Part shown: positions 1-64,000 of the stretch, piece by piece
How the letters are laid out: every line of letters starts with the position of its first letter
How positions within the stretch are numbered: the stretch's first letter is position 1
Assembly: GCA_014860625.1 (NCBI GenBank)
Contig: JACZJJ010000088.1
Location: 12,468 to 76,467 of the forward strand
Origin: Bacteroidales bacterium
Lineage (GTDB): Bacteria > Bacteroidota > Bacteroidia > Bacteroidales > FEN-979
DNA length: 64,000 nucleotides
Direction: 5' to 3'
Translations under genes and position numbers: made by a program
The notes under the pieces: generated by a model
Database searches by the model: none
What the model saw: the letters and a program-made list of their open reading frames with translations, nothing else
Told to the model about the DNA's origin: nothing

Positions 1-1903
1 ACGAATCATTCAGTTGCCAGTACATGGTACCCATGCAGTAGGGTTTAGCCCGCCGGTGGGCTTCAATAGCGGTTTTCAATCCGTCGGCCTGTAGGAGCTG
101 ACTAACATAACCATATGTCTCTAAGTCTTCGGGTACCTTGTAGTCCCGTTTCATATATTCATCAATTGTTTCAAAACCTACCGGGTGCTTCTGATGAGCC
201 TTCATGACATCAGAACCCAGTTTCAACTCAGTAGGTGGGGTAACTTTTTCGATGGTAGAATAGTCGGGGAATCCCTGGAAACCATATTCGGAGACAAACC
301 GGCCTACTTTCTTGTTGTACATGTCAAAAGGCTCTTTGCCCCACCATACACCCCAATAGTGCAAATCTCCCTCTTTCAGACTCTTCTCATTGCCCCAACC
401 ATTCATCGGGCTGGTGCTGATATATGGCCGCAGCGTATCGTGCCTTAGCAGTGCGTAGGGAATCAGCTCCTTGAAAATCTTCCTGTAATTACGGAAAATC
501 CTGGATGAGTCCTCCTTGCTGTAGCCGTAATCCTTGACCCATCCCCAGTTATACCATCCCTCTTCAATCTCATTGTTCCCGCACCATAACACAATGGAAG
601 GATGCCTTCTGAGTCTGACAATATTCTGTATGATCTCATCCTGCACACTTCTGAAGAATGGACCCTCTTCGGGCAGCATTCCATTGGCAAACATGAAATC
701 CTGCCAAACCATAATTCCCTTTTCGTCACACAAATCGTAGAAGATATCATTCTCATAGATGCCGCCGCCCCAGACCCGGAGCATGTTGATATTGGCAGCA
801 TCCACGCTCTTAATCAGTTCCGTATACATGGAGTCGGTGACCCGCGATGGGAAGTTATCCATTGGGATGTAGTTTGCCCCACGAATGAAAACAGGAACAT
901 CGTTGATCTTCAAGTAGAAAGACTTCCCAACAGAATCTGGTTCCTGAACCAGTTCAACCGTTCGCAGACCCACTTTCTGATGTCCCTCAGCCTCCTTCCT
1001 CCCGGCAAACCACACTTGGTATCCCAGGTTGTACCGTGTGGGAGCTCCCATGCCGTTTGGCCACCAACGCTTGGGATTGGTCATGTCAAAATCGATACGA
1101 ATGGAATTGACACCTTTGGTCAGCAATTCACGTCCTTCGAAAAAAACAGTTGAATCGAACATCAGTTTGAACTCTGCCGTATCGGGCAGGGTGGATACTA
1201 CTATGAAGGATGCCGACATCCGGGCCAAAGAGTCTGTCAGGCTCTTTTGGATGAAATTGACACCCAGTACATCCACATATTTCCAGTACTTAATATAGAT
1301 TGGACGCCAGATGCCCATCGTGACAAATCTCGGACCCCAGTCCCAGCCAAACTGGTAGGCAGCTTTCCGGCATACCATCCGTTCGTCCCCTGGAAGTTTG
1401 TAGGGAAGCTTATCGTAAAAAGCTTTATTCAATTTTGTAATGGAAGGAAATTCAATTTTTATCCGGTTGTAGCCAATCCTCAGGTAATGTTTCGTATTAG
1501 CATACCAGGTTTTGAACATGTTGTCGGCTGTGATCACCAGCGAGTCGTTGATATATACGTTTGCGTAGGTATCAATACCTTCACAAACCAGCTGGATGTT
1601 CCGGTTTGCAAAGAAATCGCGATCCAGTTCAAAATATTTCTCATAAACCCATCCTGTATCGGAAATCCATTGCAGCTTCTCTTCAAAATCGGCATAGAAA
1701 GGATCTGGGATGACGTTATTTCGCAGGAGGTCTAACTGTACGGACCCTGGTACCACTGCATTATGGATCTTTTTGGATCCCTGCATCCTCAGTTGCCAGA
1801 CACCGTCGAGAGACAAAATGCTGGCCCCATCTTGCGCTGCAAGAGGAAGGGTTATGGTAATCATGCAGAAAATTGAGATGACAAGCGCGAAGGCTCGTTT
1901 CAT
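1..1903 (-). CDS. beta-mannosidase, GH2 family (C-terminal part runs off the window; about 634 aa present)
   Basis: The minus strand is open from the window edge to ATG 1903 (alternative ATG 1915). The N-terminus is MKRAFALVISIF (signal peptide), followed by GVWQLRM..VPGSVQLDLLRNNVIPDPFY and later YCMGTMYWQLND, which I recognise as GH2 beta-mannosidase motifs. It is absent from the ORF track because there is no in-window stop. Confidence 0.85.
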   Translation of the reverse strand, partial: MKRAFALVISIFCMITITLPLAAQDGASILSLDGVWQLRMQGSKKIHNAVVPGSVQLDLLRNNVIPDPFYADFEEKLQWISDTGWVYEKYFELDRDFFANRNIQLVCEGIDTYANVYINDSLVITADNMFKTWYANTKHYLRIGYNRIKIEFPSITKLNKAFYDKLPYKLPGDERMVCRKAAYQFGWDWGPRFVTMGIWRPIYIKYWKYVDVLGVNFIQKSLTDSLARMSASFIVVSTLPDTAEFKLMFDSTVFFEGRELLTKGVNSIRIDFDMTNPKRWWPNGMGAPTRYNLGYQVWFAGRKEAEGHQKVGLRTVELVQEPDSVGKSFYLKINDVPVFIRGANYIPMDNFPSRVTDSMYTELIKSVDAANINMLRVWGGGIYENDIFYDLCDEKGIMVWQDFMFANGMLPEEGPFFRSVQDEIIQNIVRLRRHPSIVLWCGNNEIEEGWYNWGWVKDYGYSKEDSSRIFRNYRKIFKELIPYALLRHDTLRPYISTSPMNGWGNEKSLKEGDLHYWGVWWGKEPFDMYNKKVGRFVSEYGFQGFPDYSTIEKVTPPTELKLGSDVMKAHQKHPVGFETIDEYMKRDYKVPEDLETYGYVSQLLQADGLKTAIEAHRRAKPYCMGTMYWQLNDS

Positions 1904-2020
1904 GGATCGTATCATGGTGGGTAATTTAGATAAACGTGACAAAATTAATTGATTTTTCCAAAGGGGGGATGGTGGTTGGGTGAATCAATTTGTTAATTTC
2001 GGGAGATAATATCAAATCCT

Positions 2021-3187
2021 ATGGTTACTCAACCGCTTTTTGATCTCTTCTTTCAGCGTTATGGAAAGCCTGAAAAAATTCCTCAAATCTTCTTCGCTCC
2101 CGGACGAGTGAATCTCATCGGTGAGCATACCGACTACAACGGAGGGTTCGTGTTGCCGTGTGCATTGCAATATGGAACATATCTGATTATCAGAAAGATC
2201 GATGAACCGATTATCCGGCTTGCTTCCACCAATATGGATTTGTATACAGAGATTCCCCTGTCAGAAAGTTTTTGTCAAATTAAAAACCAATGGGTCAATT
2301 ATCCTCTCGGCGTGCTGGCGCAGTTCCTCCAACGAAATATCGCAATCGGGGGACTGGAACTCCTCTTTTCTGGAGATATCCCAAACAATGCCGGTTTGTC
2401 TTCTTCAGCATCCATTGAGATGGTGACTGCATATGGTATGAATTCCCTTTATCAAAGCGATCTTCCGATGTTGGAGATGATTAAACTCTCGCAGAAAGCA
2501 GAGAATCAGTTTGTCGGAGTAAACTGTGGCATCATGGATCAGTTTGCTGTGGGAATGGGGGAGAAGAACCATGCGATCTTCCTGAACTGCAAAACGCTGG
2601 AATATAAGTTGGTTCCTGTTCTCCTTGAAGGAATATCGATGGTTGTTGCCAATACCAACAAGCAACGAGGGCTGGCCGATTCAAAATACAACGAGCGGGT
2701 GGCTGAGTGCCAGATGGCTGTTGCATACTTAGGAGATTTGTTTGATGTAAGTCAGCTTAGCGAGATTAGTTTCATGCAATTTTACAAAGTTCAGGATCAG
2801 ATCCCTGATGAAGTGATCCGGCGGAGAGCGAGGCATGTCATTTCCGAAAACCAACGGGTTCTGAATGCGGTTTCATGCTTGTGGAACAACAATATCCAGG
2901 AGTTTGGGGCTCTGATGAATGCCTCCCACGAGTCGTTGCGTGATAATTATGAAGTGACTGGTTTTGAACTCGATTCATTGGTTGACGAGGCTCAGAAGAT
3001 GCATGGTGTGATTGGATCCCGGATGACCGGAGCGGGCTTCGGAGGGTGTACGGTATCCCTTGTCAGGAATGAATCATTGAACACTTTTATTGAAGAGGTC
3101 GGAGAAAAGTACAAGGCAAGAACCGGGTTGACAGCCGATTTCTATGTTGTTGAGGTGTCGGATGGAGTGAGAAAAATCATTAACTAA
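2021..3187 (+). CDS. galK: galactokinase
   Basis: 388 aa with GRVNLIGEHTDYNGG and GAGFGGC GHMP-kinase motifs. Confidence 0.95.
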   Translation: MVTQPLFDLFFQRYGKPEKIPQIFFAPGRVNLIGEHTDYNGGFVLPCALQYGTYLIIRKIDEPIIRLASTNMDLYTEIPLSESFCQIKNQWVNYPLGVLAQFLQRNIAIGGLELLFSGDIPNNAGLSSSASIEMVTAYGMNSLYQSDLPMLEMIKLSQKAENQFVGVNCGIMDQFAVGMGEKNHAIFLNCKTLEYKLVPVLLEGISMVVANTNKQRGLADSKYNERVAECQMAVAYLGDLFDVSQLSEISFMQFYKVQDQIPDEVIRRRARHVISENQRVLNAVSCLWNNNIQEFGALMNASHESLRDNYEVTGFELDSLVDEAQKMHGVIGSRMTGAGFGGCTVSLVRNESLNTFIEEVGEKYKARTGLTADFYVVEVSDGVRKIIN

Positions 3188-3200
3188 TGAACCTGCCTTT

Positions 3201-4343
3201 TCAGTTGGCTGTTCCAAACTTGTACACCGTAATTTCATTGTACACGTCTCCCGGCTTCAGAATGGTATTCGGGAAGGTGGAGTGGTTCGGTGAATCGGGG
3301 AAATGCTGTGTCTCCAGGCACAATCCGGAGTGTTGTCCGTAAGCCTTTCCGCCTTTCCCTTTGATGGATCCGTCGAGGAAGTTTCCGGAATAGAACTGAA
3401 TACCGGGCTGGGTTGTATAAATCTTCACCTCACGACCACTTTTGGGATCCAACAGGGTCGCTGCCAGGGACAGATCGCCGGGGGTTTTGTCCAGCACATA
3501 GTTGTGGTCGTATCCACCTTTTACATCCCCAATCCGGGAACCGATCTCATGCGGTGTGTTGAAATCCATCGGCGTACCTGCCAATGGTGGCAAGGTACCT
3601 GTGGGGATCGACTCCCCGTCTACATCAGTCAGTTGGGCAGCTACAATGGATAAAATGTGGCCAAGCACGTTGGTATCTGCCGTTGAGAGGTTGAAATAGG
3701 TGTGGTTGCAGAGGTTTACCGGACACGGTTGATCCGTGGTAGACGTGATAACAGTTTGAAGTTCATCGTTATCGGAGAGGGCGTAGGTGACTTTCGTATT
3801 CAGTGTCCCGGGGTATCCCTCTTCTCCATCCTGACTCGTATAGGTCAGTTCAAGTCCTACAGATGTTGAATCCTGAACCTCACGGGCATCCCACACCACT
3901 TTGTCAAATCCCTTATCTCCTCCGTGAAGGTGATTGTTCCCGTTGTTTGTAGCAAGTTGATAGGATTTCCCATCTAACTTAAACTGCCCTTTTGCAATCC
4001 GGTTTGCATACCTGCCAACAATAGCGCCGAAATAGGGGTTATTTTCGACATATGACTTCAGGCTGTCATATCCAAGGACAATATCTCCCGGAGTTCCATT
4101 CCGGTCAGGAGTCCAGATTTGTGTGATGATGCCACCATAATTGGTGATCTTTATAACAATCCCGTTTTTATTGGTCAGGGTATAAAGGAAGACCTCCTGA
4201 TTGTCAATTGTTCCGAAAGGTTCTTTCATAATGGAGAGTGTTGAATTGTCTGCAGATTTGTCCCGGTTGCCGGAATTCTGACAGGCCGACATCAGTCCGG
4301 TTGCAAGAATGAACAGCAGAAGCAGTTGGATACAACGTTTCAT
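3201..4343 (-). CDS. galM: aldose 1-epimerase (galactose mutarotase), lipoprotein-type signal
   Basis: 380 aa with N-terminal LMSAC lipobox and NNGNNHLHGG / HTYFNL mutarotase motifs. Convergent with galK. Confidence 0.9.
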   Translation of the reverse strand: MKRCIQLLLLFILATGLMSACQNSGNRDKSADNSTLSIMKEPFGTIDNQEVFLYTLTNKNGIVIKITNYGGIITQIWTPDRNGTPGDIVLGYDSLKSYVENNPYFGAIVGRYANRIAKGQFKLDGKSYQLATNNGNNHLHGGDKGFDKVVWDAREVQDSTSVGLELTYTSQDGEEGYPGTLNTKVTYALSDNDELQTVITSTTDQPCPVNLCNHTYFNLSTADTNVLGHILSIVAAQLTDVDGESIPTGTLPPLAGTPMDFNTPHEIGSRIGDVKGGYDHNYVLDKTPGDLSLAATLLDPKSGREVKIYTTQPGIQFYSGNFLDGSIKGKGGKAYGQHSGLCLETQHFPDSPNHSTFPNTILKPGDVYNEITVYKFGTAN

Positions 4344-4476
4344 GGCGTGTGGTTTTATTCATACAAACTTAACGATTTACAGAGTAAGATTTTCGATTTT
4401 CGTTGGAATTGTTCAATTTTGAAAACGAATCCGGGATGCCGGATTCCGGACATTGAATCATTTGAGCAGACTTTCT

Positions 4477-5313
4477 ATGAAACAAAACAGGGATATGAAA
4501 GGAAAGGTGGTACTGATTACCGGAGCCTCTTCTGGAATAGGAGCTGCGACAGCACTCGCTTTTAACAGGGAGGGTGCAAGGGTGGCGATGGCCGCCAGAA
4601 GGGGTGAAAAACTCAACCAGCTGGCAAAACGCATGAAAGACCCGCTCGTATTGCAGGTCGATATAGGGATAGAAGCCGAGGTCCGCAACATGATTCAGGA
4701 TACAATCCGGCATTTTGGCAGGATCGACGTATTGATAAATAACGCTGCATCCATCATTGTGGCACCTGCTCAAACTGTTTCGTCCGAAGATCTTGTTTCT
4801 GCTTTTCGAACCAATCTTATCGGACCCGTTGCAGCAACACAGGAAGCGAGCATACAGATGAAAAAGCAGGGTGGGGGACAAATCATCAATGTGGGCTCTC
4901 CCGGCTTCATGATGGGAGTCCCTTTTTACAGTCCGTATGTATGCTCCAAAGCAGCACTGTGTGCATGGACACGAACCATACAGGCTGAATGGGCTGGGAG
5001 TGGGATCGTTGTGAGTGAGTATTTTCCGGGTTACATTCTTACAGACTCAAAGCCCGATTCACGTATCGGAGAGGTTGAGCAGGATTTGCTGATGAGTCCG
5101 AAACAAAACTGGCTTACCCGAACGTTTGCCAAACCCAAGATGCCCAATGATGTGGCTGATCAACTGGTAGGATTGGTAAGAAATCCCAGGACCCTGGTCT
5201 ACTCATCCGGATCTGTTCGTATGGGAGCATTTATCTCCAATTTTTCCGGGTTCAGACTCTCTCTGGCCATGCAAATGGCACGAACTGCAAGGGATAAAAA
5301 ACCGGAGATCTAA
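4477..5313 (+). CDS. short-chain dehydrogenase/reductase (classical SDR)
   Basis: Has the VVLITGASSGIGAA Rossmann motif and YVCSKAAL catalytic Y-x3-K. The start is ambiguous: TTG 4453, ATG 4477 or ATG 4495. Confidence 0.85.
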   Translation: MKQNRDMKGKVVLITGASSGIGAATALAFNREGARVAMAARRGEKLNQLAKRMKDPLVLQVDIGIEAEVRNMIQDTIRHFGRIDVLINNAASIIVAPAQTVSSEDLVSAFRTNLIGPVAATQEASIQMKKQGGGQIINVGSPGFMMGVPFYSPYVCSKAALCAWTRTIQAEWAGSGIVVSEYFPGYILTDSKPDSRIGEVEQDLLMSPKQNWLTRTFAKPKMPNDVADQLVGLVRNPRTLVYSSGSVRMGAFISNFSGFRLSLAMQMARTARDKKPEI

Positions 5314-5318
5314 TTTAT

Positions 5319-5326
5319 TATCTTTG
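5319..5326 (+). promoter_or_regulatory. Bacteroidota -7 promoter box (TAtcTTTG) upstream of the MscS-like gene
   Basis: Exact match to the TAnnTTTG consensus, 17 nt upstream of ATG 5343. Confidence 0.45.
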
Positions 5327-5342
5327 TTTCAAATTTCAAACT

Positions 5343-7217
5343 ATGAAAAGGGCTGTTTGTCTGTTAATAGCACTGTTTGTTGTGGCTTGTAGCTTTACGG
5401 GAAATGGACAGGTGGATACCATTTACGACTCTGTCAGCCGGATAGATTCTCTGAATGAAAAACTGACTGAATTCACAGAACAGATCAAAAAGAATGAGGA
5501 GCAACGCCTGGCTGATTCTATCAGAAGGATTGAGCTTCAGCGGGAACTGGATCTTGTAAAAGCAAGCGACTACATGCGTCGCAGGGAGCTGATGGATCGG
5601 TTAGATCAGTTGGAAAAGCAGGATTCCATCAGGCTGGAGCAGAAGAAGATGCGTGTGGCAGAGATTCGTAAAACAAATGCCGGAATGCCTGTCGCTCCCT
5701 TTGGCGATACCCTGTTTCTTATTTTTAACAAAATAGGAGCATTCACTCCCTTTGAACGTGCCGAAAGCATCTCCCGTAAGATCCAACAATTATACAAAGA
5801 CAGACCTTATTATCCCGATTCTCTCCAGATTATTGCATCGGATAATACAGAAGACCTCGTCTACTTGGACATGATTATCATGAGTGTCAGTGATATTGAT
5901 GCACTCATCAACGGAACAGGTACAAACGCACTGGCATATCAATACAGAACAGCGATCAATAAAGCAGTTCTCGGATATATCAAATATACAAGCCTCTCCA
6001 ATACCCTGAAACGAATTGGACTCGTTTTGCTAACAATTGGCATTGTAGCACTACTTATATATTTGATAATCAGATTATTTCGATTTACGAAAAAATATAT
6101 CGAGAAGAACAGGGGTAGGTTTATCCGAAGCATCCGCATCAGAAATTATGAACTGCTCTCAAAGGAAAAGGTACTCAAAGGAGTATTGTGGCTGAACATG
6201 GTTGTGAAGATATTTTTCTTCATCCTTGTTGTCTACCTGGCACTGCCCTCCCTTTTCAGCATCTTTCCTGTTACAGAAGCCTGGGCCGGCACCCTGATCA
6301 GGTGGGTAATCGATCCGATAACCTCAATTGCCTTTGCATTTATTGCTTACCTGCCCGATTTGATTACAGTCATCGTAATCGTAACTGTCGTGAGATACCT
6401 GGTGAAGCTTATAAAATATCTTGCCAAAGAGGTTCAGGCCGGTAAACTAACCCTTCCCGGGTTTCATCCCGACTATGCGATGCCAACCTTTGGGATTGTC
6501 AGGTTTATACTCTATGCATTTATGTTTGTTGTGATCTTTCCTTACCTTCCGGGCTCTGGTTCCGATATATTCAGAGGTGTATCAGTGTTTCTTGGTATCC
6601 TGCTCTCTCTTGGATCCACCTCAGCGATCAGCAATGTGGTGGCTGGGTTGGTCATCACCTACATGCGTCCGTTTAAAATTGGAGACCGTATAAAGCTTGG
6701 GGATGTGACCGGGGATGTGATTGAAAAAACGCCATTGGTTATTCGTGTCAGGACTATTAAAAATGAAGAGATTACGATCCCGAATAGCCAGATACTCACT
6801 GGTCACACCATAAACTACACATCCTCAGGAAAGGAAATCGGTTTGATTCTCCATACAACAGTATCGATTGGGTATGATGTGCCTTGGCGTCAGGTTCATG
6901 AATTGTTGATATCTGCCGCGAAATCAACAAAAGGAGTTTCTAAAGACAATGCGCCGTTTGTATTGCAAACTAGCCTCGATGACTTCTATGTCTCCTATCA
7001 GATCAATGCCTTTACCAAGTCCCCTGAGAAATCTGCCGTGCTATACTCCGACCTGCACAAGAATATCCAGGATAAATTCAATGAAGCCGGAGTGGAGATC
7101 ATGTCACCGCATTACAAGGCAATCAGGGATGGGAACCAGATGGCTGTACCTCCCGATTCCCTTCCAAAAGACTATAACGCTCCATCTTTCAGGGTCAATG
7201 ATAACCCGAAGAACTAG
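5343..7217 (+). CDS. mechanosensitive ion channel family protein (MscS-like) with long N-terminal coiled-coil/periplasmic region
   Basis: 624 aa with a signal peptide, a charged coiled-coil segment, several TM helices, then the MscS beta-domain pattern (VVAGLVITYMRPFKIGDRIKLGDVTGDVIEKTPLVIRVRT). Confidence 0.85.
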   Translation: MKRAVCLLIALFVVACSFTGNGQVDTIYDSVSRIDSLNEKLTEFTEQIKKNEEQRLADSIRRIELQRELDLVKASDYMRRRELMDRLDQLEKQDSIRLEQKKMRVAEIRKTNAGMPVAPFGDTLFLIFNKIGAFTPFERAESISRKIQQLYKDRPYYPDSLQIIASDNTEDLVYLDMIIMSVSDIDALINGTGTNALAYQYRTAINKAVLGYIKYTSLSNTLKRIGLVLLTIGIVALLIYLIIRLFRFTKKYIEKNRGRFIRSIRIRNYELLSKEKVLKGVLWLNMVVKIFFFILVVYLALPSLFSIFPVTEAWAGTLIRWVIDPITSIAFAFIAYLPDLITVIVIVTVVRYLVKLIKYLAKEVQAGKLTLPGFHPDYAMPTFGIVRFILYAFMFVVIFPYLPGSGSDIFRGVSVFLGILLSLGSTSAISNVVAGLVITYMRPFKIGDRIKLGDVTGDVIEKTPLVIRVRTIKNEEITIPNSQILTGHTINYTSSGKEIGLILHTTVSIGYDVPWRQVHELLISAAKSTKGVSKDNAPFVLQTSLDDFYVSYQINAFTKSPEKSAVLYSDLHKNIQDKFNEAGVEIMSPHYKAIRDGNQMAVPPDSLPKDYNAPSFRVNDNPKN

Positions 7218-7257
7218 ATGCTATATATTTTATAACCCTAAACCAACACCGATTCAT

Positions 7258-7761
7258 ATGCCAAAATCAATCCCCTTAAAAGAGCGCCCGATCGATTACA
7301 TCTACCTGGCTTTCTTCTTTGTCAACTTGTTCTTTATCACCTATATCGTTGACCTGGAACAGATTGTGATCAAGGATCCTTCCAACTTTGACTACCCCTT
7401 CTGGCCATTGCCTTTTTTTATCGATATGGTTCACTGGTGGGGGACTACATTTGATCCGCTTCAGTGGTTCCGCCCGGTTTGGTGGCAGGCAACCATATGG
7501 CTGGATGTATTGATTTTCGGTCCATTTTATGCCTTTGCCATCTATGCTTTTATCAAAGGAAAGGATTGGATCCGCATCCCGACAATTATCACCATGTCCA
7601 TCCTCTTCACCAACGTTACGATCATCTGCAGCGAAGAGATCTGGGGCCCTACACCTGCATTAAACCTGCCTCTGGTACTTCTTGCAAATGCCCCATGGTT
7701 CCTTTTTCCGATTTTCCTGGTATGGAAAATGTGGAAAAATTCCAATCCCTTTACGAAATAG
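7258..7761 (+). CDS. EXPERA-domain membrane protein, TMEM97/sigma-2-receptor-like
   Basis: 167 aa with 4 predicted TM helices. The segment FYAFAIYAFIKGKDWIRIPTIITMSILFTN closely parallels human TMEM97 ...[23 protein letters not shown] (from memory). The internal ATG 7258 was chosen because the track start 6949 overlaps the MscS gene. Confidence 0.7.
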   Translation: MPKSIPLKERPIDYIYLAFFFVNLFFITYIVDLEQIVIKDPSNFDYPFWPLPFFIDMVHWWGTTFDPLQWFRPVWWQATIWLDVLIFGPFYAFAIYAFIKGKDWIRIPTIITMSILFTNVTIICSEEIWGPTPALNLPLVLLANAPWFLFPIFLVWKMWKNSNPFTK

Positions 7762-7783
7762 GCTTCACCAAATACAATTCATT

Positions 7784-8857
7784 ATGCTTCCACTTTTTTC
7801 TTCGTTCAGTCTGAAAGGAATCCCCGTTAAGAACAGGGTCATCATGCCGCCGATGGTTTGTCCACACTATGTGGGCGACGATGGCATCGTAAGCAGGAGA
7901 AACCTCGACCATTATCGGGAGCGGGCTGAAGGCGGTGCAGGCATCATTGTAACTGAAGCCACAGCTGTAACCAAGATCGGCCGGCTCTCTTCATACCAGC
8001 TGGGCATTTGGTCTGATGATCACATCGCAGGCTTAAGCCAGATTCCTCTAATCGTGAAAAGTTTCGGTGCTGTTTCGTTGATCCAGATCCATCATGCCGG
8101 TCTCGTTGCCCCGGAAGCCGTCACAGATGAACCGATGGGACCCTCTGCAAATCCGAAAGATCCCAGGTCGCGAAGCCTGACAATAGAAGAGATCAGGGAA
8201 ATTAAAGGGGATTTCATTGCCGGTGCCATTCGTGCCCGGAAGGCTGGTTTTGACGGAGTGCAGATCCACGGCGCCCACGGTTACCTGATCAGCCAATTCG
8301 CTTCTACCTATTACAACCGGCGTGAGGATGAGTATGGTGGCTCCTTTGAAGGAAGAATGAGGCTGGCAGTTGAAGTGATCGAAGGCATCAGGGAGGCATG
8401 CGGAGACTCCTTCCTGATTGCTTACCGGATGGGTGCCAACTCTCCAACGCTGGAAGATGGGATTGAAATTGCCCGTTACTTGGAGACTAAACCCATTGAT
8501 ATGCTTGATGTTTCGCACGGAGGCTCTTTGGTCTCACTGCCGCGGCCGCCCCAAGATTTTGACTACAACTGGATCTGTTTTTCAGGTACGGAAGTCAAAA
8601 AAACGGTGAACGTTCCGGTTGGAGTTGTCAATGAGATCCGTACACCTGAAAGAGCCAACTGGCTCATAGAGAATGGGAAGGCAGATTTTGTGAGCATTGG
8701 CCGCCCCATGCTTGCCGACCCGCATTGGGTTACCAAAGCCCAGCATCACGAAGAGATGATTGTATCCTGCGTGAGTTGCAAGCCACGCTGCAAATGGTAT
8801 GTTGATAGTACTGAATGTCCAGCACTTCAAATCCGGATGAAGGAGAGGCTTATCTAA
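7784..8857 (+). CDS. NADH:flavin oxidoreductase, Old Yellow Enzyme / 2,4-dienoyl-CoA-reductase-like TIM-barrel, ending in a Cys cluster
   Basis: 357 aa from ATG 7784, with LKNRVIMPPM, GFDGVQIHGAHGYLISQF and RPMLADPHW OYE motifs. The C-terminus is C-x2-C-x3-C-x8-C (CVSCKPRCKWYVDSTEC). It starts 22 nt after the EXPERA gene. Confidence 0.85.
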   Translation: MLPLFSSFSLKGIPVKNRVIMPPMVCPHYVGDDGIVSRRNLDHYRERAEGGAGIIVTEATAVTKIGRLSSYQLGIWSDDHIAGLSQIPLIVKSFGAVSLIQIHHAGLVAPEAVTDEPMGPSANPKDPRSRSLTIEEIREIKGDFIAGAIRARKAGFDGVQIHGAHGYLISQFASTYYNRREDEYGGSFEGRMRLAVEVIEGIREACGDSFLIAYRMGANSPTLEDGIEIARYLETKPIDMLDVSHGGSLVSLPRPPQDFDYNWICFSGTEVKKTVNVPVGVVNEIRTPERANWLIENGKADFVSIGRPMLADPHWVTKAQHHEEMIVSCVSCKPRCKWYVDSTECPALQIRMKERLI

Positions 8858-10073
8858 CCGAATCCAGTTTTACCATCATTTGTTGCACCAAGGCATTGAA
8901 GACTTTCAGGTTCGCTGTGTCGACAGGTTCGGCAGGAGGCGATTCCATTTTCAACGGATCAACCGGAGAGTTGTTTTTAAAGACCCTGAAGTCGAGATGA
9001 GGGCCGGTAGAGAGACCACTGCTCCCCACGTAGCCGATGACATCACCCTGCCTGACGTATTTTCCTGACTTGATCCCTTTTGCGTAACCTGAAAGATGAC
9101 CGTATCCGGTGGAATATACACTGTTGTGCCGAATCTTGATGTACCGTCCAAACCCTCCGTTCCACCTTGCTTCAAGTACTTTCCCGTCACCCAACGCCAC
9201 AACAGGAGTTCCCCGTGGTGCTGCGTAATCAACCCCATGGTGGGGCCTGTAGATCTTCAGAACCGGATGCTTCCGCGCATTGGTAAACCGGGAGCTGATG
9301 CGTGAGAATCGTAGCGGTGCCTTCAGAAAAGTCCGCTGAAGACTCTCAGCCAATTCATCGAAATAGGTTCCCACACTATCCTGCTCAAAGTAGAATGCAT
9401 AGAAATTGTTGCCTGCTGATACAAACCGTGATGCCAGGATGTTTCCAACGCCAACCGGAATGGTATCAATGATAAGTTCTTCGTAGATGACACTGAAATT
9501 GTCGCCTTTCTGTACTCCGTAAAAATCAATTGTCCAGGCATATACATCCGACATCTTCAGAGCAAGGTTAATATCAAGACCATTGTCTACGAAAGCATTC
9601 CACAGGGAGGAGGTAATTGTTCCGCTGGCGCTTCTGAGGATTTTCTTCACTATCTTCTTATCCCTGTACACCCGGAGCGAATCCCTGAAATCATAAACAA
9701 CAAAATCGGTTGCAGTGATTTCATAAATGAAATAAACGGAGGTTTTATTGCTGTCACGGGCAGAAATCACCGCATACCTGTTTCCCGGACGGATCTTCCT
9801 GACATCAAAAATCTGGCGGGTGGTCCGTGAAATCAAGTCGATGGTTTGCATAGAAACCAGCGGGGCAAGAATTTCGGAGAGATTCTGGTTCTTCCTGACC
9901 TCCCCGTAAACGATGTCAAGTGTATCAATATTGAGGTGATAGACACTTTTCGGTAAACTTTCAGTAATCTCTTCTTCCGGATCCACAGAAGTGGTTGTAG
10001 TGATGATGACACCTGCAATTATCACAAGTAAAAAAATGATCGGGAAAACAAGTCTTAGCCAGGATCTCTTCAT
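8850..10073 (-). CDS. M23 family metallopeptidase (LytM/lysostaphin-type)
   Basis: 407 aa with an N-terminal TM anchor and the HHGVDYAAPRGTPV and GSSGLSTGPHLDF motifs. Confidence 0.9.
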   Translation of the reverse strand: MKRSWLRLVFPIIFLLVIIAGVIITTTTSVDPEEEITESLPKSVYHLNIDTLDIVYGEVRKNQNLSEILAPLVSMQTIDLISRTTRQIFDVRKIRPGNRYAVISARDSNKTSVYFIYEITATDFVVYDFRDSLRVYRDKKIVKKILRSASGTITSSLWNAFVDNGLDINLALKMSDVYAWTIDFYGVQKGDNFSVIYEELIIDTIPVGVGNILASRFVSAGNNFYAFYFEQDSVGTYFDELAESLQRTFLKAPLRFSRISSRFTNARKHPVLKIYRPHHGVDYAAPRGTPVVALGDGKVLEARWNGGFGRYIKIRHNSVYSTGYGHLSGYAKGIKSGKYVRQGDVIGYVGSSGLSTGPHLDFRVFKNNSPVDPLKMESPPAEPVDTANLKVFNALVQQMMVKLDSVR

Positions 10074-10140
10074 CCGGCAAAATTAGGGTATTCTCCCCAT
10101 TTATTCTTAATTTTACCTCTCTATTTAGCCTTTACGAACG

Positions 10141-12558
10141 ATGCGAATTGCTCTTGTTACGCTTTTTCTCCTGATCTCGTCCTGCTTGCTTCCCGGTCCG
10201 GCCGACAATTATAGATTTGAGCAGCTTACTGATGGTGTCATTCTCTTTTACGATGGGTTTACCCTGAAGATTCAGATTTGCTCTCCACGGATTATTCATC
10301 TCGTTTGCGCACCCGACGACAGGCTTCCGGAGAGCAAAAGCCTCGTTGTAACGAAGGCATGGGAACCCTCCGACTGGAGTTTTGATAAAAAGGGGCAAAC
10401 CATCCGCTTAAAAACATCTGAGATATCTGTTGAGATCAATACGGCTACCATTCTTTGCAAGTTTTTCAATTCGAAGGGGGATCTTATCCTGGAAGAGAAG
10501 GAACGGTCGTTCAGTCCAACTATTGCAGGAGGATCTGCTGCGTGGAATGCGTTTGAAATGTTTAAGCTTTCATCCGAAGAGGCCATCTATGGACTTGGAC
10601 AACACCAGAATGGATGGATGAATCACAGAGGCAGGGAGGTGACACTGGTACAGACAAATACAACGGCAGTGGTCCCGTTCCTGGTCTCCACAAAAGGGTG
10701 GGGAATTCTGTGGGACAATTATTCAAAGACCTATTTTCGTGACGATCGGAATGGGGCTACTTTTTGGTCGGAATATGGAAATGCAGTGGATTTTTACGTG
10801 GTATTCGGAAGGGATATGGATGAGGTGATTGCCGGTTACCAGGAAGCTACCGGAAGCGCTCCACTGTTTGGGAAATGGGCGTATGGATTCTGGCAAAGCA
10901 AAGAACGCTATGAAAGTGCCAAAGAGATCTCCGACGCTGTGGCCGAGTACCGGATGCGTCGCCTGCCACTGGATGTCATTGTGCAGGATTGGCGATACTG
11001 GGGAGAGAACAACATGTGGAGCTCCATGGAATTCGATCCCAGAGTCTATCCTGAACCCGCAAAAAGCATTGAAAAGATTCATGACCTGTTTCACGCTCAC
11101 TTTGTCATCTCTATCTCGCCAGCCCTGGGACGTGATACAAAGGTTTTTAAAGAATTGTTTGAACAGAAACACACGTTCGCGCCGATCCACTGGAGTGGGG
11201 GACATCTTTTCGATCCGTATAGCCAGGAAGCCAGGGATACCTACTGGAAGTATCTGGATGCCGGATTGATGACAAAAGGAGTGGACGGATTGTGGCTTGA
11301 CGGTACGGAGCCTGAGCTGGCTGATCAGCATACTTTTGAGGAGTCGGAGGCCAACATCCGAAAGCTGGGGACGACAGCCATAGGACCTGTTTCGCGCTTC
11401 CTGAATCCCTACTCCTTACTGGCAACCCAGGGGATATTTGAAAATTGGCGTATTGCATATCCCGATAAACGCGTATTGATCCTTACCCGGTCGGCTTTTG
11501 CCGGTCAGCAAAGGAATGCAGCCATCACATGGTCGGGCGACATCAACGCGAGCTATGATGTGCTGAGGCGCCAGATCTCCGCCGGACTCAATTTCTCCGT
11601 CTCAGGAATCCCTTATTGGACCTCGGATATCGGAGGTTTCTTCATTTCCGGACACGATAAGGGCTACGGGCCCGGACGCTATCCGAATGGTTGCCACGAC
11701 CCGGCATACAAGGAGCTGTATGTCAGATGGTTCCAGTTTGGAGCCTTTTGCCCGATTTTCCGCTCTCATGGCACCCAAACCCCAAGGGAAATCTGGCACT
11801 TCGGAGATATCGGGGATTGGGGTTACGACGCCATGACCAGGTTTCTGAACCTCCGGTACCGGTTAATGCCTTACATTTATTCAGAGGCCTGGAAGGTGAC
11901 ATCTCAAGGGAGCACGATGATGCGCCCCCTGGCCATGGACTTTCCCAATGATAAAAAGGTCTATAACATTGACAATGAGTACCTTTTCGGGCGGTCCATA
12001 CTGGCCTGTCCGGTTACCGAAGAGCAGTATTTTCCGTTGGATACCATCCTGAACAAACCCCGTTCACTCGATGTGCCGGCATCGGTGGAGCTCTATCTTC
12101 CAAAAGGGAGAGACTGGTTCGATTTCTGGACAGGCGAAATATTAAAGGGAGGAGAGACCATCACGAGAGAAACACCCATTGATATCCTCCCGCTCTATAT
12201 CTCTGCCGGATCTGTCATACCCATGGGACCATACCTTCAATATGCGGAAGAAAAGCCGGCTGATCCCATTGAATTACGAATTTATCCGGGTGCCAACGGC
12301 TCCTTCACTCTTTATGAAGATGAAGGGGATGGATACAATTATGAAAGAGGAAAATTCGCCGCGATTGATTTCACCTGGAACCATGAAACCGGAACCCTGA
12401 AAATCGGAAAGAGAAAGGGAGGTTTCCCGGATATGCTGACAACGAGGACCTTCAACATCGTGATTGTCTCATCGAACCACGGTATCGGCGTAGAGCTCAC
12501 AGCCTATCCCAATAGAGCAGTTCAATATTCAGGAGCCGAAATTACCGTGAAGCTTTAA
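10141..12558 (+). CDS. glycoside hydrolase family 31 (alpha-xylosidase/alpha-glucosidase-like)
   Basis: 805 aa with a signal/lipobox (LLISSC) and the VDGLWLDGTEPE, ITWSGDI and YWTSDIGGF motifs typical of GH31. Confidence 0.85.
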   Translation: MRIALVTLFLLISSCLLPGPADNYRFEQLTDGVILFYDGFTLKIQICSPRIIHLVCAPDDRLPESKSLVVTKAWEPSDWSFDKKGQTIRLKTSEISVEINTATILCKFFNSKGDLILEEKERSFSPTIAGGSAAWNAFEMFKLSSEEAIYGLGQHQNGWMNHRGREVTLVQTNTTAVVPFLVSTKGWGILWDNYSKTYFRDDRNGATFWSEYGNAVDFYVVFGRDMDEVIAGYQEATGSAPLFGKWAYGFWQSKERYESAKEISDAVAEYRMRRLPLDVIVQDWRYWGENNMWSSMEFDPRVYPEPAKSIEKIHDLFHAHFVISISPALGRDTKVFKELFEQKHTFAPIHWSGGHLFDPYSQEARDTYWKYLDAGLMTKGVDGLWLDGTEPELADQHTFEESEANIRKLGTTAIGPVSRFLNPYSLLATQGIFENWRIAYPDKRVLILTRSAFAGQQRNAAITWSGDINASYDVLRRQISAGLNFSVSGIPYWTSDIGGFFISGHDKGYGPGRYPNGCHDPAYKELYVRWFQFGAFCPIFRSHGTQTPREIWHFGDIGDWGYDAMTRFLNLRYRLMPYIYSEAWKVTSQGSTMMRPLAMDFPNDKKVYNIDNEYLFGRSILACPVTEEQYFPLDTILNKPRSLDVPASVELYLPKGRDWFDFWTGEILKGGETITRETPIDILPLYISAGSVIPMGPYLQYAEEKPADPIELRIYPGANGSFTLYEDEGDGYNYERGKFAAIDFTWNHETGTLKIGKRKGGFPDMLTTRTFNIVIVSSNHGIGVELTAYPNRAVQYSGAEITVKL

Positions 12559-12593
12559 TCAAAAGCCCCCGCAAACCGCCGGTCTTCTTTAAA

Positions 12594-12635
12594 ATCGTTA
12601 ATCGTTAATCGTTAATCTGCAAATCGTAAATTGAT
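12594..12635. repeat. period-7 degenerate tandem array (atcgtta x3 perfect, then atctgca/aatcgta/aattgat)
   Basis: Read directly from the sequence. It fills the convergent gap after GH31 and spans the stop codon (12612-12614) and the last 7 codons of the metallophosphoesterase gene. Confidence 0.8.
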
Positions 12636-13772
12636 CTTCACGATCTCTGGCCTGTTTCCGAGCCTTAAGGGTGGCCCCCAGGTGCCATAACCGGAAGAGA
12701 CATAAAAGTGTGTGTTCCCGATCTGTCTGTATCCCCAGCTGATCTCGTAGATGGCATCCGTAATGTAATTGAATGGCCAGATCTGCCCGTGGTGGGTATG
12801 TCCCGAGAGTTGCAGGTCGATGCCCATCTGGGCATGTTTTGCAAGGTTAAACGGCTGGTGGTCCATCAGGATGACAGGAAATGCCGTATCTACAGATACC
12901 ATGATCTCGGCTAACTCCTTTCGTGGCTTCCCGGTAAACCGTGGTTTATCACGATCATCCCGGCCAACAAGGTAAAATTGTTCGTTGAGGAATACGGATG
13001 TATCACGAAGCATTCTGACGCCGTGATTTTCAAGGTATTCTACCGCTGAATTGACACCCCCGATGTATTCGTGATTTCCGGTGATGGCATATACCCCCAG
13101 TCGTGATTTGATCCGGCTCAATGCCTCGCCCAGGTTGTTGTTGATCACGGGCGCAAGGTCCTCATCCACAATGTCGCCTGCAAACAAAACCAGGTCGGGA
13201 TTCATGGCGTTGATCTTCTCTACCATCCGGTTCGCTTTCCGGCTGGCAATGATGGTTCCGAGGTGTATGTCGGATGCCATGGCAATGGTGAGTTCTCCCG
13301 GGATGGCGTTGGGTTTGGAGATCGTAAGGTTCAGCTCTTTGATCCGCGGATTCCGGGCATTGATAAAGCTTACAGCAACCAGTATCACGGATAACCCCAG
13401 TACGGTGAAGAGAGTGATCAGTTTTGTGGGAGCCGGATCAGCATAAAAGGAGGAAGGGAAAAAATGGAGGAAAGAGTTGAAAAGACGCGCCAGATCAATC
13501 AGTACAACAGCAAGGAAGAAGAAAAGCATAAAACCCAGCCAGAACGAACCGATCCACGTGATGATCCCGGTAAACAGGCAGGGGTAGGTCCGTTCAAGGA
13601 TGCGGGCAAGGATAAATGTGGATGCCACACCCCAGAAAATCAGGGAAAACCACAGCCGCCATCCCGAACCAGTAGGAATTGCCTGTAAACCACGGATATA
13701 GATATAAAAATTGACAGCCCCGTAAACAACCAGGACAATGCTGAAGAAAATAAGGAACTGGGTAGTTTTCAT
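12612..13772 (-). CDS. membrane-anchored metallophosphoesterase (calcineurin-like)
   Basis: 386 aa with about 4 N-terminal TM helices, then the MASDIHLG, GDIVD, GNHE and SGHTHHG motifs. Confidence 0.85.
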   Translation of the reverse strand: MKTTQFLIFFSIVLVVYGAVNFYIYIRGLQAIPTGSGWRLWFSLIFWGVASTFILARILERTYPCLFTGIITWIGSFWLGFMLFFFLAVVLIDLARLFNSFLHFFPSSFYADPAPTKLITLFTVLGLSVILVAVSFINARNPRIKELNLTISKPNAIPGELTIAMASDIHLGTIIASRKANRMVEKINAMNPDLVLFAGDIVDEDLAPVINNNLGEALSRIKSRLGVYAITGNHEYIGGVNSAVEYLENHGVRMLRDTSVFLNEQFYLVGRDDRDKPRFTGKPRKELAEIMVSVDTAFPVILMDHQPFNLAKHAQMGIDLQLSGHTHHGQIWPFNYITDAIYEISWGYRQIGNTHFYVSSGYGTWGPPLRLGNRPEIVKINLRFAD

Positions 13773-14053
13773 CCCGCAAAGTTAACATATTCCCGTCTCC
13801 AGGTCATCCGTGCTTAGGTTCTGTTGTTTCGCTCCTGTCTACGACCAGTATCGACTTCCGGATTTCGAAAAAGGTGGTTATTGGAGTTGAATGTGCCTTT
13901 CTCTATGCTGTCCTTTCCAAATACAGCAAAGTTGAAGAGACCTTCATTACGGTTGTTGAACTGGAAAAGCCCTATAAAAGTAACCAATGCTCAGTGGATC
14001 TCTCCCTGGGGTTCCGCTTCTGGAAATAGTGTTCCTTAATTTTATACTTTTTA

Positions 14054-14061
14054 TATCTTTG
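14054..14061 (+). promoter_or_regulatory. Bacteroidota -7 promoter box (TAtcTTTG) upstream of the SSS transporter
   Basis: Exact TAnnTTTG match, 29 nt upstream of ATG 14090. Confidence 0.45.
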
Positions 14062-14089
14062 CAATAGCACGCCAATCAATCAACAATTT

Positions 14090-15805
14090 ATGGATACATC
14101 GTTTACGCTGGGATGGGTCGATTACACGATCATGGTGGTCTATTTCGCGTTCGTTCTTGGGATAGGATATGCACTGAAGCGATATATGAAATCGAGTGCC
14201 GACTTCCTGACTGGAGGGAAATCGATTCCCGCCTGGATCACAGGTCTGGCATTCATCTCAACCAACCTCGGCGCTCTTGAAGTGATGGGTATGGCGGCAT
14301 CCGGGGCAAAATACGGGATGATCACCACCCACTTCTACTGGATCGGAGCAATCCCTGCCATGATCTTCCTGGGCCTCTTCATGATGCCGTTTTACTATGG
14401 AAGCAAAGCGAGATCGGTACCTGAATACCTGAAACTCCGGTTCGATGAGAAAACCCGTGGATTCAATGCGGTATCGTTTGCCATCATGACCATTTTTGCC
14501 AGCGGGATATCGATGTATGCCCTGGCCATGCTGATGGAGACACTGCTTGGCTGGAATTTTACCATAAGTATCTTCATTTCTGCACTCATTGTGTTGGTGT
14601 ACACCTACCTGGGAGGCCTGAAGTCGGCTATCTACAACGAAGTCCTGCAGTTTTTTCTGATCGTGATCGGTTTTTTACCCCTTGTTTTTCTCGGACTGAT
14701 CAGTATCGGGGGATGGGAAGGATTGACGTCTCAGCTGACGGAACTTGCTACCAGCCAGGGCTATTCGCCAGGTGCCTACACCGAAACCTGGAGCGCAGTA
14801 GGCCATGCTTCTGACAACCCGATGGGTGTTGAATGGTTCGGCCTGGTGATGGGACTCGGCTTCGTTCTTTCCTTTGGATACTGGTGCACGAATTTCCTGG
14901 TTGTTCAGCGGGCGATGGCAGCCGGATCGATGTCGGCAGCCCGCAAGACTCCATTGATCGGAGCACTGCCGAAAATGTTTATTCCATTTCTGGTGATTGT
15001 TCCCGGGATGATCGCCATCGCACTTACTTCCGACCCAAACAGCGGTTTTGCACTCCCGATAAAAGGGAATTCGTACGATTATGACAAAGTCATTCCCATG
15101 ATGCTGGGATACTACTTCCCAACAGGTGTGCTGGGCCTTGGCCTCACTGCCCTGATGGCCTCGTTCATGTCGGGGATGGCGGGAAATGTGACTGCCTTCA
15201 ACACCGTCTGGACATACGACATCTACCAGAGTTATATCAGTCCGGACAGATCGGACAAGCATTATCTCCGGGTAGGACAGATGGCTACGGTATTTGGGAT
15301 TCTGGTCAGCATCGGGGCGGCATATATGGCACGACTGTTCAATAACGTCATGGATTTCCTGCAACTGATCTTTGCATTCATCAATGCCCCGCTCTTTGCC
15401 ACATTCCTTCTGGGAATGTTCTGGCGACGAACCACGGGAAATGGTGCCTTCTTCGGACTTTTGTCAGGTACCGCAGCTGCAGCGATCCATCATGGACTGA
15501 CACAACCTGCAGGAGCAACATCACTCATCAAGGGAGGATGGCTTGGGACTGTTGTTCAAACCTATCCCAGCGAAATGGCCCAGAATTTCTGGACCGGCAT
15601 TTTCGCCTTTTTTACCTGTTTTCTGCTTACGGTTATCATTTCATTGCTCACAAAACAAACCAAAACAAAAGAGGATCTCACGGGATTGGTCTATTCACTT
15701 ACCCCCCGGATAAAGGATGAGAGCAAACACTGGTACCAGCGCCCCCAGTTTCTGGCAATCATCGTTGGGATCATTGCAATTGTCTTATCGATCATTTTCT
15801 GGTAA
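14090..15805 (+). CDS. sodium:solute symporter family transporter (SGLT-like sugar symporter)
   Basis: 571 aa with about 13-14 TM helices and SSS-type sequence (GGKSIPAWITGLAFISTNLGALE...). It sits in a sugar-utilisation context. Confidence 0.9.
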   Translation: MDTSFTLGWVDYTIMVVYFAFVLGIGYALKRYMKSSADFLTGGKSIPAWITGLAFISTNLGALEVMGMAASGAKYGMITTHFYWIGAIPAMIFLGLFMMPFYYGSKARSVPEYLKLRFDEKTRGFNAVSFAIMTIFASGISMYALAMLMETLLGWNFTISIFISALIVLVYTYLGGLKSAIYNEVLQFFLIVIGFLPLVFLGLISIGGWEGLTSQLTELATSQGYSPGAYTETWSAVGHASDNPMGVEWFGLVMGLGFVLSFGYWCTNFLVVQRAMAAGSMSAARKTPLIGALPKMFIPFLVIVPGMIAIALTSDPNSGFALPIKGNSYDYDKVIPMMLGYYFPTGVLGLGLTALMASFMSGMAGNVTAFNTVWTYDIYQSYISPDRSDKHYLRVGQMATVFGILVSIGAAYMARLFNNVMDFLQLIFAFINAPLFATFLLGMFWRRTTGNGAFFGLLSGTAAAAIHHGLTQPAGATSLIKGGWLGTVVQTYPSEMAQNFWTGIFAFFTCFLLTVIISLLTKQTKTKEDLTGLVYSLTPRIKDESKHWYQRPQFLAIIVGIIAIVLSIIFW

Positions 15806-15817
15806 GGAGGAATTTAT

Positions 15818-16045
15818 ATGGAAATTGACATCAGGTTACCCATCGGTTTCATGTTCACACTTCTCGGATTGCTACTGTTCATCTTTGGATTGACAACAGA
15901 AGCCGATCCTGAACTATATAAACGCTCACTCGAGATCAACGTGAACCTCTGGTCGGGATTAATCATGATTGTCTTTGGCGGACTGATGCTCCTGTTCGGC
16001 TTGCTCGCGAAACGATCAAAATCAAAAAAACATGAAATCAATTAA
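15818..16045 (+). CDS. small two-TM membrane protein (hypothetical)
   Basis: 75 aa with two clear hydrophobic helices and a basic tail. It starts 12 nt after the SSS gene and overlaps ogt by 14 nt. No family recognised. Confidence 0.45.
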   Translation: MEIDIRLPIGFMFTLLGLLLFIFGLTTEADPELYKRSLEINVNLWSGLIMIVFGGLMLLFGLLAKRSKSKKHEIN

Positions 16046-16514
16046 AAGGGCGTATTTCAAATGCCCGATTGGGTACGTTGAGGTCACCGGTACCGAACAC
16101 GGAGTTCAAACTGTGACGATCAGTGACCAAAAAATGAAAAAGTGGTTTGTTCCTTTATGCCTACGCGAAGCCGTTTCTCAGCTCAAAGAGTATTTTAAGG
16201 GAGACCGGCAATTGTTCACCGCCAGGGTGGATGTCATGGGAACAGATTTTCAGATGAGGGTATGGGATGAGGTTGGCAAAATACCCTATGGAAAGACCAT
16301 AACCTACCACCAACTCGCCGAACGCATCGGCGACCCGAAAGCCTTCAGGGCAGTTGGACAGGCCGATTCGAAAAATCCAGTCTGGATTATCATTCCCTGT
16401 CATCGCGTGATAGGAAACGATGGGAAACTGGTTGGTTATGCCGGTGGCCTCTGGCGTAAAAAATGGCTGCTGGAACATGAACAGGCGTTCGCTCAAAAGG
16501 ACCTGTTTTACTAA
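16032..16514 (+). CDS. ogt: methylated-DNA--protein-cysteine methyltransferase
   Basis: 160 aa with the PCHRVIG active-site motif and a YGKTITYHQLA helix-turn-wing region. Confidence 0.9.
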   Translation: MKSIKRAYFKCPIGYVEVTGTEHGVQTVTISDQKMKKWFVPLCLREAVSQLKEYFKGDRQLFTARVDVMGTDFQMRVWDEVGKIPYGKTITYHQLAERIGDPKAFRAVGQADSKNPVWIIIPCHRVIGNDGKLVGYAGGLWRKKWLLEHEQAFAQKDLFY

Positions 16515-16547
16515 TTAAGAAAGACGAATTACGAATGAAGAATTTTT
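16513..16547. repeat. period-7 degenerate array (aattaag/aaagacg/aattacg/aatgaag/aattttt)
   Basis: Read directly from the sequence. It spans the ogt stop (16512-16514) and the ATG (16535) of the next gene. Confidence 0.6.
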
Positions 16548-19336
16548 GGAAAGTTCTGCCCTTCGGAGCACTTCTTATGCTGGTTTTTCCTGTCTTTTCC
16601 CAGGTTGAGAAACTGGTGTTTTGCGAACCGGATGTCTTTGCTCTGAAAGGAGTTGAACTGAAAAACGCCGGACTGGTAACCCTTCGGTATGAAATCCCGC
16701 TGTACACGCTGATGATGGATGACAACTATTTCGCGTCCTTCTGCTCTCCTCCCGACTATGAGGATGGACGGGTCTCCTTTGTACTCAGTGACTCTATCCG
16801 GGGAACTGTGACCTTTGATAGCAGCTTCAGGCCTGGAGTAAGGTACCGAATCCGGTTTACCAACACCAGTCAAACGGATCATCTCATCGAGAACCTGGTG
16901 CCGCTGGGGGAGGGGAGCGACAAAGTATACATCTCCGCCGAGGGGAAAAAAGAGTGGCCTGATTACCTCTGCCGATCAAAACTATACCGTCCCGGTTATG
17001 GACCCGTTGGTGTGATTCTTCCCGATAACGCCTGGCACCTGGGCTTTGCCGATATGCAGATCAACGATACTCTCTCCATTGTTGCCCTTGCCCGCCGCAC
17101 CGATCGCGACCGCGAACGAACCAAACTAGACCGCTGGGCGGTTACGTTGCAACCTGAAGGCTGGGTGGAGTACACCATATGGGCTGATATTCACACGGGC
17201 GACTGGCACGAAGGATTGAAGCTGATGTTCCAGGAGAGGTGGCTCTATGACCTGGATACATTTGATCTCGCAATGTTCAACCGTGAAGATCTTAAATGGA
17301 TGAACGATGCCTATATAATGCTCCTTCAGTTTGCCTGGGATACGAAGTTTTACGACTGGAAATCAAAGAAATACAATTTCTATTCCAGCCTGTCCGAAGT
17401 TGATTCACTCACTGGCGGATACGATATTTTTACCCTCTGGCCATCCTGGCCCCGGCTTGGTTTGGATCAGCGGAATCAGTGGGATATGTACAGGGATCTT
17501 CCTGGCGGCATCCGGGAGTTGAGAAAACAATCCGATTTTGCACATGCCATGGGAAAGAAGTACTTCATTTCCTATAACCCATGGGATGAATCAGGAAGGA
17601 AAGAGGAGCATCTGGATGGAATGGAAGAGCTCCTGAGGCAGACGGATGCCGACGGTGTGGTACTTGACACACGAGGAGCTTCGAGTTATGAGTTACAGGC
17701 TGCTGCTGACAATGTAAAACCAGGAATCATCATGTACAGCGAAGGGATGGCGGTTCCCCGCGACATGCCCGGGATTGTTTCAGGGCGCGTTCATGATGCG
17801 CTCGTTATTCCGCCTCCCGTGAACCTGAATAAATTCATAAAGCCCGACTTTGCCATCTTCAGGGTACTTCAGCTGGCCGATGACCGGCTTCATCGCGAAA
17901 TTGCCTGTGCCTTCTTTAATGGCTACGGGGTTGAGATCAACACCATGAGGCCGGGGCGACCTTCATGGATGAAAGAAGAGTATGGTTATTTAGGCCGCAC
18001 CACAAAGATTCTTCGTGAAAACAGCAGGGTATTTCACAATTACAACTACTTTGTTTTGGTGCCAACTTTAACGGATAGCATTTATGTCAATCGTTGGAAT
18101 GATGGCAATAAAACCCTCTATACAATCCTCAGTATGAAGCCTGCAGGTTTTTCAGGCGAACTGTTTGAAGTGCCTCAGATTTCGGATAATCAGCATTGTA
18201 TTGATCTCTGGAACCACCAGGAGATTGAAATAACCGGGAAAGAAGGAAAGGTTTTCATTCCCCTCGAACTTGAACCATTCAACCGGTCGTGGGTCCATAC
18301 CCGGCGGGAGGGAGTGGTTGGTTGCATAGCCCTTCTTCCGGCTCATCTTCAGGTAAGACTAACCGCTGATTCACTTTATATCTCTACTCCCCGGAATGCC
18401 GGAGACCGGATTGTGCTGACTGGCGAAAACCCTTCGTACAAGGCAAAAAGTGTAACCCTGGCATCGGAGAGTCAGGCTATTTCTTACTGGGACTATTTCC
18501 CGGAAACAACGAAGAAGATCGTGATTCAGTTATTTGATAAAGACCAACTCGCTGATGAAAGAGTTGTTTCGGTCGACAACAGCATTCCACATCTCATCTC
18601 TGCTGGTGTAAAGACACCGCATGTCAGGAAGTGTCCTGATGGCATGGTGAAAATTCCGAAGGGAACTTTCCGCTTTTATACAGCTCGTGCTCCCGAAACC
18701 CTTGAGCCGTTTATCCAACTGCCGGATTACTCTGATACCGTACAGCTGGATATGAACGGTTTTTTTATGGACCGCTATCCGGTTACGAACAAACAGTGGC
18801 TGATCTTTCTGCTTGCAACCAACTACCAGCCAATTGATTCAACAAATTATCTGGAACATTGGGTTAACGGCCAGATTCCGGAGGGCGAGGAGGATTTTCC
18901 GGTTGTCTTTATCAACCACGATGACGCAGCTGCGTATGCCAGGTGGGTGAGCAAGCGTCTCCCGACAGAGGCTGAGTGGCAGTATGCCGCCCAGGGAACA
19001 GATAGCCGGAAATATCCGTGGGGAAATGAGTTGGATAGCACCCGCTGTAATTTCAATCTGAACCATCCCACACCTGTGACTCAGTTCCCCCTGGGTGCCA
19101 GTCCGTTCGGTGTAGAGGACATGGTTGGAAATGTATGGCAGATGACGAACGATATCTACACCAATGGCAGCTATTACTTTAACGTCATCCGCGGAGGGAG
19201 TTATTATCAACCCGATTCAAGTATCTGGTACGTGACAGGAGGCCCGCTTCCTGCCGATCATCCTGAGATGCTTCTGATGATTGGCCCGGGTCTGGACAGA
19301 AATGCTACCGTGGGATTTCGGCTGGTAAAGGATTAG
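16535..19336 (+). CDS. secreted 933-aa protein: unknown ~690-aa N-terminal region fused to an FGE/SUMF1-fold (sulfatase-modifying-factor-like) domain
   Basis: Has a signal peptide. The C-terminal 240 aa carry MDRYPVTNKQW, DDAAAYARWVSKRLPTEAEWQYAA, GNVWQMTND and RGGSYY, the FGE-sulfatase fold signature. No Cys follows RGGSYY. Confidence 0.8.
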   Translation: MKNFWKVLPFGALLMLVFPVFSQVEKLVFCEPDVFALKGVELKNAGLVTLRYEIPLYTLMMDDNYFASFCSPPDYEDGRVSFVLSDSIRGTVTFDSSFRPGVRYRIRFTNTSQTDHLIENLVPLGEGSDKVYISAEGKKEWPDYLCRSKLYRPGYGPVGVILPDNAWHLGFADMQINDTLSIVALARRTDRDRERTKLDRWAVTLQPEGWVEYTIWADIHTGDWHEGLKLMFQERWLYDLDTFDLAMFNREDLKWMNDAYIMLLQFAWDTKFYDWKSKKYNFYSSLSEVDSLTGGYDIFTLWPSWPRLGLDQRNQWDMYRDLPGGIRELRKQSDFAHAMGKKYFISYNPWDESGRKEEHLDGMEELLRQTDADGVVLDTRGASSYELQAAADNVKPGIIMYSEGMAVPRDMPGIVSGRVHDALVIPPPVNLNKFIKPDFAIFRVLQLADDRLHREIACAFFNGYGVEINTMRPGRPSWMKEEYGYLGRTTKILRENSRVFHNYNYFVLVPTLTDSIYVNRWNDGNKTLYTILSMKPAGFSGELFEVPQISDNQHCIDLWNHQEIEITGKEGKVFIPLELEPFNRSWVHTRREGVVGCIALLPAHLQVRLTADSLYISTPRNAGDRIVLTGENPSYKAKSVTLASESQAISYWDYFPETTKKIVIQLFDKDQLADERVVSVDNSIPHLISAGVKTPHVRKCPDGMVKIPKGTFRFYTARAPETLEPFIQLPDYSDTVQLDMNGFFMDRYPVTNKQWLIFLLATNYQPIDSTNYLEHWVNGQIPEGEEDFPVVFINHDDAAAYARWVSKRLPTEAEWQYAAQGTDSRKYPWGNELDSTRCNFNLNHPTPVTQFPLGASPFGVEDMVGNVWQMTNDIYTNGSYYFNVIRGGSYYQPDSSIWYVTGGPLPADHPEMLLMIGPGLDRNATVGFRLVKD

Positions 19337-20001
19337 TCGGTCAGGTACATGATGACGTATTCATTCCCGTCAATCAACAGAGCCCAGGGGGACCATCCCT
19401 GATTGTATTTATTGGTGATGCCATTTTTCATTTCTGTCAGCCCATTGTACACCTGTACATTCCACGCCATGGTGGAGTTCAATTGGATTTCGACGAAGAG
19501 TAGGCTCAACTTGCCTCTCACAAGTGTATAACCGAAGGGGACATATCCCAGGGCATTGTACTTGTTGATCGTACTGCTGAGTCCCTGGTTTGAATAGACT
19601 GCATTCTGGATGGTCCAGGCTGTTGCTGTGTTCTTGAATTTTAGGAATAATACATAATAGGTGCCATCATAACAGCCAATCTCCTTGGGAACAAAGTCCT
19701 CTTTTCCCATTGCATTGATACCGTTTTCGAGGGCAATATCGCTGGAATAGGTATTCAGGTACCAGGCGGTAATACCCAACGTCTGGTCGTTGATATAAAG
19801 CACGTAAAGACTCACAACCTGGCCGTTGGGATCTGGTGCAACCTCGATACCCACAGGGAGATAACCCTGATTTACTTTCTTTGTAATCTCATTGGACAGA
19901 AAAGTTGTGTTTCCGGATTTGTACCACTCAAGGATCCAGTTCTGGGAAAACAGAAGGGTGGAGGAGAGAACAATAATCAAGGTCAGGAACAGTTTTTTCA
20001 T
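19333..20001 (-). CDS. secreted protein built from four ~45-55-aa internal repeats (hypothetical)
   Basis: 222 aa from ATG 20001 (MKKLFLTLIIVLSSTLLFSQ signal). The repeats each start with (N/A)W and contain I(T/N)(K)KxNxGYxPxG. The track start 20082 overlaps the upstream gene. Confidence 0.6.
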   Translation of the reverse strand: MKKLFLTLIIVLSSTLLFSQNWILEWYKSGNTTFLSNEITKKVNQGYLPVGIEVAPDPNGQVVSLYVLYINDQTLGITAWYLNTYSSDIALENGINAMGKEDFVPKEIGCYDGTYYVLFLKFKNTATAWTIQNAVYSNQGLSSTINKYNALGYVPFGYTLVRGKLSLLFVEIQLNSTMAWNVQVYNGLTEMKNGITNKYNQGWSPWALLIDGNEYVIMYLTD

Positions 20002-20014
20002 GGCTGTGTGGTTT

Positions 20015-20944
20015 TTATTGTTTAAATAACCAGGCGTCTTTGTAGAGGGTTTTGGCTTCCCTGAGAAGTCGTAAAGCCTCATCTCTGTCTAACGTGTCAA
20101 ATATCGACACTCTGACTTTTTCTCCGTTCTGAAGGAGTTTTGCCTGCGTGTAGTCTTTTGCAATCAACTGCTGGACAACTTTTTCAGCCTCTTTCAATGG
20201 AAGTTGGCTCTTTACAATGATGTAAAAGTGATCCGTTGATGGGGTGGTACTGATAACAGGTTTCAATTCGTCTGAGGCTTGTCTTGGAAGTGGATTGTTG
20301 CCAGGAGTAACAGTAACCGGTTTGGGAGCTGAATCAGGAGGCTTCTGGCCGCATATTTGCGGCACCCCTGCTATGTCCTTGACTTCTCCGAACCAGGCGG
20401 CGGCATAGTTCTGACAGATGCCAATTCCGATCGCATTCCATTGTTTTCCTTCCCATTTCCCGGTATTCATGAGAAAGCCGTTGAAATAATCAAACGATCT
20501 CCAGAAAGCGATCACACTGTCGATTACAACAGCACTGTTTTCCCAATAAACGATTTCAAAACCTTTTCCAGGATAACCCGACAGCTCCAATGGCTTATCC
20601 CATACTGAATTTTTTTTATCCTCATCACCCGGATAACAGAAAGCCTTCCAGGGACCTTTATCAGACCAGGAATGGAAATTGCAGTCACCCGCATCAGGGT
20701 GATGAAAGAACAGGTCTTTAACATGTGTATTGGCGACGTAACACAGAGATCGGGATAACGGAACAGGAGGAAGGTCATACTGCCTCCTGTACTCGTTAAT
20801 CATCCTGTACAGCTTCGCCTCATCCTCGGAAATACAAAAACTGTCGGGAACTTCACTGACCTGAACAACTTTCGTTTGCGCATCTGTGATTGATGTGATG
20901 CAGCAGAAAAGAATCAGGATCAGTATTATTTTTTTTGCAACCAT
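20015..20944 (-). CDS. CAP/SCP (YkwD-like) domain protein with C-terminal SPOR domain
   Basis: 309 aa with a signal peptide. YRMINEYRRQYDLPPVPLSRSLCYVANTHVKD is CAP-like. The C-terminal FYIIVKSQ...VRVSIFDTLDRDEALRLLREAK is a SPOR-like beta-alpha-beta-beta pattern. Confidence 0.7.
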   Translation of the reverse strand: MVAKKIILILILFCCITSITDAQTKVVQVSEVPDSFCISEDEAKLYRMINEYRRQYDLPPVPLSRSLCYVANTHVKDLFFHHPDAGDCNFHSWSDKGPWKAFCYPGDEDKKNSVWDKPLELSGYPGKGFEIVYWENSAVVIDSVIAFWRSFDYFNGFLMNTGKWEGKQWNAIGIGICQNYAAAWFGEVKDIAGVPQICGQKPPDSAPKPVTVTPGNNPLPRQASDELKPVISTTPSTDHFYIIVKSQLPLKEAEKVVQQLIAKDYTQAKLLQNGEKVRVSIFDTLDRDEALRLLREAKTLYKDAWLFKQ

Positions 20945-22932
20945 TCTATCGGTGGTCGTATCTGTTTTGCACTGTAATACAACGTTTTACCTGGATCCAG
21001 GATGCGGGCATAAAAGGAATATCCTCCCAGGTTGTTCTCTATTTTGAGTAGCAGCTTATTCCACCCGATTCTTAAATGAACAGGGATTACCGCCTGGTCG
21101 GGTTGAGCAATTCTGATACCCAGGTAACGGTAAATCTCCTTGTTGTTAAAAAATACCTTCGCCCCGTCGTCACTTCCGATCATCAGCAGGACATCTTTTT
21201 CCTGAAGGGAATAAATATACGTCAGGGCATAAGTTACAACCAGTTCATTGGGATCTACTTTATCCCACAGTGAAACATAACCGTTCTCAGGTGTTCTTAC
21301 GTATTTCCAGCGAATAGGTTGCCCTAGGGCACCGCCATATCTCATGTTGGTGTCAATGCTGACCTCCGGCGGATAGATAGAATCGATTCCAAGTCGCTGG
21401 GTTTCAGTAATCCGTGGATTTGGGAAAGGTCCAAGAATATACCAGTCGGGTATATAGGTTCTCTTCGGAATCATATCGGCTCCGTCAAACCCGATCAGAT
21501 ATCCGGTGGATTTTGGATCCTTTCCGGTGACTTTTATCTCTATTTTAATTTTGCCGTAAGCAGGGATGATATCCGTTAAAGAAACTTTTCCACCCGCTTT
21601 TAAAAGAGAAGAATAACCGTTAAAATCTCCAACTTTTTGATGCTGGCAATAGATCTCAAATTCCCCATAATCAGGTCCTTTGCTGAAATAGAGATCGATC
21701 CTGTATCCCGATTCGAACATTTTCTCCAGATTGATGCTAATTTCAGAACCTTTGTCGGTCCCGATAAGAAGATGTTTCCCTTCACTCCAATCGGGACCAA
21801 GGTCTGAAACATCGATCACTTCGTTCGAAATACCTTCCATCGATATCGGGAGTTCTTCTGCTTCAATAAGGCTGTTCGGGGTAATCTGAGAAAGTGGTAT
21901 GCGACTACCTGCCTTTGTAAGAGCCGGGAGAGCAAAATGATCCTCCAGCTGGTACCAGTAAACCGTACTGCTGTAGTCGGCAATCTCCTGGTTATTCTGG
22001 CCATGCTCAATTGTAAACAAAATGTGCTTTTTAAAGGGAATCGGGTCCATGATGTTCAACCGATAAGCAGAGATCCTTCCCAGTGAGTCGTCTTTAAGAA
22101 TCAATCCGCTGTAAGGACCGGCAAACTCCCCCTGATTGAAATACCATCCGCCCGAGAAATAGTCCTCTGTTCCGGTTCCAACGATAGAAGGTTTTTTTTC
22201 ACTGTCAACATAAACCATCTCATTTCCTTCAAGGAAGGAGAGACTCCCGTCGTACGACTGAATCTGAAGGTTGACACCAACAACATGTCCCTGACCATCA
22301 GCCTTTAAGATGGTATAATTTGAATCATAGTCTGTTCGGATATCCCTGTTCCAGTGAGCATGAAAATACCCCACACTGCGGTCGAGATAGCCTTCCAGCT
22401 TAAAATAGTTTATCTGATAATACAAGGCATAAACCTCCTGGGTTGTCTCGTTAACTACCTGGATTCTAGCCGATTTTTCAAAAGGCATGGGGAAATAACA
22501 GACATAGCCTCCACTTGTCATGCCAAGGTATTGTGAAACATACTGCCGGTATTCAAACGCACATCCGAAAAAATCGCCAAAAGGTACCTCCACGGAAGGG
22601 ACCTCTTCATCATCCCAATACATTTTTAAAACCAACCGCCTCAGGAAGTTGGGATCTCTTGAGTCAACCGTGAACCAAATCCGTGTGATGATTCCAGGGC
22701 CGGTAACGTTCAGGATGGTTGCGGTTGCTCCGGAGGCGATGGTTATTCTGTCATTATTCTGACCGGTTGAATCAGTACTTGCCACCTGGTACTGTTTAGC
22801 TGTTTTGGCATAGGGGAGAGATGCCGGAGATAACAACTTTTCCAGGTCCGCCCTGTTGGTGGAGGGGTCACAGCCCGAAAGGATCAATCCTGCAAGCCCT
22901 GACAGCAAAATAACTAGACGAGATACCTTCAT
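20926..22932 (-). CDS. DUF2961-type glycoside hydrolase-like lipoprotein (GH172-like) with extra C-terminal beta-rich domain
   Basis: 668 aa with an LSGC lipobox. The GTGTEDYFSGGWYF motif is characteristic of DUF2961. Confidence 0.75.
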   Translation of the reverse strand: MKVSRLVILLSGLAGLILSGCDPSTNRADLEKLLSPASLPYAKTAKQYQVASTDSTGQNNDRITIASGATATILNVTGPGIITRIWFTVDSRDPNFLRRLVLKMYWDDEEVPSVEVPFGDFFGCAFEYRQYVSQYLGMTSGGYVCYFPMPFEKSARIQVVNETTQEVYALYYQINYFKLEGYLDRSVGYFHAHWNRDIRTDYDSNYTILKADGQGHVVGVNLQIQSYDGSLSFLEGNEMVYVDSEKKPSIVGTGTEDYFSGGWYFNQGEFAGPYSGLILKDDSLGRISAYRLNIMDPIPFKKHILFTIEHGQNNQEIADYSSTVYWYQLEDHFALPALTKAGSRIPLSQITPNSLIEAEELPISMEGISNEVIDVSDLGPDWSEGKHLLIGTDKGSEISINLEKMFESGYRIDLYFSKGPDYGEFEIYCQHQKVGDFNGYSSLLKAGGKVSLTDIIPAYGKIKIEIKVTGKDPKSTGYLIGFDGADMIPKRTYIPDWYILGPFPNPRITETQRLGIDSIYPPEVSIDTNMRYGGALGQPIRWKYVRTPENGYVSLWDKVDPNELVVTYALTYIYSLQEKDVLLMIGSDDGAKVFFNNKEIYRYLGIRIAQPDQAVIPVHLRIGWNKLLLKIENNLGGYSFYARILDPGKTLYYSAKQIRPPIEWLQKK

Positions 22933-22982
22933 GATTTATTGATTCTGTTTTTCAATGGCAAAGTTCTAAAAACTTATTGAAT

Positions 22983-23024
22983 TAGATGTTAGATGCTAGA
23001 TACTGGATACTAGATGCTGGATGT
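22983..23024. repeat. period-7 degenerate array, 6 units (tagatgt/tagatgc/tagatac/tggatac/tagatgc/tggatgt)
   Basis: Read directly from the sequence. Intergenic, between the GH63-like stop and the DUF2961 start. Confidence 0.85.
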
Positions 23025-23025
23025 T

Positions 23026-23060
23026 TAATCCCTAATCCCTATTCCCTAATCGCTAATCCC
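23026..23060. repeat. period-7 degenerate array, 5 units (taatccc/taatccc/tattccc/taatcgc/taatccc)
   Basis: Read directly from the sequence. It spans the GH63-like stop codon (23039-23041) and encodes its last residues QGLAIRE. Confidence 0.85.
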
Positions 23061-25213
23061 TGATACTCTTCAATCAGCAGTTTCGCCATAATGGCATCCC
23101 AGATATAATTAGATGGAGAATTAAGCACCTCATTATCGGGACTGTATGACTCCCAGAAATTATGATTCTTGCTCAATTGCATAACCACGGCATCTACCAT
23201 TTTATCCGCTAATTGATGAGCCAGTGAGTCGTATCCATAGTTTTTCAGTCCGTCATATACCATGTAATCCCAGAGCAGCCATACCGGGCCGTTCCACTTG
23301 CAGCAGTAATCAACATTCGGACTGTACCACGGATCATCTGCCGAGAGGGTTGGAATGCCGTACCTTCGCCAGAATTTTGTGGTATCAGACAGGACTTTTA
23401 CCAGCCGGGCTGCTCTGTCCGGTGGCGCTGCTTCAGCCCACAAGGCAAGAAAAGCGATGATTTCCTGCCGCCTGAGATCGCGGGTCATGAAATACCAGCC
23501 ATGATCGTCCCGATTTACAGAATAATAAAATCCCGTAGAGTCATCCCACATGCGTTCGTTGACCAGTTGTGAGGTTTTATCTGCTTTCTCAAGCCAATTC
23601 CTGGATTCTTCTGTTTTGCCGAGGGCTTTTGCCATTTCTGCCAGGCTGCGTTCTTCCTTGATGACCATAAGGGTCAAATCGAGGCATTCCAGTTCGTCTG
23701 AGATGTCCTCTTTGTCAACATCCAGATATCTTTCTGCAGATACCTGAAATACCGCATTATACCAATCCCTTACATTCTCAATCAGTCCATACGGTCCCCA
23801 TTCGAACGTACCATCGCCATCCGAATCACGATTTTTGATGATCCAGTTCGTATATCTGACTCCTGAATTGTAGGCTTCTTCAAGAAATTCACGGTCTTTG
23901 CTCACGTTGTAAATTTCCAGGTTGATCCAACTGAAGAATGGCGCCGAGGTTGTCGACATCTTCTTGTGTGGATAATCCTGTAACCCCCTGGGACCGTGAC
24001 GGTAAGCGATCAGTCCATCCTCTCGCTGCTGCTCCATGAAAACCTGTTGGGATCCCTCGGCCGAATTCGGATCCATGTAGACATAGGACAGCATGCTGAG
24101 CGATTCGTGCAGCACCTGATGTCCGTGTCCCCATCCCCAGAGTGGGTTTCGGCTGAAGACGTAGAAGTTGTGTGTCGTCTTTCCAGACGGAGGGTACATC
24201 GATCCGCGCACCAGATTAAATGAACTGAGATAAACCAGCTTCTCGCCGCCTGTTTTAAACCGGATTTTAGGAACTTTTGCGAAGAGAATAAGATTGTCGT
24301 CATAGAAACTCCTGAGATGCATTTTCTTCACAGCTTCCATTTCGTTCAGTAACTGCTCAACCTCCTCATTCTGGCTCTGAACTCCGCGCAAATACCTGAG
24401 ATTTACCTGCTCTCCAGGCCTTAACCGTTCCTTGAGCTGAATTGCCGCATAATCAACTAAACCAGTATATTGTGTATTTAAATTATCCAATCTGTTGGTC
24501 GAATAATAATCCGTTTTAACCTGTGAATAAAAATCATCCAGATGCCCCCTATACCCTCCATAGGAATCGTTTGTTTGATTGGTGGTGAAGATATTCCGAA
24601 GTCGCGTTGGATACCCGTAATCCGGCTTCATGCTACTGATCAGTCGGTAAAGGCTTTCCCGGTGGTGCAGGATGTAACTCTGACGGAGGCTGTCATACCC
24701 GATTATTTCCAGCGAATCATTTCCCAGTTCGAGAATAGGGTACACCACTACCTCATGCGGGATGTTATCGGTGTTTTTCACCTCCATATCTACCAGCGCA
24801 ATCGCAGAACTGTAGACAAAAAAGGTCTCCTTTACACGGATTCCCCTGAAAGGTTCATACTCCAGGATCGCCATGTCGGGAAAAGAGAATACAACTACGG
24901 GTTTTCTAAAATACTCCCCGATGTTCCGGATCACGACTTCATCCACCTTCAAGATGCAAAACATGGAACCAGCCTGATCGGAAGAATATGTAACAGGCAT
25001 ACAATCAGAGTAATAGTTCATTTTATATGCCTTGTCGCCATACAGTCTGGAGCGCTTCATGGCAGCCGCATAAGTGGTGTACAGGGGATCATCCGCCCGG
25101 GCATCCATCCGAACATAATCCTCAACAGGCTTCAGGTTCTGCGCGTAAAGAGTACTGGGGAAGATAATACCCAGGATGACCAGGATCCTGAATAAAATGA
25201 AAAACGGTTTCAT
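23039..25213 (-). CDS. (alpha/alpha)6-barrel glycoside hydrolase-like protein, GH63/MGH1-like
   Basis: 724 aa from ATG 25213 (MKPFFILFRILVILG signal). The C-terminal region has WNGPVWLLWDYMVYDGLKNYGY and FWESYSPDN, typical of the GH63/trehalase-like clan. Confidence 0.65.
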   Translation of the reverse strand: MKPFFILFRILVILGIIFPSTLYAQNLKPVEDYVRMDARADDPLYTTYAAAMKRSRLYGDKAYKMNYYSDCMPVTYSSDQAGSMFCILKVDEVVIRNIGEYFRKPVVVFSFPDMAILEYEPFRGIRVKETFFVYSSAIALVDMEVKNTDNIPHEVVVYPILELGNDSLEIIGYDSLRQSYILHHRESLYRLISSMKPDYGYPTRLRNIFTTNQTNDSYGGYRGHLDDFYSQVKTDYYSTNRLDNLNTQYTGLVDYAAIQLKERLRPGEQVNLRYLRGVQSQNEEVEQLLNEMEAVKKMHLRSFYDDNLILFAKVPKIRFKTGGEKLVYLSSFNLVRGSMYPPSGKTTHNFYVFSRNPLWGWGHGHQVLHESLSMLSYVYMDPNSAEGSQQVFMEQQREDGLIAYRHGPRGLQDYPHKKMSTTSAPFFSWINLEIYNVSKDREFLEEAYNSGVRYTNWIIKNRDSDGDGTFEWGPYGLIENVRDWYNAVFQVSAERYLDVDKEDISDELECLDLTLMVIKEERSLAEMAKALGKTEESRNWLEKADKTSQLVNERMWDDSTGFYYSVNRDDHGWYFMTRDLRRQEIIAFLALWAEAAPPDRAARLVKVLSDTTKFWRRYGIPTLSADDPWYSPNVDYCCKWNGPVWLLWDYMVYDGLKNYGYDSLAHQLADKMVDAVVMQLSKNHNFWESYSPDNEVLNSPSNYIWDAIMAKLLIEEYQGLAIRE

Positions 25214-25261
25214 GGTGTAAAGATACGGTATATGGAGCAACCAGATTAAAAACACCTCTTT

Positions 25262-26734
25262 TTAATCCCAACCATTAAGGTATGCAGGAATAATAGTCAC
25301 CTCCCTTTTTGATGTGAGATAATGAGGGAGCAGCTCACCTTGTTTGGGAAAAACTGCCACATGCCTTCCTTGAGCGAGAAGAAGATTAACCTGCTCCTCA
25401 CTGGGGATAAACGAGTAGGAGGGAAACCCTGAATAAAACATGCATTCCACATAATGCCTGCCCTTCACATTGAAAACAACTGACCTTTCCGGTAGTGAAA
25501 TCGCCAACCCCTGAAATATCGTTTTATTCTGAAGTTGTATCCTGCCATATGAGTTGGCAGCTGAATCAATTCTATGGAGTTCAAGAATTCTCGATGGTTG
25601 AAGATTTAAATTAATGATGGCAACAAATAATAATAAGATTAACATTCCCGAGGCTATTGCAGGTAGTGATAATCGATTTAGATACTCCAATCCAGAATCA
25701 ACAGAGGTTGCAACAAGCAGAAAAATTGGAACGGCCACGATGAAAGGGTAACTTGGCATCTTTGTGGCTGCAACGGAAAAAAACAGGTAAACCATCAAAG
25801 GCATAAATACAAGTGCTGAACCCAGTCGCTTATCTTTTACCCTGAGAAAAAATACGATCAGCGAGGGAAGGATGAGGTACAGAGCTACGTTGCCGAAGAG
25901 ATCGCCAAAATGTTCAAAATAGTACCAGAAACTGCCTCCATGGCCTTCCAGAACACGCGTAAAATGCAACATGTTATACTGCATTGTTTGCTGTGCTTCA
26001 GCGGGATACCATGAAAAAATGAGAATCTGCCAGGGAAGAATAGTCAGAATGGTTACAAGAAAAGCGACCATCAGGCTGGAGTAATAACTATATTTCAACT
26101 TGTAAACCAGGATGTTATAAATACCCCATCCTGAATAGACTAATAATCCTACCAGCCATTTGCAAAGGATTGCAAACCCGGAAAAAAGACCAATAACGAG
26201 AATCCAATATCGCTTTCCAGTTGTGATATACTCAATCCATGCCCAAATACTTCCCGTTACATAAAAGAGGAAAGCTACATCGCTGTGATCCACTTCCATT
26301 CGTCCGCTCACCAGTTCAACAAGATGAAAAGAGGTTGCAGTAAGCAGTCCGGCAATATATCCTGTGCGTTGGTTGATGATTTGTAAACCGATCCTGTAGG
26401 CGAAATAAACAAGTCCCGTACTCATCAGCACACTTGGAAGACGCAGAGCGAATTCATTTACACCGAATAATTTGAAGCTTAATGCAATCTGCCAGAGGAA
26501 TAAAGGTTGTTTGTGAAGCCAAATCACAGCCCGGTCCCAACGATCATAAGCCATCGAAACTACAGGATTTTCATACAGAGTCGGCATCAGGGGATGATTC
26601 AGAAGGTTTCTGGCCACAAGGGCATGAAACCGTTCATCCCACAGATTTAGGAAAGGGTCAAGAAAAGAGGCAAATAGAAATAAGCCAAAGGCACCCAGGA
26701 GAAGAAGACCCAACGAATAATCGAATTTTTTCAA
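25262..26734 (-). CDS. GT-C fold glycosyltransferase (GT39/PMT- or ArnT-like, lipid-linked sugar donor type)
   Basis: 490 aa with about 11 TM helices. The first loop carries the WDERFHA (DE) motif typical of PMT/ArnT-type enzymes. It has a TTG start 1 nt after the upstream stop. Confidence 0.75.
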   Translation of the reverse strand: MKKFDYSLGLLLLGAFGLFLFASFLDPFLNLWDERFHALVARNLLNHPLMPTLYENPVVSMAYDRWDRAVIWLHKQPLFLWQIALSFKLFGVNEFALRLPSVLMSTGLVYFAYRIGLQIINQRTGYIAGLLTATSFHLVELVSGRMEVDHSDVAFLFYVTGSIWAWIEYITTGKRYWILVIGLFSGFAILCKWLVGLLVYSGWGIYNILVYKLKYSYYSSLMVAFLVTILTILPWQILIFSWYPAEAQQTMQYNMLHFTRVLEGHGGSFWYYFEHFGDLFGNVALYLILPSLIVFFLRVKDKRLGSALVFMPLMVYLFFSVAATKMPSYPFIVAVPIFLLVATSVDSGLEYLNRLSLPAIASGMLILLLFVAIINLNLQPSRILELHRIDSAANSYGRIQLQNKTIFQGLAISLPERSVVFNVKGRHYVECMFYSGFPSYSFIPSEEQVNLLLAQGRHVAVFPKQGELLPHYLTSKREVTIIPAYLNGWD

Positions 26735-26735
26735 T

Positions 26736-28703
26736 TCATCGTGTTTTTGTAAGGACTACTTTTTCATTTAGCTTTTTAATGAGATCGATATAGAGAAATT
26801 TTAGAGTCATGAGTTCTGAAGCCCGAAATTCTGTCAATTTCAACGCGTAGGATGCATTGATTTCAACCGTTTGGCCATCGCTAATGGCCGAATAAGAGAA
26901 TTCAACACCAACTTTTTCCATATGGGTTGATGCAGGTAATTTCTCAATATGAAACCCTTGTGGGATAACGATAGTTGATTTGTAGATTCGACATTTTGGA
27001 TAGGTGATATTAATTGGATAGTTCCTGACGCTTTTCTCAAAAGGATTCTCTGTTACCGGCTCAGATAAAAAGGGCGCAATATATATAGCACCTTCGATTG
27101 ATTCCGGTATTGAAGTTATTTGGCAATTGATTATATAGGGTGACTCTGAATTATCATATCCACTTGTTTGGATTTTGCTAAAAGGATCATACCCTTTACT
27201 CCGGAGATCCTCTTCAAACTCTTGCATATCATCACTGTAGGCCGATTTTAACCTCATACTTTCATAGATCGTTGATTTTATCGTTAGATCAATAATCATC
27301 GAATCTGTTTCTGGAGTAAACTGAATAAGAAAATCCTTTTGCAGGAGAGAAGGTTCTTTTTCTTCAAGGGAAACAAACTCCCACGTTTTCTCCTTGATCA
27401 CAAGTCCTTTTCCATTCAGGCATCTTGTGGGTAAATGTTGCTGAGGACAATTCGGTTCGGTGGCATCGGAGAGAATCCACTTGTCATTTACTTTAGCGAG
27501 AACCGCAATGTAATTAAAAAATTGAAGGAATGGATAATCAACTCTCAACCGGCCATGATCCCTTGTGCTAACCAGTATAGGATATGCTTCAATGCCCGAG
27601 GCATTGAGCATCCCTGTAAGAAACAAATTGATTTCTGATGAATTTCCCGTATCCTCTTCCAACAATGTATTTACCTTCTTTGTTGCAAATATTCTGCATT
27701 CCTCATTCCATTTCAGTCGGGATTTTACAAAGTCAACAACGGCTGAAAATTTCTCTGCCTCATTCAGTCTACCGATTCCTTTTTTTTCAATAAAATCTTT
27801 TGAATACCTGGTTGCAGCAGAAATAAATTTACCGAAATCCTTATGTGAATTCAGATCACTGGCTATTTTATCCCAGGTTTCGGCAATAGGTATAGAAACC
27901 CCTTGAGTAGTGGTCACCTTAGATAGTTGAAAATCAAGCCGCATTATGTAATCTTGTTCAGTTGTAATAAATGAAACATCTTTGAAAGCTGGGATATCTT
28001 TCATCCCGAACCGAGTGATAATATCATTATACGTGACACTTCCGTAATGTTTTTCCCAATCCTTCTCGGTAAATGACTCATAGAAATCAAATTTTGATGC
28101 ATTCTGCATAACATATGTATACTCATAAAACGGAATCGATGCAAATGTCAGTTCACTGTAAAAAGTAGGAATTTTTCGCTGAAACTGCCAACCTCGCAAG
28201 TTAAATAGCAGTGGTGAAACAATTTTGTATCGATACTCTATGACAGATCCCTCTTTAATCTCAGGTATTGCAGTTTTGCGGATGTACCAGTTGTCACTTG
28301 TTTTTTGAGTATAGATTTGGGAAGGATCCAATGAAGTTTTAACAATTTCTCCATTAATGAGGTTGTAGGAGCTGCCCTCCAGATTCATAACCTTCTCGAA
28401 TTCACTCATTTTCTGGTAAAATGGTATCTCTATCTCAGCATATTCAAAACCAGCTGTTGTAAAAATTTTTATTCTTGTATGTCTCTCATACACAACATGA
28501 AATCCTTCATCAGAAGGAGTGAAATATGTCTTACCCAGATCAAACAGGACAAGAGCCTCCATTTCAGGATCTGATTTGCATTTTTTTTGCGTAAGTTCAT
28601 CTATCCCAACAGAACCAAATGGCCTCAAGTGATTTTGGCAAAAGGATTGGATACTGATAAAGACAAGACAGAGCAGTAAAATAACGGGCCGGGAATTCAT
28701 CAT
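26736..28703 (-). CDS. DUF3857/transglutaminase-like family protein, catalytic Cys and His replaced (predicted inactive paralog)
   Basis: 655 aa with a signal peptide. The core region GNSSEINLFLTGML...FNYIAV...LSDAT aligns by eye to GDCKALTLYMRSIL...FNHVIL...LECT of the neighbouring paralog. Confidence 0.7.
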   Translation of the reverse strand: MMNSRPVILLLCLVFISIQSFCQNHLRPFGSVGIDELTQKKCKSDPEMEALVLFDLGKTYFTPSDEGFHVVYERHTRIKIFTTAGFEYAEIEIPFYQKMSEFEKVMNLEGSSYNLINGEIVKTSLDPSQIYTQKTSDNWYIRKTAIPEIKEGSVIEYRYKIVSPLLFNLRGWQFQRKIPTFYSELTFASIPFYEYTYVMQNASKFDFYESFTEKDWEKHYGSVTYNDIITRFGMKDIPAFKDVSFITTEQDYIMRLDFQLSKVTTTQGVSIPIAETWDKIASDLNSHKDFGKFISAATRYSKDFIEKKGIGRLNEAEKFSAVVDFVKSRLKWNEECRIFATKKVNTLLEEDTGNSSEINLFLTGMLNASGIEAYPILVSTRDHGRLRVDYPFLQFFNYIAVLAKVNDKWILSDATEPNCPQQHLPTRCLNGKGLVIKEKTWEFVSLEEKEPSLLQKDFLIQFTPETDSMIIDLTIKSTIYESMRLKSAYSDDMQEFEEDLRSKGYDPFSKIQTSGYDNSESPYIINCQITSIPESIEGAIYIAPFLSEPVTENPFEKSVRNYPINITYPKCRIYKSTIVIPQGFHIEKLPASTHMEKVGVEFSYSAISDGQTVEINASYALKLTEFRASELMTLKFLYIDLIKKLNEKVVLTKTR

Positions 28704-30580
28704 CTAATCGTTTTCTGAAATAATAATTTGGTTCTGTGTTCAGTTTCCTTAATGGTGCTCAGATAATTAGCCAGTTCTTCGAAATCACTTCTGGCAAAAC
28801 TACCAGCTATAAGTTCATACGTTCGCGTCAGAATTAACCTACCAGAGTCGTTGTTGAATCTTAGGGTATACGTCCCAAACTTGCTTGAAATCTCAATGTC
28901 GTCTTTTACAACTGGCAACCAACCCGAAGGGTACTGGTACTCTATCGTATCATTTATGGAGACTGGGTAAGGAATGTAAATTGATGCTTTTCTGGAAGAA
29001 ATTTTCTCAGGAATAGGTAGCGCTAGCGGTGTCAGCTCGGCTATTATACCATTCTGATATGGCTGGATGAAATGTGGTACATCTCCCAATACAGTGATAG
29101 TTAGTCGGGCTGTATCTCGATTGAAATGTTGGATGTTGAATGAATCGAGATGAAAATTTTTAGACGTGAATTCATCCTCCAGAATCTCAGAAAAGTTGGT
29201 GAGGTTTAAATTTGCCTCCAGCGCCAGAATTTGTTCAAATAAATACCCTTTAAGCCGAAAGTTAATTCTGGAGGTTGTTGAAAATTTTGAATCGATATGA
29301 AATGTGATTCGTCGTTGAATGCTGACATCCTTACTTAATAACCTGGGAGTATTTGTAAGATAGCTCTCTGTCCCATTGATAACCAGGCATCCACGATCGT
29401 GGATAAATGACCCCACATAGCCTGTTGGAATTTGATTATTGGTACATTCGAGCCAAAGTGTGTCTCCATGGTTTGGAACCATCAGAATGACATGATTGAA
29501 TTGTTGACCTGGTAAGTCGGTAATTAATTCAGTCCTCTTTCTACCTGAATTAATGAGGGTATAACAGGATTCTATCCCAACATTCTCAAGGATTGATCGC
29601 ATGTATAGTGTCAGCGCTTTGCAATCGCCATATTTATTGCGTGAAACATAGGCTGGCGAATGGGGCTTTAACCCTCCGATATCCAAAGCAATATTGAGAT
29701 ACCGGGTATTATCCTGCAAATAATGATAGAGTGTTGAAATCCTTTCCCTGTCATTTGTTATTCCCTCAACAAGTTGCCTGATGTGTACCTTCTCAAGTTC
29801 GGGCAATGGTTCGGTGTCCTGGAGGAGATCTGCAAAGTATTTTCCGAATTGGGCCCAACTCATTGCCTGGCCGGCAACCCCATATGTAAACTTTTGTGGT
29901 ACAACAATTACGCGAGGTACTAAGTCCCTGAATGGAGGTGAAAAGATTTCATAGGGAAGGATAGTATCATAGTTGGATGACCACTTATAGGTTATATTTC
30001 CTGTTGAAGTATCAATAACAGGCTCAGAAATTAATCTCTGAAAGATGTCCACCTTATAATTCACTGGGATATTGAGTGTCAAAAAAGCTGAAAGTGTAGG
30101 AATATCCGAATCATAAATAGGTGTCCAGTCAATAATATTTACAAACTCTTTTTGTGAATAAGTGGTTGAAAGCCTTATCCGGTAAGGAAATTTGTGATAG
30201 GCAAGAGAAAACTCTTTCCTGAAGTAATCACTATAGTAACTCCCATCATACATTTCACTAATTGTAGAAATCTCTTTCTTTCCCAGTTCCCGAATCAGAT
30301 TTCCCCTGATGTCTTCAATGGAAGCATGAAGAACTGTCAATTTGTTTAGTTTTGAGTAGGGGATTGAGAACCAGGCTAATTTTTCACCTTCGCGGTTGTT
30401 TATTTCAAACAGAATAGTAGTTTCTGTGACCAACTCATTTCGATAAACAGAATATACTGAATTCAAAGAAATTACCTTACAATTCTCCCTCGATGACCCA
30501 TAAATCATAGTGTTTGCAAACAAAAGGTATAGAAAGAAACAGGAAAAACACCAGGAACACCGTTTGATTTTCATTTTCAC
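28700..30580 (-). CDS. DUF3857/transglutaminase-like cysteine-protease-fold protein (Cys/His present)
   Basis: 626 aa with a signal peptide and the YGDCKALTLYMRSILENVGI and FNHVILMV motifs. The start is GTG 30580 or ATG 30574. Confidence 0.75.
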   Translation of the reverse strand: MKMKIKRCSWCFSCFFLYLLFANTMIYGSSRENCKVISLNSVYSVYRNELVTETTILFEINNREGEKLAWFSIPYSKLNKLTVLHASIEDIRGNLIRELGKKEISTISEMYDGSYYSDYFRKEFSLAYHKFPYRIRLSTTYSQKEFVNIIDWTPIYDSDIPTLSAFLTLNIPVNYKVDIFQRLISEPVIDTSTGNITYKWSSNYDTILPYEIFSPPFRDLVPRVIVVPQKFTYGVAGQAMSWAQFGKYFADLLQDTEPLPELEKVHIRQLVEGITNDRERISTLYHYLQDNTRYLNIALDIGGLKPHSPAYVSRNKYGDCKALTLYMRSILENVGIESCYTLINSGRKRTELITDLPGQQFNHVILMVPNHGDTLWLECTNNQIPTGYVGSFIHDRGCLVINGTESYLTNTPRLLSKDVSIQRRITFHIDSKFSTTSRINFRLKGYLFEQILALEANLNLTNFSEILEDEFTSKNFHLDSFNIQHFNRDTARLTITVLGDVPHFIQPYQNGIIAELTPLALPIPEKISSRKASIYIPYPVSINDTIEYQYPSGWLPVVKDDIEISSKFGTYTLRFNNDSGRLILTRTYELIAGSFARSDFEELANYLSTIKETEHRTKLLFQKTIR

Positions 30581-33500
30581 TGGGTTACAGGAATAATTAC
30601 AGACTTAATATTATATTTTTCAGGTACCGCGTCAAAATCAACTAAAAACTTAGTTACAAAACCCTCCCTGGACAGGAATTTCCCGTTTTCAACACTTTTC
30701 TCATCTGCAGGGGAGGAGTTCCAAACGGAAAGGGTATCTGAAGATCCGGCCAATCCCTCGAGATCGATTAGGTATTTACTGCCTTTTAAGTTGGCATCGA
30801 TAATCCGCATTCCTTCTGCCGGAGAGCCGGGAAGAGGGGATGTTACCTTGGGGAGCACGGAAATACCGCCGTTGTACTTCACGACGACCGTTGTGGTTCC
30901 ATCAATGATGAAGTTCATCTGCAGTGTGATAAACCGGGATGTTGTGAAGGATGCGAAAGGATATTCCTGCTCATTCAGCATCACCTGTCCGATTTTTGTT
31001 CCGGGAGGTAATGCCAGCATCATGTTTACTTTAATAGGCTGAATGCCCGAACGATAAAACTGCCATGCGTAAGCCGTTGCATCTCGGTTGAAGGAAACAT
31101 TGACTGCCTGATCTCCTATGCGGATGTGTTTCACGGTGATGTGATCCCAATCAGCCGGAAGTCGGGGAGAGATGTTCAGTGTTCTGTTTGGCGCATCGAC
31201 GTCAATTCCAAGCATCCCTTCAATGATGGGTTGCAATACCATGGTTTCCGACCAGCACTGGTGCGGACAAACACCGGAGGGCTGGTATTCAGATCCGTTT
31301 AGCACCTCCTCAACATACCCCAACCCCCAATTTCCGTATCCATTCAGGTTGTTCATGATATGCGAAAAACCCTGTACATAATTCCCGTAGCGGTATTCGG
31401 CCAGGGCAGTCCAGCCCGTAAAGAGAGGCCAGACACTGCCGTAGTGATATCCGGTCGGCTTAAACATCGGGCTCTCTTCTCCGATAATCCTTGTCCCCCA
31501 GTTAGTTGAGAAACTGTTTGATGCATACTTGTCAAGAAGAAATCGCATCAAAAATTGATTTGTAAGACCGAAGTACGCCGGAACAGCCGGAAGAATGGTG
31601 GCGTCCGATCTCTGGGAGCGGTTTTTATTGAGACCATACGCGTAAAACTGCTTCGATGAGTTCCAAAATGTCTGATCGATCAGGTTTCTGAGAAGTTTCG
31701 CCTCCTGTTTGTACTGGGTTGTTTCGCTGACTCCAATAGCTTCAGCTATGGTTCCGGCTGCTTCAAGCGCAGCTACCCAGCATCCGGTCAGGTAAAACGA
31801 GGAGTGAGAGCCAAACAGTTTTCCTCCTTCCACCCAGCCATGCCCCACATTGGTATTCTCAATCAGGTGGTCCTGATCGGTATCGGTGGAGAAACAGAAG
31901 TCGATGGCTTTCTTAATTCCTTTCCAATTGGACCGGATGAAGGCTGTGTCGCCAGATTTCGAAAAATATTCCCCCGCGAGAAGGAGAAAAAGGGGGGTGG
32001 CATCCGAGGCGTCATAGTGGATGACTCCTGAGGTAGTTGCCTCATGCAGGATTTTTCCATTCAGATCCTGGTACTTCAGGTAAAACTCCAGGTTCTTTCT
32101 GACCTTTTCAACGTCGCCGTAATCGAGAATGGCAAGTCCGCTCCATTCACCGTCGCGACCGAAATACCATGCATACCCGGGCCTTCCGCTCACCTTCTGC
32201 TCTCCGTCCCACCCCCGGCGGGTTGTTCCATATCCCGCTACCAGGGCGGAACCCATCCCGGGAGTGGTAACAAAAAAGCGGTCGGTTCCCAGAAGAGCCC
32301 ATTTGTATCCGTCATTGAAGTTGTTATCCGGAGTAGTGACCATGAGGCTCCTTGTGAAAAGATCCTCCACATGCAACTGAGACCTTCTAAAAACCTCCCG
32401 GGGTTTCCTGATTGCCTGATCAAAACTGGCTGTTGCCTCTTCCATTCCATTCATGCCCGATGCAAAAGCCACATCAAGCGACTCGCCTGTATGAAGGGAA
32501 TAGCGCATTCCGGCATCCACGATAAAACCATCTCCCTGCCTTGCTTCGTGTGTCAGAGGAATTTTATTCCCTCCCACCATCACGGCCATATCCCCTGATT
32601 TGTCTCCGAAACAGAATGCGTGGTAATCCTTGTCCCATCCATAGCAGATTGAACTGATGGAGCCGGCCGCATAAGGCCACATCAACCGAAGGTTTGTGCT
32701 GAACCGTATCTCAAGATTGATCGTCTCATCTCCATACCAGGTGTAGTGAACTACACCAAAGGGGAGGGTTGGATCTGCTGCAACAACTTCATCCAGGATG
32801 CCTTGATCCAGTTGATAATGACGGATGAAGCCATCGGGGCGGATTTCGATCTCAGGTTTCAGATCGCTTAGCCAATTGATACTGTCAGATGCCAGACGCC
32901 GTTGCCCCGTAGCTCCGCTCTTTGCCATGACAAGGATGCCGGTTTCGAAATCCCGGATCGCCATAAAGGGATGGGTCCAGATCTCTTCGATGCCTCCTTT
33001 TTCCTGACACATAATCAGAATTCTCTCTCCGGCGGCTTCGCAATAGGCATTTGTTGCCGGATGAACAGGGAAAGCCAGCGGATCAGGTTTTATATTCCAT
33101 GGGATGGCTTCCGGTAATGCATCAAAAAGAACATCGCGGTTTTGAACCTTTTCCTCACATTCTACCACTGTGGTAGGAGAGTAATCCCAGTAAAACCTGG
33201 GATGGTTGTCCAGTTTCCCTGTCAGATAACCGAGGAGGTTTTTTGAAAAGGTTTCGAGGTGAAGCCGTTGATCGTTCGGTAAGGCAAATTGTGTATAGGC
33301 ACCCACTGCCATCAACTTACCTTTCCCAACCTCATACTCTATGATCACTTTCGAACTGTCACGGAAGAAAATGTAATCCCAGTCGATGGCTACAACGTTC
33401 CCCTGTGCGGGAATAGTATCACCAAAGAAACCGTTGACCCTTACCGTCATATCATGGGTTGGCTTGCAGATGTAAGCTCCTCCATGTAATCCGGAAAAGA

Positions 33501-34128
33501 GGGGATGCTCCCTGAAAGCATGAAAACCGAGTTTTCTGCCGTAACCTTCATCAACTGATGCCTTGCGCTTCACCGAGGGAACCGTAGTCTCTACACCCAG
33601 CAGATTGATATAGGGAAACGCATCGAGAGTCAACAACACACTGCCGCCATTTTTAAGGTACTCCAGTATCTGCCTGATCACTTTCTGGTCAGCCTCGTCG
33701 TCTGTAAACGCTGAACTGTCGGATCTGTGAAACCAAACCACCGATGCCTCCTGAAACTGTTTCGGATATTTCCTCAGCTCCTGAAACGTGCTGTATTTCA
33801 ATGAATAATCATCAAGAGTCCGAACAAATTCCATGGCAGACACAAGCTCTGTATCTGCAAAAGCTAAAGGTTCTTCACCCACCATTAAAATCACTCTCAT
33901 CTCACCGATACCCTCTTCCTTCTTCCCTCGTCCCTCTTCCTTCGTCCTTCTTCCCTCATCCTTCTTCCTTCTTCCCTCATCCTTCGTCCCTCTTCCCTCG
34001 TCCTTCGTTAAACGAATCGTATGTCTTCTCGTATCCGCTCCTTTTATTCCCTGCGAAATCCCTTCAGTTGGACAAAATGTCACGAAAACGAAGAGTATAA
34101 GAGCTGCTAATAGTTTGTTCCGATTCAT
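30577..34128 (-). CDS. large secreted protein: charged heptad linker + GATase1/ThuA-like region + amylo-alpha-1,6-glucosidase (GDE_C)-like (alpha/alpha)6 domain
   Basis: 1183 aa with a signal peptide. GYAWYFGRDGEWSGLAIL...YQDLNGKILHE..DATPLFLLLAGEY resembles the glycogen-debranching GDE_C family. ATGA overlap with the upstream HAD gene. Confidence 0.7.
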   Translation of the reverse strand: MNRNKLLAALILFVFVTFCPTEGISQGIKGADTRRHTIRLTKDEGRGTKDEGRRKKDEGRRTKEEGRGKKEEGIGEMRVILMVGEEPLAFADTELVSAMEFVRTLDDYSLKYSTFQELRKYPKQFQEASVVWFHRSDSSAFTDDEADQKVIRQILEYLKNGGSVLLTLDAFPYINLLGVETTVPSVKRKASVDEGYGRKLGFHAFREHPLFSGLHGGAYICKPTHDMTVRVNGFFGDTIPAQGNVVAIDWDYIFFRDSSKVIIEYEVGKGKLMAVGAYTQFALPNDQRLHLETFSKNLLGYLTGKLDNHPRFYWDYSPTTVVECEEKVQNRDVLFDALPEAIPWNIKPDPLAFPVHPATNAYCEAAGERILIMCQEKGGIEEIWTHPFMAIRDFETGILVMAKSGATGQRRLASDSINWLSDLKPEIEIRPDGFIRHYQLDQGILDEVVAADPTLPFGVVHYTWYGDETINLEIRFSTNLRLMWPYAAGSISSICYGWDKDYHAFCFGDKSGDMAVMVGGNKIPLTHEARQGDGFIVDAGMRYSLHTGESLDVAFASGMNGMEEATASFDQAIRKPREVFRRSQLHVEDLFTRSLMVTTPDNNFNDGYKWALLGTDRFFVTTPGMGSALVAGYGTTRRGWDGEQKVSGRPGYAWYFGRDGEWSGLAILDYGDVEKVRKNLEFYLKYQDLNGKILHEATTSGVIHYDASDATPLFLLLAGEYFSKSGDTAFIRSNWKGIKKAIDFCFSTDTDQDHLIENTNVGHGWVEGGKLFGSHSSFYLTGCWVAALEAAGTIAEAIGVSETTQYKQEAKLLRNLIDQTFWNSSKQFYAYGLNKNRSQRSDATILPAVPAYFGLTNQFLMRFLLDKYASNSFSTNWGTRIIGEESPMFKPTGYHYGSVWPLFTGWTALAEYRYGNYVQGFSHIMNNLNGYGNWGLGYVEEVLNGSEYQPSGVCPHQCWSETMVLQPIIEGMLGIDVDAPNRTLNISPRLPADWDHITVKHIRIGDQAVNVSFNRDATAYAWQFYRSGIQPIKVNMMLALPPGTKIGQVMLNEQEYPFASFTTSRFITLQMNFIIDGTTTVVVKYNGGISVLPKVTSPLPGSPAEGMRIIDANLKGSKYLIDLEGLAGSSDTLSVWNSSPADEKSVENGKFLSREGFVTKFLVDFDAVPEKYNIKSVIIPVTQ
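33910..34008. repeat. 21-bp in-frame tandem repeat (about 4.7 copies) encoding TKDEGRG/TKDEGRR/KKDEGRR/TKEEGRG/KKEEG
   Basis: Read directly from the DNA (ccctcttccttcgtccttctt... units) and from the protein, residues 41-73 of the 1183-aa ORF. Confidence 0.9.
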
Positions 34129-34772
34129 AATTTGCCAACAAATTCAGTCAGTGATGAAAATATGGGTACTCCGGCCGACAGGATCCGTTCCTCCGAGTGA
34201 TGTCCGTTTGGAATCAGGATACAATCCACGCCAATTTCGTTCGCAACTTCAGCATCATGAAGGGTGTCTCCGACAAAGATCACCTCCTGCCTTGGAATCC
34301 CCAGATCCCTGAGAAGTCTGACGCCTACTTCCGTTTTGCCATGGGCATAATGATCATCCAATCCCCTGATCTGATCAAAAAACGAATTCACTTCCAATGC
34401 AATGGTTTCCGCCAGAAGTTCATTCTGTTCACGGGCCGAGAGAATGCTTTGCCTATATCCCTTTAGTTCGCAGTAGGGCAGTAGATGTTTGACTTCCGAA
34501 TGCAAATGGCATTCGTGTTGCCTCTGGTTGTAGAGTACCATGAATTCCATCCCTACCTCTTCAAAAGGTTCTTTTTCAAAATCAAAACCAAGTTTTTCGT
34601 AATAATTCCTCACAGGAAAGTTAAAGATAGAACGGTATAATTCCACGGTCAGAAGTGGCAGCTTTCGTTTGCCGAGCATTCCATTCATCACTTCCACGCA
34701 CAACCAGGCATCGTTCAGCAATGTTCCGTTCCAATCCCAGATAATATGTGAGTACCGGTTTAATTCCATCAT
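34125..34772 (-). CDS. HAD-superfamily hydrolase (phosphoglycolate-phosphatase-like)
   Basis: 215 aa with motif I-like IIWDWNGTLLND and a C-terminal FVGDTLHDAEVA motif. Confidence 0.8.
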   Translation of the reverse strand: MMELNRYSHIIWDWNGTLLNDAWLCVEVMNGMLGKRKLPLLTVELYRSIFNFPVRNYYEKLGFDFEKEPFEEVGMEFMVLYNQRQHECHLHSEVKHLLPYCELKGYRQSILSAREQNELLAETIALEVNSFFDQIRGLDDHYAHGKTEVGVRLLRDLGIPRQEVIFVGDTLHDAEVANEIGVDCILIPNGHHSEERILSAGVPIFSSLTEFVGKL

Positions 34773-34784
34773 CTTCAGTTTCTT

Positions 34785-34792
34785 TATCTTTG
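34785..34792 (+). promoter_or_regulatory. Bacteroidota -7 promoter box (TAtcTTTG) upstream of the radical SAM gene
   Basis: Exact TAnnTTTG match in the divergent intergenic region. ATG 34873 lies 80 nt downstream. Confidence 0.4.
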
Positions 34793-34872
34793 CGCTCTTC
34801 GTGCCTTTGCAACGCAGCGTTAATAGTCTTCATTTGTACAGCACGAAAATAACGAAAAACTGGTCACCTCGC

Positions 34873-35817
34873 ATGGACTTTTCCTCCCCGCTATCGGAAC
34901 TCGATGTACTGCATGATTGTGTTATATGTCCCCGGAATTGTCATGCCGACAGATTCAGCCAGAAATTGGGTTATTGCAAATCAGGAGCTGACTTCACAAT
35001 TTCTTCGATCTGCATTCACCGGGGGGAGGAGCCTGTTATCATTGGTTCAAGGGGCATATGCAACATTTTCTTTACGCATTGCAATCTGCAGTGCAGCTTT
35101 TGCCAGAACCATCAAATCAGCGACAATAATATTCAGAATACTTTTTACACCTTGTCGTTGGAAGCTGCAACAGGACAAATCACAAGGATTCTCGACCAGG
35201 GAATCAACATGGTTGGATTTGTTTCCCCCTCACATATGATTCCCCAGATGAAAGCCATCATCCGGGCCGTGGAGAGTCTGGGATATAAACCTACATGGGT
35301 ATATAATACCAATGGGTTTGACAAGGTTGAGTCGATCCGCGATCTGGAAGGTGTGATTGATGTTTACCTGCCCGATCTGAAATACATGGATGCCGACCTT
35401 TCTAAAAGACTTTCTGATGCTCCTGATTATCCGGAAGTTGCAGGTGCTGCTCTCAAAGAGATGCTTCGGCAAAAAGGGACTACACTGCGCTTGAATGAAG
35501 AGGGTTATGCTGAATCGGGAATCCTGATCCGCCACCTGGTACTTCCCGGTTATATTCAGAACAGCCTGGAGGTTCTGCGGTTCATTGCCGAAGAGCTCTC
35601 CCCGCTGCTCCATATCGGACTGATGTCGCAATATTATCCTTCCCACAAGGCTTCTGCGGATAGAAATCTCTCCAGATCACTTGCAAAACATGAGTATCAA
35701 GCCGTCGTGAATGTGCTTGAAGAACTTGGAATGAGCAGGGGATTTATCCAGGAATTGGATAGTTTTAACCATTACAGGCCCGATTTCAACAAAAACCACC
35801 CGTTCGAAAAGGATTAA
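34873..35817 (+). CDS. radical SAM protein (PflX / pyruvate-formate-lyase-activase-like)
   Basis: 314 aa from ATG 34873. It has an N-terminal C-x2-C-x3-C (CVICPRNCHADR) plus the CNLQCSFCQN radical-SAM cluster motif. The track start 34669 overlaps the HAD gene. Confidence 0.85.
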   Translation: MDFSSPLSELDVLHDCVICPRNCHADRFSQKLGYCKSGADFTISSICIHRGEEPVIIGSRGICNIFFTHCNLQCSFCQNHQISDNNIQNTFYTLSLEAATGQITRILDQGINMVGFVSPSHMIPQMKAIIRAVESLGYKPTWVYNTNGFDKVESIRDLEGVIDVYLPDLKYMDADLSKRLSDAPDYPEVAGAALKEMLRQKGTTLRLNEEGYAESGILIRHLVLPGYIQNSLEVLRFIAEELSPLLHIGLMSQYYPSHKASADRNLSRSLAKHEYQAVVNVLEELGMSRGFIQELDSFNHYRPDFNKNHPFEKD

Positions 35818-35821
35818 TTTC

Positions 35822-35829
35822 TACATTTG
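35822..35829 (+). promoter_or_regulatory. Bacteroidota -7 promoter box (TAcaTTTG) upstream of pepC
   Basis: Exact TAnnTTTG match, 41 nt upstream of ATG 35870. Confidence 0.45.
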
Positions 35830-35869
35830 GGAGCTGAAAAATGAGTCCACTCACACAATAAACCTATTC

Positions 35870-37081
35870 ATGATGAAAAAAACCATTACCATTTTAGCTA
35901 TGTGTTTTCTGGGGTTTTCACTTTCCATTCACGCCCAGGATACCGTGAAAGAGAAGCAAGCTGATTCGGCTTATGTTTTTACGGATGTGATCAAACTGCC
36001 TGCAACACCTGTGAAAAACCAGTACAGATCGGGAACTTGCTGGAGTTACTCAGCACTCTCATTTCTTGAGTCAGAATTACTCCGGATGGGGAAAGACACC
36101 TTTGACCTTTCCGAAATGTTTGTTGTCTACAAAACATACTCCGACAAAGCTCCCATTTATGTGCGCTTTCATGGAGAACACAACTTTGGTGGCGGTGGAG
36201 CCGCGCACGACGTTCCCTATGTGTTAAAGAACTACGGGCTCGTTCCTGATCAAGTGTATAATGGACTTGTGATTGGTGAAGAGAATCCGGTTCACGGAGA
36301 GATGGATGCCGTCCTGAAAGCCTATGTCGACGCTGTCATTACAAATCCGAACAAGAAGTTGAGTCCCGTCTGGCACACAGGCTTTAATGGAATCCTCGAT
36401 GCCTATCTGGGGGATATTCCTGAAACCTTCACGTATGAAGGCGTAGAATACACTCCGAAAACGTTCGGAGATATGCTCGGACTGAACCCCGACGACTATG
36501 TTGAGATTGCTTCATTCTCCCACCATCCTTTTTATGAGAAGTTCATCCTGGAGGTGCCTGACAACTGGCTTATGGATGAAGTTTATAATGTTCCCCTGGA
36601 TGAGCTGATTCAAATCCTTGATAACTCACTGAAGGAAGGATATACAGTAGTTTGGGGCAGTGATGTCAGTGAGAAAGGATTCTCCTGGAAGAATGGCGTG
36701 GCCATTGTTCCCGATAAGGATGCCCCTGAACTGGCAGGACTTGAACAGGGAAAATGGGAAAAGATGTCTGATAAAGACAAAGATGCCATGCTCTACAAAT
36801 TTCAGTGTCCGGTACCCGAAAAAAAGATCACCCAGGAGATGCGTCAGGAGGAGTTCGACAATTATAAGTCGACCGACGATCACGGAATGCACATTATCGG
36901 GTTGGCTAAAGACCAAAACGGAAGTGTCTACTACATTGTGAAGAACTCATGGGGCAACACTGACCATAAATACGAGGGCTATTTCTACGCTTCACAGCCG
37001 TTTGTAGCGCTGAAAACCATGGACCTCATGGTTCATAAGAATGCTATTCCCAAGGATATCCGGAAAAAACTGGGCCTGTAA
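35870..37081 (+). CDS. pepC: aminopeptidase C / bleomycin-hydrolase-type C1 cysteine peptidase
   Basis: 403 aa with the QYRSGTCWSYS active-site Cys motif and a C-terminal HGMHIIG...NSWG. Confidence 0.9.
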   Translation: MMKKTITILAMCFLGFSLSIHAQDTVKEKQADSAYVFTDVIKLPATPVKNQYRSGTCWSYSALSFLESELLRMGKDTFDLSEMFVVYKTYSDKAPIYVRFHGEHNFGGGGAAHDVPYVLKNYGLVPDQVYNGLVIGEENPVHGEMDAVLKAYVDAVITNPNKKLSPVWHTGFNGILDAYLGDIPETFTYEGVEYTPKTFGDMLGLNPDDYVEIASFSHHPFYEKFILEVPDNWLMDEVYNVPLDELIQILDNSLKEGYTVVWGSDVSEKGFSWKNGVAIVPDKDAPELAGLEQGKWEKMSDKDKDAMLYKFQCPVPEKKITQEMRQEEFDNYKSTDDHGMHIIGLAKDQNGSVYYIVKNSWGNTDHKYEGYFYASQPFVALKTMDLMVHKNAIPKDIRKKLGL

Positions 37082-37754
37082 ACCAGCTCCCTCTCCTCGT
37101 TGGCGTTTTAATTGCTTCCTCAAGCATGTTCAGGTATTCTGTGCGGGGCATCAGCATGGCTCCCATGCGCAGGAAGTGCTCTGTTTCAACCTGGCAGTCA
37201 ATGAAGGTGAAATCCCAGGCCATCAATTGCTTAACCAGATGATAGAGCGCCACTTTTGATGCATTTGGGGAGGTAAAAAACATGCTCTCTCCAAAAAAGG
37301 CTTTACCAAGCGAGAGCCCATACAGCCCGCCAACAAGTTCTCCTTTATGATAACACTCCACCGAGTGTGCAAAGCCTTTCTTGTACAGGTTTGTGTAGCC
37401 TTCAATAAACTCGTCACTGATCCATGTATCGGGCTCGTGTGCGCGTTTGATTCTGGCACACTGACGGATAACAGCTTCGAAATCAGTATCCATCCTTACT
37501 TCAAAACGGTCCGAACGGATAATCCGTTCCAGAGATTTTGAGACCTTAAGCTTATCCGGGAAAAGTACCAGTCTGGGATCTGGTGAGAACCAGTAGGGCT
37601 CTCCTTCGTGAACAAACCAGGGAAAGATTCCCGAGGCATAGGCGTTTAACAATCTGTCTGTTGAAAAATCCCCGCCGATTGCCAGCAATCCCTCTTCTTC
37701 CGCCTCATTAGCAGGAGGGAAAACAGGTTCATCCGGTAATAAATAAACAGGCAT
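37044..37754 (-). CDS. aat: leucyl/phenylalanyl-tRNA--protein transferase
   Basis: 236 aa with LLAIGGDFSTDRLLNAYASGIFPWF and GESMF motifs. Confidence 0.9.
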   Translation of the reverse strand: MPVYLLPDEPVFPPANEAEEEGLLAIGGDFSTDRLLNAYASGIFPWFVHEGEPYWFSPDPRLVLFPDKLKVSKSLERIIRSDRFEVRMDTDFEAVIRQCARIKRAHEPDTWISDEFIEGYTNLYKKGFAHSVECYHKGELVGGLYGLSLGKAFFGESMFFTSPNASKVALYHLVKQLMAWDFTFIDCQVETEHFLRMGAMLMPRTEYLNMLEEAIKTPTRRGSWFTGPVFSGYPWE

Positions 37755-37756
37755 AT

Positions 37757-37800
37757 TATCCAGCGTCCAGTGATCCAGTCATCTAGTTATCAGTTGACGT
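37757..37800. repeat. period-7/8 degenerate array (tatccagc/gtccagt/gatccagt/catctagt/tatcagt/tgacgt..)
   Basis: Read directly from the sequence. It fills the aat-start to aminotransferase-stop gap and spans the stop at 37790-37792. Confidence 0.7.
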
Positions 37801-38977
37801 AGTCCAACACTTCAATTAACCTCGAACACGCCTCTTCAATCTCCTCTTTGGTGATCGTAAGCGGAGGAGCTATGCGAAAGGTTGCAGGCTTAAACAGGTA
37901 CCAGTCAATGATGATTCCGTGGTTCAATGCTGCCTCCATAAAAGGTTGTCGTTTATCGTGATCCACCATATCCAATCCGATCGCCAAACCTCTCCTCCGA
38001 TATGACGCTATTGCCGGGTGTTTGCAAACTTTCTCCTCAAATTGACGACCTTTCTCTTCTACTTCACTTAGCAGACCATCAGCAAGTAAAACCTCTATTC
38101 CGGCCAACGCAGCCGCACAACTTACGGGATGCCCGCCAAAGGTGGTGATGTGACCAAGTTCAGGATTAAAGGCCAGCGAATCCATGACCTGCTTTGGAGC
38201 GATAAAAGCTCCCAGTGGCATTCCGGCACCCAGTGCTTTCGCCAGGACCAGGACATCCGGAACAAAACCATACTGTTCAAAAGAAAACAAACTCCCGGTA
38301 CGGCCAAATCCCATCTGAACATCATCGATCACCAGCAGCGTCCCTGTTTCAGCACACCGCTCTCTGAGTCGTTGAAGGAAATTAGCTTCCGGAAGGATCA
38401 GTCCGGCTTCTGCCTGGATGGTCTCTGCAACCACGCAAGCTGTTTTCTCCGTTATTTTATCAAGGTCATCAAAATGGTTGAACTTCAGGTGCCGGATGTC
38501 GGGGATCAAAGGACGAAAGGCACTTTTCATCATTTCGTTTCCAAGAATGGAGAGTGCTCCCTGAGTGGATCCGTGGTAGGCATCTTTAAACGCAATGATC
38601 TCCTGCCGGCCGGTATATCGTTTTGCCAGTTTCATAGCCCCCTCTATGGCTTCACTGCCTGAATTGACAAAGTAGACCGAATCGAGGGAAGGGGGTAAAA
38701 GGTCAGTTAGCCGCTTGGCGAGTTTTACCTGGGGAGATTGAATAAACTCCCCGTAAACATTGAGATACAAATACTTATCAAGTTGTTCATCGATTGCTGA
38801 GAGAACCATCGGATGCCGGTGACCGATGTTGCTGACTGAAATTCCGGAAACAAGATCAAGGAAACGATTCCCATCGCGATCTGTCAGCCAAACCCCTTCT
38901 GCATGTACAATATCCAATGCCATGGGGGTAAACGAGGGTAATCCCAGATGCCTGTAAAACAACTCCCTGTCAGTCAT
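37790..38977 (-). CDS. class-III pyridoxal-phosphate aminotransferase (acetylornithine/ornithine aminotransferase-like)
   Basis: 395 aa with SGSEAIEGAMKLA, a DDVQMGFGRTG motif and a LAKALGAGMP Lys region. Confidence 0.9.
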   Translation of the reverse strand: MTDRELFYRHLGLPSFTPMALDIVHAEGVWLTDRDGNRFLDLVSGISVSNIGHRHPMVLSAIDEQLDKYLYLNVYGEFIQSPQVKLAKRLTDLLPPSLDSVYFVNSGSEAIEGAMKLAKRYTGRQEIIAFKDAYHGSTQGALSILGNEMMKSAFRPLIPDIRHLKFNHFDDLDKITEKTACVVAETIQAEAGLILPEANFLQRLRERCAETGTLLVIDDVQMGFGRTGSLFSFEQYGFVPDVLVLAKALGAGMPLGAFIAPKQVMDSLAFNPELGHITTFGGHPVSCAAALAGIEVLLADGLLSEVEEKGRQFEEKVCKHPAIASYRRRGLAIGLDMVDHDKRQPFMEAALNHGIIIDWYLFKPATFRIAPPLTITKEEIEEACSRLIEVLDYVN

Positions 38978-38984
38978 GGGTTAA

Positions 38985-39044
38985 TGTGATAATGTGCTGA
39001 TGTGTTGATGTGCTGATGTGTTCATGTGATAATGTGCTGATGTT
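38985..39044. repeat. period-8 degenerate array, 7.5 units (tgtgataa/tgtgctga/tgtgttga/tgtgctga/tgtgttca/tgtgataa/tgtgctga/tgtt)
   Basis: Read directly from the sequence. It begins 8 nt from the aminotransferase start codon in a divergent intergenic region. Confidence 0.85.
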
Positions 39045-39045
39045 A

Positions 39046-39102
39046 CGAAATTACAAAAACAGATGAATTGTTCTGATTTTCATTATCGATTTTGTAATTT
39101 CG
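39046..39102. repeat. perfect 13-bp inverted repeat (cgaaattacaaaa ... ttttgtaatttcg) with 31-nt spacer
   Basis: Checked by hand: arms at 39046-39058 and 39090-39102. Confidence 0.85.
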
Positions 39103-39106
39103 CTTT

Positions 39107-39138
39107 TTCACTAGTTCACTATTTCACCATTTGTTTAT
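39107..39138. repeat. period-8 degenerate array (ttcactag/ttcactat/ttcaccat/ttgtttat) running into the SDR start codon
   Basis: Read directly from the sequence. ATG 39137 is inside the last unit. Confidence 0.7.
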
Positions 39139-39943
39139 GAAAGACAAAGTCGTTGTCATCACAGGAGCTGCATCCGGTATTGGAAAGGCCCTCGCCTTTG
39201 AATGCGCCAGTAGGGGAGCCAAGCTTTCACTGGCTGACCGCAACAGCCAGTCCCTTGAAATCATCAGGGATGAGTTAATGAAAAGAGGCACGGAAGTGAT
39301 TGCGACGGAAACCGATGTGACAAAAGAAGATGATTGCAAGCGATTTATATCTAATACGATAAGCCACTTCAACAGGATTGATGTACTGATCAACAATGCA
39401 GGGATCTCCATGCGCGCATTGTTTGAGGAGGTAGACCTTGATGTCCTCCGTCGGGTCATGGATGTCAATTTCTGGGGTGCGGTTTACTGCACCAAATATG
39501 CATTGCCCAAACTGTTGAAAACCAATGGTTCGGTTACCGGTGTCTCCTCTATTGCAGGGTATAAGGGGTTGCCCGGACGAACTGGCTACTCTGCATCAAA
39601 ATTTGCTCTTCAGGGCTTCCTGGAGGTGATCCGGATAGAAAATATGAAGAAGGGTTTGCATGTGTTGGTCGCATGTCCCGGTTTTACCAGTTCAAACATC
39701 CGAAATGCTGCACTTGCAAAGGATGGCAGCAATCAGGGAGAATCTCCGCGCGACGAAGCAAAGATGATGATGCCTGAAGAGGTTGCCCGACAGATCTGTA
39801 ATGCTATCGAAAAGAGGAAACACAGGCTCACCATGACATCCCAGGGAAAGATGACTGTTCTCCTGAACAAATTCTTCCCGAAGTTCATGGATAAAATGGT
39901 TTACAATCACATGGCGAAGGAGCCGGATTCTCCCTTTAAGTAA
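39137..39943 (+). CDS. short-chain dehydrogenase/reductase (classical SDR)
   Basis: 268 aa from ATG 39137 (MKDKVVVITGAASGIGKA), with YSASKFAL catalytic Y-x3-K. Confidence 0.9.
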   Translation: MKDKVVVITGAASGIGKALAFECASRGAKLSLADRNSQSLEIIRDELMKRGTEVIATETDVTKEDDCKRFISNTISHFNRIDVLINNAGISMRALFEEVDLDVLRRVMDVNFWGAVYCTKYALPKLLKTNGSVTGVSSIAGYKGLPGRTGYSASKFALQGFLEVIRIENMKKGLHVLVACPGFTSSNIRNAALAKDGSNQGESPRDEAKMMMPEEVARQICNAIEKRKHRLTMTSQGKMTVLLNKFFPKFMDKMVYNHMAKEPDSPFK

Positions 39944-39945
39944 AG

Positions 39946-39973
39946 TACGAGTAACAATTTACGATTAACAATT
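39946..39973. repeat. 14-bp direct repeat x2 (tacgagtaacaatt / tacgattaacaatt)
   Basis: Read directly from the sequence. It fills the convergent SDR/xerD gap. It shares the 12-mer caatttacgatt with the reverse complement of the 12594-12635 array. Confidence 0.75.
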
Positions 39974-39978
39974 GCAAA

Positions 39979-40878
39979 TCATTTCCTGGGGTGGAACTGA
40001 GTAATGGTACTCCTCAGGTACTCCCGGTCAAGGTGCGTATATATTTCTGTTGTAGTGATCGATTCGTGACCAAGCATCTCCTGAACTGCGCGTAAATCGG
40101 CTCCACCCTCCACCAGGTGGGTAGCAAAAGAGTGACGGAACGTATGTGGACTGATTGTTTTCCTGATCCCTGCTTTCCCGGCAAGATCTTTAATGATGAC
40201 GAAAATCATCGCCCTGCTAAGTTTTGATCCCCTTCTGTTCAGGAACAGGATATCCTCATTGCCCCGCATTACATGCTGAAGTGGACGAACTGAATCCTTG
40301 TATATTGTTATCTGTTTTTGAGCGCTTTTCCCGATAGGAACGAGTCGTTCTTTGTCTCCCTTTCCGATTACCCGTACAAATCCTTCGGGAAGGTAAAGGG
40401 AAGAGATTTTCAACTCAATGAGTTCGGTGACCCGAAGTCCGCAACCGTAAAGGACCTCCACGATCGCCTTGTTTCGCTCACCTTCAGGCTTGCTGAGGTC
40501 AATCACCCCAACCAGGGTATCAATCTCGCTGCTTGTCAATACAACAGGTAATTTTCGCCCGATCCTCGGAGCCTCAATCAGTTCAGTGGGATCGGTTTGA
40601 ACGATATTCTCAATCAACAGAAATTTGTAGAAAGACTTCAGTCCTGATACCATTCTCGATTGGGTACGCGGTGTCATCCTCAGTACAGTGACCCATTTAA
40701 GTAACGATTGCAGATGATGAGGCTGAACCTGGGCAGGTTGAATGTTTTCTCCCGATTGGTCAAGGAATTGGATCAATTTCGTAACATCATGCAGATAGCC
40801 CTCAATGGTATTTTCCGACAACGATTTCTCCAGTCGAAGATATGCGTTGAATCCATTCAGGTAAGAGTCCCATTTCAT
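39979..40878 (-). CDS. xerD: site-specific tyrosine recombinase XerD
   Basis: 299 aa with an N-terminal SAM-like core-binding domain and HTFRHSFATHLVEGGADLRAVQEMLGHESITTTEIYTH (R-H-R-Y catalytic set). Confidence 0.9.
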   Translation of the reverse strand: MKWDSYLNGFNAYLRLEKSLSENTIEGYLHDVTKLIQFLDQSGENIQPAQVQPHHLQSLLKWVTVLRMTPRTQSRMVSGLKSFYKFLLIENIVQTDPTELIEAPRIGRKLPVVLTSSEIDTLVGVIDLSKPEGERNKAIVEVLYGCGLRVTELIELKISSLYLPEGFVRVIGKGDKERLVPIGKSAQKQITIYKDSVRPLQHVMRGNEDILFLNRRGSKLSRAMIFVIIKDLAGKAGIRKTISPHTFRHSFATHLVEGGADLRAVQEMLGHESITTTEIYTHLDREYLRSTITQFHPRK

Positions 40879-40883
40879 GAAGC

Positions 40884-41660
40884 CTATTCCCCCTTAAATT
40901 CTGGTTTACGCTTTTCGCGGAATGCCTTGATCCCTTCGTGGTAATCGTTGCTCTCCCATACCATGGTTCGCAATCCCTCGATCTTTTCGAACACATCTGC
41001 ACTTAGAGCCTGGGAGTTGGAGAGGATCCTGAACTGCTCCTTGATGACACTGATCGCAAGAGGGGAGAGGGTTGCAATATGCTCAGCCATCTCCATGGTA
41101 TACGCTTCCAGTTGATCCTCCTCCACGATATGATTAATGACACCCCATCGTTCAGCAAGCACAGCATCTATGGGTCGTGCCGTAAAAAACATCTCCTTGG
41201 CCTGGTTGATGCCTAATCGTGCGATAAAGTGACAGATTCCTGAGGCATTGTAGGGAACTCCCAGTTTAGCCGGTGTGATAGCTAGTGTTGTCGTCGTGTC
41301 GCCAATGGAAATATCCGATGTCATAATAAGGTCGCAGGCTCCTCCCCAAACACTGCCATGAATCTGGGTGATTACCGGTCCGGGATAGCGCTGTATTGCC
41401 CGTAAAAGAACTTCCAACGGATCGTTAAAGCCAAGTGGATCCTGATTGTTTTCAGGAAGTTCCGGGATATAATGCCCGGCCGACCAAACATTGCTCTTAT
41501 TGGGTTCAGCACGAATGATGATGACCCTCATCTTATCTTCTTTAAACGACTCTAATGAAGCTACTAACCCGTGCACCATTTCCTGGCTCAAAGCATTCAG
41601 TTTTTCCGGATGATTCAATGAAACGATTCCTGTTTTGTTGCGCTTTTCGGTTTTTATCAT
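40884..41660 (-). CDS. crotonase-superfamily enzyme, methylmalonyl-CoA decarboxylase (ScpB/YgfG)-like
   Basis: 258 aa. Similar along its length to E. coli YgfG as I recall it (..SAGH.I.ELP...DPL...GSVWGGA...TP..LGVPYN...YQEG..AF.EKRKP.F.G). Confidence 0.75.
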   Translation of the reverse strand: MIKTEKRNKTGIVSLNHPEKLNALSQEMVHGLVASLESFKEDKMRVIIIRAEPNKSNVWSAGHYIPELPENNQDPLGFNDPLEVLLRAIQRYPGPVITQIHGSVWGGACDLIMTSDISIGDTTTTLAITPAKLGVPYNASGICHFIARLGINQAKEMFFTARPIDAVLAERWGVINHIVEEDQLEAYTMEMAEHIATLSPLAISVIKEQFRILSNSQALSADVFEKIEGLRTMVWESNDYHEGIKAFREKRKPEFKGE

Positions 41661-41733
41661 GATTCGGGAAGAATAGTTTGGCTTCTAAAGTAAAGATTTT
41701 TGACGTTTGTTTTGATATTAACCGGAAAATATT

Positions 41734-41741
41734 TAATTTTG
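41734..41741 (+). promoter_or_regulatory. Bacteroidota -7 promoter box (TAatTTTG) upstream of rpmG
   Basis: Exact TAnnTTTG match, 27 nt upstream of ATG 41768. Confidence 0.5.
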
Positions 41742-41767
41742 CACGCCTTAAAACAGGAGAGAAAGCA

Positions 41768-41956
41768 ATGGCGAAAAAGAGTAAAGATCAGCGGATTCAA
41801 GTTATTTTGGAATGTACTGAGCAGAAGACCAGCGGAGTTCCGGGAATGTCGAGGTACATTACAACCAAGAACAAGAAGAATACTCCAGAGCGTTTGGAGA
41901 TCAAAAAATACAACCACTATCTGAAAAAGATGACGGTCCATAAAGAAATTAAATAA
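41768..41956 (+). CDS. rpmG: 50S ribosomal protein L33
   Basis: 62 aa from the internal ATG 41768 ([18 protein letters not shown]...[34 protein letters not shown]). Confidence 0.9.
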
Positions 41957-41968
41957 TACGAATTAGTC

Positions 41969-42130
41969 ATGGCAAAGAAAGTAGTAGCAGCATTTAAGGG
42001 AGCCACCGCCAAAGATATCACCAAGGTGATCAAGATGGTTAAATCTCCGAAAACAGGAGCCTATACCTTCAAAGAGACAATGGTTCCCAATGAAAAAATC
42101 AAGGATTTCCTCGCTGCAAAAGAGAATTAA
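41969..42130 (+). CDS. small conserved Bacteroidota protein following L33 (DUF4295-like)
   Basis: 53-aa ORF below the ORF-track cutoff, translated by hand: MAKKVVAAFKGATAKDITKVIKMVKSPKTGAYTFKETMVPNEKIKDFLAAKEN. Its position between rpmG and ftsY is typical, and a terminator follows. Confidence 0.7.
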   Translation: MAKKVVAAFKGATAKDITKVIKMVKSPKTGAYTFKETMVPNEKIKDFLAAKEN

Positions 42131-42153
42131 GAGATTTTTTCAATCGCTCAAAG

Positions 42154-42186
42154 AAGCTTTTTTCCGGGTGAAAAAAGCTTTTTTTG
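42154..42186 (+). terminator. intrinsic terminator after the rpmG/small-ORF unit
   Basis: 10-bp perfect stem aagctttttt/aaaaaagctt (42154-42163 / 42171-42180), loop ccgggtg, followed by a T-run. Confidence 0.7.
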
Positions 42187-42216
42187 TATCGTAAATAACT
42201 CATAGTCGCTGAAACA

Positions 42217-43176
42217 ATGGGATTCTTTAACATCTTTTCGGGGGAAAAAAAGGAGCACCTTGAGAAAGGGCTTGAGAAGACAAAAACGTCCCTCTTTTCA
42301 AAGATATCCAAAGCGGTAATCGGTAAATCCAAAGTGGATGATGAGGTCCTTGACAACCTGGAGGAGGTACTGGTCACCTCTGATGTTGGCGTAGAAACCA
42401 CTCTTCGGATCATTGAACGAATCCAGCAGAGGGCCGCCCGTGATAAATTTCTGGGAACAGGTGAACTGAACAAACTACTGAAAGAGGAGATCGTTGCCCT
42501 GCTTCAGGAGAACAGTACCGACGACTATACCGGATTCGTCATCCCCGAAGGAAAGAAACCCTATATTATTATGGTTGTTGGTGTCAACGGTGTTGGAAAG
42601 ACCACCACCATTGGCAAACTTGCCTATCAGTTCAAACAATCCGGAAAATCGGTGCTGCTCGGTGCTGCAGATACATTTCGAGCTGCTGCAGTGGATCAGC
42701 TAACGATCTGGGCTCAAAGGGTAGGAGTCCCCATTGTGACACACGGCATGGGGACTGACCCCGCATCCGTCGCTTTCGACACCGTGAATCGTGCGATCTC
42801 CGCTCAATCCGATATCGTAATCATCGATACAGCCGGCCGTCTTCACAACAAAATCAACCTGATGAACGAATTATCCAAGATCAGAAAGGTGATTCAGAAA
42901 CTTGTTCCCGATGGTCCCCATGAAGTACTCCTGATTCTTGATGCATCCACAGGTCAAAATGCCTTTGAGCAGGCCAAGCATTTCACTGCAGCCACGGAAG
43001 TGAATGCCCTGGCTCTGACCAAACTCGATGGCACTGCAAAAGGAGGGGTTGTGATTGGAATCTCAGATCAGTTCAAAATTCCGGTAAAATACATCGGAAT
43101 AGGGGAAAAAATGGAAGATCTTCAGGTATTTAACCGTGCCGAATTTGTGGACAGCCTCTTTACTGACAGCCATTGA
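42217..43176 (+). CDS. ftsY: signal recognition particle receptor FtsY
   Basis: 319 aa with GVNGVGKTTTIGKLA (G1), DTAGRL (G3) and TKLDG (G4). Confidence 0.95.
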   Translation: MGFFNIFSGEKKEHLEKGLEKTKTSLFSKISKAVIGKSKVDDEVLDNLEEVLVTSDVGVETTLRIIERIQQRAARDKFLGTGELNKLLKEEIVALLQENSTDDYTGFVIPEGKKPYIIMVVGVNGVGKTTTIGKLAYQFKQSGKSVLLGAADTFRAAAVDQLTIWAQRVGVPIVTHGMGTDPASVAFDTVNRAISAQSDIVIIDTAGRLHNKINLMNELSKIRKVIQKLVPDGPHEVLLILDASTGQNAFEQAKHFTAATEVNALALTKLDGTAKGGVVIGISDQFKIPVKYIGIGEKMEDLQVFNRAEFVDSLFTDSH

Positions 43177-44483
43177 CAACTTCCAAAAATAACGGCATCG
43201 GTCTGGTTTCTTTAGGGTGCGCCAAAAATCTTGTCGACAGTGAAGTATTGATAAAGCAGCTCGAATACAGTAAGTTTCGAATCGTATTTGAGCCCAAAAC
43301 CCTCCATCATATTGACACCGTTATTGTCAACACGTGTGGATTCATTGGCGATGCCAAAAAAGAGTCCATCGATATCATTTTACACTACGCAGAAGCAAAG
43401 CGAACAGGGAAAATTCAACGGCTTTTCCTTATGGGATGCCTGACAGAACGCTATCGTCATGAACTTGCCATTGAAATTCCTGAAGCTGATGGTATTTTTG
43501 GAGTCAATCAGTTGCCTGAGATTGTTCGGGAAATAGGAGGAGAATACCGTACTAAACTTCTGGGAGAGAGGAAAATAACTACGCCACCACATTACGCATA
43601 CCTGAAAATCGCAGAGGGCTGTGACCGTACATGTTCATTTTGTGCCATTCCGTCGATCCGGGGGCCACACAAGTCGAGACCTATTGGGGAGATTGTCTCA
43701 GAAGCGAAATACCTCGCCGAAACAGGGGTGAAGGAGTTGCTGGTGATATCACAGGATACCACTTTTTACGGGATCGATCTATATGGAAGGCGCAGGTTAG
43801 CAGACCTGTTAAATAACCTGGCAGAGATTAAAGCGATCCAATGGATTCGCCTGCATTATACCTATCCGCATGCATTCCCTTTCGATGTCCTCGATGTCAT
43901 CAGGGATCACCCGAACATCTGCAACTACATCGACATTCCTCTTCAGCATATCAGCAATCATATTCTGCGTTCCATGAAGCGGGGAATGTCCGGAAATAAA
44001 TCACGGGAACTGATTGAAAGGATCCGAAATACCATCCCGCGCGTGGCAATACGAACAACATTTATAACTGGCTACCCGGGAGAGTCTGAAAACGATTTTA
44101 ACGAACTGTGCCAGTTTGTTGAGGCATCCGAATTTGAGCGGATGGGAGTTTTTACCTATTCTCATGAAGAGGGAACACCTGCCTATCAGTTGAAAGATAA
44201 CCTGCCGGAGAAAATCAAACTAAAACGCCAGGCTCACCTGATGCAACTTCAGGAACAGATCTCGCTGAAGCATAACCAGAAATTGGTTGGGAAAGAGATC
44301 AACGTATTGATAGACAGGGAGGAAAATGAATTTTGGGTAGGAAGGAGTGAAGCCGACTCCCCTGAAGTTGACCAGGAGATATTTGTCAGAAAAACGGGTA
44401 ACCCAATTCATCCGGGAACCTTTTACACGGTTCATATTACCGAAGCCAATCATTTCGACTTGCTGGGTGAAATCCCGGTATAA
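43173..44483 (+). CDS. rimO: ribosomal protein S12 methylthiotransferase RimO
   Basis: 436 aa with an N-terminal UPF0004 Cys triad (LGCAKN..NTCGF..GCL), a radical SAM CDRTCSFCAIP motif and a C-terminal TRAM domain. The TTG start overlaps the ftsY stop. Confidence 0.9.
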   Translation: MTTSKNNGIGLVSLGCAKNLVDSEVLIKQLEYSKFRIVFEPKTLHHIDTVIVNTCGFIGDAKKESIDIILHYAEAKRTGKIQRLFLMGCLTERYRHELAIEIPEADGIFGVNQLPEIVREIGGEYRTKLLGERKITTPPHYAYLKIAEGCDRTCSFCAIPSIRGPHKSRPIGEIVSEAKYLAETGVKELLVISQDTTFYGIDLYGRRRLADLLNNLAEIKAIQWIRLHYTYPHAFPFDVLDVIRDHPNICNYIDIPLQHISNHILRSMKRGMSGNKSRELIERIRNTIPRVAIRTTFITGYPGESENDFNELCQFVEASEFERMGVFTYSHEEGTPAYQLKDNLPEKIKLKRQAHLMQLQEQISLKHNQKLVGKEINVLIDREENEFWVGRSEADSPEVDQEIFVRKTGNPIHPGTFYTVHITEANHFDLLGEIPV

Positions 44484-44498
44484 TTTGCTGCCATTTCT

Positions 44499-44506
44499 TA
44501 TTTTTG
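44499..44506 (+). promoter_or_regulatory. Bacteroidota -7 promoter box (TAttTTTG)
   Basis: Exact TAnnTTTG match, 22 nt upstream of ATG 44528. Confidence 0.45.
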
Positions 44507-44527
44507 CAAGATCTAAATATTGTTCCA

Positions 44528-45304
44528 ATGAAAAAGATTCTGAAATTGTTTATTGCTGTCATGTTTCTGTTTCCACTCATGGGGCTTTCCCAGAAAGAGT
44601 CATCTCAGCAGGTAAAAGAGCCTGTAAATCAGCTCAATGAAAATAATCAGAAGATAGGCTTCTGGAAAGAGAGGAATGGAGAGTTGACCAGCAGGGGAAG
44701 CTATGTTAACGGCCTGAAAGACGGAACCTGGGAGGCCTACCTTTCAGATGAACTTATTTTTCGGGTTGAGACTTACGCCAATGGTCGCCGCAACGGGATT
44801 ACCCTTCAATTTGACCGTAAAGGGAAGATTACCAATGTGGAACATTATAAAAACAACCAGCTTCACGGAGCTGTTTTTATCTACAGTTCCTTCTCTGCAA
44901 AATTGCTGAAGATGCAGGAGTATGACAATGGCAAGCTGACAGGCTTGTTCAGGAGTTATTACGATGATGGCAAAATTCAGGAAGAGGCATTTTACAGTGA
45001 GAATCAAAAACATGGCCCATCCAAATGGTTCAGTCGTGAAGGGAGGCTTATTGCCGTATACAATTATTACAATGGTTCATTTGAAGGGACTCAGCGTACG
45101 TTTTATGACAACGATACGACCTCATCCATTTGCAGGTACGAGAACAACCTTCAGGAGGGAGAGTACAAGGAGTATTACAGGAACGGAAAACCAAAGTTAA
45201 TAGGAGCCTACGAAAACGGGATCAAAGAGGGTCCCTGGACTGAATACGACGAAACCGGCAAATCTGTGAAGGTTACAAAGTACAAAAATGGCATCGCAAA
45301 ATAA
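44528..45304 (+). CDS. MORN-variant repeat protein (YwqK-like), secreted
   Basis: 258 aa from ATG 44528 (signal MKKILKLFIAVMFLF). Repeated G.W..Y...G....E..Y.NG..(H/E)G units. Confidence 0.75.
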   Translation: MKKILKLFIAVMFLFPLMGLSQKESSQQVKEPVNQLNENNQKIGFWKERNGELTSRGSYVNGLKDGTWEAYLSDELIFRVETYANGRRNGITLQFDRKGKITNVEHYKNNQLHGAVFIYSSFSAKLLKMQEYDNGKLTGLFRSYYDDGKIQEEAFYSENQKHGPSKWFSREGRLIAVYNYYNGSFEGTQRTFYDNDTTSSICRYENNLQEGEYKEYYRNGKPKLIGAYENGIKEGPWTEYDETGKSVKVTKYKNGIAK

Positions 45305-45806
45305 ACAGCGTAAGATCGTAAACCCCTTTGTTGAACTGCCGGGATACAATTGTTACGGTTGCAGTCCTGACAACTCGTTCGGGCTGCACATGACCTTTGC
45401 TGAAGAGGGAGAAGTGGTGACTTCTACCTGGAATCCGGAAAAGAAATTCCAGGGATATTTTGGAATTCTGCATGGTGGCATCCAGGCAGCATTGATGGAC
45501 GAGATTGCCAGTTGGGTTGTTTATGTCAAGCTTAAGACTGCGGGGTTTACTTCACGTGCTGAGGTCAGATACCACAAAACTGTTTATGTTGAGAAGGGAC
45601 CCTTGAAACTGTATGCACGCCCACTTAAAATGAGAAGAAACCTGGCAGATATCGAAGTGAAACTTTTCGATTCAAAGGGGATAAAATGTGCCTCGGGGAT
45701 ATTTACCTATTTCACGTTTTCAGAGGAACAGGCAAAAGATACCATGTACTATCCGGCACATAATGATTTTTTTGAGGAAGGGGAGGCGATTTCAGGCAAC
45801 GAATAA
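45288..45806 (+). CDS. PaaI/hotdog-fold thioesterase
   Basis: 172 aa with N-terminal C-x2-C (NCYGCSPDN) and a GILHGGIQAALMDEIASW motif. Confidence 0.8.
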   Translation: MASQNKQRKIVNPFVELPGYNCYGCSPDNSFGLHMTFAEEGEVVTSTWNPEKKFQGYFGILHGGIQAALMDEIASWVVYVKLKTAGFTSRAEVRYHKTVYVEKGPLKLYARPLKMRRNLADIEVKLFDSKGIKCASGIFTYFTFSEEQAKDTMYYPAHNDFFEEGEAISGNE

Positions 45807-45819
45807 AGAAAACCGGTGT

Positions 45820-46038
45820 CTATTTTCTACGGTTCTTAATTACATAATCTTTACGGGGTGAGCTCTGTTTATACCCGTACTTCGTTCCATAGTTGCTGCG
45901 GTTCTTTTTATTCTTTCCCTGCTGATACGTCCTGTCTGTCCTGCAACTGGATTTTCTGGAACCGGAACAGGAGGTCGTAAAAGGAATTGTGAACGAAATG
46001 AAAAGGATCAAAAGAATCGCGCTTAACCATTTAGACAT
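45820..46038 (-). CDS. small, highly basic putative lipoprotein (hypothetical)
   Basis: 72 aa with a signal peptide and TSC lipobox, then a K/R/S/Y-rich tail. No family recognised. Confidence 0.4.
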   Translation of the reverse strand: MSKWLSAILLILFISFTIPFTTSCSGSRKSSCRTDRTYQQGKNKKNRSNYGTKYGYKQSSPRKDYVIKNRRK

Positions 46039-46097
46039 GACAAAAAGTTTGGTTTGTAAATTTACATAAAATTACTAAACTCAAACCTGAAAATAAG

Positions 46098-46105
46098 TAT
46101 CTTTG
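46098..46105 (+). promoter_or_regulatory. Bacteroidota -7 promoter box (TAtcTTTG) upstream of the TonB-receptor locus
   Basis: Exact TAnnTTTG match, 33 nt upstream of ATG 46138. Confidence 0.5.
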
Positions 46106-46137
46106 TTCAGTTTTACTAATAATTAAATATCTTGAAT

Positions 46138-47463
46138 ATGAAAAGAATTGGTTTACTTTCGTCACTACTGATTATCATGGTTACATTGCCATTGATTGGC
46201 TTTTCTCAAAAAGCTGAGTGGGTTGAACAGGTGATTGTTGCCAACGGAAATAAATATGAATCAACACCTCCAGCCGCCGATTATGTCACTGTACAAACCT
46301 ATAACCCTGCAACTGGCGTCACATATGTTTTCGATGAAATTAAAACACAATCAGCACAGGATGTCCTTATTGCCAATGGCAGGATCTACGTTGCTGCTCA
46401 GGACAGCCTTGTGATGTATGATGCAAACACACTGCAGCGTTTGGCGGCTATTGCCGATTCAGGTCTTAGCAGAATTTATCTTTTCAATGATAAACTTATC
46501 GTCTCAAAACAGTACCCCATCGTGCGCTTCTTCGTTGAAGTGCTGAATGCAAACGACCTCTCCCTCGTGGCACGTGTTCAGAATATTTCAGGCGATTGCA
46601 AGGGGATTGTGCATACCAAAGACTCCATTTATGTTGTCGTTAACGGCGGCTTCCTTAGTTCGGAAGGCAAACTGGCTGTGATCAACTACAACAACTGGAC
46701 CCTCGCACGTGAGATCAATTTTGGTCCCAATGCAGTGGGTATTAATGATATATATAGCTATGGCGGCCTTCTATATACCATTAACGAAACCCCGTTTGGG
46801 AGCGCTGTATTTGGCAGCATCACATCATTCAACCCCAGCAGTACTGCCTTTACTAACCACCAGATAACCTACCTTGTTGGTAACGGTGCCGGTGGTGTGA
46901 AGAACAGCGGAGTAATTGACAACTTGCTCTACCTTACAATGAATAACGGCATTGGATCATTTAATATGGATACGTACCAGGTTGAAGATCCTTCAATCTT
47001 TCCTGATCCCGGTGTTGTGAACCATATTTATTATACTTCGTTCACCACTGATTATGTGAACTCCTTTATCTATATGAACATCGGAAACCGAATCAGCTGG
47101 GGTGTTGATGTTGTCGGTACCTCCACCGGTGATTCTGTCACCTCCTTCCAGACCGGATTCAACACTGATGCCCTCGCACTTGACTACCGGGTGCCTGTTG
47201 GTATTGACAATCAATCCGCCAATGAAGCAACCGTTGCTATCTATCCCAATCCGGTTGAAAACCAGGTTCGTATAAAGTACACCGGGGATGCTGCTGTGAA
47301 CGAGATAGTAATCAGAGACCTTACTGGTCGTACGATTTACCAAAGCAATGAACATTCTTATTCTGCAAAATGGGTGGATTGTTCTTCGTATCCTGCCGGC
47401 CTCTATTTTGTAACGGTTAAAACAGACTCCAAAACGTTGTCAACCAAGTTTATCAAGAACTAG
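46138..47463 (+). CDS. T9SS-sorted surface protein, beta-propeller-like (YncE/DUF5074-like)
   Basis: 441 aa with a signal peptide. The C-terminal ~80 aa (VAIYPNPVENQVRIKY...GLYFVTVKTDSKTLSTKFIKN) is a type-A T9SS C-terminal domain. Confidence 0.75.
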   Translation: MKRIGLLSSLLIIMVTLPLIGFSQKAEWVEQVIVANGNKYESTPPAADYVTVQTYNPATGVTYVFDEIKTQSAQDVLIANGRIYVAAQDSLVMYDANTLQRLAAIADSGLSRIYLFNDKLIVSKQYPIVRFFVEVLNANDLSLVARVQNISGDCKGIVHTKDSIYVVVNGGFLSSEGKLAVINYNNWTLAREINFGPNAVGINDIYSYGGLLYTINETPFGSAVFGSITSFNPSSTAFTNHQITYLVGNGAGGVKNSGVIDNLLYLTMNNGIGSFNMDTYQVEDPSIFPDPGVVNHIYYTSFTTDYVNSFIYMNIGNRISWGVDVVGTSTGDSVTSFQTGFNTDALALDYRVPVGIDNQSANEATVAIYPNPVENQVRIKYTGDAAVNEIVIRDLTGRTIYQSNEHSYSAKWVDCSSYPAGLYFVTVKTDSKTLSTKFIKN

Positions 47464-47494
47464 CAGGGTAGTGTCGGTTTAATTGAATCGAATC

Positions 47495-48490
47495 ATGGGT
47501 AAATGTACATTTTTGTTGATGACATGCATGTTGTCAACCAGTTTTTCTTACGGACAATATCCTCCCCCTCCCGGATATCCTGGTACTACAGCAATGTACC
47601 AGGATAGTTCTGCGTTTCGTGCGTGGGCAAGTGGCTGTACCGTTGAACCTGGATATATCAATTTCGTTGATACCTCCATTTATTATATGGGGTCAAACAT
47701 TGCCGCATACGGATTTCATGAAGATGCCGTTGGTCCTCCCGATAATTTTGTCATCAGCATTGGAGACAGGGGAGTGGCTACATTAACCCTGCCTGCTCCA
47801 ATGTATGACAGTACCGGCCCTGATTTTGCAGTTTTTGAGAACGGTTTTGGGGACGAATTTCTGGAATTAGGGTACGTTGAAGTGAGCTCAAACGGGCTCG
47901 ATTTTGTCCGGTTCCCTTCGGTATCACTAACTCCTGAAACACCCCAAGTGGTTACGTTCGGAACACTGAATGCAACGCATATCCATAACCTGGCCGGGAA
48001 ATACCGTGTGTTTTATGGCACTCCGTTTGATCTTAACGATTTGAAAGACAGTGTTGCCGTTGATATTTCTGCCATCACACATATTCGGATCGTGGATGTC
48101 GGCGGGTGCATCTTATCAGGTTACCAGTCGTTCGATTCCCAGGGGCATGTTATCAACGATCCATGGCCTACTCCTTTTAACACCGGTGGGTTTGACTTAG
48201 ACGCCGTTGGAATAATTCATATCGAAACTCAGGGTGTTCCTGTTATCTCCCAGACGGTTCCCATCCGGGTATATCCAAATCCGGTTCATCATATATTGCA
48301 TATCGAGCATTCGTTTCATTCCTCCATTCAGTTTTCATTGCTGAACTCTTTCGGAAAAACCTTTTTTTCTGACCAACCGGTAGGATCCTTCATGGAATTG
48401 GACATGTCTGGTTATCCATCGGGACTTTATATTGCTCTTTTTACCCTTGGGGACGGAACGAAAATTCGCCGTACGTTAATTAAACAATAG
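47495..48490 (+). CDS. T9SS-sorted surface protein (hypothetical)
   Basis: 331 aa with a signal peptide and a T9SS CTD (RVYPNPVHHILHIEH...GLYIALFTLGDGTKIRRTLIKQ). The N-terminal domain family was not recognised. Confidence 0.7.
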   Translation: MGKCTFLLMTCMLSTSFSYGQYPPPPGYPGTTAMYQDSSAFRAWASGCTVEPGYINFVDTSIYYMGSNIAAYGFHEDAVGPPDNFVISIGDRGVATLTLPAPMYDSTGPDFAVFENGFGDEFLELGYVEVSSNGLDFVRFPSVSLTPETPQVVTFGTLNATHIHNLAGKYRVFYGTPFDLNDLKDSVAVDISAITHIRIVDVGGCILSGYQSFDSQGHVINDPWPTPFNTGGFDLDAVGIIHIETQGVPVISQTVPIRVYPNPVHHILHIEHSFHSSIQFSLLNSFGKTFFSDQPVGSFMELDMSGYPSGLYIALFTLGDGTKIRRTLIKQ

Positions 48491-48510
48491 GTAGAAGAAA
48501 GTACATCGCC

Positions 48511-50454
48511 TTGACGGGAATCGGAAACCACTTCAGAGAACCTCTTTTTCTTATTTTGCTCTTGATCGCTACATGTAACGCAGCATCAGGGCAGCATATT
48601 CAAGACACTCTCAAATTGAAAGAGGTCGAAGTGAAAGCAAGTTTTCAGATTCACAATGAGGGCTTTAAAGAGGTGAGACTCGATTCCACCATTTTACTCC
48701 CACGGCTTGATGCTAAACTGAGCACCATTCTTTCGCAGTATTCCACCGTCTTTATTAAATCATACGGAGCCAACAACCTGGCTACTCCAGCATTCCGGGG
48801 GACTACAGCTCACCATACGATTATTGAATGGAATGGGATCAATATCAACTCACCCATGCTGGGTCAGATCGACCTTTCCATGCTTCCTGTAGCACAATTT
48901 CAGGGTGTCGAGATTTTGTATGGTGCTGCAGGCCTTAGCCGGAACAGCGGAGCTTTTGGAGGGATCATCAACCTGAAAACCAGTCCCGACTGGAACAATC
49001 GACTCAACCTGATCGTTTCGCAAACCCTGGCAAGTTTCCATAACTATACGACCACGTTGTATACGGAAGTGGGAAACAAGAACTTTCAGTCGCACACCCG
49101 GGTCAATATCAATACCGGGAAAAACGATTTTCCATTTTACAATGATTACACCGGCCAAAGGGAAAAATTAACCAACGGGGCGTATACACAATATGGTTTT
49201 TCCGAGGATATTTTTGGCAAAATAAATAACAAGCACCTGATAACAGCAAGAGTTTGGTACAATTACTCGGATCGGGACAACCCTCCGCAAACGGTTAATA
49301 TCACACCCTATTATGCGGAAAACATGAAAGAAAATTCCTTCAGAAGCCTGGTTGAATACAAGTATATTCACCGGAAATTCAGCGGAACAATATCGTCAGC
49401 GCTTTTGTATAACCACCTGCATTATATGAGTAACACGGATGACACCAAGCATCAGTATTATTCATTCGTTAACCGGATAAGTGGAAATTATACAGGCTTT
49501 GATAAAGTGACCATCCGCCCTGGAATTGATCTGAAATACGACTGGGTCAACTCTGAAAAATACACAAGCCGGAAACAGAGAAACGTGTTGGGTGGTTTTA
49601 TTGAAATCAATTACGCTCCCGCCGATGCTGTTACTTTTACTCTCATGGCAAGGAACGATGTGGTTGACGGGGAACTGATGCCTTTCATTCCTGCTGTTGG
49701 TGTTGAAGTTAAACCCTTCAGGAAAATCAATCTTTCACTCTCTGCAAACCTGTCAAGAAACTATAGTTACCCTTCACTCAATGACCTCTACTGGGAACTC
49801 TGGGGCAACCCCGAACTGGTACCGGAGGTAAACTATGCTGCGGAAGGAGGGATTACATGGAACCTGTTAAACCCCTCAAAGAGTTTCTTTATTGAAACGG
49901 AACTTTCCGCCTATTATATGCTGATGCAGGATATGATTGTGTGGTCTCCAACTACGACCAGCAGCCTCATATGGAAACCTGAAAATATCAGCGAAGTTTT
50001 GTCAAGAGGAATCGAAGCAGGGATCAATTCAACTATTGTATTCTGGAAAAGCAACCTTGATATAAATGTAACGTATAATTATTGCAGATCAACATACGAG
50101 AAGGAGACGAATCCAAACGGTTCATCTGTCGGCAAACAATTGATATACACGCCTATACATACTATGAACGCTTCATTGAGATTTGAAAAAAGAGGATATT
50201 ATTTTTCCTATCTCTTTCATTTTATAGGCAGGCGATACCTCAGTAAAGAAAATGTGGAATATATGCCAGGGTATAATCTGTCTAATATCTTTTTGGGGAA
50301 AAGTTTTCAAATGAAAGATTTTATGTTATCTTTACAACTCGAAATAAACAATCTTTTTGGTCTTGATTATCAATCAATCGCTTATAGTCCCATGCCTGGC
50401 AGAAATTTCGGCATCACATTAAGGGGCAATTTTAAAAAGAAATCAGGCCAATGA
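48511..50454 (+). CDS. TonB-dependent outer-membrane receptor
   Basis: 647 aa with a signal peptide, a plug region (LKLKEVEVKA ... FRGTTAHHTIIEWNGININSP) and a beta-barrel ending GRNFGITLRGNF. Confidence 0.85.
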   Translation: MTGIGNHFREPLFLILLLIATCNAASGQHIQDTLKLKEVEVKASFQIHNEGFKEVRLDSTILLPRLDAKLSTILSQYSTVFIKSYGANNLATPAFRGTTAHHTIIEWNGININSPMLGQIDLSMLPVAQFQGVEILYGAAGLSRNSGAFGGIINLKTSPDWNNRLNLIVSQTLASFHNYTTTLYTEVGNKNFQSHTRVNINTGKNDFPFYNDYTGQREKLTNGAYTQYGFSEDIFGKINNKHLITARVWYNYSDRDNPPQTVNITPYYAENMKENSFRSLVEYKYIHRKFSGTISSALLYNHLHYMSNTDDTKHQYYSFVNRISGNYTGFDKVTIRPGIDLKYDWVNSEKYTSRKQRNVLGGFIEINYAPADAVTFTLMARNDVVDGELMPFIPAVGVEVKPFRKINLSLSANLSRNYSYPSLNDLYWELWGNPELVPEVNYAAEGGITWNLLNPSKSFFIETELSAYYMLMQDMIVWSPTTTSSLIWKPENISEVLSRGIEAGINSTIVFWKSNLDINVTYNYCRSTYEKETNPNGSSVGKQLIYTPIHTMNASLRFEKRGYYFSYLFHFIGRRYLSKENVEYMPGYNLSNIFLGKSFQMKDFMLSLQLEINNLFGLDYQSIAYSPMPGRNFGITLRGNFKKKSGQ

Positions 50455-51611
50455 GTTATTTATTAACATCAGGTTCTGTGGGTATAAACTCAATCGTGAA
50501 CAGATTTATTTCTTCGTTTTCAGTTCTTTTATTCGGGATATTGTCTATTCTTGTCGTATCTTCCTGTTCGAAAGATCCAATTCGTCCAAATCCCGGTCCC
50601 ATTGATCCTCCCTCCGATGATTCCACCACCTTCTCCAAAGGATTTTTCATTGTGAATGAAGGCAACTTCAATTGGGGCAATGCTTCCGTAACCTATATTG
50701 ATAATTCCACTGGAACAGCACATCAGAATGTATTTCAGGAGGTCAATCACCGTCCACTGGGAGATGTGGCCCAATCGATGAAGATCATGAACAGCCGTGG
50801 ATACATTGTGATCAACGCTTCAAACCGGGTTGAAGTAGTGGATCTTAAAGATTTTAAAACGATTAAAAGCATTGAGGGGTTCAACTCCCCAAGGTATATT
50901 GAATTTGTGGATTCAACCAAAGCATACGTTACGAACCTCTACAAAGATATCTCTGTTGTTGACCTCGTTACCATGACTATCACCAAAACGATTCAAACAC
51001 CAGAATGGACGGAAGGGATGGTGAAGTACAATAACTACATGTTTGTAACCTGTATTGGTGAATTTACCGAGCCTAGTTCAAAGAGGAAAGCAAAATTGCT
51101 GATTCTTGATACGAAAGAGGATAAAATTATAGACAGCATTCCAACAGCTACTGAACCAATTGGAATTGTCATTGATAAAAAAATGAAGTTGTGGGTTCTT
51201 TGCTCCGGAGGGTGGGATGGATATGCTGCCCCGGCTCTTATCCGCGTTAACCCGGACCTCAGGCAGGTTGAGAAAGCTTTTTCTTTCTCTTCTGCCGATA
51301 TCCCAAGTCGCCTGGATATCAATCCTTCAAGGGATACGATCTACTATTTGCAAAATGGAATTTACCAGATGCCTGTGACTGCATCATCTGCGCCTTCTCA
51401 ACCCCTGGTCTCATCAGCAAACCATCTCTTTTACGGGATGGCAATACATCCTGTTGACGGAACTATTTTTGCTACCGATGCAATCGATTATGTACAGTCT
51501 GGCGATGCATTTCAATATTCTTCTTCAACAGGGGCCCAGCTGAATTCGTGGGAGACCGGCAGAATCCCAAGCTCTTTCTGCTTTGGCGAAACGCAAATCT
51601 CCAAAAAATAA
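50451..51611 (+). CDS. surface lipoprotein, beta-propeller-like (YncE/DUF5074-like)
   Basis: 386 aa with a VVSSC lipobox and repeated blade-like segments. The ATGA start/stop overlap with the TonB-dependent receptor gene suggests translational coupling. Confidence 0.65.
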   Translation: MSYLLTSGSVGINSIVNRFISSFSVLLFGILSILVVSSCSKDPIRPNPGPIDPPSDDSTTFSKGFFIVNEGNFNWGNASVTYIDNSTGTAHQNVFQEVNHRPLGDVAQSMKIMNSRGYIVINASNRVEVVDLKDFKTIKSIEGFNSPRYIEFVDSTKAYVTNLYKDISVVDLVTMTITKTIQTPEWTEGMVKYNNYMFVTCIGEFTEPSSKRKAKLLILDTKEDKIIDSIPTATEPIGIVIDKKMKLWVLCSGGWDGYAAPALIRVNPDLRQVEKAFSFSSADIPSRLDINPSRDTIYYLQNGIYQMPVTASSAPSQPLVSSANHLFYGMAIHPVDGTIFATDAIDYVQSGDAFQYSSSTGAQLNSWETGRIPSSFCFGETQISKK

Positions 51612-51624
51612 ATATTTTTTAGTT

Positions 51625-52059
51625 ATGGAAGAATTCGTTGAAACCCGGTGGATGGGACAAATGAAATTTGAAGCTGAGGTTGATGGATTCCCAATCAACA
51701 TGGATGCCAGTCCTGAGCATGGTGGAAGCAATTTCGGATCCAGGCCAAAACCTATGGTTCTATCGTCACTTGCAGGATGTACAGGCATGGATGTCGTTTC
51801 AATACTTTCCAAGAAACGTGTTACTTTTGGTGATTTCCGGATTCTGATTCATGCCGAGATGACGGAAACCCATCCAAAATACTACCACAAAATCCACCTT
51901 ATTTACCAGTTTACGGGAGAAAACTTTGAAGGCAATCAGGAGTTACATGAAAAGATTAAACGCTCTGTTGAACTTTCCAGCGATAACTATTGCGGCGTAA
52001 GTGCCATGCTGAGAAAATCCTGCGATATCTCTTGGGAGATCCAGCTTAAAAATTTATAG
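51625..52059 (+). CDS. OsmC/Ohr family peroxiredoxin-like protein
   Basis: 144 aa from ATG 51625, with SLAGCTGMDV and NYCGVSAML Cys motifs. Confidence 0.8.
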   Translation: MEEFVETRWMGQMKFEAEVDGFPINMDASPEHGGSNFGSRPKPMVLSSLAGCTGMDVVSILSKKRVTFGDFRILIHAEMTETHPKYYHKIHLIYQFTGENFEGNQELHEKIKRSVELSSDNYCGVSAMLRKSCDISWEIQLKNL

Positions 52060-52690
52060 GTACGGTCTTGATTACCTCTTTGAACTCACTGAGGATCATT
52101 GCAGTTGCACCCCATATAACATGTCCGTTCACGACAAATGAGGGAGCTTTTATGTGAATTCCCAATCCTATTTTGTGCTTCTTTACCTGAACAGCCTGGT
52201 CACTGAGAAGATCGCTGAGTTTAATCTCAATGATCTCATCAACCTCAGCCGGATCTTTCATAAAATCAGGCCTCTTCTCACAGAATCCAACAAACGGTGT
52301 CACGAGAAACCGACTTGGGGGGATATACAGGTCAGATAATTTCCCCAGAATCCGAACATTCTCTTGTGCAACCCCAACCTCTTCCCGGGATTCACGCAAA
52401 GCCGTTTCGGCAAGATTGGAATCGCCTGGTTCACGCTTGCCTCCAGGCAGACTAATTTGCCCGGCATGCACACCTCCATAATTGGGACGTTGGATAAAGA
52501 CTGTATACAAGTTACTGTTGACCGGATAAAGTAGCAAAAGAACACTGCTTGGTTTAGCATTTGCTGAAGAGATGGATCCGGTTAATTCCTGGATTCGCCT
52601 CATGGATGACATCCGTACCTGGGCCTTTAGTCCGGGAAGTGGATGTGATAGAGCAATGGTGATCGATGATATGATTTGGTTGAACGACAA
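52046..52690 (-). CDS. NUDIX hydrolase (CoA pyrophosphatase-like)
   Basis: Has the Nudix box GGKREPGDSNLAETALRESREEVG. The start is uncertain: TTG 52690 (MSFNQIISSITIALSHPLPG...) is preferred over TTG 52756, which lies 10 nt from the clpS ATG. Confidence 0.8.
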   Translation of the reverse strand: MSFNQIISSITIALSHPLPGLKAQVRMSSMRRIQELTGSISSANAKPSSVLLLLYPVNSNLYTVFIQRPNYGGVHAGQISLPGGKREPGDSNLAETALRESREEVGVAQENVRILGKLSDLYIPPSRFLVTPFVGFCEKRPDFMKDPAEVDEIIEIKLSDLLSDQAVQVKKHKIGLGIHIKAPSFVVNGHVIWGATAMILSEFKEVIKTVPINF

Positions 52691-52766
52691 TCGGATAAAT
52701 ATTTTATCAAAATTACGATTTACTCGTGAAAAAATTAGTATAATTGTGCAATCCAAGCCCAGAGCA

Positions 52767-53042
52767 ATGGTTAAAGAGAAAGTAAAACCGGTTGAACATC
52801 AGGATGATTTAGCTCAACACCTGAGTCAGCTAATTTTATTCAACGATGACGTGAACTCGTTTGACTTTGTGATTGAGACGCTTGTCGAGATTTGCAAGCA
52901 TGACCCGATGCAGGCTGAACAATGTGCGTGGATTGCTCATTATAAGGGAAAATGCGCTGTAAAGGAGGGATCTTTTCAGGAGCTTAAACCCCTTCATGAT
53001 GCAATGTCGAAAAGGGGATTGACCGTTTCCCTTGAAAAATGA
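52767..53042 (+). CDS. clpS: ATP-dependent Clp protease adaptor ClpS
   Basis: 91 aa from the internal ATG 52767, with LILFNDDVNSFDFVIETLVEICKH...A...H..G. Confidence 0.85.
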   Translation: MVKEKVKPVEHQDDLAQHLSQLILFNDDVNSFDFVIETLVEICKHDPMQAEQCAWIAHYKGKCAVKEGSFQELKPLHDAMSKRGLTVSLEK

Positions 53043-53185
53043 CCAGGTTATCAACACCTTTTCAACACCATGATTTTTCGATAATTCTAAAACGCTTATA
53101 TTCCGCACCTTATTGGGTAGTGAGTTATTAACATTTTGTTAATAACTCATGTTTATAGCATGTGAATACAAATCCTTCAAAAAAA

Positions 53186-53217
53186 TTGACATCCGGGTTC
53201 TGCATAGTGTATATTTG
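53186..53217 (+). promoter_or_regulatory. Bacteroidota-type promoter (-33 TTG at 53186, -7 TAtaTTTG at 53210-53217) driving the ncRNA candidate
   Basis: Exact TAnnTTTG with a TTG 21 nt upstream. No ORF follows. Confidence 0.5.
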
Positions 53218-53223
53218 ATATTA

Positions 53224-53579
53224 CAAGTGAGGGATAAAAGGCCCTTTGAGAAGTTGGGGATGTGAAAGCGGGATCCGCAAGGTGACAGCACTCCTGAACC
53301 AAGCCTGCGCAATTGCGAATCCGCAAGACTCGCTCGGGTAACAGGTTTCATAATCAAGGCGCTTCCGATACCGACTGACGCAAGGAAGGAGGAGCGGTGA
53401 GCGGGATGGAAGGAAGGGGAAGCCCGGAGAGCCAGCAGCCACAATAACCGTAACTTGACACGCCAGGCGGCCACGGTCGCAAGGATGTTGGATGGGAACT
53501 CTGTCGGCCAGATAGGGTTCCCATTACGGTTTTATAGGGTATATAAAAAAAGGGGTGATCTTTCAATCATCCCTTTTTT
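53224..53579 (+). ncRNA. candidate structured ncRNA of unrecognised class (~355 nt)
   Basis: GC-rich island between convergent genes: 57-58% G+C in two 60-nt lines I counted, against 33% in the upstream flank. It contains only overlapping compositionally odd ORFs. It has a promoter box upstream and a terminator at its 3' end, four CGCAAG (C-GCAA-G tetraloop) motifs, and several hand-verified helices (see findings). Confidence 0.55.
53545..53579. terminator. bidirectional intrinsic terminator (A-run / 9-bp stem / T-run)
   Basis: Stem aggggtgat/atcatccct (53551-53559 / 53566-53574, one G-U pair), 6-nt loop, flanked by A6-7 and T6. It serves the + strand RNA and the minus-strand lipoprotein gene ending at 53596. 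Confidence 0.7.
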
Positions 53580-53595
53580 GTTTAGAGAAAGTTTG

Positions 53596-54510
53596 TTATT
53601 GCTGAACCTTAACAGAAATGTCGACGGTTCCATCCTCTTCCTGGAAAATATTGTTGACTCTGATCAGTCCTTTCTTGCCGTTGACAGTAACAAAAGCAAT
53701 AAAATAGCCAGGCTTCAGATCTCCGGCCATTGGATCTGTAGCACCTTGAGTCAGGTTGATTAGCTCAGTATCATCCTGGATGGCATCCCAGTCAATGGCA
53801 TCCATAATAATTCTGAACCTGGTTGAATTTCTTACACTCCAATTCACCAATGCGTTCGGGCCGGGCGTTGAAACTGTCCCACCATCTGTGAATACGGTAG
53901 CGGCATCGGCATCATCAGGGGAGGCTATGGTTGCCAGATTCGTTGAGCCGTAATAATATAGCCAGTCAATCATGGCTGCATTAATTTTAGCATTGGCGAG
54001 GTTGTATATTTCACCATTCGACGACGCAAATGAACTGCCAATAATGTTTATCTGAGCTCCGAGAATGCGCTGATTATACGTAAAAATCGGGCCCACCATC
54101 GTTTCAGTTGTGATGTTGAAACTGCTAACCAGGGTGTTGCCGTCGCTCTGAGTGATTGTAAATATCCAGTTCTCAACACCTGCCTCATGAAGTGAGATTC
54201 CGTAGAAAATATAGTTTAATGCTGTAAGATTCAAGGTTGTATCAAAAATATCGTCCGGTTTCTCGTTGTATATACGCGTTACCTTCAGATTGGAAAGTGT
54301 GAAGCCGGTTGCTGCAGTAGCATTGAACCCAACTTTAAATTGTTCACCGGTTGTCAGGGTAACATCTCCCGAAGTATACCCCGCAGCAGCAATCAGAGAA
54401 AATGCAAATTCTTTTTGGTCAGGAGGATTCGTATCATCCTTTTTGCATCCGGAAAATATAGATGCGACAATGAGTATGCAGGCAATAGAAAAATAAGTAA
54501 GTTTTTTCAT
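53596..54510 (-). CDS. surface lipoprotein (hypothetical)
   Basis: 304 aa from ATG 54510 (MKKLTYFSIACILIVASIFSGC lipobox). Beta-rich and T/N/S-rich. No family recognised. Confidence 0.6.
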   Translation of the reverse strand: MKKLTYFSIACILIVASIFSGCKKDDTNPPDQKEFAFSLIAAAGYTSGDVTLTTGEQFKVGFNATAATGFTLSNLKVTRIYNEKPDDIFDTTLNLTALNYIFYGISLHEAGVENWIFTITQSDGNTLVSSFNITTETMVGPIFTYNQRILGAQINIIGSSFASSNGEIYNLANAKINAAMIDWLYYYGSTNLATIASPDDADAATVFTDGGTVSTPGPNALVNWSVRNSTRFRIIMDAIDWDAIQDDTELINLTQGATDPMAGDLKPGYFIAFVTVNGKKGLIRVNNIFQEEDGTVDISVKVQQ

Positions 54511-54600
54511 AGTATACGTGTTTGAATATGATTCTGTACAATTGGTGTCCAAAATTACGAATAAATACAGGCTTTATTGTTGCGACCCTGATTTTTTCTA

Positions 54601-55356
54601 CTAGAGGATGAAAGGGATCAACGCTTTCCTGTTGGCCGGATAGTCAGGAAATGTGGATTTATACCACAGGTGATGATGCAGTGCTCTTGGCAGGAGATTA
54701 ACCATTGTCCAAATCGCAAAAGCAAGTGCAGGGGTGCACCATGTCATCATGGCAAATCCAAACCACTCGATGATCTCGCTAAAATGGTTGGGACAGGAGA
54801 TGTATTTGAACAATCCTTTTTGCGGAATCACGTAGCCTGTCTGACCAGGTTTTCTCAGATGGATGAGGATGTTATCAGACTGCCAGTTGATGGCCATTCC
54901 ACCCAAAAACATGCAAATGCCGATGATGAAGCGGGGATCTGAGAGCCAGGAGATCGGGTAGGAGGCAAGAGAGCCCAGGTAATAACCATTGATAAACCCA
55001 TTGACAAAGTTGAATCCCAATGCCATAAAAACAATGGCAAGAGGCATTTTTTTTCCCTTGGTCCGTAGTCTGAATGGAAATATAATCGTTCTGTTGATAT
55101 AATGAAACATCCACAATCCGAAGAATATCCATGTAACCAGATTATGCTTAGCCGAACCAAACAGGAAAAGTCCTGCAAAAAGAAGCAGGGCAGGAGACTC
55201 CATGATAATCCATCCTAGCCGGTTGTAGATAAGTACTCCCCACTGTTTCGTTGTATGTCGACCGTAAGGTGCCGTAATTCGCAGGACGAAGGGAAAAATC
55301 ACCAATGCAATGCCAATCCATACGTATACAATGAAATAAAAAGTTGAGTTACTCAT
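54601..55356 (-). CDS. 3-oxo-5-alpha-steroid 4-dehydrogenase (steroid 5-alpha-reductase, SRD5A) family membrane protein
   Basis: 251 aa with about 6-7 TM helices. APYGRH is near the N-terminus. The C-terminal LRKPGQTGYVIPQKGLFKYIS..N.FSEIIEWFGFAMMTW..PALAFAIW...LLPRALHHHLWYKSTFPDYPANRKALIPFIL parallels human SRD5A2 (from memory). Confidence 0.85.
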   Translation of the reverse strand: MSNSTFYFIVYVWIGIALVIFPFVLRITAPYGRHTTKQWGVLIYNRLGWIIMESPALLLFAGLFLFGSAKHNLVTWIFFGLWMFHYINRTIIFPFRLRTKGKKMPLAIVFMALGFNFVNGFINGYYLGSLASYPISWLSDPRFIIGICMFLGGMAINWQSDNILIHLRKPGQTGYVIPQKGLFKYISCPNHFSEIIEWFGFAMMTWCTPALAFAIWTMVNLLPRALHHHLWYKSTFPDYPANRKALIPFIL

Positions 55357-55367
55357 GAATTATCAGT

Positions 55368-56348
55368 TTAATGAATGTAGCCGTGCTTCGTAAACCAGGA
55401 GAATGTATCTCTGACAGTCTCCTCCAGGTCCCTTGATGAAAAATTCAGCTCCCTTTGAGCTTTGGCATTGGAGATCATACGGCTTCCTTCAGAGATGATC
55501 TGGAGGGATTCTTTTGTATATAACGGCTCAACTCCGGCAATAAGACTGTAAAGGGTAATAAATGGAAGACCCAGTTTTGCCACCCACATGGGCATCACGG
55601 TCTGGGGAGTTTTTGAACCGGTAACTCTGGCAACGATCTGAGAAAGTTCCAGCAAACTATGCCAGGTGCCTGATAAGAGGTACTTCTCGCCTGATCTGCC
55701 CATCGTCATGGCATGGATAGCGCCCTGAACAACGTCCCTCACATCTACCCAATTGTATCCACCCGGGACAAGAGCGGGAATCTGGTTGTAGTAAAGTTCA
55801 AGAAGCGCTTTTCCGATCAAACCTGGCTCGGGGTCGTCGGGACCGATAATCGCTGTTGGGCAGAGGATTACGGCATCGAGCCCTTCAGCAGCAGCCTGAT
55901 GAACCGCTCGTTCTCCTTCAGCTTTTGACACATCATACGCAAAACCAACGGAGCCTACCACTGGACGCGTTTCGTCAAGAACTTCATTTGCAGGGTGTTG
56001 CTGGAATGCGTGAATGCTGCTAAAATGGATTAACCGATTAATCTTTTGTTCACGGGCTATCTCAACGATATTTTTTGTTCCCTCAGCGTTGATCTTCCAT
56101 ACCATGCCGTCGGGATCGCCTTTTATGGAGATAAAGGCTGCAAGATGAAAACAATAATCCGTATCCTGCATCAACTTCCTGATCGAATCCTTCTCAAGGA
56201 TATTCCCTTTGACTATTTCAATGGGGAGATCCTGGATTGCTTTGGTATGTTTGTGCGTAAGGGCCTTAACCTGATAACCTTCCTGAAGAAGGGCTTTGCA
56301 AAGATTTGAGCCAACATGGCCGTTAGCTCCGGTTACAGCTATTTTCAT
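55368..56348 (-). CDS. extended SDR, NAD(P)-dependent epimerase/dehydratase / 3beta-hydroxysteroid-dehydrogenase-like
   Basis: 326 aa with MKIAVTGANGHVGSNL Rossmann motif and YDVSKAEGE catalytic Y-x3-K. It ends 11 nt upstream of the SRD5A-like gene. Confidence 0.8.
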   Translation of the reverse strand: MKIAVTGANGHVGSNLCKALLQEGYQVKALTHKHTKAIQDLPIEIVKGNILEKDSIRKLMQDTDYCFHLAAFISIKGDPDGMVWKINAEGTKNIVEIAREQKINRLIHFSSIHAFQQHPANEVLDETRPVVGSVGFAYDVSKAEGERAVHQAAAEGLDAVILCPTAIIGPDDPEPGLIGKALLELYYNQIPALVPGGYNWVDVRDVVQGAIHAMTMGRSGEKYLLSGTWHSLLELSQIVARVTGSKTPQTVMPMWVAKLGLPFITLYSLIAGVEPLYTKESLQIISEGSRMISNAKAQRELNFSSRDLEETVRDTFSWFTKHGYIH

Positions 56349-56371
56349 CGATGCAAAAATAGAAATATTTA

Positions 56372-57514
56372 TTAAGCAGACAATAGTTGATGATTCTGAG
56401 AGGAATTCAGCAGATTCTGAATGGGACGGAATTCATGCCGAATGATCTCCCACTTTTCGGGATACTGATCAAAAAGTTGAATAATCCGTTTTTGATGCTT
56501 GCGCAATGCATCTGTAATTGCCGGGGCTGAAATCGGGGTAGGGAACTCTTTTCCCACGTTCGCGCTCGTTAAATTGTCTTTTCGCTGTTTGATGCCTGAT
56601 GCCGCAAGTTCAAGTCGGTCAAGTAACAGGTGGGTTTTAATCATCCGCTGGGGAAGCCCGTCAATGACCTGGTCTGAAATCTTTTGTTGCACAGGATCCG
56701 GAAATCTGATGTGGTAATCAGCCAACAGTATCTGAGAAAATTGAGCAGGGGAGGACAACGCCCCAGCAAATTCAAGTGCGTCGTTTATGATTTGCTCCAA
56801 CTGAGACAATTCTCCTGTAAACATTTTCAATTTAATCTTGGCTGAATCTGTCAGGGAAGCCCTAGTTCCATGCTTTTCAGCATATCTGGAAAGAAAATAT
56901 TGGGCAAGTGACAAAATTCCCTCCCTGACTTTTTGTCCCTGCTGTTCCAACTCTTCTTTCAACTGATCACGCTCCCGTACTATGTGACGAATTTGTTCGT
57001 CAAAGGTAGCTGTCAGTTGATTCTGCGCATCGGAAGTATGAAACAGGGTATTGATTGAATGGGAGAGAAGAAACCCTACCATGTTCTTGTGTTGAGCAGA
57101 AAAAGGTTCACTCACTTTGTCTAAAAGAAAATTACTCAGATTGTCATTGAAATAAATGAAGAAAAGATCGGATGAAAATGAGCCAGAAATTGAATATAAA
57201 ATCAATAATACGCTGTTTTTCAGCTCACTAAATATAGTTAATTGAACTTTATCTTTATTAATAATTTCAAATGGTAACTGGTTTTTTTGAAACCAATGGT
57301 AAGGTTGAGACGAATTCCCCAAGTCAGAAAACACAGAAGAGCCGGCCTCTAACTTGATCTGATCAATCCTGTAATCCTTCTCATCCTTTTTTAGAAGGAA
57401 GCCCGATGATTGTGTGTTATTGTGCTGATAATGAACAAGAACTACTTGCTCTATTCCAGGAATTAATCCGGGAATCAGTGATAAAACACGTAAGGAAAGG
57501 ACCTCTTTTGACAC
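56372..57514 (-). CDS. hypothetical protein (380 aa), possible regulator
   Basis: Long ORF, AT-rich in its 5' half, with a central coiled-coil (RERDQLKEELEQQGQKVREG). LAQYFLSRYAEKHGTRASLTDSAKIKL is reminiscent of the lid helix pair of sigma-54 activator AAA+ domains. I see no Walker A/B and no clear HTH. It ends 23 nt upstream of the SDR gene. Confidence 0.6.
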   Translation of the reverse strand: MSKEVLSLRVLSLIPGLIPGIEQVVLVHYQHNNTQSSGFLLKKDEKDYRIDQIKLEAGSSVFSDLGNSSQPYHWFQKNQLPFEIINKDKVQLTIFSELKNSVLLILYSISGSFSSDLFFIYFNDNLSNFLLDKVSEPFSAQHKNMVGFLLSHSINTLFHTSDAQNQLTATFDEQIRHIVRERDQLKEELEQQGQKVREGILSLAQYFLSRYAEKHGTRASLTDSAKIKLKMFTGELSQLEQIINDALEFAGALSSPAQFSQILLADYHIRFPDPVQQKISDQVIDGLPQRMIKTHLLLDRLELAASGIKQRKDNLTSANVGKEFPTPISAPAITDALRKHQKRIIQLFDQYPEKWEIIRHEFRPIQNLLNSSQNHQLLSA

Positions 57515-57984
57515 AACCTATCCAATTAATTAAGCAAATATACGGCATAATTACTGCTTAAGCAAATTTAAGCTTAATTAAGTGCTTAACTTAACTTAAT
57601 TGGTGGTTAAGTAGAATCATTTAAGTTGGATATTTTGGTTAAATAATTTGTTTCGATTATAAATGCAGCCTAGTTTTATCCATTAAAAAAATAAAGCATA
57701 CTTAAATGTAATCTCAATGAAAAACTTAAATAATAACACAGAACAAGGTGAATATTACCGCATCATGGAAAAGCGAATTAAGTATTATGCTGAGAAGTAT
57801 GATCCGCATACAATTGTTTATGATCATCAACCGTCGCCGGTAAGTATTGAAACGAAAAATGGAGACCCAAAGAAGCATGGGATAGCCTTTTTTCGGTCCG
57901 TTTTTATGAATTTTTTTTAGCCCTGTTTGATTTTCGATTGGGTTTATTGTACTTTTACACGATTAACCCTCTAATCAGTTTCAA

Positions 57985-58986
57985 ATGAGAACATTCGGAA
58001 AAATCGTATTGTGGTTGCTGATTATTATCGCTGTGCTGGTAATAATTGCCTATCTACTTCCACGCCAATACAAAGTGGAAAGAAGTGTAACAATCGGGGC
58101 TGACAAAGCTCTGGTATATGATCTGACATGCAACATGAAAAAGTGGGATCTATGGACTCCATGGAATAATCGTGTCGACACGACGGCCTTGTTTGAATTG
58201 TCGGGAAATGATTGTGAAGTTGGAACGATTTGGAAATGGAATGGTGAGATTCTTGGAAATGGAGAACTGATTGTTACTGAATCGACTCCGGGAGAATATT
58301 TTGGTTATGACCTGATGTTTGATGATGGTAAATATCAATCGAAAGGAGGATTCCAATACGTTGAAGCCAACGATTCTGTTCTGATTATCTGGACGGATGA
58401 AGGAGATCTGGGATTCAATCCGTTGAACAGGTATATGGGACTCTTTATGGATAAGATGATGGGACCTGATTTTGAAAAGGGACTTGCAAAACTTAAAGAG
58501 GTAGCGGAGGAACGTCACGGATGGCCTCCAATCACAGAGACATACATGGAAGAACAAATTGTGTTGTTGATTCGCGATTCGGCAGGTCCTGAGACCTATG
58601 GAGAGGTAATGGGAAGAGGGTACTGGGAACTCTCGAATTTTATCAAACGGAAGAAACTTACTCCCAAAGGCCATCCCTTTGCCGTCTATCAATCATGGGA
58701 CTCAGTAACCCAGTTTTCAGTATTCGACCTTGGAATGGCCGTCGAATTTGCAGATGGTGGAAAAGGGAGAATTACGGTGGGTGAGTTTCCTGCCCAAAAA
58801 GTGGTCATGGCCGACTATTATGGCCCATACGACCAAACTGCTTCGGTATACAAAGCTTTGGAAAAATATACCTCACAGGGAGGTTTGGAGATTATTGGAA
58901 ATCCATGGGAGATCTATGTAACTGATCCAATGACTGAACCCGACACCGCCAAATGGAATACGCAGGTCCTTTTCCCAATTAAATAA
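57985..58986 (+). CDS. membrane-anchored SRPBCC (START/polyketide-cyclase-like) domain fused to GyrI-like small-molecule-binding domain
   Basis: 333 aa with an N-terminal TM helix, then YKVERSVTIGADKALVYDL...W (SRPBCC-like). The C-terminal half (PFAVYQSWD...GPYDQTASVYKALEKY...GNPWEIYVTDP) is GyrI-like. Confidence 0.65.
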   Translation: MRTFGKIVLWLLIIIAVLVIIAYLLPRQYKVERSVTIGADKALVYDLTCNMKKWDLWTPWNNRVDTTALFELSGNDCEVGTIWKWNGEILGNGELIVTESTPGEYFGYDLMFDDGKYQSKGGFQYVEANDSVLIIWTDEGDLGFNPLNRYMGLFMDKMMGPDFEKGLAKLKEVAEERHGWPPITETYMEEQIVLLIRDSAGPETYGEVMGRGYWELSNFIKRKKLTPKGHPFAVYQSWDSVTQFSVFDLGMAVEFADGGKGRITVGEFPAQKVVMADYYGPYDQTASVYKALEKYTSQGGLEIIGNPWEIYVTDPMTEPDTAKWNTQVLFPIK

Positions 58987-59086
58987 CCGGGTTCATCTAG
59001 TTTCACCGAAAGGTTGTCCTATTCTTCAAGGAACGGACAACCTTTTTTTATATCTTGCCACCCATCTTTTTCTAACGATCAGTTAA

Positions 59087-60371
59087 ATGTTTGTAACATT
59101 CCTCTCACTCGAATGGAAATCCGCCAGACGGGCTTCCATATGGCAAAAAAACCTGGCATTAAACCTGGTTATTGGGTTTTTCCTTACCCTGATGTTGCTT
59201 TATTTCTTTTATTGGGCTTCTTTATCGGAGAGATCATTCGAGAACTTTATCCTGGAGAGAACCCGGTGGTGATCTTCAATGGATTTTTGATCTATTATTT
59301 CGTTATTGATCTGTTTATCAGATTTATGATGCAATCATTACCGAAGATTTCGTTGGATTCATTTCTCCATCTACCCATCCGAAAATCTACCATCATCCAT
59401 TATATGGTAGGGCGTACCATCCTGAATTTTTTCAATCTGATTCCACTTTTCATCTTTGTACCTGTCCTTTTCAGACTCATTTTACCAGGAACAGGATCAT
59501 TTCAGGTGCTGACATGGATAGTCGCACTGATCCTAATGATACTGGGAAATACATTTTTAGCCGCTTACATCAAACGAATGTTTGGTGCAAAACCATTGAT
59601 TGTACTTCTGCTCGCCCTGGTGATCGGAGCTCTGTTTACAATGGATAAAACCGGAATGATATCCGTTGCCTTACTTTCCAGTCAGGCATTTGGAAGTATC
59701 CTCAGTGATCCTGCATGGTTGGCACTGCCGACGTTCTGGATGATACTGATGTATCTACTTCATTATCAGTTCTTAAAATCACACTTGTACCCTGATGAGG
59801 TAATGGTTAAGAGAGAGCGTGAAATCGAAACGTCGTCGGGAAACAGGTTGCTGAAGTCGTTTGGATTAACAGGTACGATTATCATGCTGGAGATGAAGCT
59901 TTACTGGCGTCATAAGCGCACCAGGACAATGATTTATATGCTCCCGATTTTTCTTGGATATGGCCTTTTCTTCTACTTCCAAACTGCCTACCGTGAACAG
60001 GATTTTATGATCTTTTTTATTGGTGTCTTCATGACAGGAGGGATGATGTTGAATTATACCAATTATGCATTTGGTTATGAAAGCAATTATTTCGATGCAT
60101 TGTTAACTAAGAATATTGATTTTCAGCAAGAGCATCCAACTACCAGGGAATAGGGGCAATGAACTGGTTGGCTATTTTTCCCGCTTTTCTGTTGCCGGTG
60201 TTAATTCAAATACCCTTTAAAAAAATGGGCATTCCCAATACCGGGCTGCTGTTTGTTGCTGCTATGGGAATTCTCGGACTGATCTTAAACAAACCATTGT
60301 TAACCATTATATATAAAATTTTATCAAAACGTAAATACATAATGGCTAGTGCTTTTAGAGAAAGAAGTTAA
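59087..60371 (+). pseudogene. multi-TM membrane protein gene (DUF5687-like partner of the downstream ABC ATPase) split into three reading frames
   Basis: The pieces 59087-59272, about 59200-60153 and 60120-60371 lie in three different frames but read as one polytopic protein. The first junction lies in the T-rich run ctttatttcttttattggg (about 59198-59216). The second is near 60120-60160. Confidence 0.6.
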
Positions 60372-60395
60372 ATTATTACTTTAATGTATTCATTC

Positions 60396-60971
60396 ATGAT
60401 AAAGATAGCAAATCTTACAAAAAACTACGGACCGGTTACCGTTTTAAACATTCCTGAGTTAGAGATTCCTGCTGGGGAGAGTTTTGGCCTTGTAGGGAAT
60501 AATGGAGCTGGTAAGACGACCATGTTCAGATGTATTTTGGACCTGATACGGCCTGATAGTGGAACTGTTTCATCAAAAGAAGTGAACATTGCTGCCAGTA
60601 GGTCCTGGAAAACGTTTACCGGTTCATATCTGGATGATGGTTTTTTGATCGATTTTTTCACACCGGAAGAGTATTTCACATTTGTTGCTGATGTTTACGG
60701 CCTGAAAGAGGGTGATTTGGCTTCTTTCTACAGTGATTTCGAGGAATTCTTTGGCAACGATATCCTGAATAAGAAAAAACTGATCCGTGATTTCTCCAGT
60801 GGTAACAGGCAGCGTATTGGTATTGCCGGTGCACTTATGCCAAAGCCGGAAGTTATTGTTCTTGATGAACCATTCAACAGCCTCGATCCAACGACTCAAA
60901 TCAGGATTGTACACGATTTGAAAACGAATCAGGACACCCTGAAGGTTCTTGAAGAATATTTTGCAGCCTAA
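60396..60971 (+). CDS. ABC transporter ATP-binding protein, C-terminally short (no H-loop region)
   Basis: 191 aa from ATG 60396. Walker A GNNGAGKTT, signature SSGNRQR and Walker B VIVLDEP are present. The ORF stops about 28 aa after the D-loop, so the H-loop segment is missing. Confidence 0.7.
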   Translation: MIKIANLTKNYGPVTVLNIPELEIPAGESFGLVGNNGAGKTTMFRCILDLIRPDSGTVSSKEVNIAASRSWKTFTGSYLDDGFLIDFFTPEEYFTFVADVYGLKEGDLASFYSDFEEFFGNDILNKKKLIRDFSSGNRQRIGIAGALMPKPEVIVLDEPFNSLDPTTQIRIVHDLKTNQDTLKVLEEYFAA

Positions 60972-61021
60972 TCAGTGAACTATTTTCATAAATTAGCCGC
61001 AAATTTTTAAACCAAATCAAT

Positions 61022-61756
61022 ATGAAAAAAACTCTAACCGCAGTTCTTGTATTCCTGATGATGACTACAGGCCCTTTACTGGCTCAGAAACGACTCTATT
61101 TTGGTCTTTCAGGTACCGGACTTAGCTCCGTCATCGTCAACCAAAACAATTATGGACTTCCATTCGAGATGGACTATGTGCTCACCTTTGGTGGCGGAGG
61201 CAATGCAAACATAGGTTTCGACTTTAACAGCCATATAGGGCTGAAACTTGAGATTGGCTGGGCGAAACTTGGTCAGAAATATGAAGACGTTCATCAAGAC
61301 ACATCATACACCCGGAACGTGAAGATTAATTACCTCCAAATTCCCTTGTTGTTTAAATTCAGGACGGGGGGTGATGTGGCTAAATTTTATATAATGACTG
61401 GCCCTCAGTTAAATATCCTTGTTTCCGCTTCACAAGAATATCTGAAGCACGAGAATATCTGGGACGAAAACTATACACCGGGAGGGTGGACGAAACCTAT
61501 AGTTATCGGAGAATCAACCATCACAAATCGCTATAACTCAATGGACATTATGGCGCGTATTGATTTTGGCGTTGACATCCAGATCATTCCAAACCTGTTT
61601 CTGAATGCGGGAATGACAATGGCTTACGGTTTTCTTGATATCAATGCCCCTGATTGGCAGATGACCAACAAAGATGGAAACTACAACCCATCGCATAATG
61701 CTTATGGCGGATTAACTTTTGGTATCAATTACGTTTTACCTGTCGGGGGTAAATAA
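61022..61756 (+). CDS. outer-membrane beta-barrel protein (porin-family/OmpA-like 8-10-strand barrel)
   Basis: 244 aa with a signal peptide, alternating amphipathic strands and a C-terminal aromatic-rich GGLTFGINYVL. Confidence 0.7.
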   Translation: MKKTLTAVLVFLMMTTGPLLAQKRLYFGLSGTGLSSVIVNQNNYGLPFEMDYVLTFGGGGNANIGFDFNSHIGLKLEIGWAKLGQKYEDVHQDTSYTRNVKINYLQIPLLFKFRTGGDVAKFYIMTGPQLNILVSASQEYLKHENIWDENYTPGGWTKPIVIGESTITNRYNSMDIMARIDFGVDIQIIPNLFLNAGMTMAYGFLDINAPDWQMTNKDGNYNPSHNAYGGLTFGINYVLPVGGK

Positions 61757-61876
61757 TAATTTCGTACCGGAGACCGTCTTAAGGGCCGATATCTGATTTT
61801 ATGTTAACCAGCAAGCTGGACGCACAACATCATTGTCCTATAATTAATATTATGTCAAATAGAAATATTGATAATA

Positions 61877-61902
61877 AAGGGAGACTGGAAATAGCCTCCC
61901 TT
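61877..61902 (-). terminator. possible terminator hairpin after the TPR gene
   Basis: 7-bp stem aagggag/ctccctt with a 12-nt loop. On the minus strand it is followed by a moderately T-rich tract. Confidence 0.4.
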
Positions 61903-61917
61903 TATACTTCTCCCCTC

Positions 61918-63096
61918 TTATTTTAATGCATCAATTTTAGCATTGACCTCCTTCAGCTTTTCGTTCTGCCCTGTCCGGGAATAAATCAGTCGTAATGTTT
62001 GCAGCGTATTCCCATCCTCAGGTTGCATAATGGTTGCCTGCTCCAGGTACGGTGCTGCCAATCCGAGATAATTTGTCAATTCAGCTTTCAGCTTATTGTA
62101 TTCAGCTTCCTTGTCAAGCGGCAATGCATTCATTTTAATTTCTATCGTCGCGGCTGTATTCACATAGAGTGCTCCAATATTGTAAAGCGCATTAAAATAC
62201 TCCGGATTGAGTTCCAGAGATTTCATATAAGCAACTACCGCTTTGTTCACTGCATCTTCCCTAACCTCGTCCGATACTGAGTCGTTTGCAATTTTGTCGT
62301 AGATGGTTCCCAGAGCAAAATAGACGGAAAAGTTGGTTGTGTCGGTCTCGATGTAAGTAAGAAGATTCTGCAGAGCCCTGTCTGTAAGGTCAAATGTTAG
62401 AAAAACACTCGTTTCTCCTAAAAATACATCCGGGTCATTCGGATAGACTTCCTTGCCCATTTGAATATATTTCATGGCGTTTTCCTTATCTCCTTCCACT
62501 CTGTATATATCTGAAAGACTTACATATAAAGCAGGCGTGTTGTAACCCTGTTCCAGGAGCATTAAATAATACTTCTTGGCCGTCTCATAGTCTTTTGCAA
62601 GAGAGGCGCAATAAGCGGTGTTAAGCATGGCAACGGTATCGGCCACTCCTGATACCGCAATCACATCGACAGCGCTGGCAAAATCCTTCATGGATTTGGC
62701 AAAATCGCCTTTATTGTATGCGTCAACAGCAGAATTGTACAAATTATTTCTCTCCAAACTAAGCTGAACGAAGATCTCATCAAAATATTCCTTTTTGGGA
62801 TCAAACTCAATGGCTTTTTGATAGGATTCAAGTCCTTTTTTTAAGGCATCCGGATCAAGCGCAGCATACGCCTCATCGGTTGAGTTGGCTATCTTGAGGT
62901 ATATATGGCCCCGAATAGCCCATGCTTTGGCATCCTCCAGTGTTGCGGGATTTGCCACGCACTCATTAATCGCCTCTACAGCTTTATCCAACTTCCCTGA
63001 TTTCAGATAATTAGATGCTGTTTGGCGAACATTTTTCTGTCCAAAAGCGATGGTGACGGAGAGTACCATTACCATCAGAAATGCAAATCTTTTCAT
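61918..63096 (-). CDS. tetratricopeptide-repeat protein, secreted
   Basis: 392 aa with a signal peptide and multiple TPR-like A/Y/L helical pairs. Its position immediately downstream of gyrA is common in Bacteroidota. Confidence 0.75.
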   Translation of the reverse strand: MKRFAFLMVMVLSVTIAFGQKNVRQTASNYLKSGKLDKAVEAINECVANPATLEDAKAWAIRGHIYLKIANSTDEAYAALDPDALKKGLESYQKAIEFDPKKEYFDEIFVQLSLERNNLYNSAVDAYNKGDFAKSMKDFASAVDVIAVSGVADTVAMLNTAYCASLAKDYETAKKYYLMLLEQGYNTPALYVSLSDIYRVEGDKENAMKYIQMGKEVYPNDPDVFLGETSVFLTFDLTDRALQNLLTYIETDTTNFSVYFALGTIYDKIANDSVSDEVREDAVNKAVVAYMKSLELNPEYFNALYNIGALYVNTAATIEIKMNALPLDKEAEYNKLKAELTNYLGLAAPYLEQATIMQPEDGNTLQTLRLIYSRTGQNEKLKEVNAKIDALK

Positions 63097-63142
63097 ACGA
63101 GATATAGTTTTGGTTCCTTACTACGGTTTGTCAATCAGTGTG

Positions 63143-63150
63143 CAAAAATA
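63143..63150 (-). promoter_or_regulatory. Bacteroidota -7 promoter box (TAttTTTG on minus strand) upstream of the TPR gene
   Basis: The reverse complement of caaaaata is tatttttg. It lies 47 nt upstream of ATG 63096. Confidence 0.4.
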
Positions 63151-63181
63151 AACAATGATATTTGGAATTGTTAATTTCTTA

Positions 63182-64000
63182 TCATTTATTTTCAGTAGGA
63201 TTTTCATCACCTGCCTGCTCTGTCAACTCTTCCGACCCCTCAATAACCTCCGTTACATCCTCCTCATCTTCTACCTCAACTTTTGCCACTGCGGCGATGC
63301 TGTCACCCTCTTTGATCTGAAGCAGCCGAACCCCCTGGGTAGCCCTCCCTACTACCCGGAGATTTCCAACAGCCATGCGGATAATGATTCCGGAGCGGTT
63401 GATAATCATCAGGTCGTCCTGATCAGTAACCAGTTTAATGGCTATTAAATTACCTGTTTTCTCGGTAATATTGATGGTTTTCACACCTTTACCACCCCTG
63501 TTGGTTACTCTGTAATCATTGATATTAGATCGCTTACCATATCCGTTTTCTGAAACAACCAGAATCTCACACTTTTTATCCTGAGGTACGCATATCATGC
63601 CAATCACTTCATCGGTAGATCCGCTGAACGATATTCCTCTTACTCCTGCTGCATTTCTTCCCATCGGTCGAACTTTGGTTTCATTGAACCGTATTGCCCT
63701 GCCAGATTTGAGGGCTAATACCACTTCATTTACTCCGTTTGTAAGTTTTGCTTCAAGCAACTGATCCCCCTCATTGATGGTGATTGCATTGATGCCATTT
63801 TGGCGGGGACGTGAATAGGCTTCCAGGGAGGTTTTTTTGATGGTACCCCGTTTTGTGGCAAGAATGATGAAATTGGCGTTGATGTAATCCTCGTCCTTCA
63901 GGTTCTTTACATTGATATACGCTCTCACTTTATCGTCGCTTTCAATGCTGAGAAGGTTTTGTATTGCTCTTCCCTTGGATGTCTTAGCCCCTTCCGGGAT
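63182..64000 (-). CDS. gyrA: DNA gyrase subunit A, C-terminal part (5' end outside window)
   Basis: The open frame continues to the window edge. It has beta-pinwheel repeats (RVTNRGGKGVKTINITEKTGNLIA, AAGVRGISF) and an acidic tail (EDEEDVTEVIEGSEELTEQAGDENPTENK). Confidence 0.9.
   Translation of the reverse strand: MPEGAKTSKGRAIQNLLSIESDDKVRAYINVKNLKDEDYINANFIILATKRGTIKKTSLEAYSRPRQNGINAITINEGDQLLEAKLTNGVNEVVLALKSGRAIRFNETKVRPMGRNAAGVRGISFSGSTDEVIGMICVPQDKKCEILVVSENGYGKRSNINDYRVTNRGGKGVKTINITEKTGNLIAIKLVTDQDDLMIINRSGIIIRMAVGNLRVVGRATQGVRLLQIKEGDSIAAVAKVEVEDEEDVTEVIEGSEELTEQAGDENPTENK

Follow-up and report, generated by a model that had tools for sequence, protein, structure and literature searches.

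Putative back-to-back promoters with repeat-lengthened leaders between two divergent genes of a Bacteroidales bacterium

Our analysis suggests that the 159-bp spacer between an aminotransferase gene and a short-chain dehydrogenase/reductase (SDR) gene holds two outward-facing, conserved Bacteroidota promoters, one in each arm of an inverted repeat. It is likely that the leaders of these back-to-back promoters were lengthened by 8-nt tandem repeats, which were made by slippage and are tolerated as near-neutral sequence. Our best reading is that the arrays are not switches, bending arrays or operators. Period-7 and period-8 arrays are a common intergenic feature across the Prolixibacteraceae-like lineage from which the window (the whole 64-kb stretch of DNA that was analysed) comes. 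Slippage-made intergenic repeats are already known from other phyla, and we report no new kind of element.

Flanking genes and predicted promoters

The spacer and its two genes are laid out as follows.

37790–38977, minus strand: aminotransferase gene, class III (acetylornithine/ornithine type), ATG at 38977–38975
38978–39041, minus strand: predicted 5' leader of the aminotransferase gene, 64 nt, period-8 array (start predicted, array from TRF)
39046–39053, minus strand: putative −7 promoter box of the aminotransferase gene, TAATTTCG, within the left inverted-repeat arm (39046–39058)
39054–39094, no strand: inter-box segment, 41 bp, the overlapping upstream regions (−18 to −33) of the putative divergent promoters
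39095–39102, plus strand: putative −7 promoter box of the SDR gene, TAATTTCG, within the right inverted-repeat arm (39090–39102)
39107–39136, plus strand: predicted 5' leader of the SDR gene, 30 nt, ttcacNNN units (start predicted, array from TRF)
39137–39943, plus strand: SDR gene, PRK06181 type, ATG at 39137

The initial annotation had named these flanking genes and placed their starts at 38977 and 39137, in agreement with Pfam, NCBIfam and orthologue alignments. The aminotransferase matches PF00202 in Pfam (E = 1.9e-97) and is argD-like by NCBIfam, with a score under the equivalog cut-offs; its orthologue alignments begin at residue 1. The SDR matches PF00106 in Pfam (E = 1.3e-50) and scores 321 bits against NCBIfam NF004825 (cut-off 215). 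The two genes are divergent neighbours in about 70 of 77 related loci. The whole window contains no tRNAs and no match to Rfam at gathering thresholds.

The 13-bp perfect inverted repeat reported earlier at 39046–39058 and 39090–39102 is real. Its arms, CGAAATTACAAAA and TTTTGTAATTTCG, are 100% complementary and separated by 31 nt, which lie within the inter-box segment together with TCTG at 39072–39075. As single-stranded DNA the repeat folds with −11.9 kcal/mol (z = −4.3), a stability that none of 200 shuffles reached. We also considered a known RNA: among Rfam matches with E ≤ 1 there was only a microRNA hairpin model, which at 20 bits falls well short of its gathering score of 88 and which we attribute to chance.

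It had also been claimed that the spacer leaves next to no unique sequence in which conventional promoters could lie. This claim is not supported, as each arm holds a Bacteroidota −7 box. The consensus for the primary-sigma (sigma-ABfr) promoters of Bacteroidota is TAnnTTTG (TAHHTTTG) at −7, usually 15–30 nt from the ATG, and TTTG at −33, separated from the −7 box by 19–21 nt, and the −33 motif is weak or undetectable in published Bacteroidota promoters (PMC7366714, PMC6847099). The boxes in the spacer resemble such promoters in several respects. They are 8 bp long, and on each strand their form and their distance from the ATG are as expected. They are also kept in orthologues and enriched upstream of genes in the lineage, and there is no Shine-Dalgarno sequence. 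Of 69 orthologous spacers, 64 have a TAnnTT[TC]G box in each orientation, and only three lack the box on the aminotransferase side. Roughly 0.1 matches per spacer and orientation would be expected by chance, an approximate figure from base composition. Orthologues have either a TTTG or a TTCG form of the box at this position. Across our data set the density of TAnnTTTG is 3.9 per kb in the 50 nt 5' of genes versus 0.48 per kb overall, an enrichment of about 8-fold; when this spacer is excluded, the density in the 50 nt upstream of genes is 3.45 per kb. The TTCG form is 2.6-fold enriched upstream of genes outside this spacer, and 17 of the 49 genes in the window have a TAnnTTTG-type box at most 80 nt upstream.

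The putative promoters are unlike other sigma-ABfr promoters in three ways. Both boxes have a C for the nearly invariant T at −6 (TAATTTCG matches TAnnTTTG at 5 of the 6 specified positions). The −33 element is weak or absent: for the SDR gene there is a weak candidate, TCTG, 19 nt from the −7 box, and for the aminotransferase gene the best candidate has 2 of 4 bases. Finally, the two promoters stand back to back, with 41 bp between the boxes and 13 bp of identical sequence in common. A search for sigma-70 promoters gave two weak 9/12 matches versus 0.7 expected, but such a scan is not meaningful for Bacteroidota.

The core of the spacer (39045–39103, 59 bp) is 95% identical (56 of 59 positions) to that of L002, a sister species; at third codon positions of the flanking genes identity to L002 is about 54% (52–56%). 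A scan of metagenomes with a 26-mer from the core recovered only the source assembly of L002.

In published promoters the G of the box lies at −5 and the leader is usually about 23 nt long (PMC6847099, PMC7366714). From this register we infer that transcription starts near 39041 on the minus strand and near 39107 on the plus strand, and these positions can be tested. Since each array separates a −7 box from the ATG of its gene, both are predicted to be transcribed as 5' leaders, of about 64 and 30 nt. In most orthologues the distance between box and ATG is 13–26 nt. On the aminotransferase side it is 68 nt in the window, 52 nt in L002 and 68 nt in a further relative, L072. With two promoters and two repeat-lengthened leaders, this odd-looking spacer would follow an ordinary logic, which is useful for annotation.

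We also considered a leader peptide. In mRNA sense the aminotransferase leader has a single AUG, which opens a 14-codon ORF that stops 3 nt before the true start. Since the array of L002 has no AUG, we treat this ORF as a chance occurrence.

Tandem arrays in the window and its relatives

The left array (38985–39044) is composed of the units tgtgataa, tgtgctga, tgtgttga, tgtgctga, tgtgttca, tgtgataa and tgtgctga, followed by tgtt, and it stays in register as far as the aminotransferase start codon. The pattern is tgtgNNNa on the plus strand, or approximately CACAUNAN repeated 7.5 times in mRNA sense. TRF reports the array at 38984–39043 (period 8, 7.5 copies, 80% matches, score 71), and at period 24 the same stretch scores 91. 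tgtgataatgtgctgatgt occurs in it twice, at 38985–39003 and 39025–39043, an offset of 40 nt. This perfect repeat of about 20 nt, together with a score that is higher at period 24 than at period 8, argues for recent duplication of several units at once. The right array (39107–39138) has the units ttcactag, ttcactat, ttcaccat and ttgtttat, which continue into the ATG at 39137. TRF places it at 39097–39132 (period 8, 4.5 copies, 78% matches, score 44), so that the −7 box of the SDR gene shares bases with the first unit, ATTTCGCT. Coordinates and sequences thus hold as first described for both arrays: 7.5 tgtgNNNa units with a segment repeated 40 nt apart, and four ttcacNNN/ttgtttat units that enter the ATG. 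At a lag of 8, self-match is 0.79 in the left array, 0.69 in the right array and 0.63 across all 159 bp; other lags that are not multiples of 8 give 0.06–0.45.

Such arrays are more frequent than expected by chance. From 100 dinucleotide shuffles of the whole window, 1.39 ± 1.2 arrays with periods of 5 to 12 are expected, and the window contains 10. A score of 40 or more is reached by six of these (0.09 expected), and the top score in a shuffle was 48. Within the intergenic DNA of the window alone there are 6 arrays versus 0.29 expected, with a maximum of 2 in 200 shuffles. The pattern had been noticed at five other loci, and TRF does find it elsewhere in the window, at 12592–12631, 16508–16544, 22983–23061 (two arrays), 37758–37791, 39946–39973 and 57530–57601. 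Every array in the window has a different unit. The unit patterns of the spacer occur nowhere else in the 64 kb except for one chance-level match with 1 mismatch, which rules them out as a dispersed regulon motif in the window. Nor is there support for the two arrays being reverse complements that form one large palindrome, as 4 edits separate their consensus units whichever way they are read.

To place these numbers in context, we surveyed 914 kb from 77 related loci. Much of this sample surrounds one orthologous neighbourhood, which means that the arrays are not all independent, and genes were called by a longest-ORF heuristic, which makes class counts approximate. The survey yielded 215 arrays, of which 160 are non-coding even though only 12% of the bases are intergenic. 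The dominant periods are 7 (122 arrays) and 8 (54 arrays). Intergenic arrays number 146 versus 7.9 ± 2.8 in shuffles, and array density is 1.58 per kb in intergenic versus 0.066 per kb in coding DNA. Hence, both in the window and in the related loci, arrays at gene boundaries and in intergenic DNA exceed what is found in shuffled intergenic DNA. They occur in divergent, tandem and convergent spacers, with the highest density in convergent 3' spacers. An enrichment at gene ends, as initially suggested, is seen at stop codons, where abutting arrays are in about 2-fold excess, but not at start codons, where placement is about as expected for random positions within the spacer. There are 113 distinct units among the 160 non-coding arrays. 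This unusually clean signature, a fixed period with a nearly arbitrary unit, points to a mechanism governed by length and not by sequence.

Alignments with the closest relatives show that array position and unit family are conserved while copy numbers differ. With the same unit families, the left array has about 8, 6, 8 and 3 copies in the window and its closest relatives, and the ATTTCACC-type unit of the right array ranges from about 2 to 9 copies among relatives. Unit families are kept only among the 4–6 closest relatives; other orthologous spacers carry unrelated units. The median length of orthologous spacers is 157 nt with arrays versus 91 nt without, and in 18 of 39 cases in orthologous spacers the array lies between the promoter boxes and hence outside the leader. 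The ATGTGNTG and TCACCA unit families last across species whose synonymous sites are near saturation. Such persistence requires selection on the unit or else concerted evolution, and strict neutrality cannot be assumed.

Unit number differs between species, as just described, but is unchanged between near-clonal assemblies of the same species, a comparison with low power. The window's own species is represented by one assembly, and strains were compared in two sister species, L002 and L001. For the window's species an exact-protein search gave no contig, and the NCBI protein that is 100% identical to the aminotransferase, from a 'Bacteroidales bacterium' MAG, lies on a single contig. The arrays are identical in four independent assemblies of the L002 species and in five assemblies of the L001 species, two of whose five contigs cover only the aminotransferase-side part of the spacer. 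The flanks of these assemblies are 99.9–100% identical, which leaves little power to detect copy-number variation.

What the arrays may do

If our explanation is correct, then ancestral leaders of about 10–20 nt would have grown to about 64 and 30 nt through tandem duplication of 8-nt units and of 24- or 40-nt blocks. We infer slippage as the generating process, and the likely generator would be slipped-strand mispairing acting across the intergenic DNA of the Prolixibacteraceae-like lineage. The arrays would survive only in unconstrained sequence, such as leaders, the DNA between promoters and 3' spacers, and would be purged from coding DNA and promoter boxes. The longer leaders are probably near-neutral. 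A long, G-poor and unstructured leader would be compatible with initiation in Bacteroidota, which is independent of Shine-Dalgarno sequences and sensitive to structure.

Three roles had been proposed for the arrays. The one that fits best is a mutational process, although it is specific to the lineage and not to the genome. Phased DNA bending is difficult to reconcile with a period of 7–8 bp, which is out of phase with the helical repeat of about 10.5 bp. Arrays of protein-binding sites are not favoured either: units vary between orthologous spacers (113 units in 160 non-coding arrays), those of this spacer are unique in 64 kb, and arrays of this type reach a higher density at gene 3' ends. 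One could also argue that the 13-bp inverted repeat serves mainly as a palindromic operator, bound by a dimer that co-regulates both genes, with the arrays as auxiliary direct-repeat sites. The perfect 13-bp arms do exceed the 8-bp box, the core is unusually conserved, both promoters have the non-consensus TTCG form that is rare elsewhere, and heptads can bind regulators, as is reported for TTTTGAT in the ctxAB promoter (bioRxiv 10.1101/2021.05.14.444153). However, beyond the window and L002 only the boxes are conserved, and the five arm bases outside the box no longer form an inverted repeat. From centre to centre the arms are separated by 44 bp, which is far for one dimer, Pfam identifies no regulator gene nearby, and the array units change between orthologues. 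An operator is therefore quite improbable. Slightly less probable still is that gain and loss of 8-nt units alters leader length and thereby tunes or switches expression, as in hmw1A of Haemophilus influenzae. An expression-setting heptamer repeat in a 5' UTR has been documented there (PMC12721329), and copy number in our case does differ between species at one site. Yet the arrays lie downstream of the −7 box, neither between promoter elements nor in a reading frame, so that unit number shifts neither frame nor promoter-element spacing, which also speaks against a phase-variable contingency repeat. They are only 78–80% pure, they flank housekeeping-type enzymes, and they are identical across the four and five assemblies mentioned above (two of the five partial, all near-clonal and thus of low power). 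The same arrays also occur at 3' ends, where switching is impossible. We regard it as extremely improbable that the repeats arose by misassembly or are left over from a mobile element. The window does come from a metagenome-assembled genome, but independent assemblies from different samples reproduce homologous arrays base for base, neither terminal inverted repeats nor target duplications are present, and each array has its own unit. Furthermore, arrays of 60 and 36 bp are short relative to typical sequencing reads, which counts against an assembly artefact.

Another possibility is that the repeats act in the RNA. The G-poor leader 8-mers CACAUNAN and UUCACNAN could have been selected as an unstructured landing platform, to which ribosomal protein S1, a cold-shock protein or an RRM-type protein might bind and so set the rate of translation without a Shine-Dalgarno sequence. 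Both arrays coincide with predicted leaders, both are G-poor in mRNA sense with CAC once per 8 nt, and both leaders have a minimum free energy of 0 kcal/mol, with the array still unpaired when 30 nt of coding sequence are added. Unit families persist despite saturated synonymous sites, and leader structure is known to tune translation in Bacteroidota (PMC6847099). The same idea has been put forward for TAACTGA repeats that closely precede start codons without a ribosome-binding site (PMC4679880). Leader arrays also contain more C than G in mRNA sense (35 vs 12), a weak hint at an orientation preference that is close to the background in array-free leaders (279 vs 181). We nevertheless consider this reading unlikely. 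Shuffled leader sequences fold just as poorly, which means that low structure follows from composition alone. Moreover, arrays lie between the promoter boxes in the 18 of 39 orthologous cases, their density peaks in convergent 3' spacers, their proximity to start codons is about that of random placement, the units are highly varied, and leaders of about 10–20 nt suffice in most orthologues. A broader form of the argument, which we would likewise bet against, is a length-selective (7–8 nt) duplication process whose products are used at transcript boundaries. G-poor arrays may then be unstructured leaders for Shine-Dalgarno-independent initiation, to which S1 or a different RNA-binding protein might bind, and reverse-complementary array pairs 3' of stop codons may be hairpins built from repeats. 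If this were true, the arrays of this spacer would be selected leader modules and not neutral filler.

Relation to known repeat systems

Repeats made by slippage and tolerated in leaders, the reading we prefer, have close counterparts elsewhere. Intergenic repeats dominated by heptamers have been credited to polymerase slippage, and their length and sequence vary among related species at the same loci (PMC4679880, PMC4692102). Long simple-sequence repeats with units of 5–11 nt were described by Mrazek et al. 2007 (as related in PMC4679880 and PMC4692102). As far as these accounts of them go, our arrays share with them head-to-tail units (here of 7–8 nt), a strong bias to intergenic DNA, a scattered occurrence across the phylogeny, lengths and sequences that vary between relatives at the same locus, and a proposed origin by slippage. 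In the spacer we find 7.5 and 4.5 copies, where such repeats have at least 3, and in the window more arrays than in shuffles; in the lineage we find an intergenic excess and changes in unit number between species. Judged by the same accounts, the present case differs in coming from Prolixibacteraceae-like Bacteroidales, in octamers that are nearly half as common as heptamers, and in that nearly every array has its own unit.

The Bacteroidales lineage studied here hence joins the scattered prokaryotes that are rich in intergenic tandem repeats of 7 nt, and here also of 8 nt. It could help to ask why slippage at the scale of heptamers is favoured in some bacteria, and it could show whether leaders without a Shine-Dalgarno sequence tolerate repeats or exploit them.

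The likeness to the (ATCTTTC)n repeat of H. influenzae hmw1A is restricted to a unit of about 7 nt in the 5' UTR between promoter and start codon (PMC12721329). The hmw1A repeats are pure and phase-variable, and they form a long hairpin with a G-rich partner that is cleaved by RNase III (PMC12721329). The arrays of the spacer, in contrast, are degenerate, lack a pairing partner, sit beside housekeeping-type genes and show no polymorphism among the strains compared. With a minimum free energy of 0, and with the array unpaired in the longer fold as well, we reject them as a hmw-type 5'-UTR element.

A last group of systems uses heptamers of a single kind: the cyanobacterial STRR, GGGGA(T/C)T, GGGAATC in Xanthomonas, and TAACTGA in Beggiatoaceae and also in a few Bacteroidetes. 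These systems reuse one or a few units genome-wide, whereas here the units are locus-specific and none recurs in 64 kb. The units of the spacer also differ in having no G-runs and, by inspection, no apparent G-quadruplex potential. What our arrays have in common with these systems is that they are intergenic, that they often lie directly 5' of start codons or just 3' of stop codons, and that they occasionally form inverted pairs. As a separate observation, inverted array pairs are enriched in spacers other than the one between the aminotransferase and SDR genes.

Repeat structure of the spacer

The spacer between the divergent aminotransferase and short-chain dehydrogenase/reductase (SDR) genes has exactly the geometry described in the initial annotation, including the arrays, a repeated 19-mer, the inverted repeat and the flanking gene starts:

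37790-38977, minus strand: class-III aminotransferase gene
38978-39136: spacer, 159 bp, divergent
38985-39044: left array, seven full tgtgNNNa units, then tgtt
39046-39058 (CGAAATTACAAAA) and 39090-39102 (TTTTGTAATTTCG): perfect inverted repeat, 13 bp
39107 into the ATG at 39137: right array, four units (ttcactag, ttcactat, ttcaccat, ttgtttat)
39137-39943, plus strand: SDR gene

Our results confirm that this repeat structure far exceeds what chance would give. Over the entire spacer the lag-8 self-match is 0.63, and folding of the inverted repeat beats 200 of 200 shuffles. TRF detects the right array at 39097-39132 (period 8, 4.5 copies, score 44) and the left array at 38984-39043 (period 8, 7.5 copies, score 71; score 91 at period 24); the left register runs on up to the aminotransferase start codon. 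Within the left array a perfect segment of 19-20 nt (the 19-mer is tgtgataatgtgctgatgt) is present twice, offset by 40 nt. This perfect repeat, together with a higher score for period 24 than for period 8, points to a recent duplication of a block of several units.

The arrays noticed earlier at other loci of the window are equally real and are found by TRF. Dinucleotide-preserving shuffles lead us to expect 1.39 arrays of period 5-12 in the window, where there are 10, and 0.09 arrays scoring at least 40, where there are 6. Each window array has its own unit, and the units of the spacer's arrays do not occur elsewhere in the window.

A predicted promoter pair in the inverted repeat

It had been argued that the arrays leave almost no unique sequence for promoters. 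This is wrong, since the perfect inverted repeat is itself the predicted promoter pair. In Bacteroidota the -7 element of promoters is TAnnTTTG, with TAHHTTTG as the refined form and its G at -5; the -33 TTTG is weak, and leaders are typically about 23 nt long and lack Shine-Dalgarno sequences (PMC7366714, PMC6847099). Each arm contains one such -7 box:

39046-39053, minus strand: -7 box TAATTTCG, aminotransferase side, outward-facing, in the left arm
39095-39102, plus strand: -7 box TAATTTCG, SDR side, outward-facing, in the right arm

The aminotransferase has a 100% identical counterpart in an NCBI "Bacteroidales bacterium" metagenome-assembled genome. A search of one genome per species yielded 77 related loci, mostly labelled Bacteroidales, Prolixibacteraceae or Draconibacterium (top amino-acid identity 87%). 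In about 70 of the 77 the SDR adjoins the aminotransferase divergently; hence the spacer is comparable over the whole clade, and we extracted 69 orthologous spacers, the window included. A TAnnTT[TC]G box is found in both orientations in 64 of them, usually 13-26 nt from the respective ATG; by our estimate from base composition, chance would give about 0.1 matches in each spacer and orientation. The relatives carry TATCTTTG, TAAATTTG, TACTTTTG, TATATTCG or TAATTTCG at the same position. In the window and relatives, the density of TAnnTTTG is 3.9 per kb within 50 nt upstream of genes, compared to 0.48 per kb overall, and 17 of the 49 called window genes have a box at most 80 nt upstream. The 59-bp core (39045-39103) is identical to that of the related locus L002 at 56 of 59 positions, whereas the flanking genes agree at only 52-56% of their third codon positions. 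Hence, the centre of the spacer is under strong constraint. From these comparisons we predict that the arms are two back-to-back, conserved Bacteroidota promoters.

This assignment has two caveats. Both window boxes have a C at -6, where T is nearly invariant. Away from the spacer, TAnnTTCG is only 2.6-fold enriched upstream of genes, at 0.61 per kb compared to 3.45 per kb for the TTTG form. The SDR promoter has a marginal -33 element (TCTG, 19 nt upstream), and no convincing one was found in the spacer for the aminotransferase promoter. Both promoters of the pair use the TAnnTTCG form in many species (orthologous spacers L001-L076). This shared form may be a mark of deliberately weak or co-regulated promoters.

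Arrays in the predicted 5' leaders

With the G at -5, transcription is predicted to start at about 39041 (minus strand) and 39107 (plus strand). The predicted 5' UTRs, about 64 nt (aminotransferase) and 30 nt (SDR) long, then match the left array (38984-39043) and the units at 39107-39136, respectively. On the aminotransferase side, box and ATG are 68 nt apart in the window, 52 in L002 and 68 in L072, compared to 13-26 nt in most other relatives. The SDR-side distance starts at about 16-20 nt and reaches 58-140 nt where the lineage's leader has an array. At least one array is present in 29 of the 69 orthologous spacers (39 arrays, 19 in a leader and 18 between the two promoter boxes), and median spacer length is 157 nt with arrays and 91 nt without.

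In our reading each array is a 5' leader that tandem duplication of 8-nt units has lengthened, a local case of lineage-wide slippage-type repeats. In an alignment of the closest relatives the unit families are shared and copy numbers differ: ATGTGNTG has about 8 left copies in the window, 6 in L002, 8 in L072 and 3 in L001, and on the right (A/T)TTCACC varies between about 2 copies (L035) and about 9 (L002). The right array opens with the 3' part of the -7 box itself (ATTTCGCT) as its first unit, followed by TTTTCACT and so on, and many relatives without expansion carry a two-unit "proto-repeat", ATTTCGCN-ATTTCACC. This is expected if slippage was seeded on a chance duplication.

The initial annotation listed slippage-prone expression switches among the possible roles of the arrays. 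The comparison of unit numbers it proposed shows differences between species and no change between near-identical assemblies within a sister species. Because the window's species has one assembly, strains were compared in two sister species instead: the spacer is identical in four L002-species and five L001-species assemblies, independent and from different samples (two of the five L001-species contigs cover only its aminotransferase-side part), a test of low power, since the flanks compared, in pairs of these assemblies, are 99.9-100% identical. The arrays are only 78-80% pure, lie outside both promoter spacing and reading frame, and have housekeeping-type neighbours. An hmw-type mechanism relies on a pairing partner of the repeat (PMC12721329), and folding revealed no such partner in the leaders. 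Both leaders have a minimum free energy of 0 kcal/mol and are predicted to be fully unstructured; shuffled sequences behave alike, so this follows from G-poor composition. Together, the strain identity (for all its low power), impurity, position, type of neighbouring genes and missing partner argue against a contingency or switch locus. DNA bending was also suggested, but planar bending is not expected, because a period of 7-8 bp does not stay in phase with the helical turn of DNA. That a unit family persists over species with saturated synonymous sites leaves some room for selection, for example on unstructured translation leaders. Nothing in the array data as a whole requires selection.

One left-array unit (39017-39024, minus sense CACAUGAAC) contains an AUG in the mRNA sense, in a context like that of the genuine start codon (CCCAUGAC). 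From this AUG an upstream ORF of 14 codons extends to within 3 nt of the aminotransferase ATG; the AUG is absent from L002 and is probably incidental.

Repeats across the lineage

Lengthening by slippage would not be peculiar to this spacer. In 914 kb (window and 77 loci; TRF, periods 5-12) there are 215 arrays, 160 of them between genes or at gene boundaries, whereas only 12% of bases are intergenic; these counts are approximate, because genes were called as simple longest ORFs and loci are partly orthologous. The excess over shuffled intergenic DNA, proposed earlier as a check, is clear in the window (6 arrays, 0.29 expected) and in the whole 914 kb (146, compared to 7.9 ± 2.8). Density is 1.58 per kb in intergenic and 0.066 per kb in coding DNA. 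Period 7 accounts for 122 arrays and period 8 for 54, with at most 10 at each other period. The 160 non-coding arrays comprise 113 canonical units. Convergent spacers are densest (4.86 per kb; tandem 1.14, divergent 0.93). Arrays abutting the codon are about 2-fold enriched on the stop-codon side, and placement on the start-codon side is close to random within the spacer.

Heptamer-dominated intergenic tandem repeats are known and phylogenetically scattered, according to PMC4679880 and PMC4692102, where the survey of Mrazek et al. (2007) is summarised as giving polymerase slippage as their cause. Examples are cyanobacterial STRR and GGGGA(T/C)T, Xanthomonas GGGAATC and Beggiatoaceae TAACTGA (PMC4679880, PMC4692102). 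Xanthomonas repeats occupy the same gene intervals in related species with varying length and sequence (PMC4679880, PMC4692102); TAACTGA also occurs in a few Bacteroidetes, often directly upstream of start codons without a ribosome-binding site (PMC4679880). The arrays in our loci share all these properties. They differ in the host lineage, a strong octamer component and a different unit at nearly every locus, which argues for a process dependent on length, not sequence. We found no description of such arrays in Prolixibacteraceae in the open-access literature.

The outer 35-bp spacers of the gene pair are also nearly all repeat: ATCCAGTG x 4.4 (37755-37789) from the aminotransferase stop to the Leu/Phe-tRNA-protein transferase start, and TACGAGTAACAATT x 2 (39944-39978) between the stops of the convergent SDR and XerD genes. 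At these positions relatives have different units, e.g., GAATATC, GATACCG or AATCGTA. A 106-bp spacer between two minus-strand genes holds two period-7 arrays side by side, TAGATGC x 5.9 (22983-23023) and TAATCCC x 5.1 (23026-23061); their units are unrelated, and the second array overlaps the stop of ORF 23039-25255. Other heptamer arrays are AATCGTT (12592-12631, a convergent gene end) and TTACGAA (16508-16544, just upstream of ORF 16535-19336, whose start it overlaps); no units recur more often in the clade than the related AATTACG and AAATCGT, each in 8-9 loci.

At 33911-34008 (minus strand, ORF 30577-34128, 1183 aa) a coding repeat with 4.7 copies of a 21-nt unit, which in turn consists of 7-nt sub-units (13.3 copies at period 7 in TRF), encodes TKDEGRG-type heptapeptides directly after a hydrophobic, signal-peptide-like N-terminus. 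It looks like a heptamer array surviving inside a gene because three 7-nt units keep the reading frame. Unlike the 7/8-nt arrays, 57530-57601 combines a 28-bp repeat (2.1 copies) with decamer repeats of the TTAAGC type, within a 902-bp AT-rich intergenic region (57083-57984, 38% GC).

Relatives often have, in a convergent spacer, two arrays that are reverse complements of each other, e.g., ATTTCAG x 5 ... CTGAAAT x 5:

L005 7950-8063; L047 4768-4944; L023 4939-5020; L024 4965-5068: convergent spacers with reverse-complementary arrays

Neighbouring arrays are inverted-related in 6 of 45 pairs, compared to 1.7% of random pairs. Both genes hence have the same unit downstream, each in its own sense. 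In a read-through transcript such pairs could fold into a long, repeat-built hairpin, and they may be bidirectional terminators.

Follow-up and report, generated by a model that had tools for sequence, protein, structure and literature searches.

What is encoded in the gap between clpS and a lipoprotein gene is the question raised by the locus described here. It belongs to a 64,000-nucleotide stretch of DNA from a Bacteroidales bacterium, hereafter referred to as the window. The two genes are convergent, their stop codons lying at 53042 and 53596, which leaves a gap of 553 bp; within it, G+C reaches 0.56–0.61 over positions 53250–53499, as compared with 0.31–0.34 in the flanks. A sequence-only reading had described a gap of 550 bp, with the same two genes and a GC-rich block devoid of any credible open reading frame (ORF). 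It had proposed an orphan structured RNA of about 355 nt, whose class was not recognised, provided with its own promoter and terminator. It had also asked for comparison with Rfam, for a check of homologues, covariation and synteny, and had named a conserved protein in the homologous region as a possible refutation.

The description of the gap, of its two genes and of the GC-rich block held, and the proposal is supported overall. Positions 53223–53533 (+) form a single-copy gene, about 310 nt long (~311), for a separate non-coding structured RNA, which displays a conserved sequence, a promoter, a terminator and a covarying common core. Its transcription is inferred. Expression, RNA ends and abundance can indeed only be inferred, because all carriers are metagenome-assembled genomes (MAGs) or metagenome contigs without transcript data. 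The family has not been described so far, and homologues were found in uncultured Bacteroidota only. The whole explanation preferred here, namely an independently transcribed RNA of an undescribed family, stable and acting in trans as a platform for a protein or a ligand, is favoured by a modest margin, with a probability of about 0.6.

Homologues and common core

Pattern scans and nhmmer yielded 25 distinct homologues of 234–529 nt, all from uncultured Bacteroidota (individual loci are given L numbers where they need to be distinguished). Their habitats of origin are anaerobic digesters, activated sludge, stratified lakes and the Black Sea. With the covariance model R1, each of 26 sources yielded a single copy, scoring 54–108 bits. 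No match to the RNA was found in IMG/VR; with one copy per locus, a phage or mobile origin was thus rejected. In syntenic loci, the intergenic region is 71–78% identical, as compared with only 56–74% for the lipoprotein, and conservation of the RNA region is far above that of the flanks.

The shared core comprises a helix P1 joining the 5' and 3' parts, a conserved strand of 11 nt, the short helix P2, a tail helix (Pk) pseudoknotted with P1, and two 3' hairpins (H5 and H6). Its elements are as follows.

53223–53533 (+): RNA gene; 5' end inferred from promoter spacing and covariation of the outermost P1 pair, 3' end inferred from the U-tract
53223–53228 (+): P1 5' strand, aCAAGU (RNAalifold, minimum free energy folds of L005 and L039, pair counts)
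53229–53239 (+): J1/2, GAGgGAUAAAA, conserved and unpaired; GAG and AUA invariant in 24 of 24 sequences (alignment A7)
53240–53243 (+): P2 5' strand, GGCC (pair 21–34: GC 14, GU 4, AU 3)
53437–53440 (+): P2 3' strand, AGCC (alignment A7, pair counts)
53441–53445 (+): joining strand ACAAU, from P2 to the tail helix, conserved in alignments A4 and A7
53446–53451 (+): Pk 5' strand, AACCGU, with AAC invariant; pairs with the 3' tail and forms a pseudoknot together with P1
53453–53458 (+): P1 3' strand, ACUUGa (RNAalifold, pair counts)
53461–53487 (+): H5, irregular hairpin with upper stem 53467–71/53476–80 and loop CACG; GGCyACGG invariant
53491–53525 (+): H6, 15-bp hairpin 53491–53505/53511–53525; base GGGAA/UUCCC invariant or nearly so; with the U-tract, an intrinsic terminator
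53526–53533 (+): 3' tail, ACGGUU (Pk 3' strand) then UU; U-tract 53530–53533 is the conserved 3' end

The four core pairs of P1 are invariant and hence uninformative for covariation, and the outermost pair is an A·A or G·A mismatch in the window and most of its close clade (11 of 24 sequences). Between P1 and P2 lies a conserved internal loop of 11 × 12 nt; P2 itself is longer in L009 (GGGCC/GGCCC). In the tail helix, six pairs are conserved (53446–51/53526–31) and one of them covaries (C–G 16, A–U 4, G–U 1, U–G 1), so that a single position provides most of the support for this helix, whose 5' strand has the consensus AACnG. The helix fails in L031, L042 (U·U) and L045. The 3' tail reads UUUUGUUUU in distant members, with a conserved G opposite the C of AAC. 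The H5 loop is CACG in the window and UACG in distant members. H6 is 97.4% paired, both sides having changed in 9 of its 15 pairs (26 sequences). A mutual-information scan for additional tertiary pairs was dominated by phylogeny and left a single weak hint, linking 53232 with 53527.

In the 3' domain, 92.6% of the cells pair, whereas slid partners give no more than 48.5%. Of 30 pairs, 15 show changes on both sides, and the covariation score is 0.349, against at most 0.09; none of 500 shuffles reached the observed values. Over the full length (17 sequences), 94.1% are paired versus at most 49.5% with slid partners, with both sides changed in 21 of 57 pairs. These pairing figures are inflated, since the full-length structure comes from the very sequences on which it was assessed, and alignment A6 had been adjusted to the model. 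The approximately 15 close-clade sequences are, moreover, not independent. Evidence for P1 and P2 taken together is weaker: 84% paired versus at most 48% with slid partners, and both sides changed in 3 of 10 pairs. P1, P2, H5 and H6 are independently recovered in the minimum free energy folds of a 234-nt member (L005; z-score −3.1) and a 528-nt member (L039; z-score −6.1). Folding of the window RNA gives a z-score of −2.6 for the + strand and −1.5 for the − strand. The G–U pairs fit the + strand only, and substitutions within helices are compensatory. Homologues thus exist, and the helices initially proposed do carry compensatory changes.

Variable domain and 3' end

The part inserted in P2 varies in length and is rich in GNRA-capped hairpins.

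53244–53436 (+): variable-length domain inserted in P2, defined by covariation and alignment
53257–53300 (+): hairpin with GCAA tip at 53277–80
53303–53346 (+): hairpin enclosing a covarying GCAA-tipped hairpin, 53314–53334
53375–53388 (+): hairpin with GCAA tip
53416–53425 (+): hairpin GGG-GAAG-CCC

This domain reaches about 400 nt in L039, L036 and L042, and GNRA-capped hairpins recur at homologous positions family-wide. L005 lacks the equivalent of window positions 53364–53442, a stretch which is therefore dispensable. An 11-nt tetraloop receptor (the CCUAAG/UAUGG pair) was found in no member, and the GGCC loop of H6, a possible kissing contact, is not conserved across homologues.

Most of the hand-drawn helices survive, at least in part. 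The four CGCAAG motifs reported at 53276, 53322, 53379 and 53478 are present, and the first three cap hairpins supported by covariation. The fourth, rather than being a GNRA tip, forms the 3' strand of the CACG-loop hairpin 53467–71/53476–80, and the hairpin drawn at 53471–53491 is not supported, one hairpin of the proposed three-way junction having been mis-assigned. The 12-bp hairpin 53494–53505/53511–53522 held and extends to 15 bp. The 8-bp helix 53446–53453/53524–53531 exists in the window, with six pairs conserved across the family, whereas the 7-bp helix 53301–07/53342–48 held only partly, the consensus keeping three pairs (53303–05/53344–46); the hairpin placed inside it at 53315–53333 held, as the covarying 53314–53334. 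Three features had been missed, namely the wider family, a conserved repeat module upstream, and P1, by which the 3' junction becomes a pseudoknot.

The terminator had been placed further downstream, in the following element.

53545–53579 (no strand assigned): hairpin between an A-run and a T-run, a non-conserved bidirectional terminator

This assignment failed as far as the conserved 3' end of the RNA is concerned. The hairpin is absent from L004, L005, L009 and L010, and non-homologous where present; H6 followed by the U-tract is the conserved end, and the only terminator-like site reported by the scan. The length is corrected accordingly, from about 355 to about 310 nt. The downstream hairpin mainly serves the convergent lipoprotein gene, and it could also be a back-up terminator for the RNA.

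Promoter and upstream module

The Bacteroidota promoter recognised initially (TTG at 53186, TAtaTTTG at 53210–53217) held at the level of sequence, and is accompanied by further conserved elements.

53046–53069 (no strand assigned): block GGTTATcAACAnnTTTTCAACA just 3' of the clpS stop; columns invariant in alignment A1, close clade only
53125–53145 (no strand assigned): palindrome TTATTAACAtTTTGTTAATAA, lying some 55 bp ahead of the −33 element; putative transcription-factor site, inferred
53150–53172 (+): two more direct TGT(T/G)AAT-like repeats, spaced by about 12–13 bp, which extend the series begun by the palindrome's right arm; TGT blocks conserved
53186–53191 (+): −33 promoter element TTGACA, preceded by an A-tract (53179–53185); 11 of 12 consensus matches in the promoter scan
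53210–53217 (+): −7 promoter element TAtaTTTG, matching the TAnnTTTG type of Bacteroidota and always 6 nt ahead of the conserved CAAG

The layout in the window is TTGACA, 18 nt, TAtaTTTG, 6 nt, CAAG, and its counterpart across homologues is TTGAC, N18–19, TAnnTTTG, N6, CAAG, with fixed spacing. TTGAC and TAnnTTTG are nearly invariant in 23 homologous loci, being present in most; TTGAC is invariant in alignment A1 and at least 80% conserved family-wide. In the most distant loci, TTTGC/TTTGT or TAATTTTA is found. The sequence of the spacer between the −33 and −7 elements is not conserved in the upstream alignment.

The palindrome has the form TTATTAAC-N4/5-GTTAATAA and precedes the RNA in all loci for which a 5' flank is available. 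In the 64-kb window it is matched only there, with 0 matches expected by chance. The GGTTATcAACAnnTTTTCAACA block resembles a half-site of this palindrome, and partial palindrome matches occur at the same place in L001, L013 and L019. A factor binding the array of TGTTAAT repeats and palindrome, which lies roughly 45–100 bp before the start, would probably control expression. The consensus sequences of Rex, Zur/Fur, KdgR and the Cheo-box do not seem to fit the orientation of the half-sites.

An SOS-regulated RNA, belonging to a non-canonical LexA regulon, was considered and rejected. Published LexA operators of Bacteroidota are GGA-N5-TCC or CTAA-N5-TTAG (PMC8565304), and the palindrome is neither of these; it is also absent from the dinB/lexA-like intergenic region of L030. 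The idea arose from the DNA-repair neighbours in L030, L042 and L036/L039, a link that remains an unexplained tendency.

Known families and coding potential

At gathering thresholds, the 4227 models of Rfam 15 gave no match in the whole window and none in 11 homologous loci. In sensitive mode, the RNAs of the window and of L039 gave only weak matches, the best reaching 21.7 bits versus thresholds of 38–60, and those in the window lie mostly on the terminator hairpins. No 6S, 6S-Flavo, Bacteroidales-1, RNase P, SRP or tmRNA match was obtained at E≤10 over 53050–53650, and distant members were negative too. Over the whole window, ARAGORN detected neither tRNA nor tmRNA. The literature searched contained no description of the RNA. 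The initial failure to recognise a known class thus held. The segment GGGAUAAAAGgCCC looks like part of the ykkC (guanidine-I) riboswitch; this candidate was rejected, GGGAUAAAAGgCCC not being kept in homologues and Rfam being negative.

The absence of a credible ORF was confirmed by indels, periodicity, reading frames and Pfam. In the alignment of homologues, 77 of 78 indel runs have a length not divisible by three; no 3-nt periodicity is seen and no frame stays open across homologues. Minus-strand ORFs of 70–111 aa overlap the block, without any Pfam match and without conservation, and gene callers place ORFs of 43–47 aa inside the homologous region of L007 and L010. The conserved protein that would have refuted the proposal was not found.

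Genomic neighbourhood and distribution

Gene order is kept in the close clade (clpS / RNA / lipoprotein / SRD5A). The neighbours differ in L030, L036/L039, L042, L045 and L046; distant members share no common neighbour gene and have no clpS upstream. In a sister clade, clpS is directly followed by nfeD-floA-relA and the RNA is absent, so that the distribution is patchy. Lipoprotein homologues occur without the RNA in L023–25. An obligate link to clpS or to the lipoprotein is excluded by these two observations, and no protein gene co-occurring with the RNA was detected in the neighbourhoods of homologous loci.

The downstream gene is convergent in the window, in the close clade and in L042, L045 and L046; in L005 and L010, H6 lies within a few nucleotides of its stop codon. 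A role as leader or riboswitch, dismissed from the outset, is excluded in the window because the downstream gene is convergent. A same-strand gene follows the RNA in L036/L039 (UvrD-like helicase) and L030 (beta-lactamase-family protein), but the two are unrelated, and the criterion for a riboswitch or cis-acting leader, namely a same-strand downstream gene of consistent function, is not met.

Several genes near the RNA are linked to DNA damage or stress. L030 has SRAP, a LexA-like repressor and DinB, L042 has SRAP and MsrB, L036/L039 have a UvrD-type helicase, and the close clade has OsmC, NUDIX and ClpS.

Proposed role

A stable and abundant RNA is probable, as inferred from both of its ends being buried in helices. 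It most likely acts in trans, an inference based on the differing neighbours of distant members. A protein partner or a small ligand may dock at the invariant pseudoknotted junction, an idea without direct support, and the variable hairpin domain would then be a scaffold.

Alternative explanations

A self-sufficient “ornate” RNA, either a ribozyme or a GNRA-mediated homo-oligomer (compare ROOL, GOLLD and OLE), would need no protein partner. This alternative has several points in its favour, such as a conserved core with a variable periphery, like large ribozymes, GNRA-capped hairpins at homologous positions, a pseudoknotted junction with invariant unpaired purines, and the lack of a co-occurring protein gene. 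Large bacterial RNAs forming homo-oligomeric assemblies have also been documented (PMC12286853). However, it looks unlikely: no member has the 11-nt tetraloop receptor, the potentially kissing H6 loop is not conserved, the hairpin-rich 53364–53442 is dispensable in L005, the size of 234–529 nt is below that of ROOL or GOLLD, and the context suggests neither a substrate nor a cleavage site.

A base-pairing regulatory RNA, with J1/2 (GAGnGAUAAAA) or the AAUAAC strand as mRNA seed and the rest as a stabilising scaffold, is likewise improbable. It would agree with the RNA having its own promoter and terminator and most likely acting in trans, with 11–12 unpaired nucleotides that are invariant or nearly so, and with the operator-like upstream array, which suggests conditional expression. 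On the other hand, 310–529 nt of elaborate conserved structure is far above typical seed-type sRNAs, and the tail helix uses part of the supposedly unpaired 3' strand. The 64-kb window, the only sequence searched, shows no enrichment of J1/2 complements (9 found versus 6.2 expected), the single perfect match being the RNA gene itself.

Even less probable is a very divergent known housekeeping RNA escaping Rfam, the most plausible being an RNA polymerase-binding RNA of the 6S or Ms1 type. The 6S-type RNAs are poorly conserved in sequence, and the strong near-consensus promoter, the pairing of the two ends and the large conserved 11 × 12 nt internal loop between P1 and P2 could be expected in such a case. 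Against this stand the lack of any model match even at E≤10, in the window or in distant members, a multi-branched fold with two extra 3' hairpins and a pseudoknot rather than a rod with a central bubble, and a patchy distribution (absence after clpS in the sister clade) that misfits a universal housekeeping RNA.

Very little also speaks for a cis element, be it a long clpS 3' UTR, a leader or riboswitch, or an elaborate terminator of convergent genes. In the close clade the RNA does lie directly 3' of clpS on the same strand, H6 closely approaches a convergent stop codon in L005 and L010, and a same-strand gene follows in L036/L039 and L030. However, a nearly invariant promoter, at fixed spacing from the 5' end, separates clpS from the RNA, distant members lack the upstream clpS, the downstream gene is convergent in most of the loci listed above, and about 300 nt of covarying structure is far beyond what a terminator needs.

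A protein-coding origin (a P/S/R/G-rich minus-strand ORF or a small plus-strand ORF) or a chance GC-rich patch is all but excluded: the ORFs called over the block, on the minus strand and in L007 and L010, are contradicted by the indel pattern, the lack of periodicity, of an open frame and of Pfam matches, the compensatory helix changes, the G–U pairs fitting the + strand only, and conservation far above the flanks.

Relation to known RNAs and significance

The preferred reading, a trans-acting RNA of an undescribed family, invites comparison with OLE, ROOL, GOLLD and the raiA motif RNA. As in these, the gene stands alone with its own promoter and terminator and is GC-richer than its surroundings; the RNA is several hundred nucleotides long, with many GNRA-capped hairpins, a conserved core and a variable periphery. 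They too are lineage-restricted, many coming from anoxic habitats, and their neighbours do not reveal a function. In contrast, no Rfam match to any of them was obtained, hence no homology in sequence or structure. The new RNA is found in Bacteroidota, not in Bacillota or Actinomycetota, is smaller (234–529 nt), and its core is a terminal pseudoknot using both ends. Unlike OLE, it has no associated protein genes such as oapA/B/C.

It shares with 6S RNA, 6S-Flavo and Ms1 an independent transcription and a probable abundance (both inferred), 5'/3' pairing and a large conserved loop after the closing helix. The 6S RNA is a rod of about 180 nt, made of a closing stem, a large central bubble and a terminal stem; the new RNA differs by its multi-branched fold, which has a tail pseudoknot and two further hairpins on the 3' side, its patchy occurrence and the lack of a 6S-model match. 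RNase P RNA is an architectural analogue only: its P1 is also formed from the two ends, its conserved core is pseudoknotted, and its lineage-specific peripheral helices, with GNRA loops, vary in number and length. Yet no model match was found, no universally conserved RNase P region is visible, and the new RNA occurs in few lineages only. Pseudoknotted riboswitch aptamers with a terminator have a similarly compact pseudoknot, invariant A-rich joining strands and a terminator within the conserved fold, but the new RNA is several times larger, has no same-strand downstream gene in most loci, and possesses a dedicated promoter and an operator-like upstream array.

It is rare for a bacterial non-coding RNA to combine a length of several hundred nucleotides with a conserved pseudoknotted core. 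RNase P, tmRNA, group I/II introns, OLE, ROOL, GOLLD and raiA are mostly catalysts or parts of unusual machines, and few large non-coding RNA classes have been described in Bacteroidota. The value of the present family is limited for now, its carriers being all uncultured, its known distribution narrow and no process being tied to it. A family model would let annotation pipelines avoid spurious ORFs, such as those called in L007 and L010. Footholds for experiments include a naturally occurring deletion variant (234 nt) as well as an expanded one (about 525 nt), the promoter/operator module and a secondary-structure model.

A bolder reading is possible, though less likely than not, in which a new class of large non-coding RNAs would have an invariant pseudoknotted four-helix core (P1, the tail helix, H5 and H6, together with J1/2) with a sophisticated biochemical task of its own. 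The core could then act as a ribozyme, sense a ligand, or belong as RNA subunit to a ribonucleoprotein that has gone unrecognised. A dedicated transcription factor reading the array of TGTTAAT repeats and palindrome would switch the RNA on, and the recurrent nearness to DNA-damage and stress genes may, tentatively, hint at a role in stress.

A conserved RNA gene between clpS and a lipoprotein gene

Between the clpS stop codon (53042; Pfam ClpS match) and the facing stop of a lipoprotein gene (53596; no Pfam domain found in its product) lies a 553-bp gap that very likely holds a real non-coding RNA gene of an undescribed family (probability about 0.85–0.9). G+C content is 56–61% inside the gap block, against 31–34% in the flanks, and folding compared with shuffles gave z = -2.6 on the plus strand and a weaker -1.5 on the minus strand. 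A sequence-only reading had proposed an orphan structured RNA here, and its landmarks are indeed present: TTGACA at 53186, TAtaTTTG at 53210–53217, four copies of CGCAAG, a long hairpin at 53491–53525 and the complementary pair 53446–53453/53524–53531.

Homologues of this Bacteroidales MAG copy were gathered by three routes. On contigs carrying lipoprotein homologues, the order NUDIX / clpS / gap / lipoprotein / SRD5A / 3-beta-HSD is kept, and the gap DNA (71–78% identical) is thus at least as conserved as the adjoining lipoprotein (56–74%). A pattern scan of species-representative genomes returned eight Bacteroidota MAGs (Bacteroidales, Prolixibacteraceae, unclassified) and four chance matches, and a looser scan of metagenome contigs returned 22 loci, 21 of them confirmed by nhmmer. 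The RNA is also present at L026, a more distant but syntenic locus. Once duplicates are removed, 25 distinct homologues remain besides the window copy, with exactly one copy at each locus and all carriers uncultured; IMG/VR viral contigs yielded no homologue. These scans relied on exact patterns, and the count is not a measure of the full breadth of the family.

Transcript boundaries and upstream array

The promoter, TTGAC followed by TAnnTTTG, is invariant in the close clade (relatives with syntenic clpS / RNA / lipoprotein / SRD5A) and conserved family-wide, with a fixed 6 nt between its -7 element and an invariant CAAG. The base 5' of this CAAG covaries with the base 3' of a distal CUUG (C-G 6, U-A 4, G-U 2, U-G 1) and should therefore lie inside the transcript, which would place the start at about 53223. 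At the other end, every member keeps the hairpin 53491–53525 and, just behind it, (A)CGGUUUU. A length of about 311 nt (53223–53533) can thus be inferred, in the absence of expression data. The hairpin at 53545–53579, initially taken as the terminator of the RNA, fails in this role: it is absent from four loci (L004, L005, L009, L010), where only a few nucleotides separate the end of the convergent gene from the conserved U-tract, and is non-homologous elsewhere. Non-homologous hairpins stand at the equivalent place in L001, L007 and L008. Since it lies between an A-run and a T-run, the window hairpin looks like a bidirectional terminator, chiefly serving the lipoprotein gene.

A common array precedes the promoter at every locus with a 5' flank, at distances fixed relative to the -33 element.

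Upstream array (window positions)
53125–53145: palindrome TTATnAACAA(n)TTGTTnATAA, sole match in the 64 kb
Within 53125–53172, after the palindrome: two TGT(T/G)AAT-like direct repeats, 12–13 bp period
End of the array: A-tract, then the promoter
53046–53069: extra half-site copy right behind the clpS stop, close clade only

Its appearance is that of activator binding sites, a possibility for which no factor has been identified. A Bacteroidota LexA box was considered and rejected, as neither published form, GGA-N5-TCC or CTAA-N5-TTAG (PMC8565304), fits; the array is also absent from the dinB / lexA-like intergenic region of the L030 locus. The central spacer of the palindrome measures 4 or 5 nt, according to lineage. 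A rigid dimeric binder would not usually tolerate such variation.

Core structure and covariation

The same architecture emerged from RNAalifold with 8 and later with 17 sequences, and it agrees with the MFE folds computed separately for the shortest member and for one of the longest.

Core elements of the RNA, 5' to 3' (window positions)
53223–53228 with 53453–53458, plus strand: helix P1, aCAAGU with ACUUGa
11 nt, plus strand: J1/2, GAGnGAUAAAA, conserved unpaired strand
53240–53243 with 53437–53440, plus strand: P2, GGCC with AGCC, enclosing the variable domain
Between P2 and the tail helix, plus strand: joining strand AYAAU
53446–53451 with 53526–53531, plus strand: tail helix, AACnGU with the 3' tail
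53461–53487, plus strand: H5, with invariant GGCyACGG and a C/UACG loop
53491–53525, plus strand: hairpin H6

P1 and the tail helix interleave; the core is therefore a pseudoknot in which both RNA ends are buried.

In the 3' domain, 92.6% of cells are paired among 26 sequences aligned to the covariance model R1, against at most 48.5% in slid controls, with both-side changes at 15 of 30 pairs; the covariation score is 0.349, which none of 500 shuffles reached, versus at most 0.09 in controls. The full-length figures (17 sequences) are 94.1%, at most 49.5%, and 21 of 57 pairs, the structure having been taken from those very sequences. P1 and P2 provide a weaker test (24 sequences; 84% against at most 48%; 3 of 10 pairs), the four core pairs of P1 being invariant and hence uninformative. 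One P2 pair is seen as G-C, G-U and A-U, and P2 is lengthened to GGGCC/GGCCC in L009. Support for the tail helix comes mainly from one position (C-G 16, A-U 4, G-U 1, U-G 1, unpaired 3), and secondly from distant members, which keep a G inside the U-tract, opposite the invariant C of AAC. The frequent G-U pairs, which would be A.C on the opposite strand, assign the RNA to the plus strand. Homologues with compensatory changes have thus been found, with the caveats that the alignment was fitted to the model, that close-clade sequences are related and that no R-scape-type significance test stands behind the figures.

The hand-drawn structure of the sequence-only reading survives in part. Three of its four CGCAAG tips cap covarying hairpins as GNRA loops (tips 53277, 53323 and 53380); the remaining copy, at 53478, belongs to H5 as its 3' strand, which leaves the GCAA-capped hairpin proposed at 53471–53491 unsupported. 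Its 8-bp long-range helix retains six conserved pairs, the last two competing with the H6 base and P1. Separately, the variable J1/2 base 53232 (GAG-n-GAU) and tail base 53527, two positions before GUU, combine as GC 12, AU 4, CG 2, UA 1 and GU 1, with three mismatches. An alternative or tertiary pair is possible, but this depends on the alignment of a short tail and is confounded by phylogeny.

The shortest homologue, L005, has 234 nt and the longest, L042, L039 and L036, have about 525 nt. The 234-nt RNA (L005:4971–5204, identical in L006, L012 and L044) lacks the equivalent of 53364–53442, which consists of two small hairpins and purine-rich sequence, and about 32 nt of it are missing in L008 (4973–5256); this stretch is therefore dispensable. 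Conversely, L032, L042, L039 and L036 carry 100–200 nt extra, folding as many short hairpins, often GNRA-capped. A GNRA-capped hairpin about 55–65 nt from the 5' end recurs family-wide.

Coding potential and known families

A protein-coding reading was rejected: 77 of 78 indel runs between pairs of sequences have lengths not divisible by three, variability across homologues shows no 3-nt periodicity, no consistently open frame is shared by them, and ORFs overlapping the block have no Pfam match. The RNA call thus stands, no conserved protein having been found in the homologous region. Public gene calls of 43–47 aa on the RNA strand (L007:5090–5221, L010:5085–5228) are not conserved in other homologues and almost certainly spurious.

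At gathering thresholds, Rfam 15 gave no match in the whole 64-kb window. A permissive scan of 53050–53650 gave only sub-threshold matches (top 21.7 bits versus thresholds of 40–60), the majority on terminator hairpins. Rfam was likewise negative for eleven homologous loci and, in sensitive mode, for the member that diverges most, and ARAGORN detected neither tRNA nor tmRNA. The RNA fails all membership tests that could be run for known classes, and no description of it turned up in the open-access full text searched, recent genome-wide ncRNA surveys among it (subscription-only literature was not covered); it is therefore rated a new family, and the novelty suspected at the outset holds.

Genomic neighbourhood

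In the close clade, OsmC, NUDIX and ClpS genes lie upstream and the RNA, 3' of clpS, faces the lipoprotein gene; where the latter is missing (L013, L016, L017, L049) it faces an SRD5A-like gene. This synteny is not kept in distant members. Directly upstream of the RNA in L030 (1–3562) come a DinB-like gene (a label resting on N-terminal sequence alone), an HTH-S24 LexA-like repressor, then SRAP. In L036 (5316–8555) and L039 (1998–5216) the RNA is preceded by DUF3857/3858 and followed by a 1079-aa UvrD-type helicase. The helicase N-terminus starts MPFIADLHIHSHFS, PHP-like by eye with no Pfam match. L042 (8091–10455) has a divergent MsrB upstream, a convergent carboxyltransferase, and SRAP 1.8 kb off, and the convergent neighbour in L045 has a T9SS sorting domain. 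DNA-damage/stress genes recur near the RNA, in too few independent contexts to assess significance.

A sister clade (L050–L052; clpS 3501–3773, ClpS 62% identical) has neither gap nor RNA: OsmC-NUDIX-clpS is kept and nfeD-floA-relA begin 9 nt past clpS. The RNA and the lipoprotein / SRD5A / 3-beta-HSD cluster beyond mark a lineage-specific junction. Lipoprotein homologues in a different context (L023–L025) also lack the RNA. With neighbours differing among loci, the RNA appears linked to no particular protein gene, an observation that favours a trans-acting RNA over a cis-regulatory one.

The far-side cluster (53596–56348, minus strand) is itself conserved in L001–L010 and L026. It comprises the lipoprotein (just 37 relatives in the database), an SRD5A-type steroid 5-alpha-reductase family protein, a 3-beta-HSD / NAD-epimerase and a domainless protein of 380–390 aa, to which relatives add a GyrI-like / polyketide-cyclase protein and a 66-aa ORF. 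The genes may make up a pathway for lipid or steroid-like modification.

Possible function

Sequence analysis, without expression data, shows a non-coding gene that is conserved and structured and has a dedicated promoter and terminator. Its invariant elements (J1/2, AAUAAC, the GGCUACGG hairpin and the H6 base GGGAA/UUCCC) gather at one pseudoknotted junction, the remainder varying freely. A scaffold bearing a binding or active site typically shows such a cluster amid free variation.

The leading alternative to a binding platform is an ornate RNA or ribozyme working independently of protein. The RNA resembles the orphan large ncRNAs OLE, ROOL, GOLLD and raiA in gene organisation and core-plus-periphery design, and RNase P in its architecture, with a P1 formed from two ends and a pseudoknotted core. 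A seed-type regulatory RNA ranks second, and a very divergent 6S-like RNA third, the Rfam searches having been negative. A cis-acting element comes fourth, given the lack of any fixed protein-gene partner, and a coding or chance origin last, in view of the indel lengths and covariation.

The binding-platform reading is favoured, with low confidence and from the conservation pattern only: the RNA would act in trans, its core binding a protein or ligand. Its near-consensus promoter and the pairing of its two ends in helices predict a stable and abundant RNA, and the natural deletion variants L005 and L008 define a minimal RNA for experiments.
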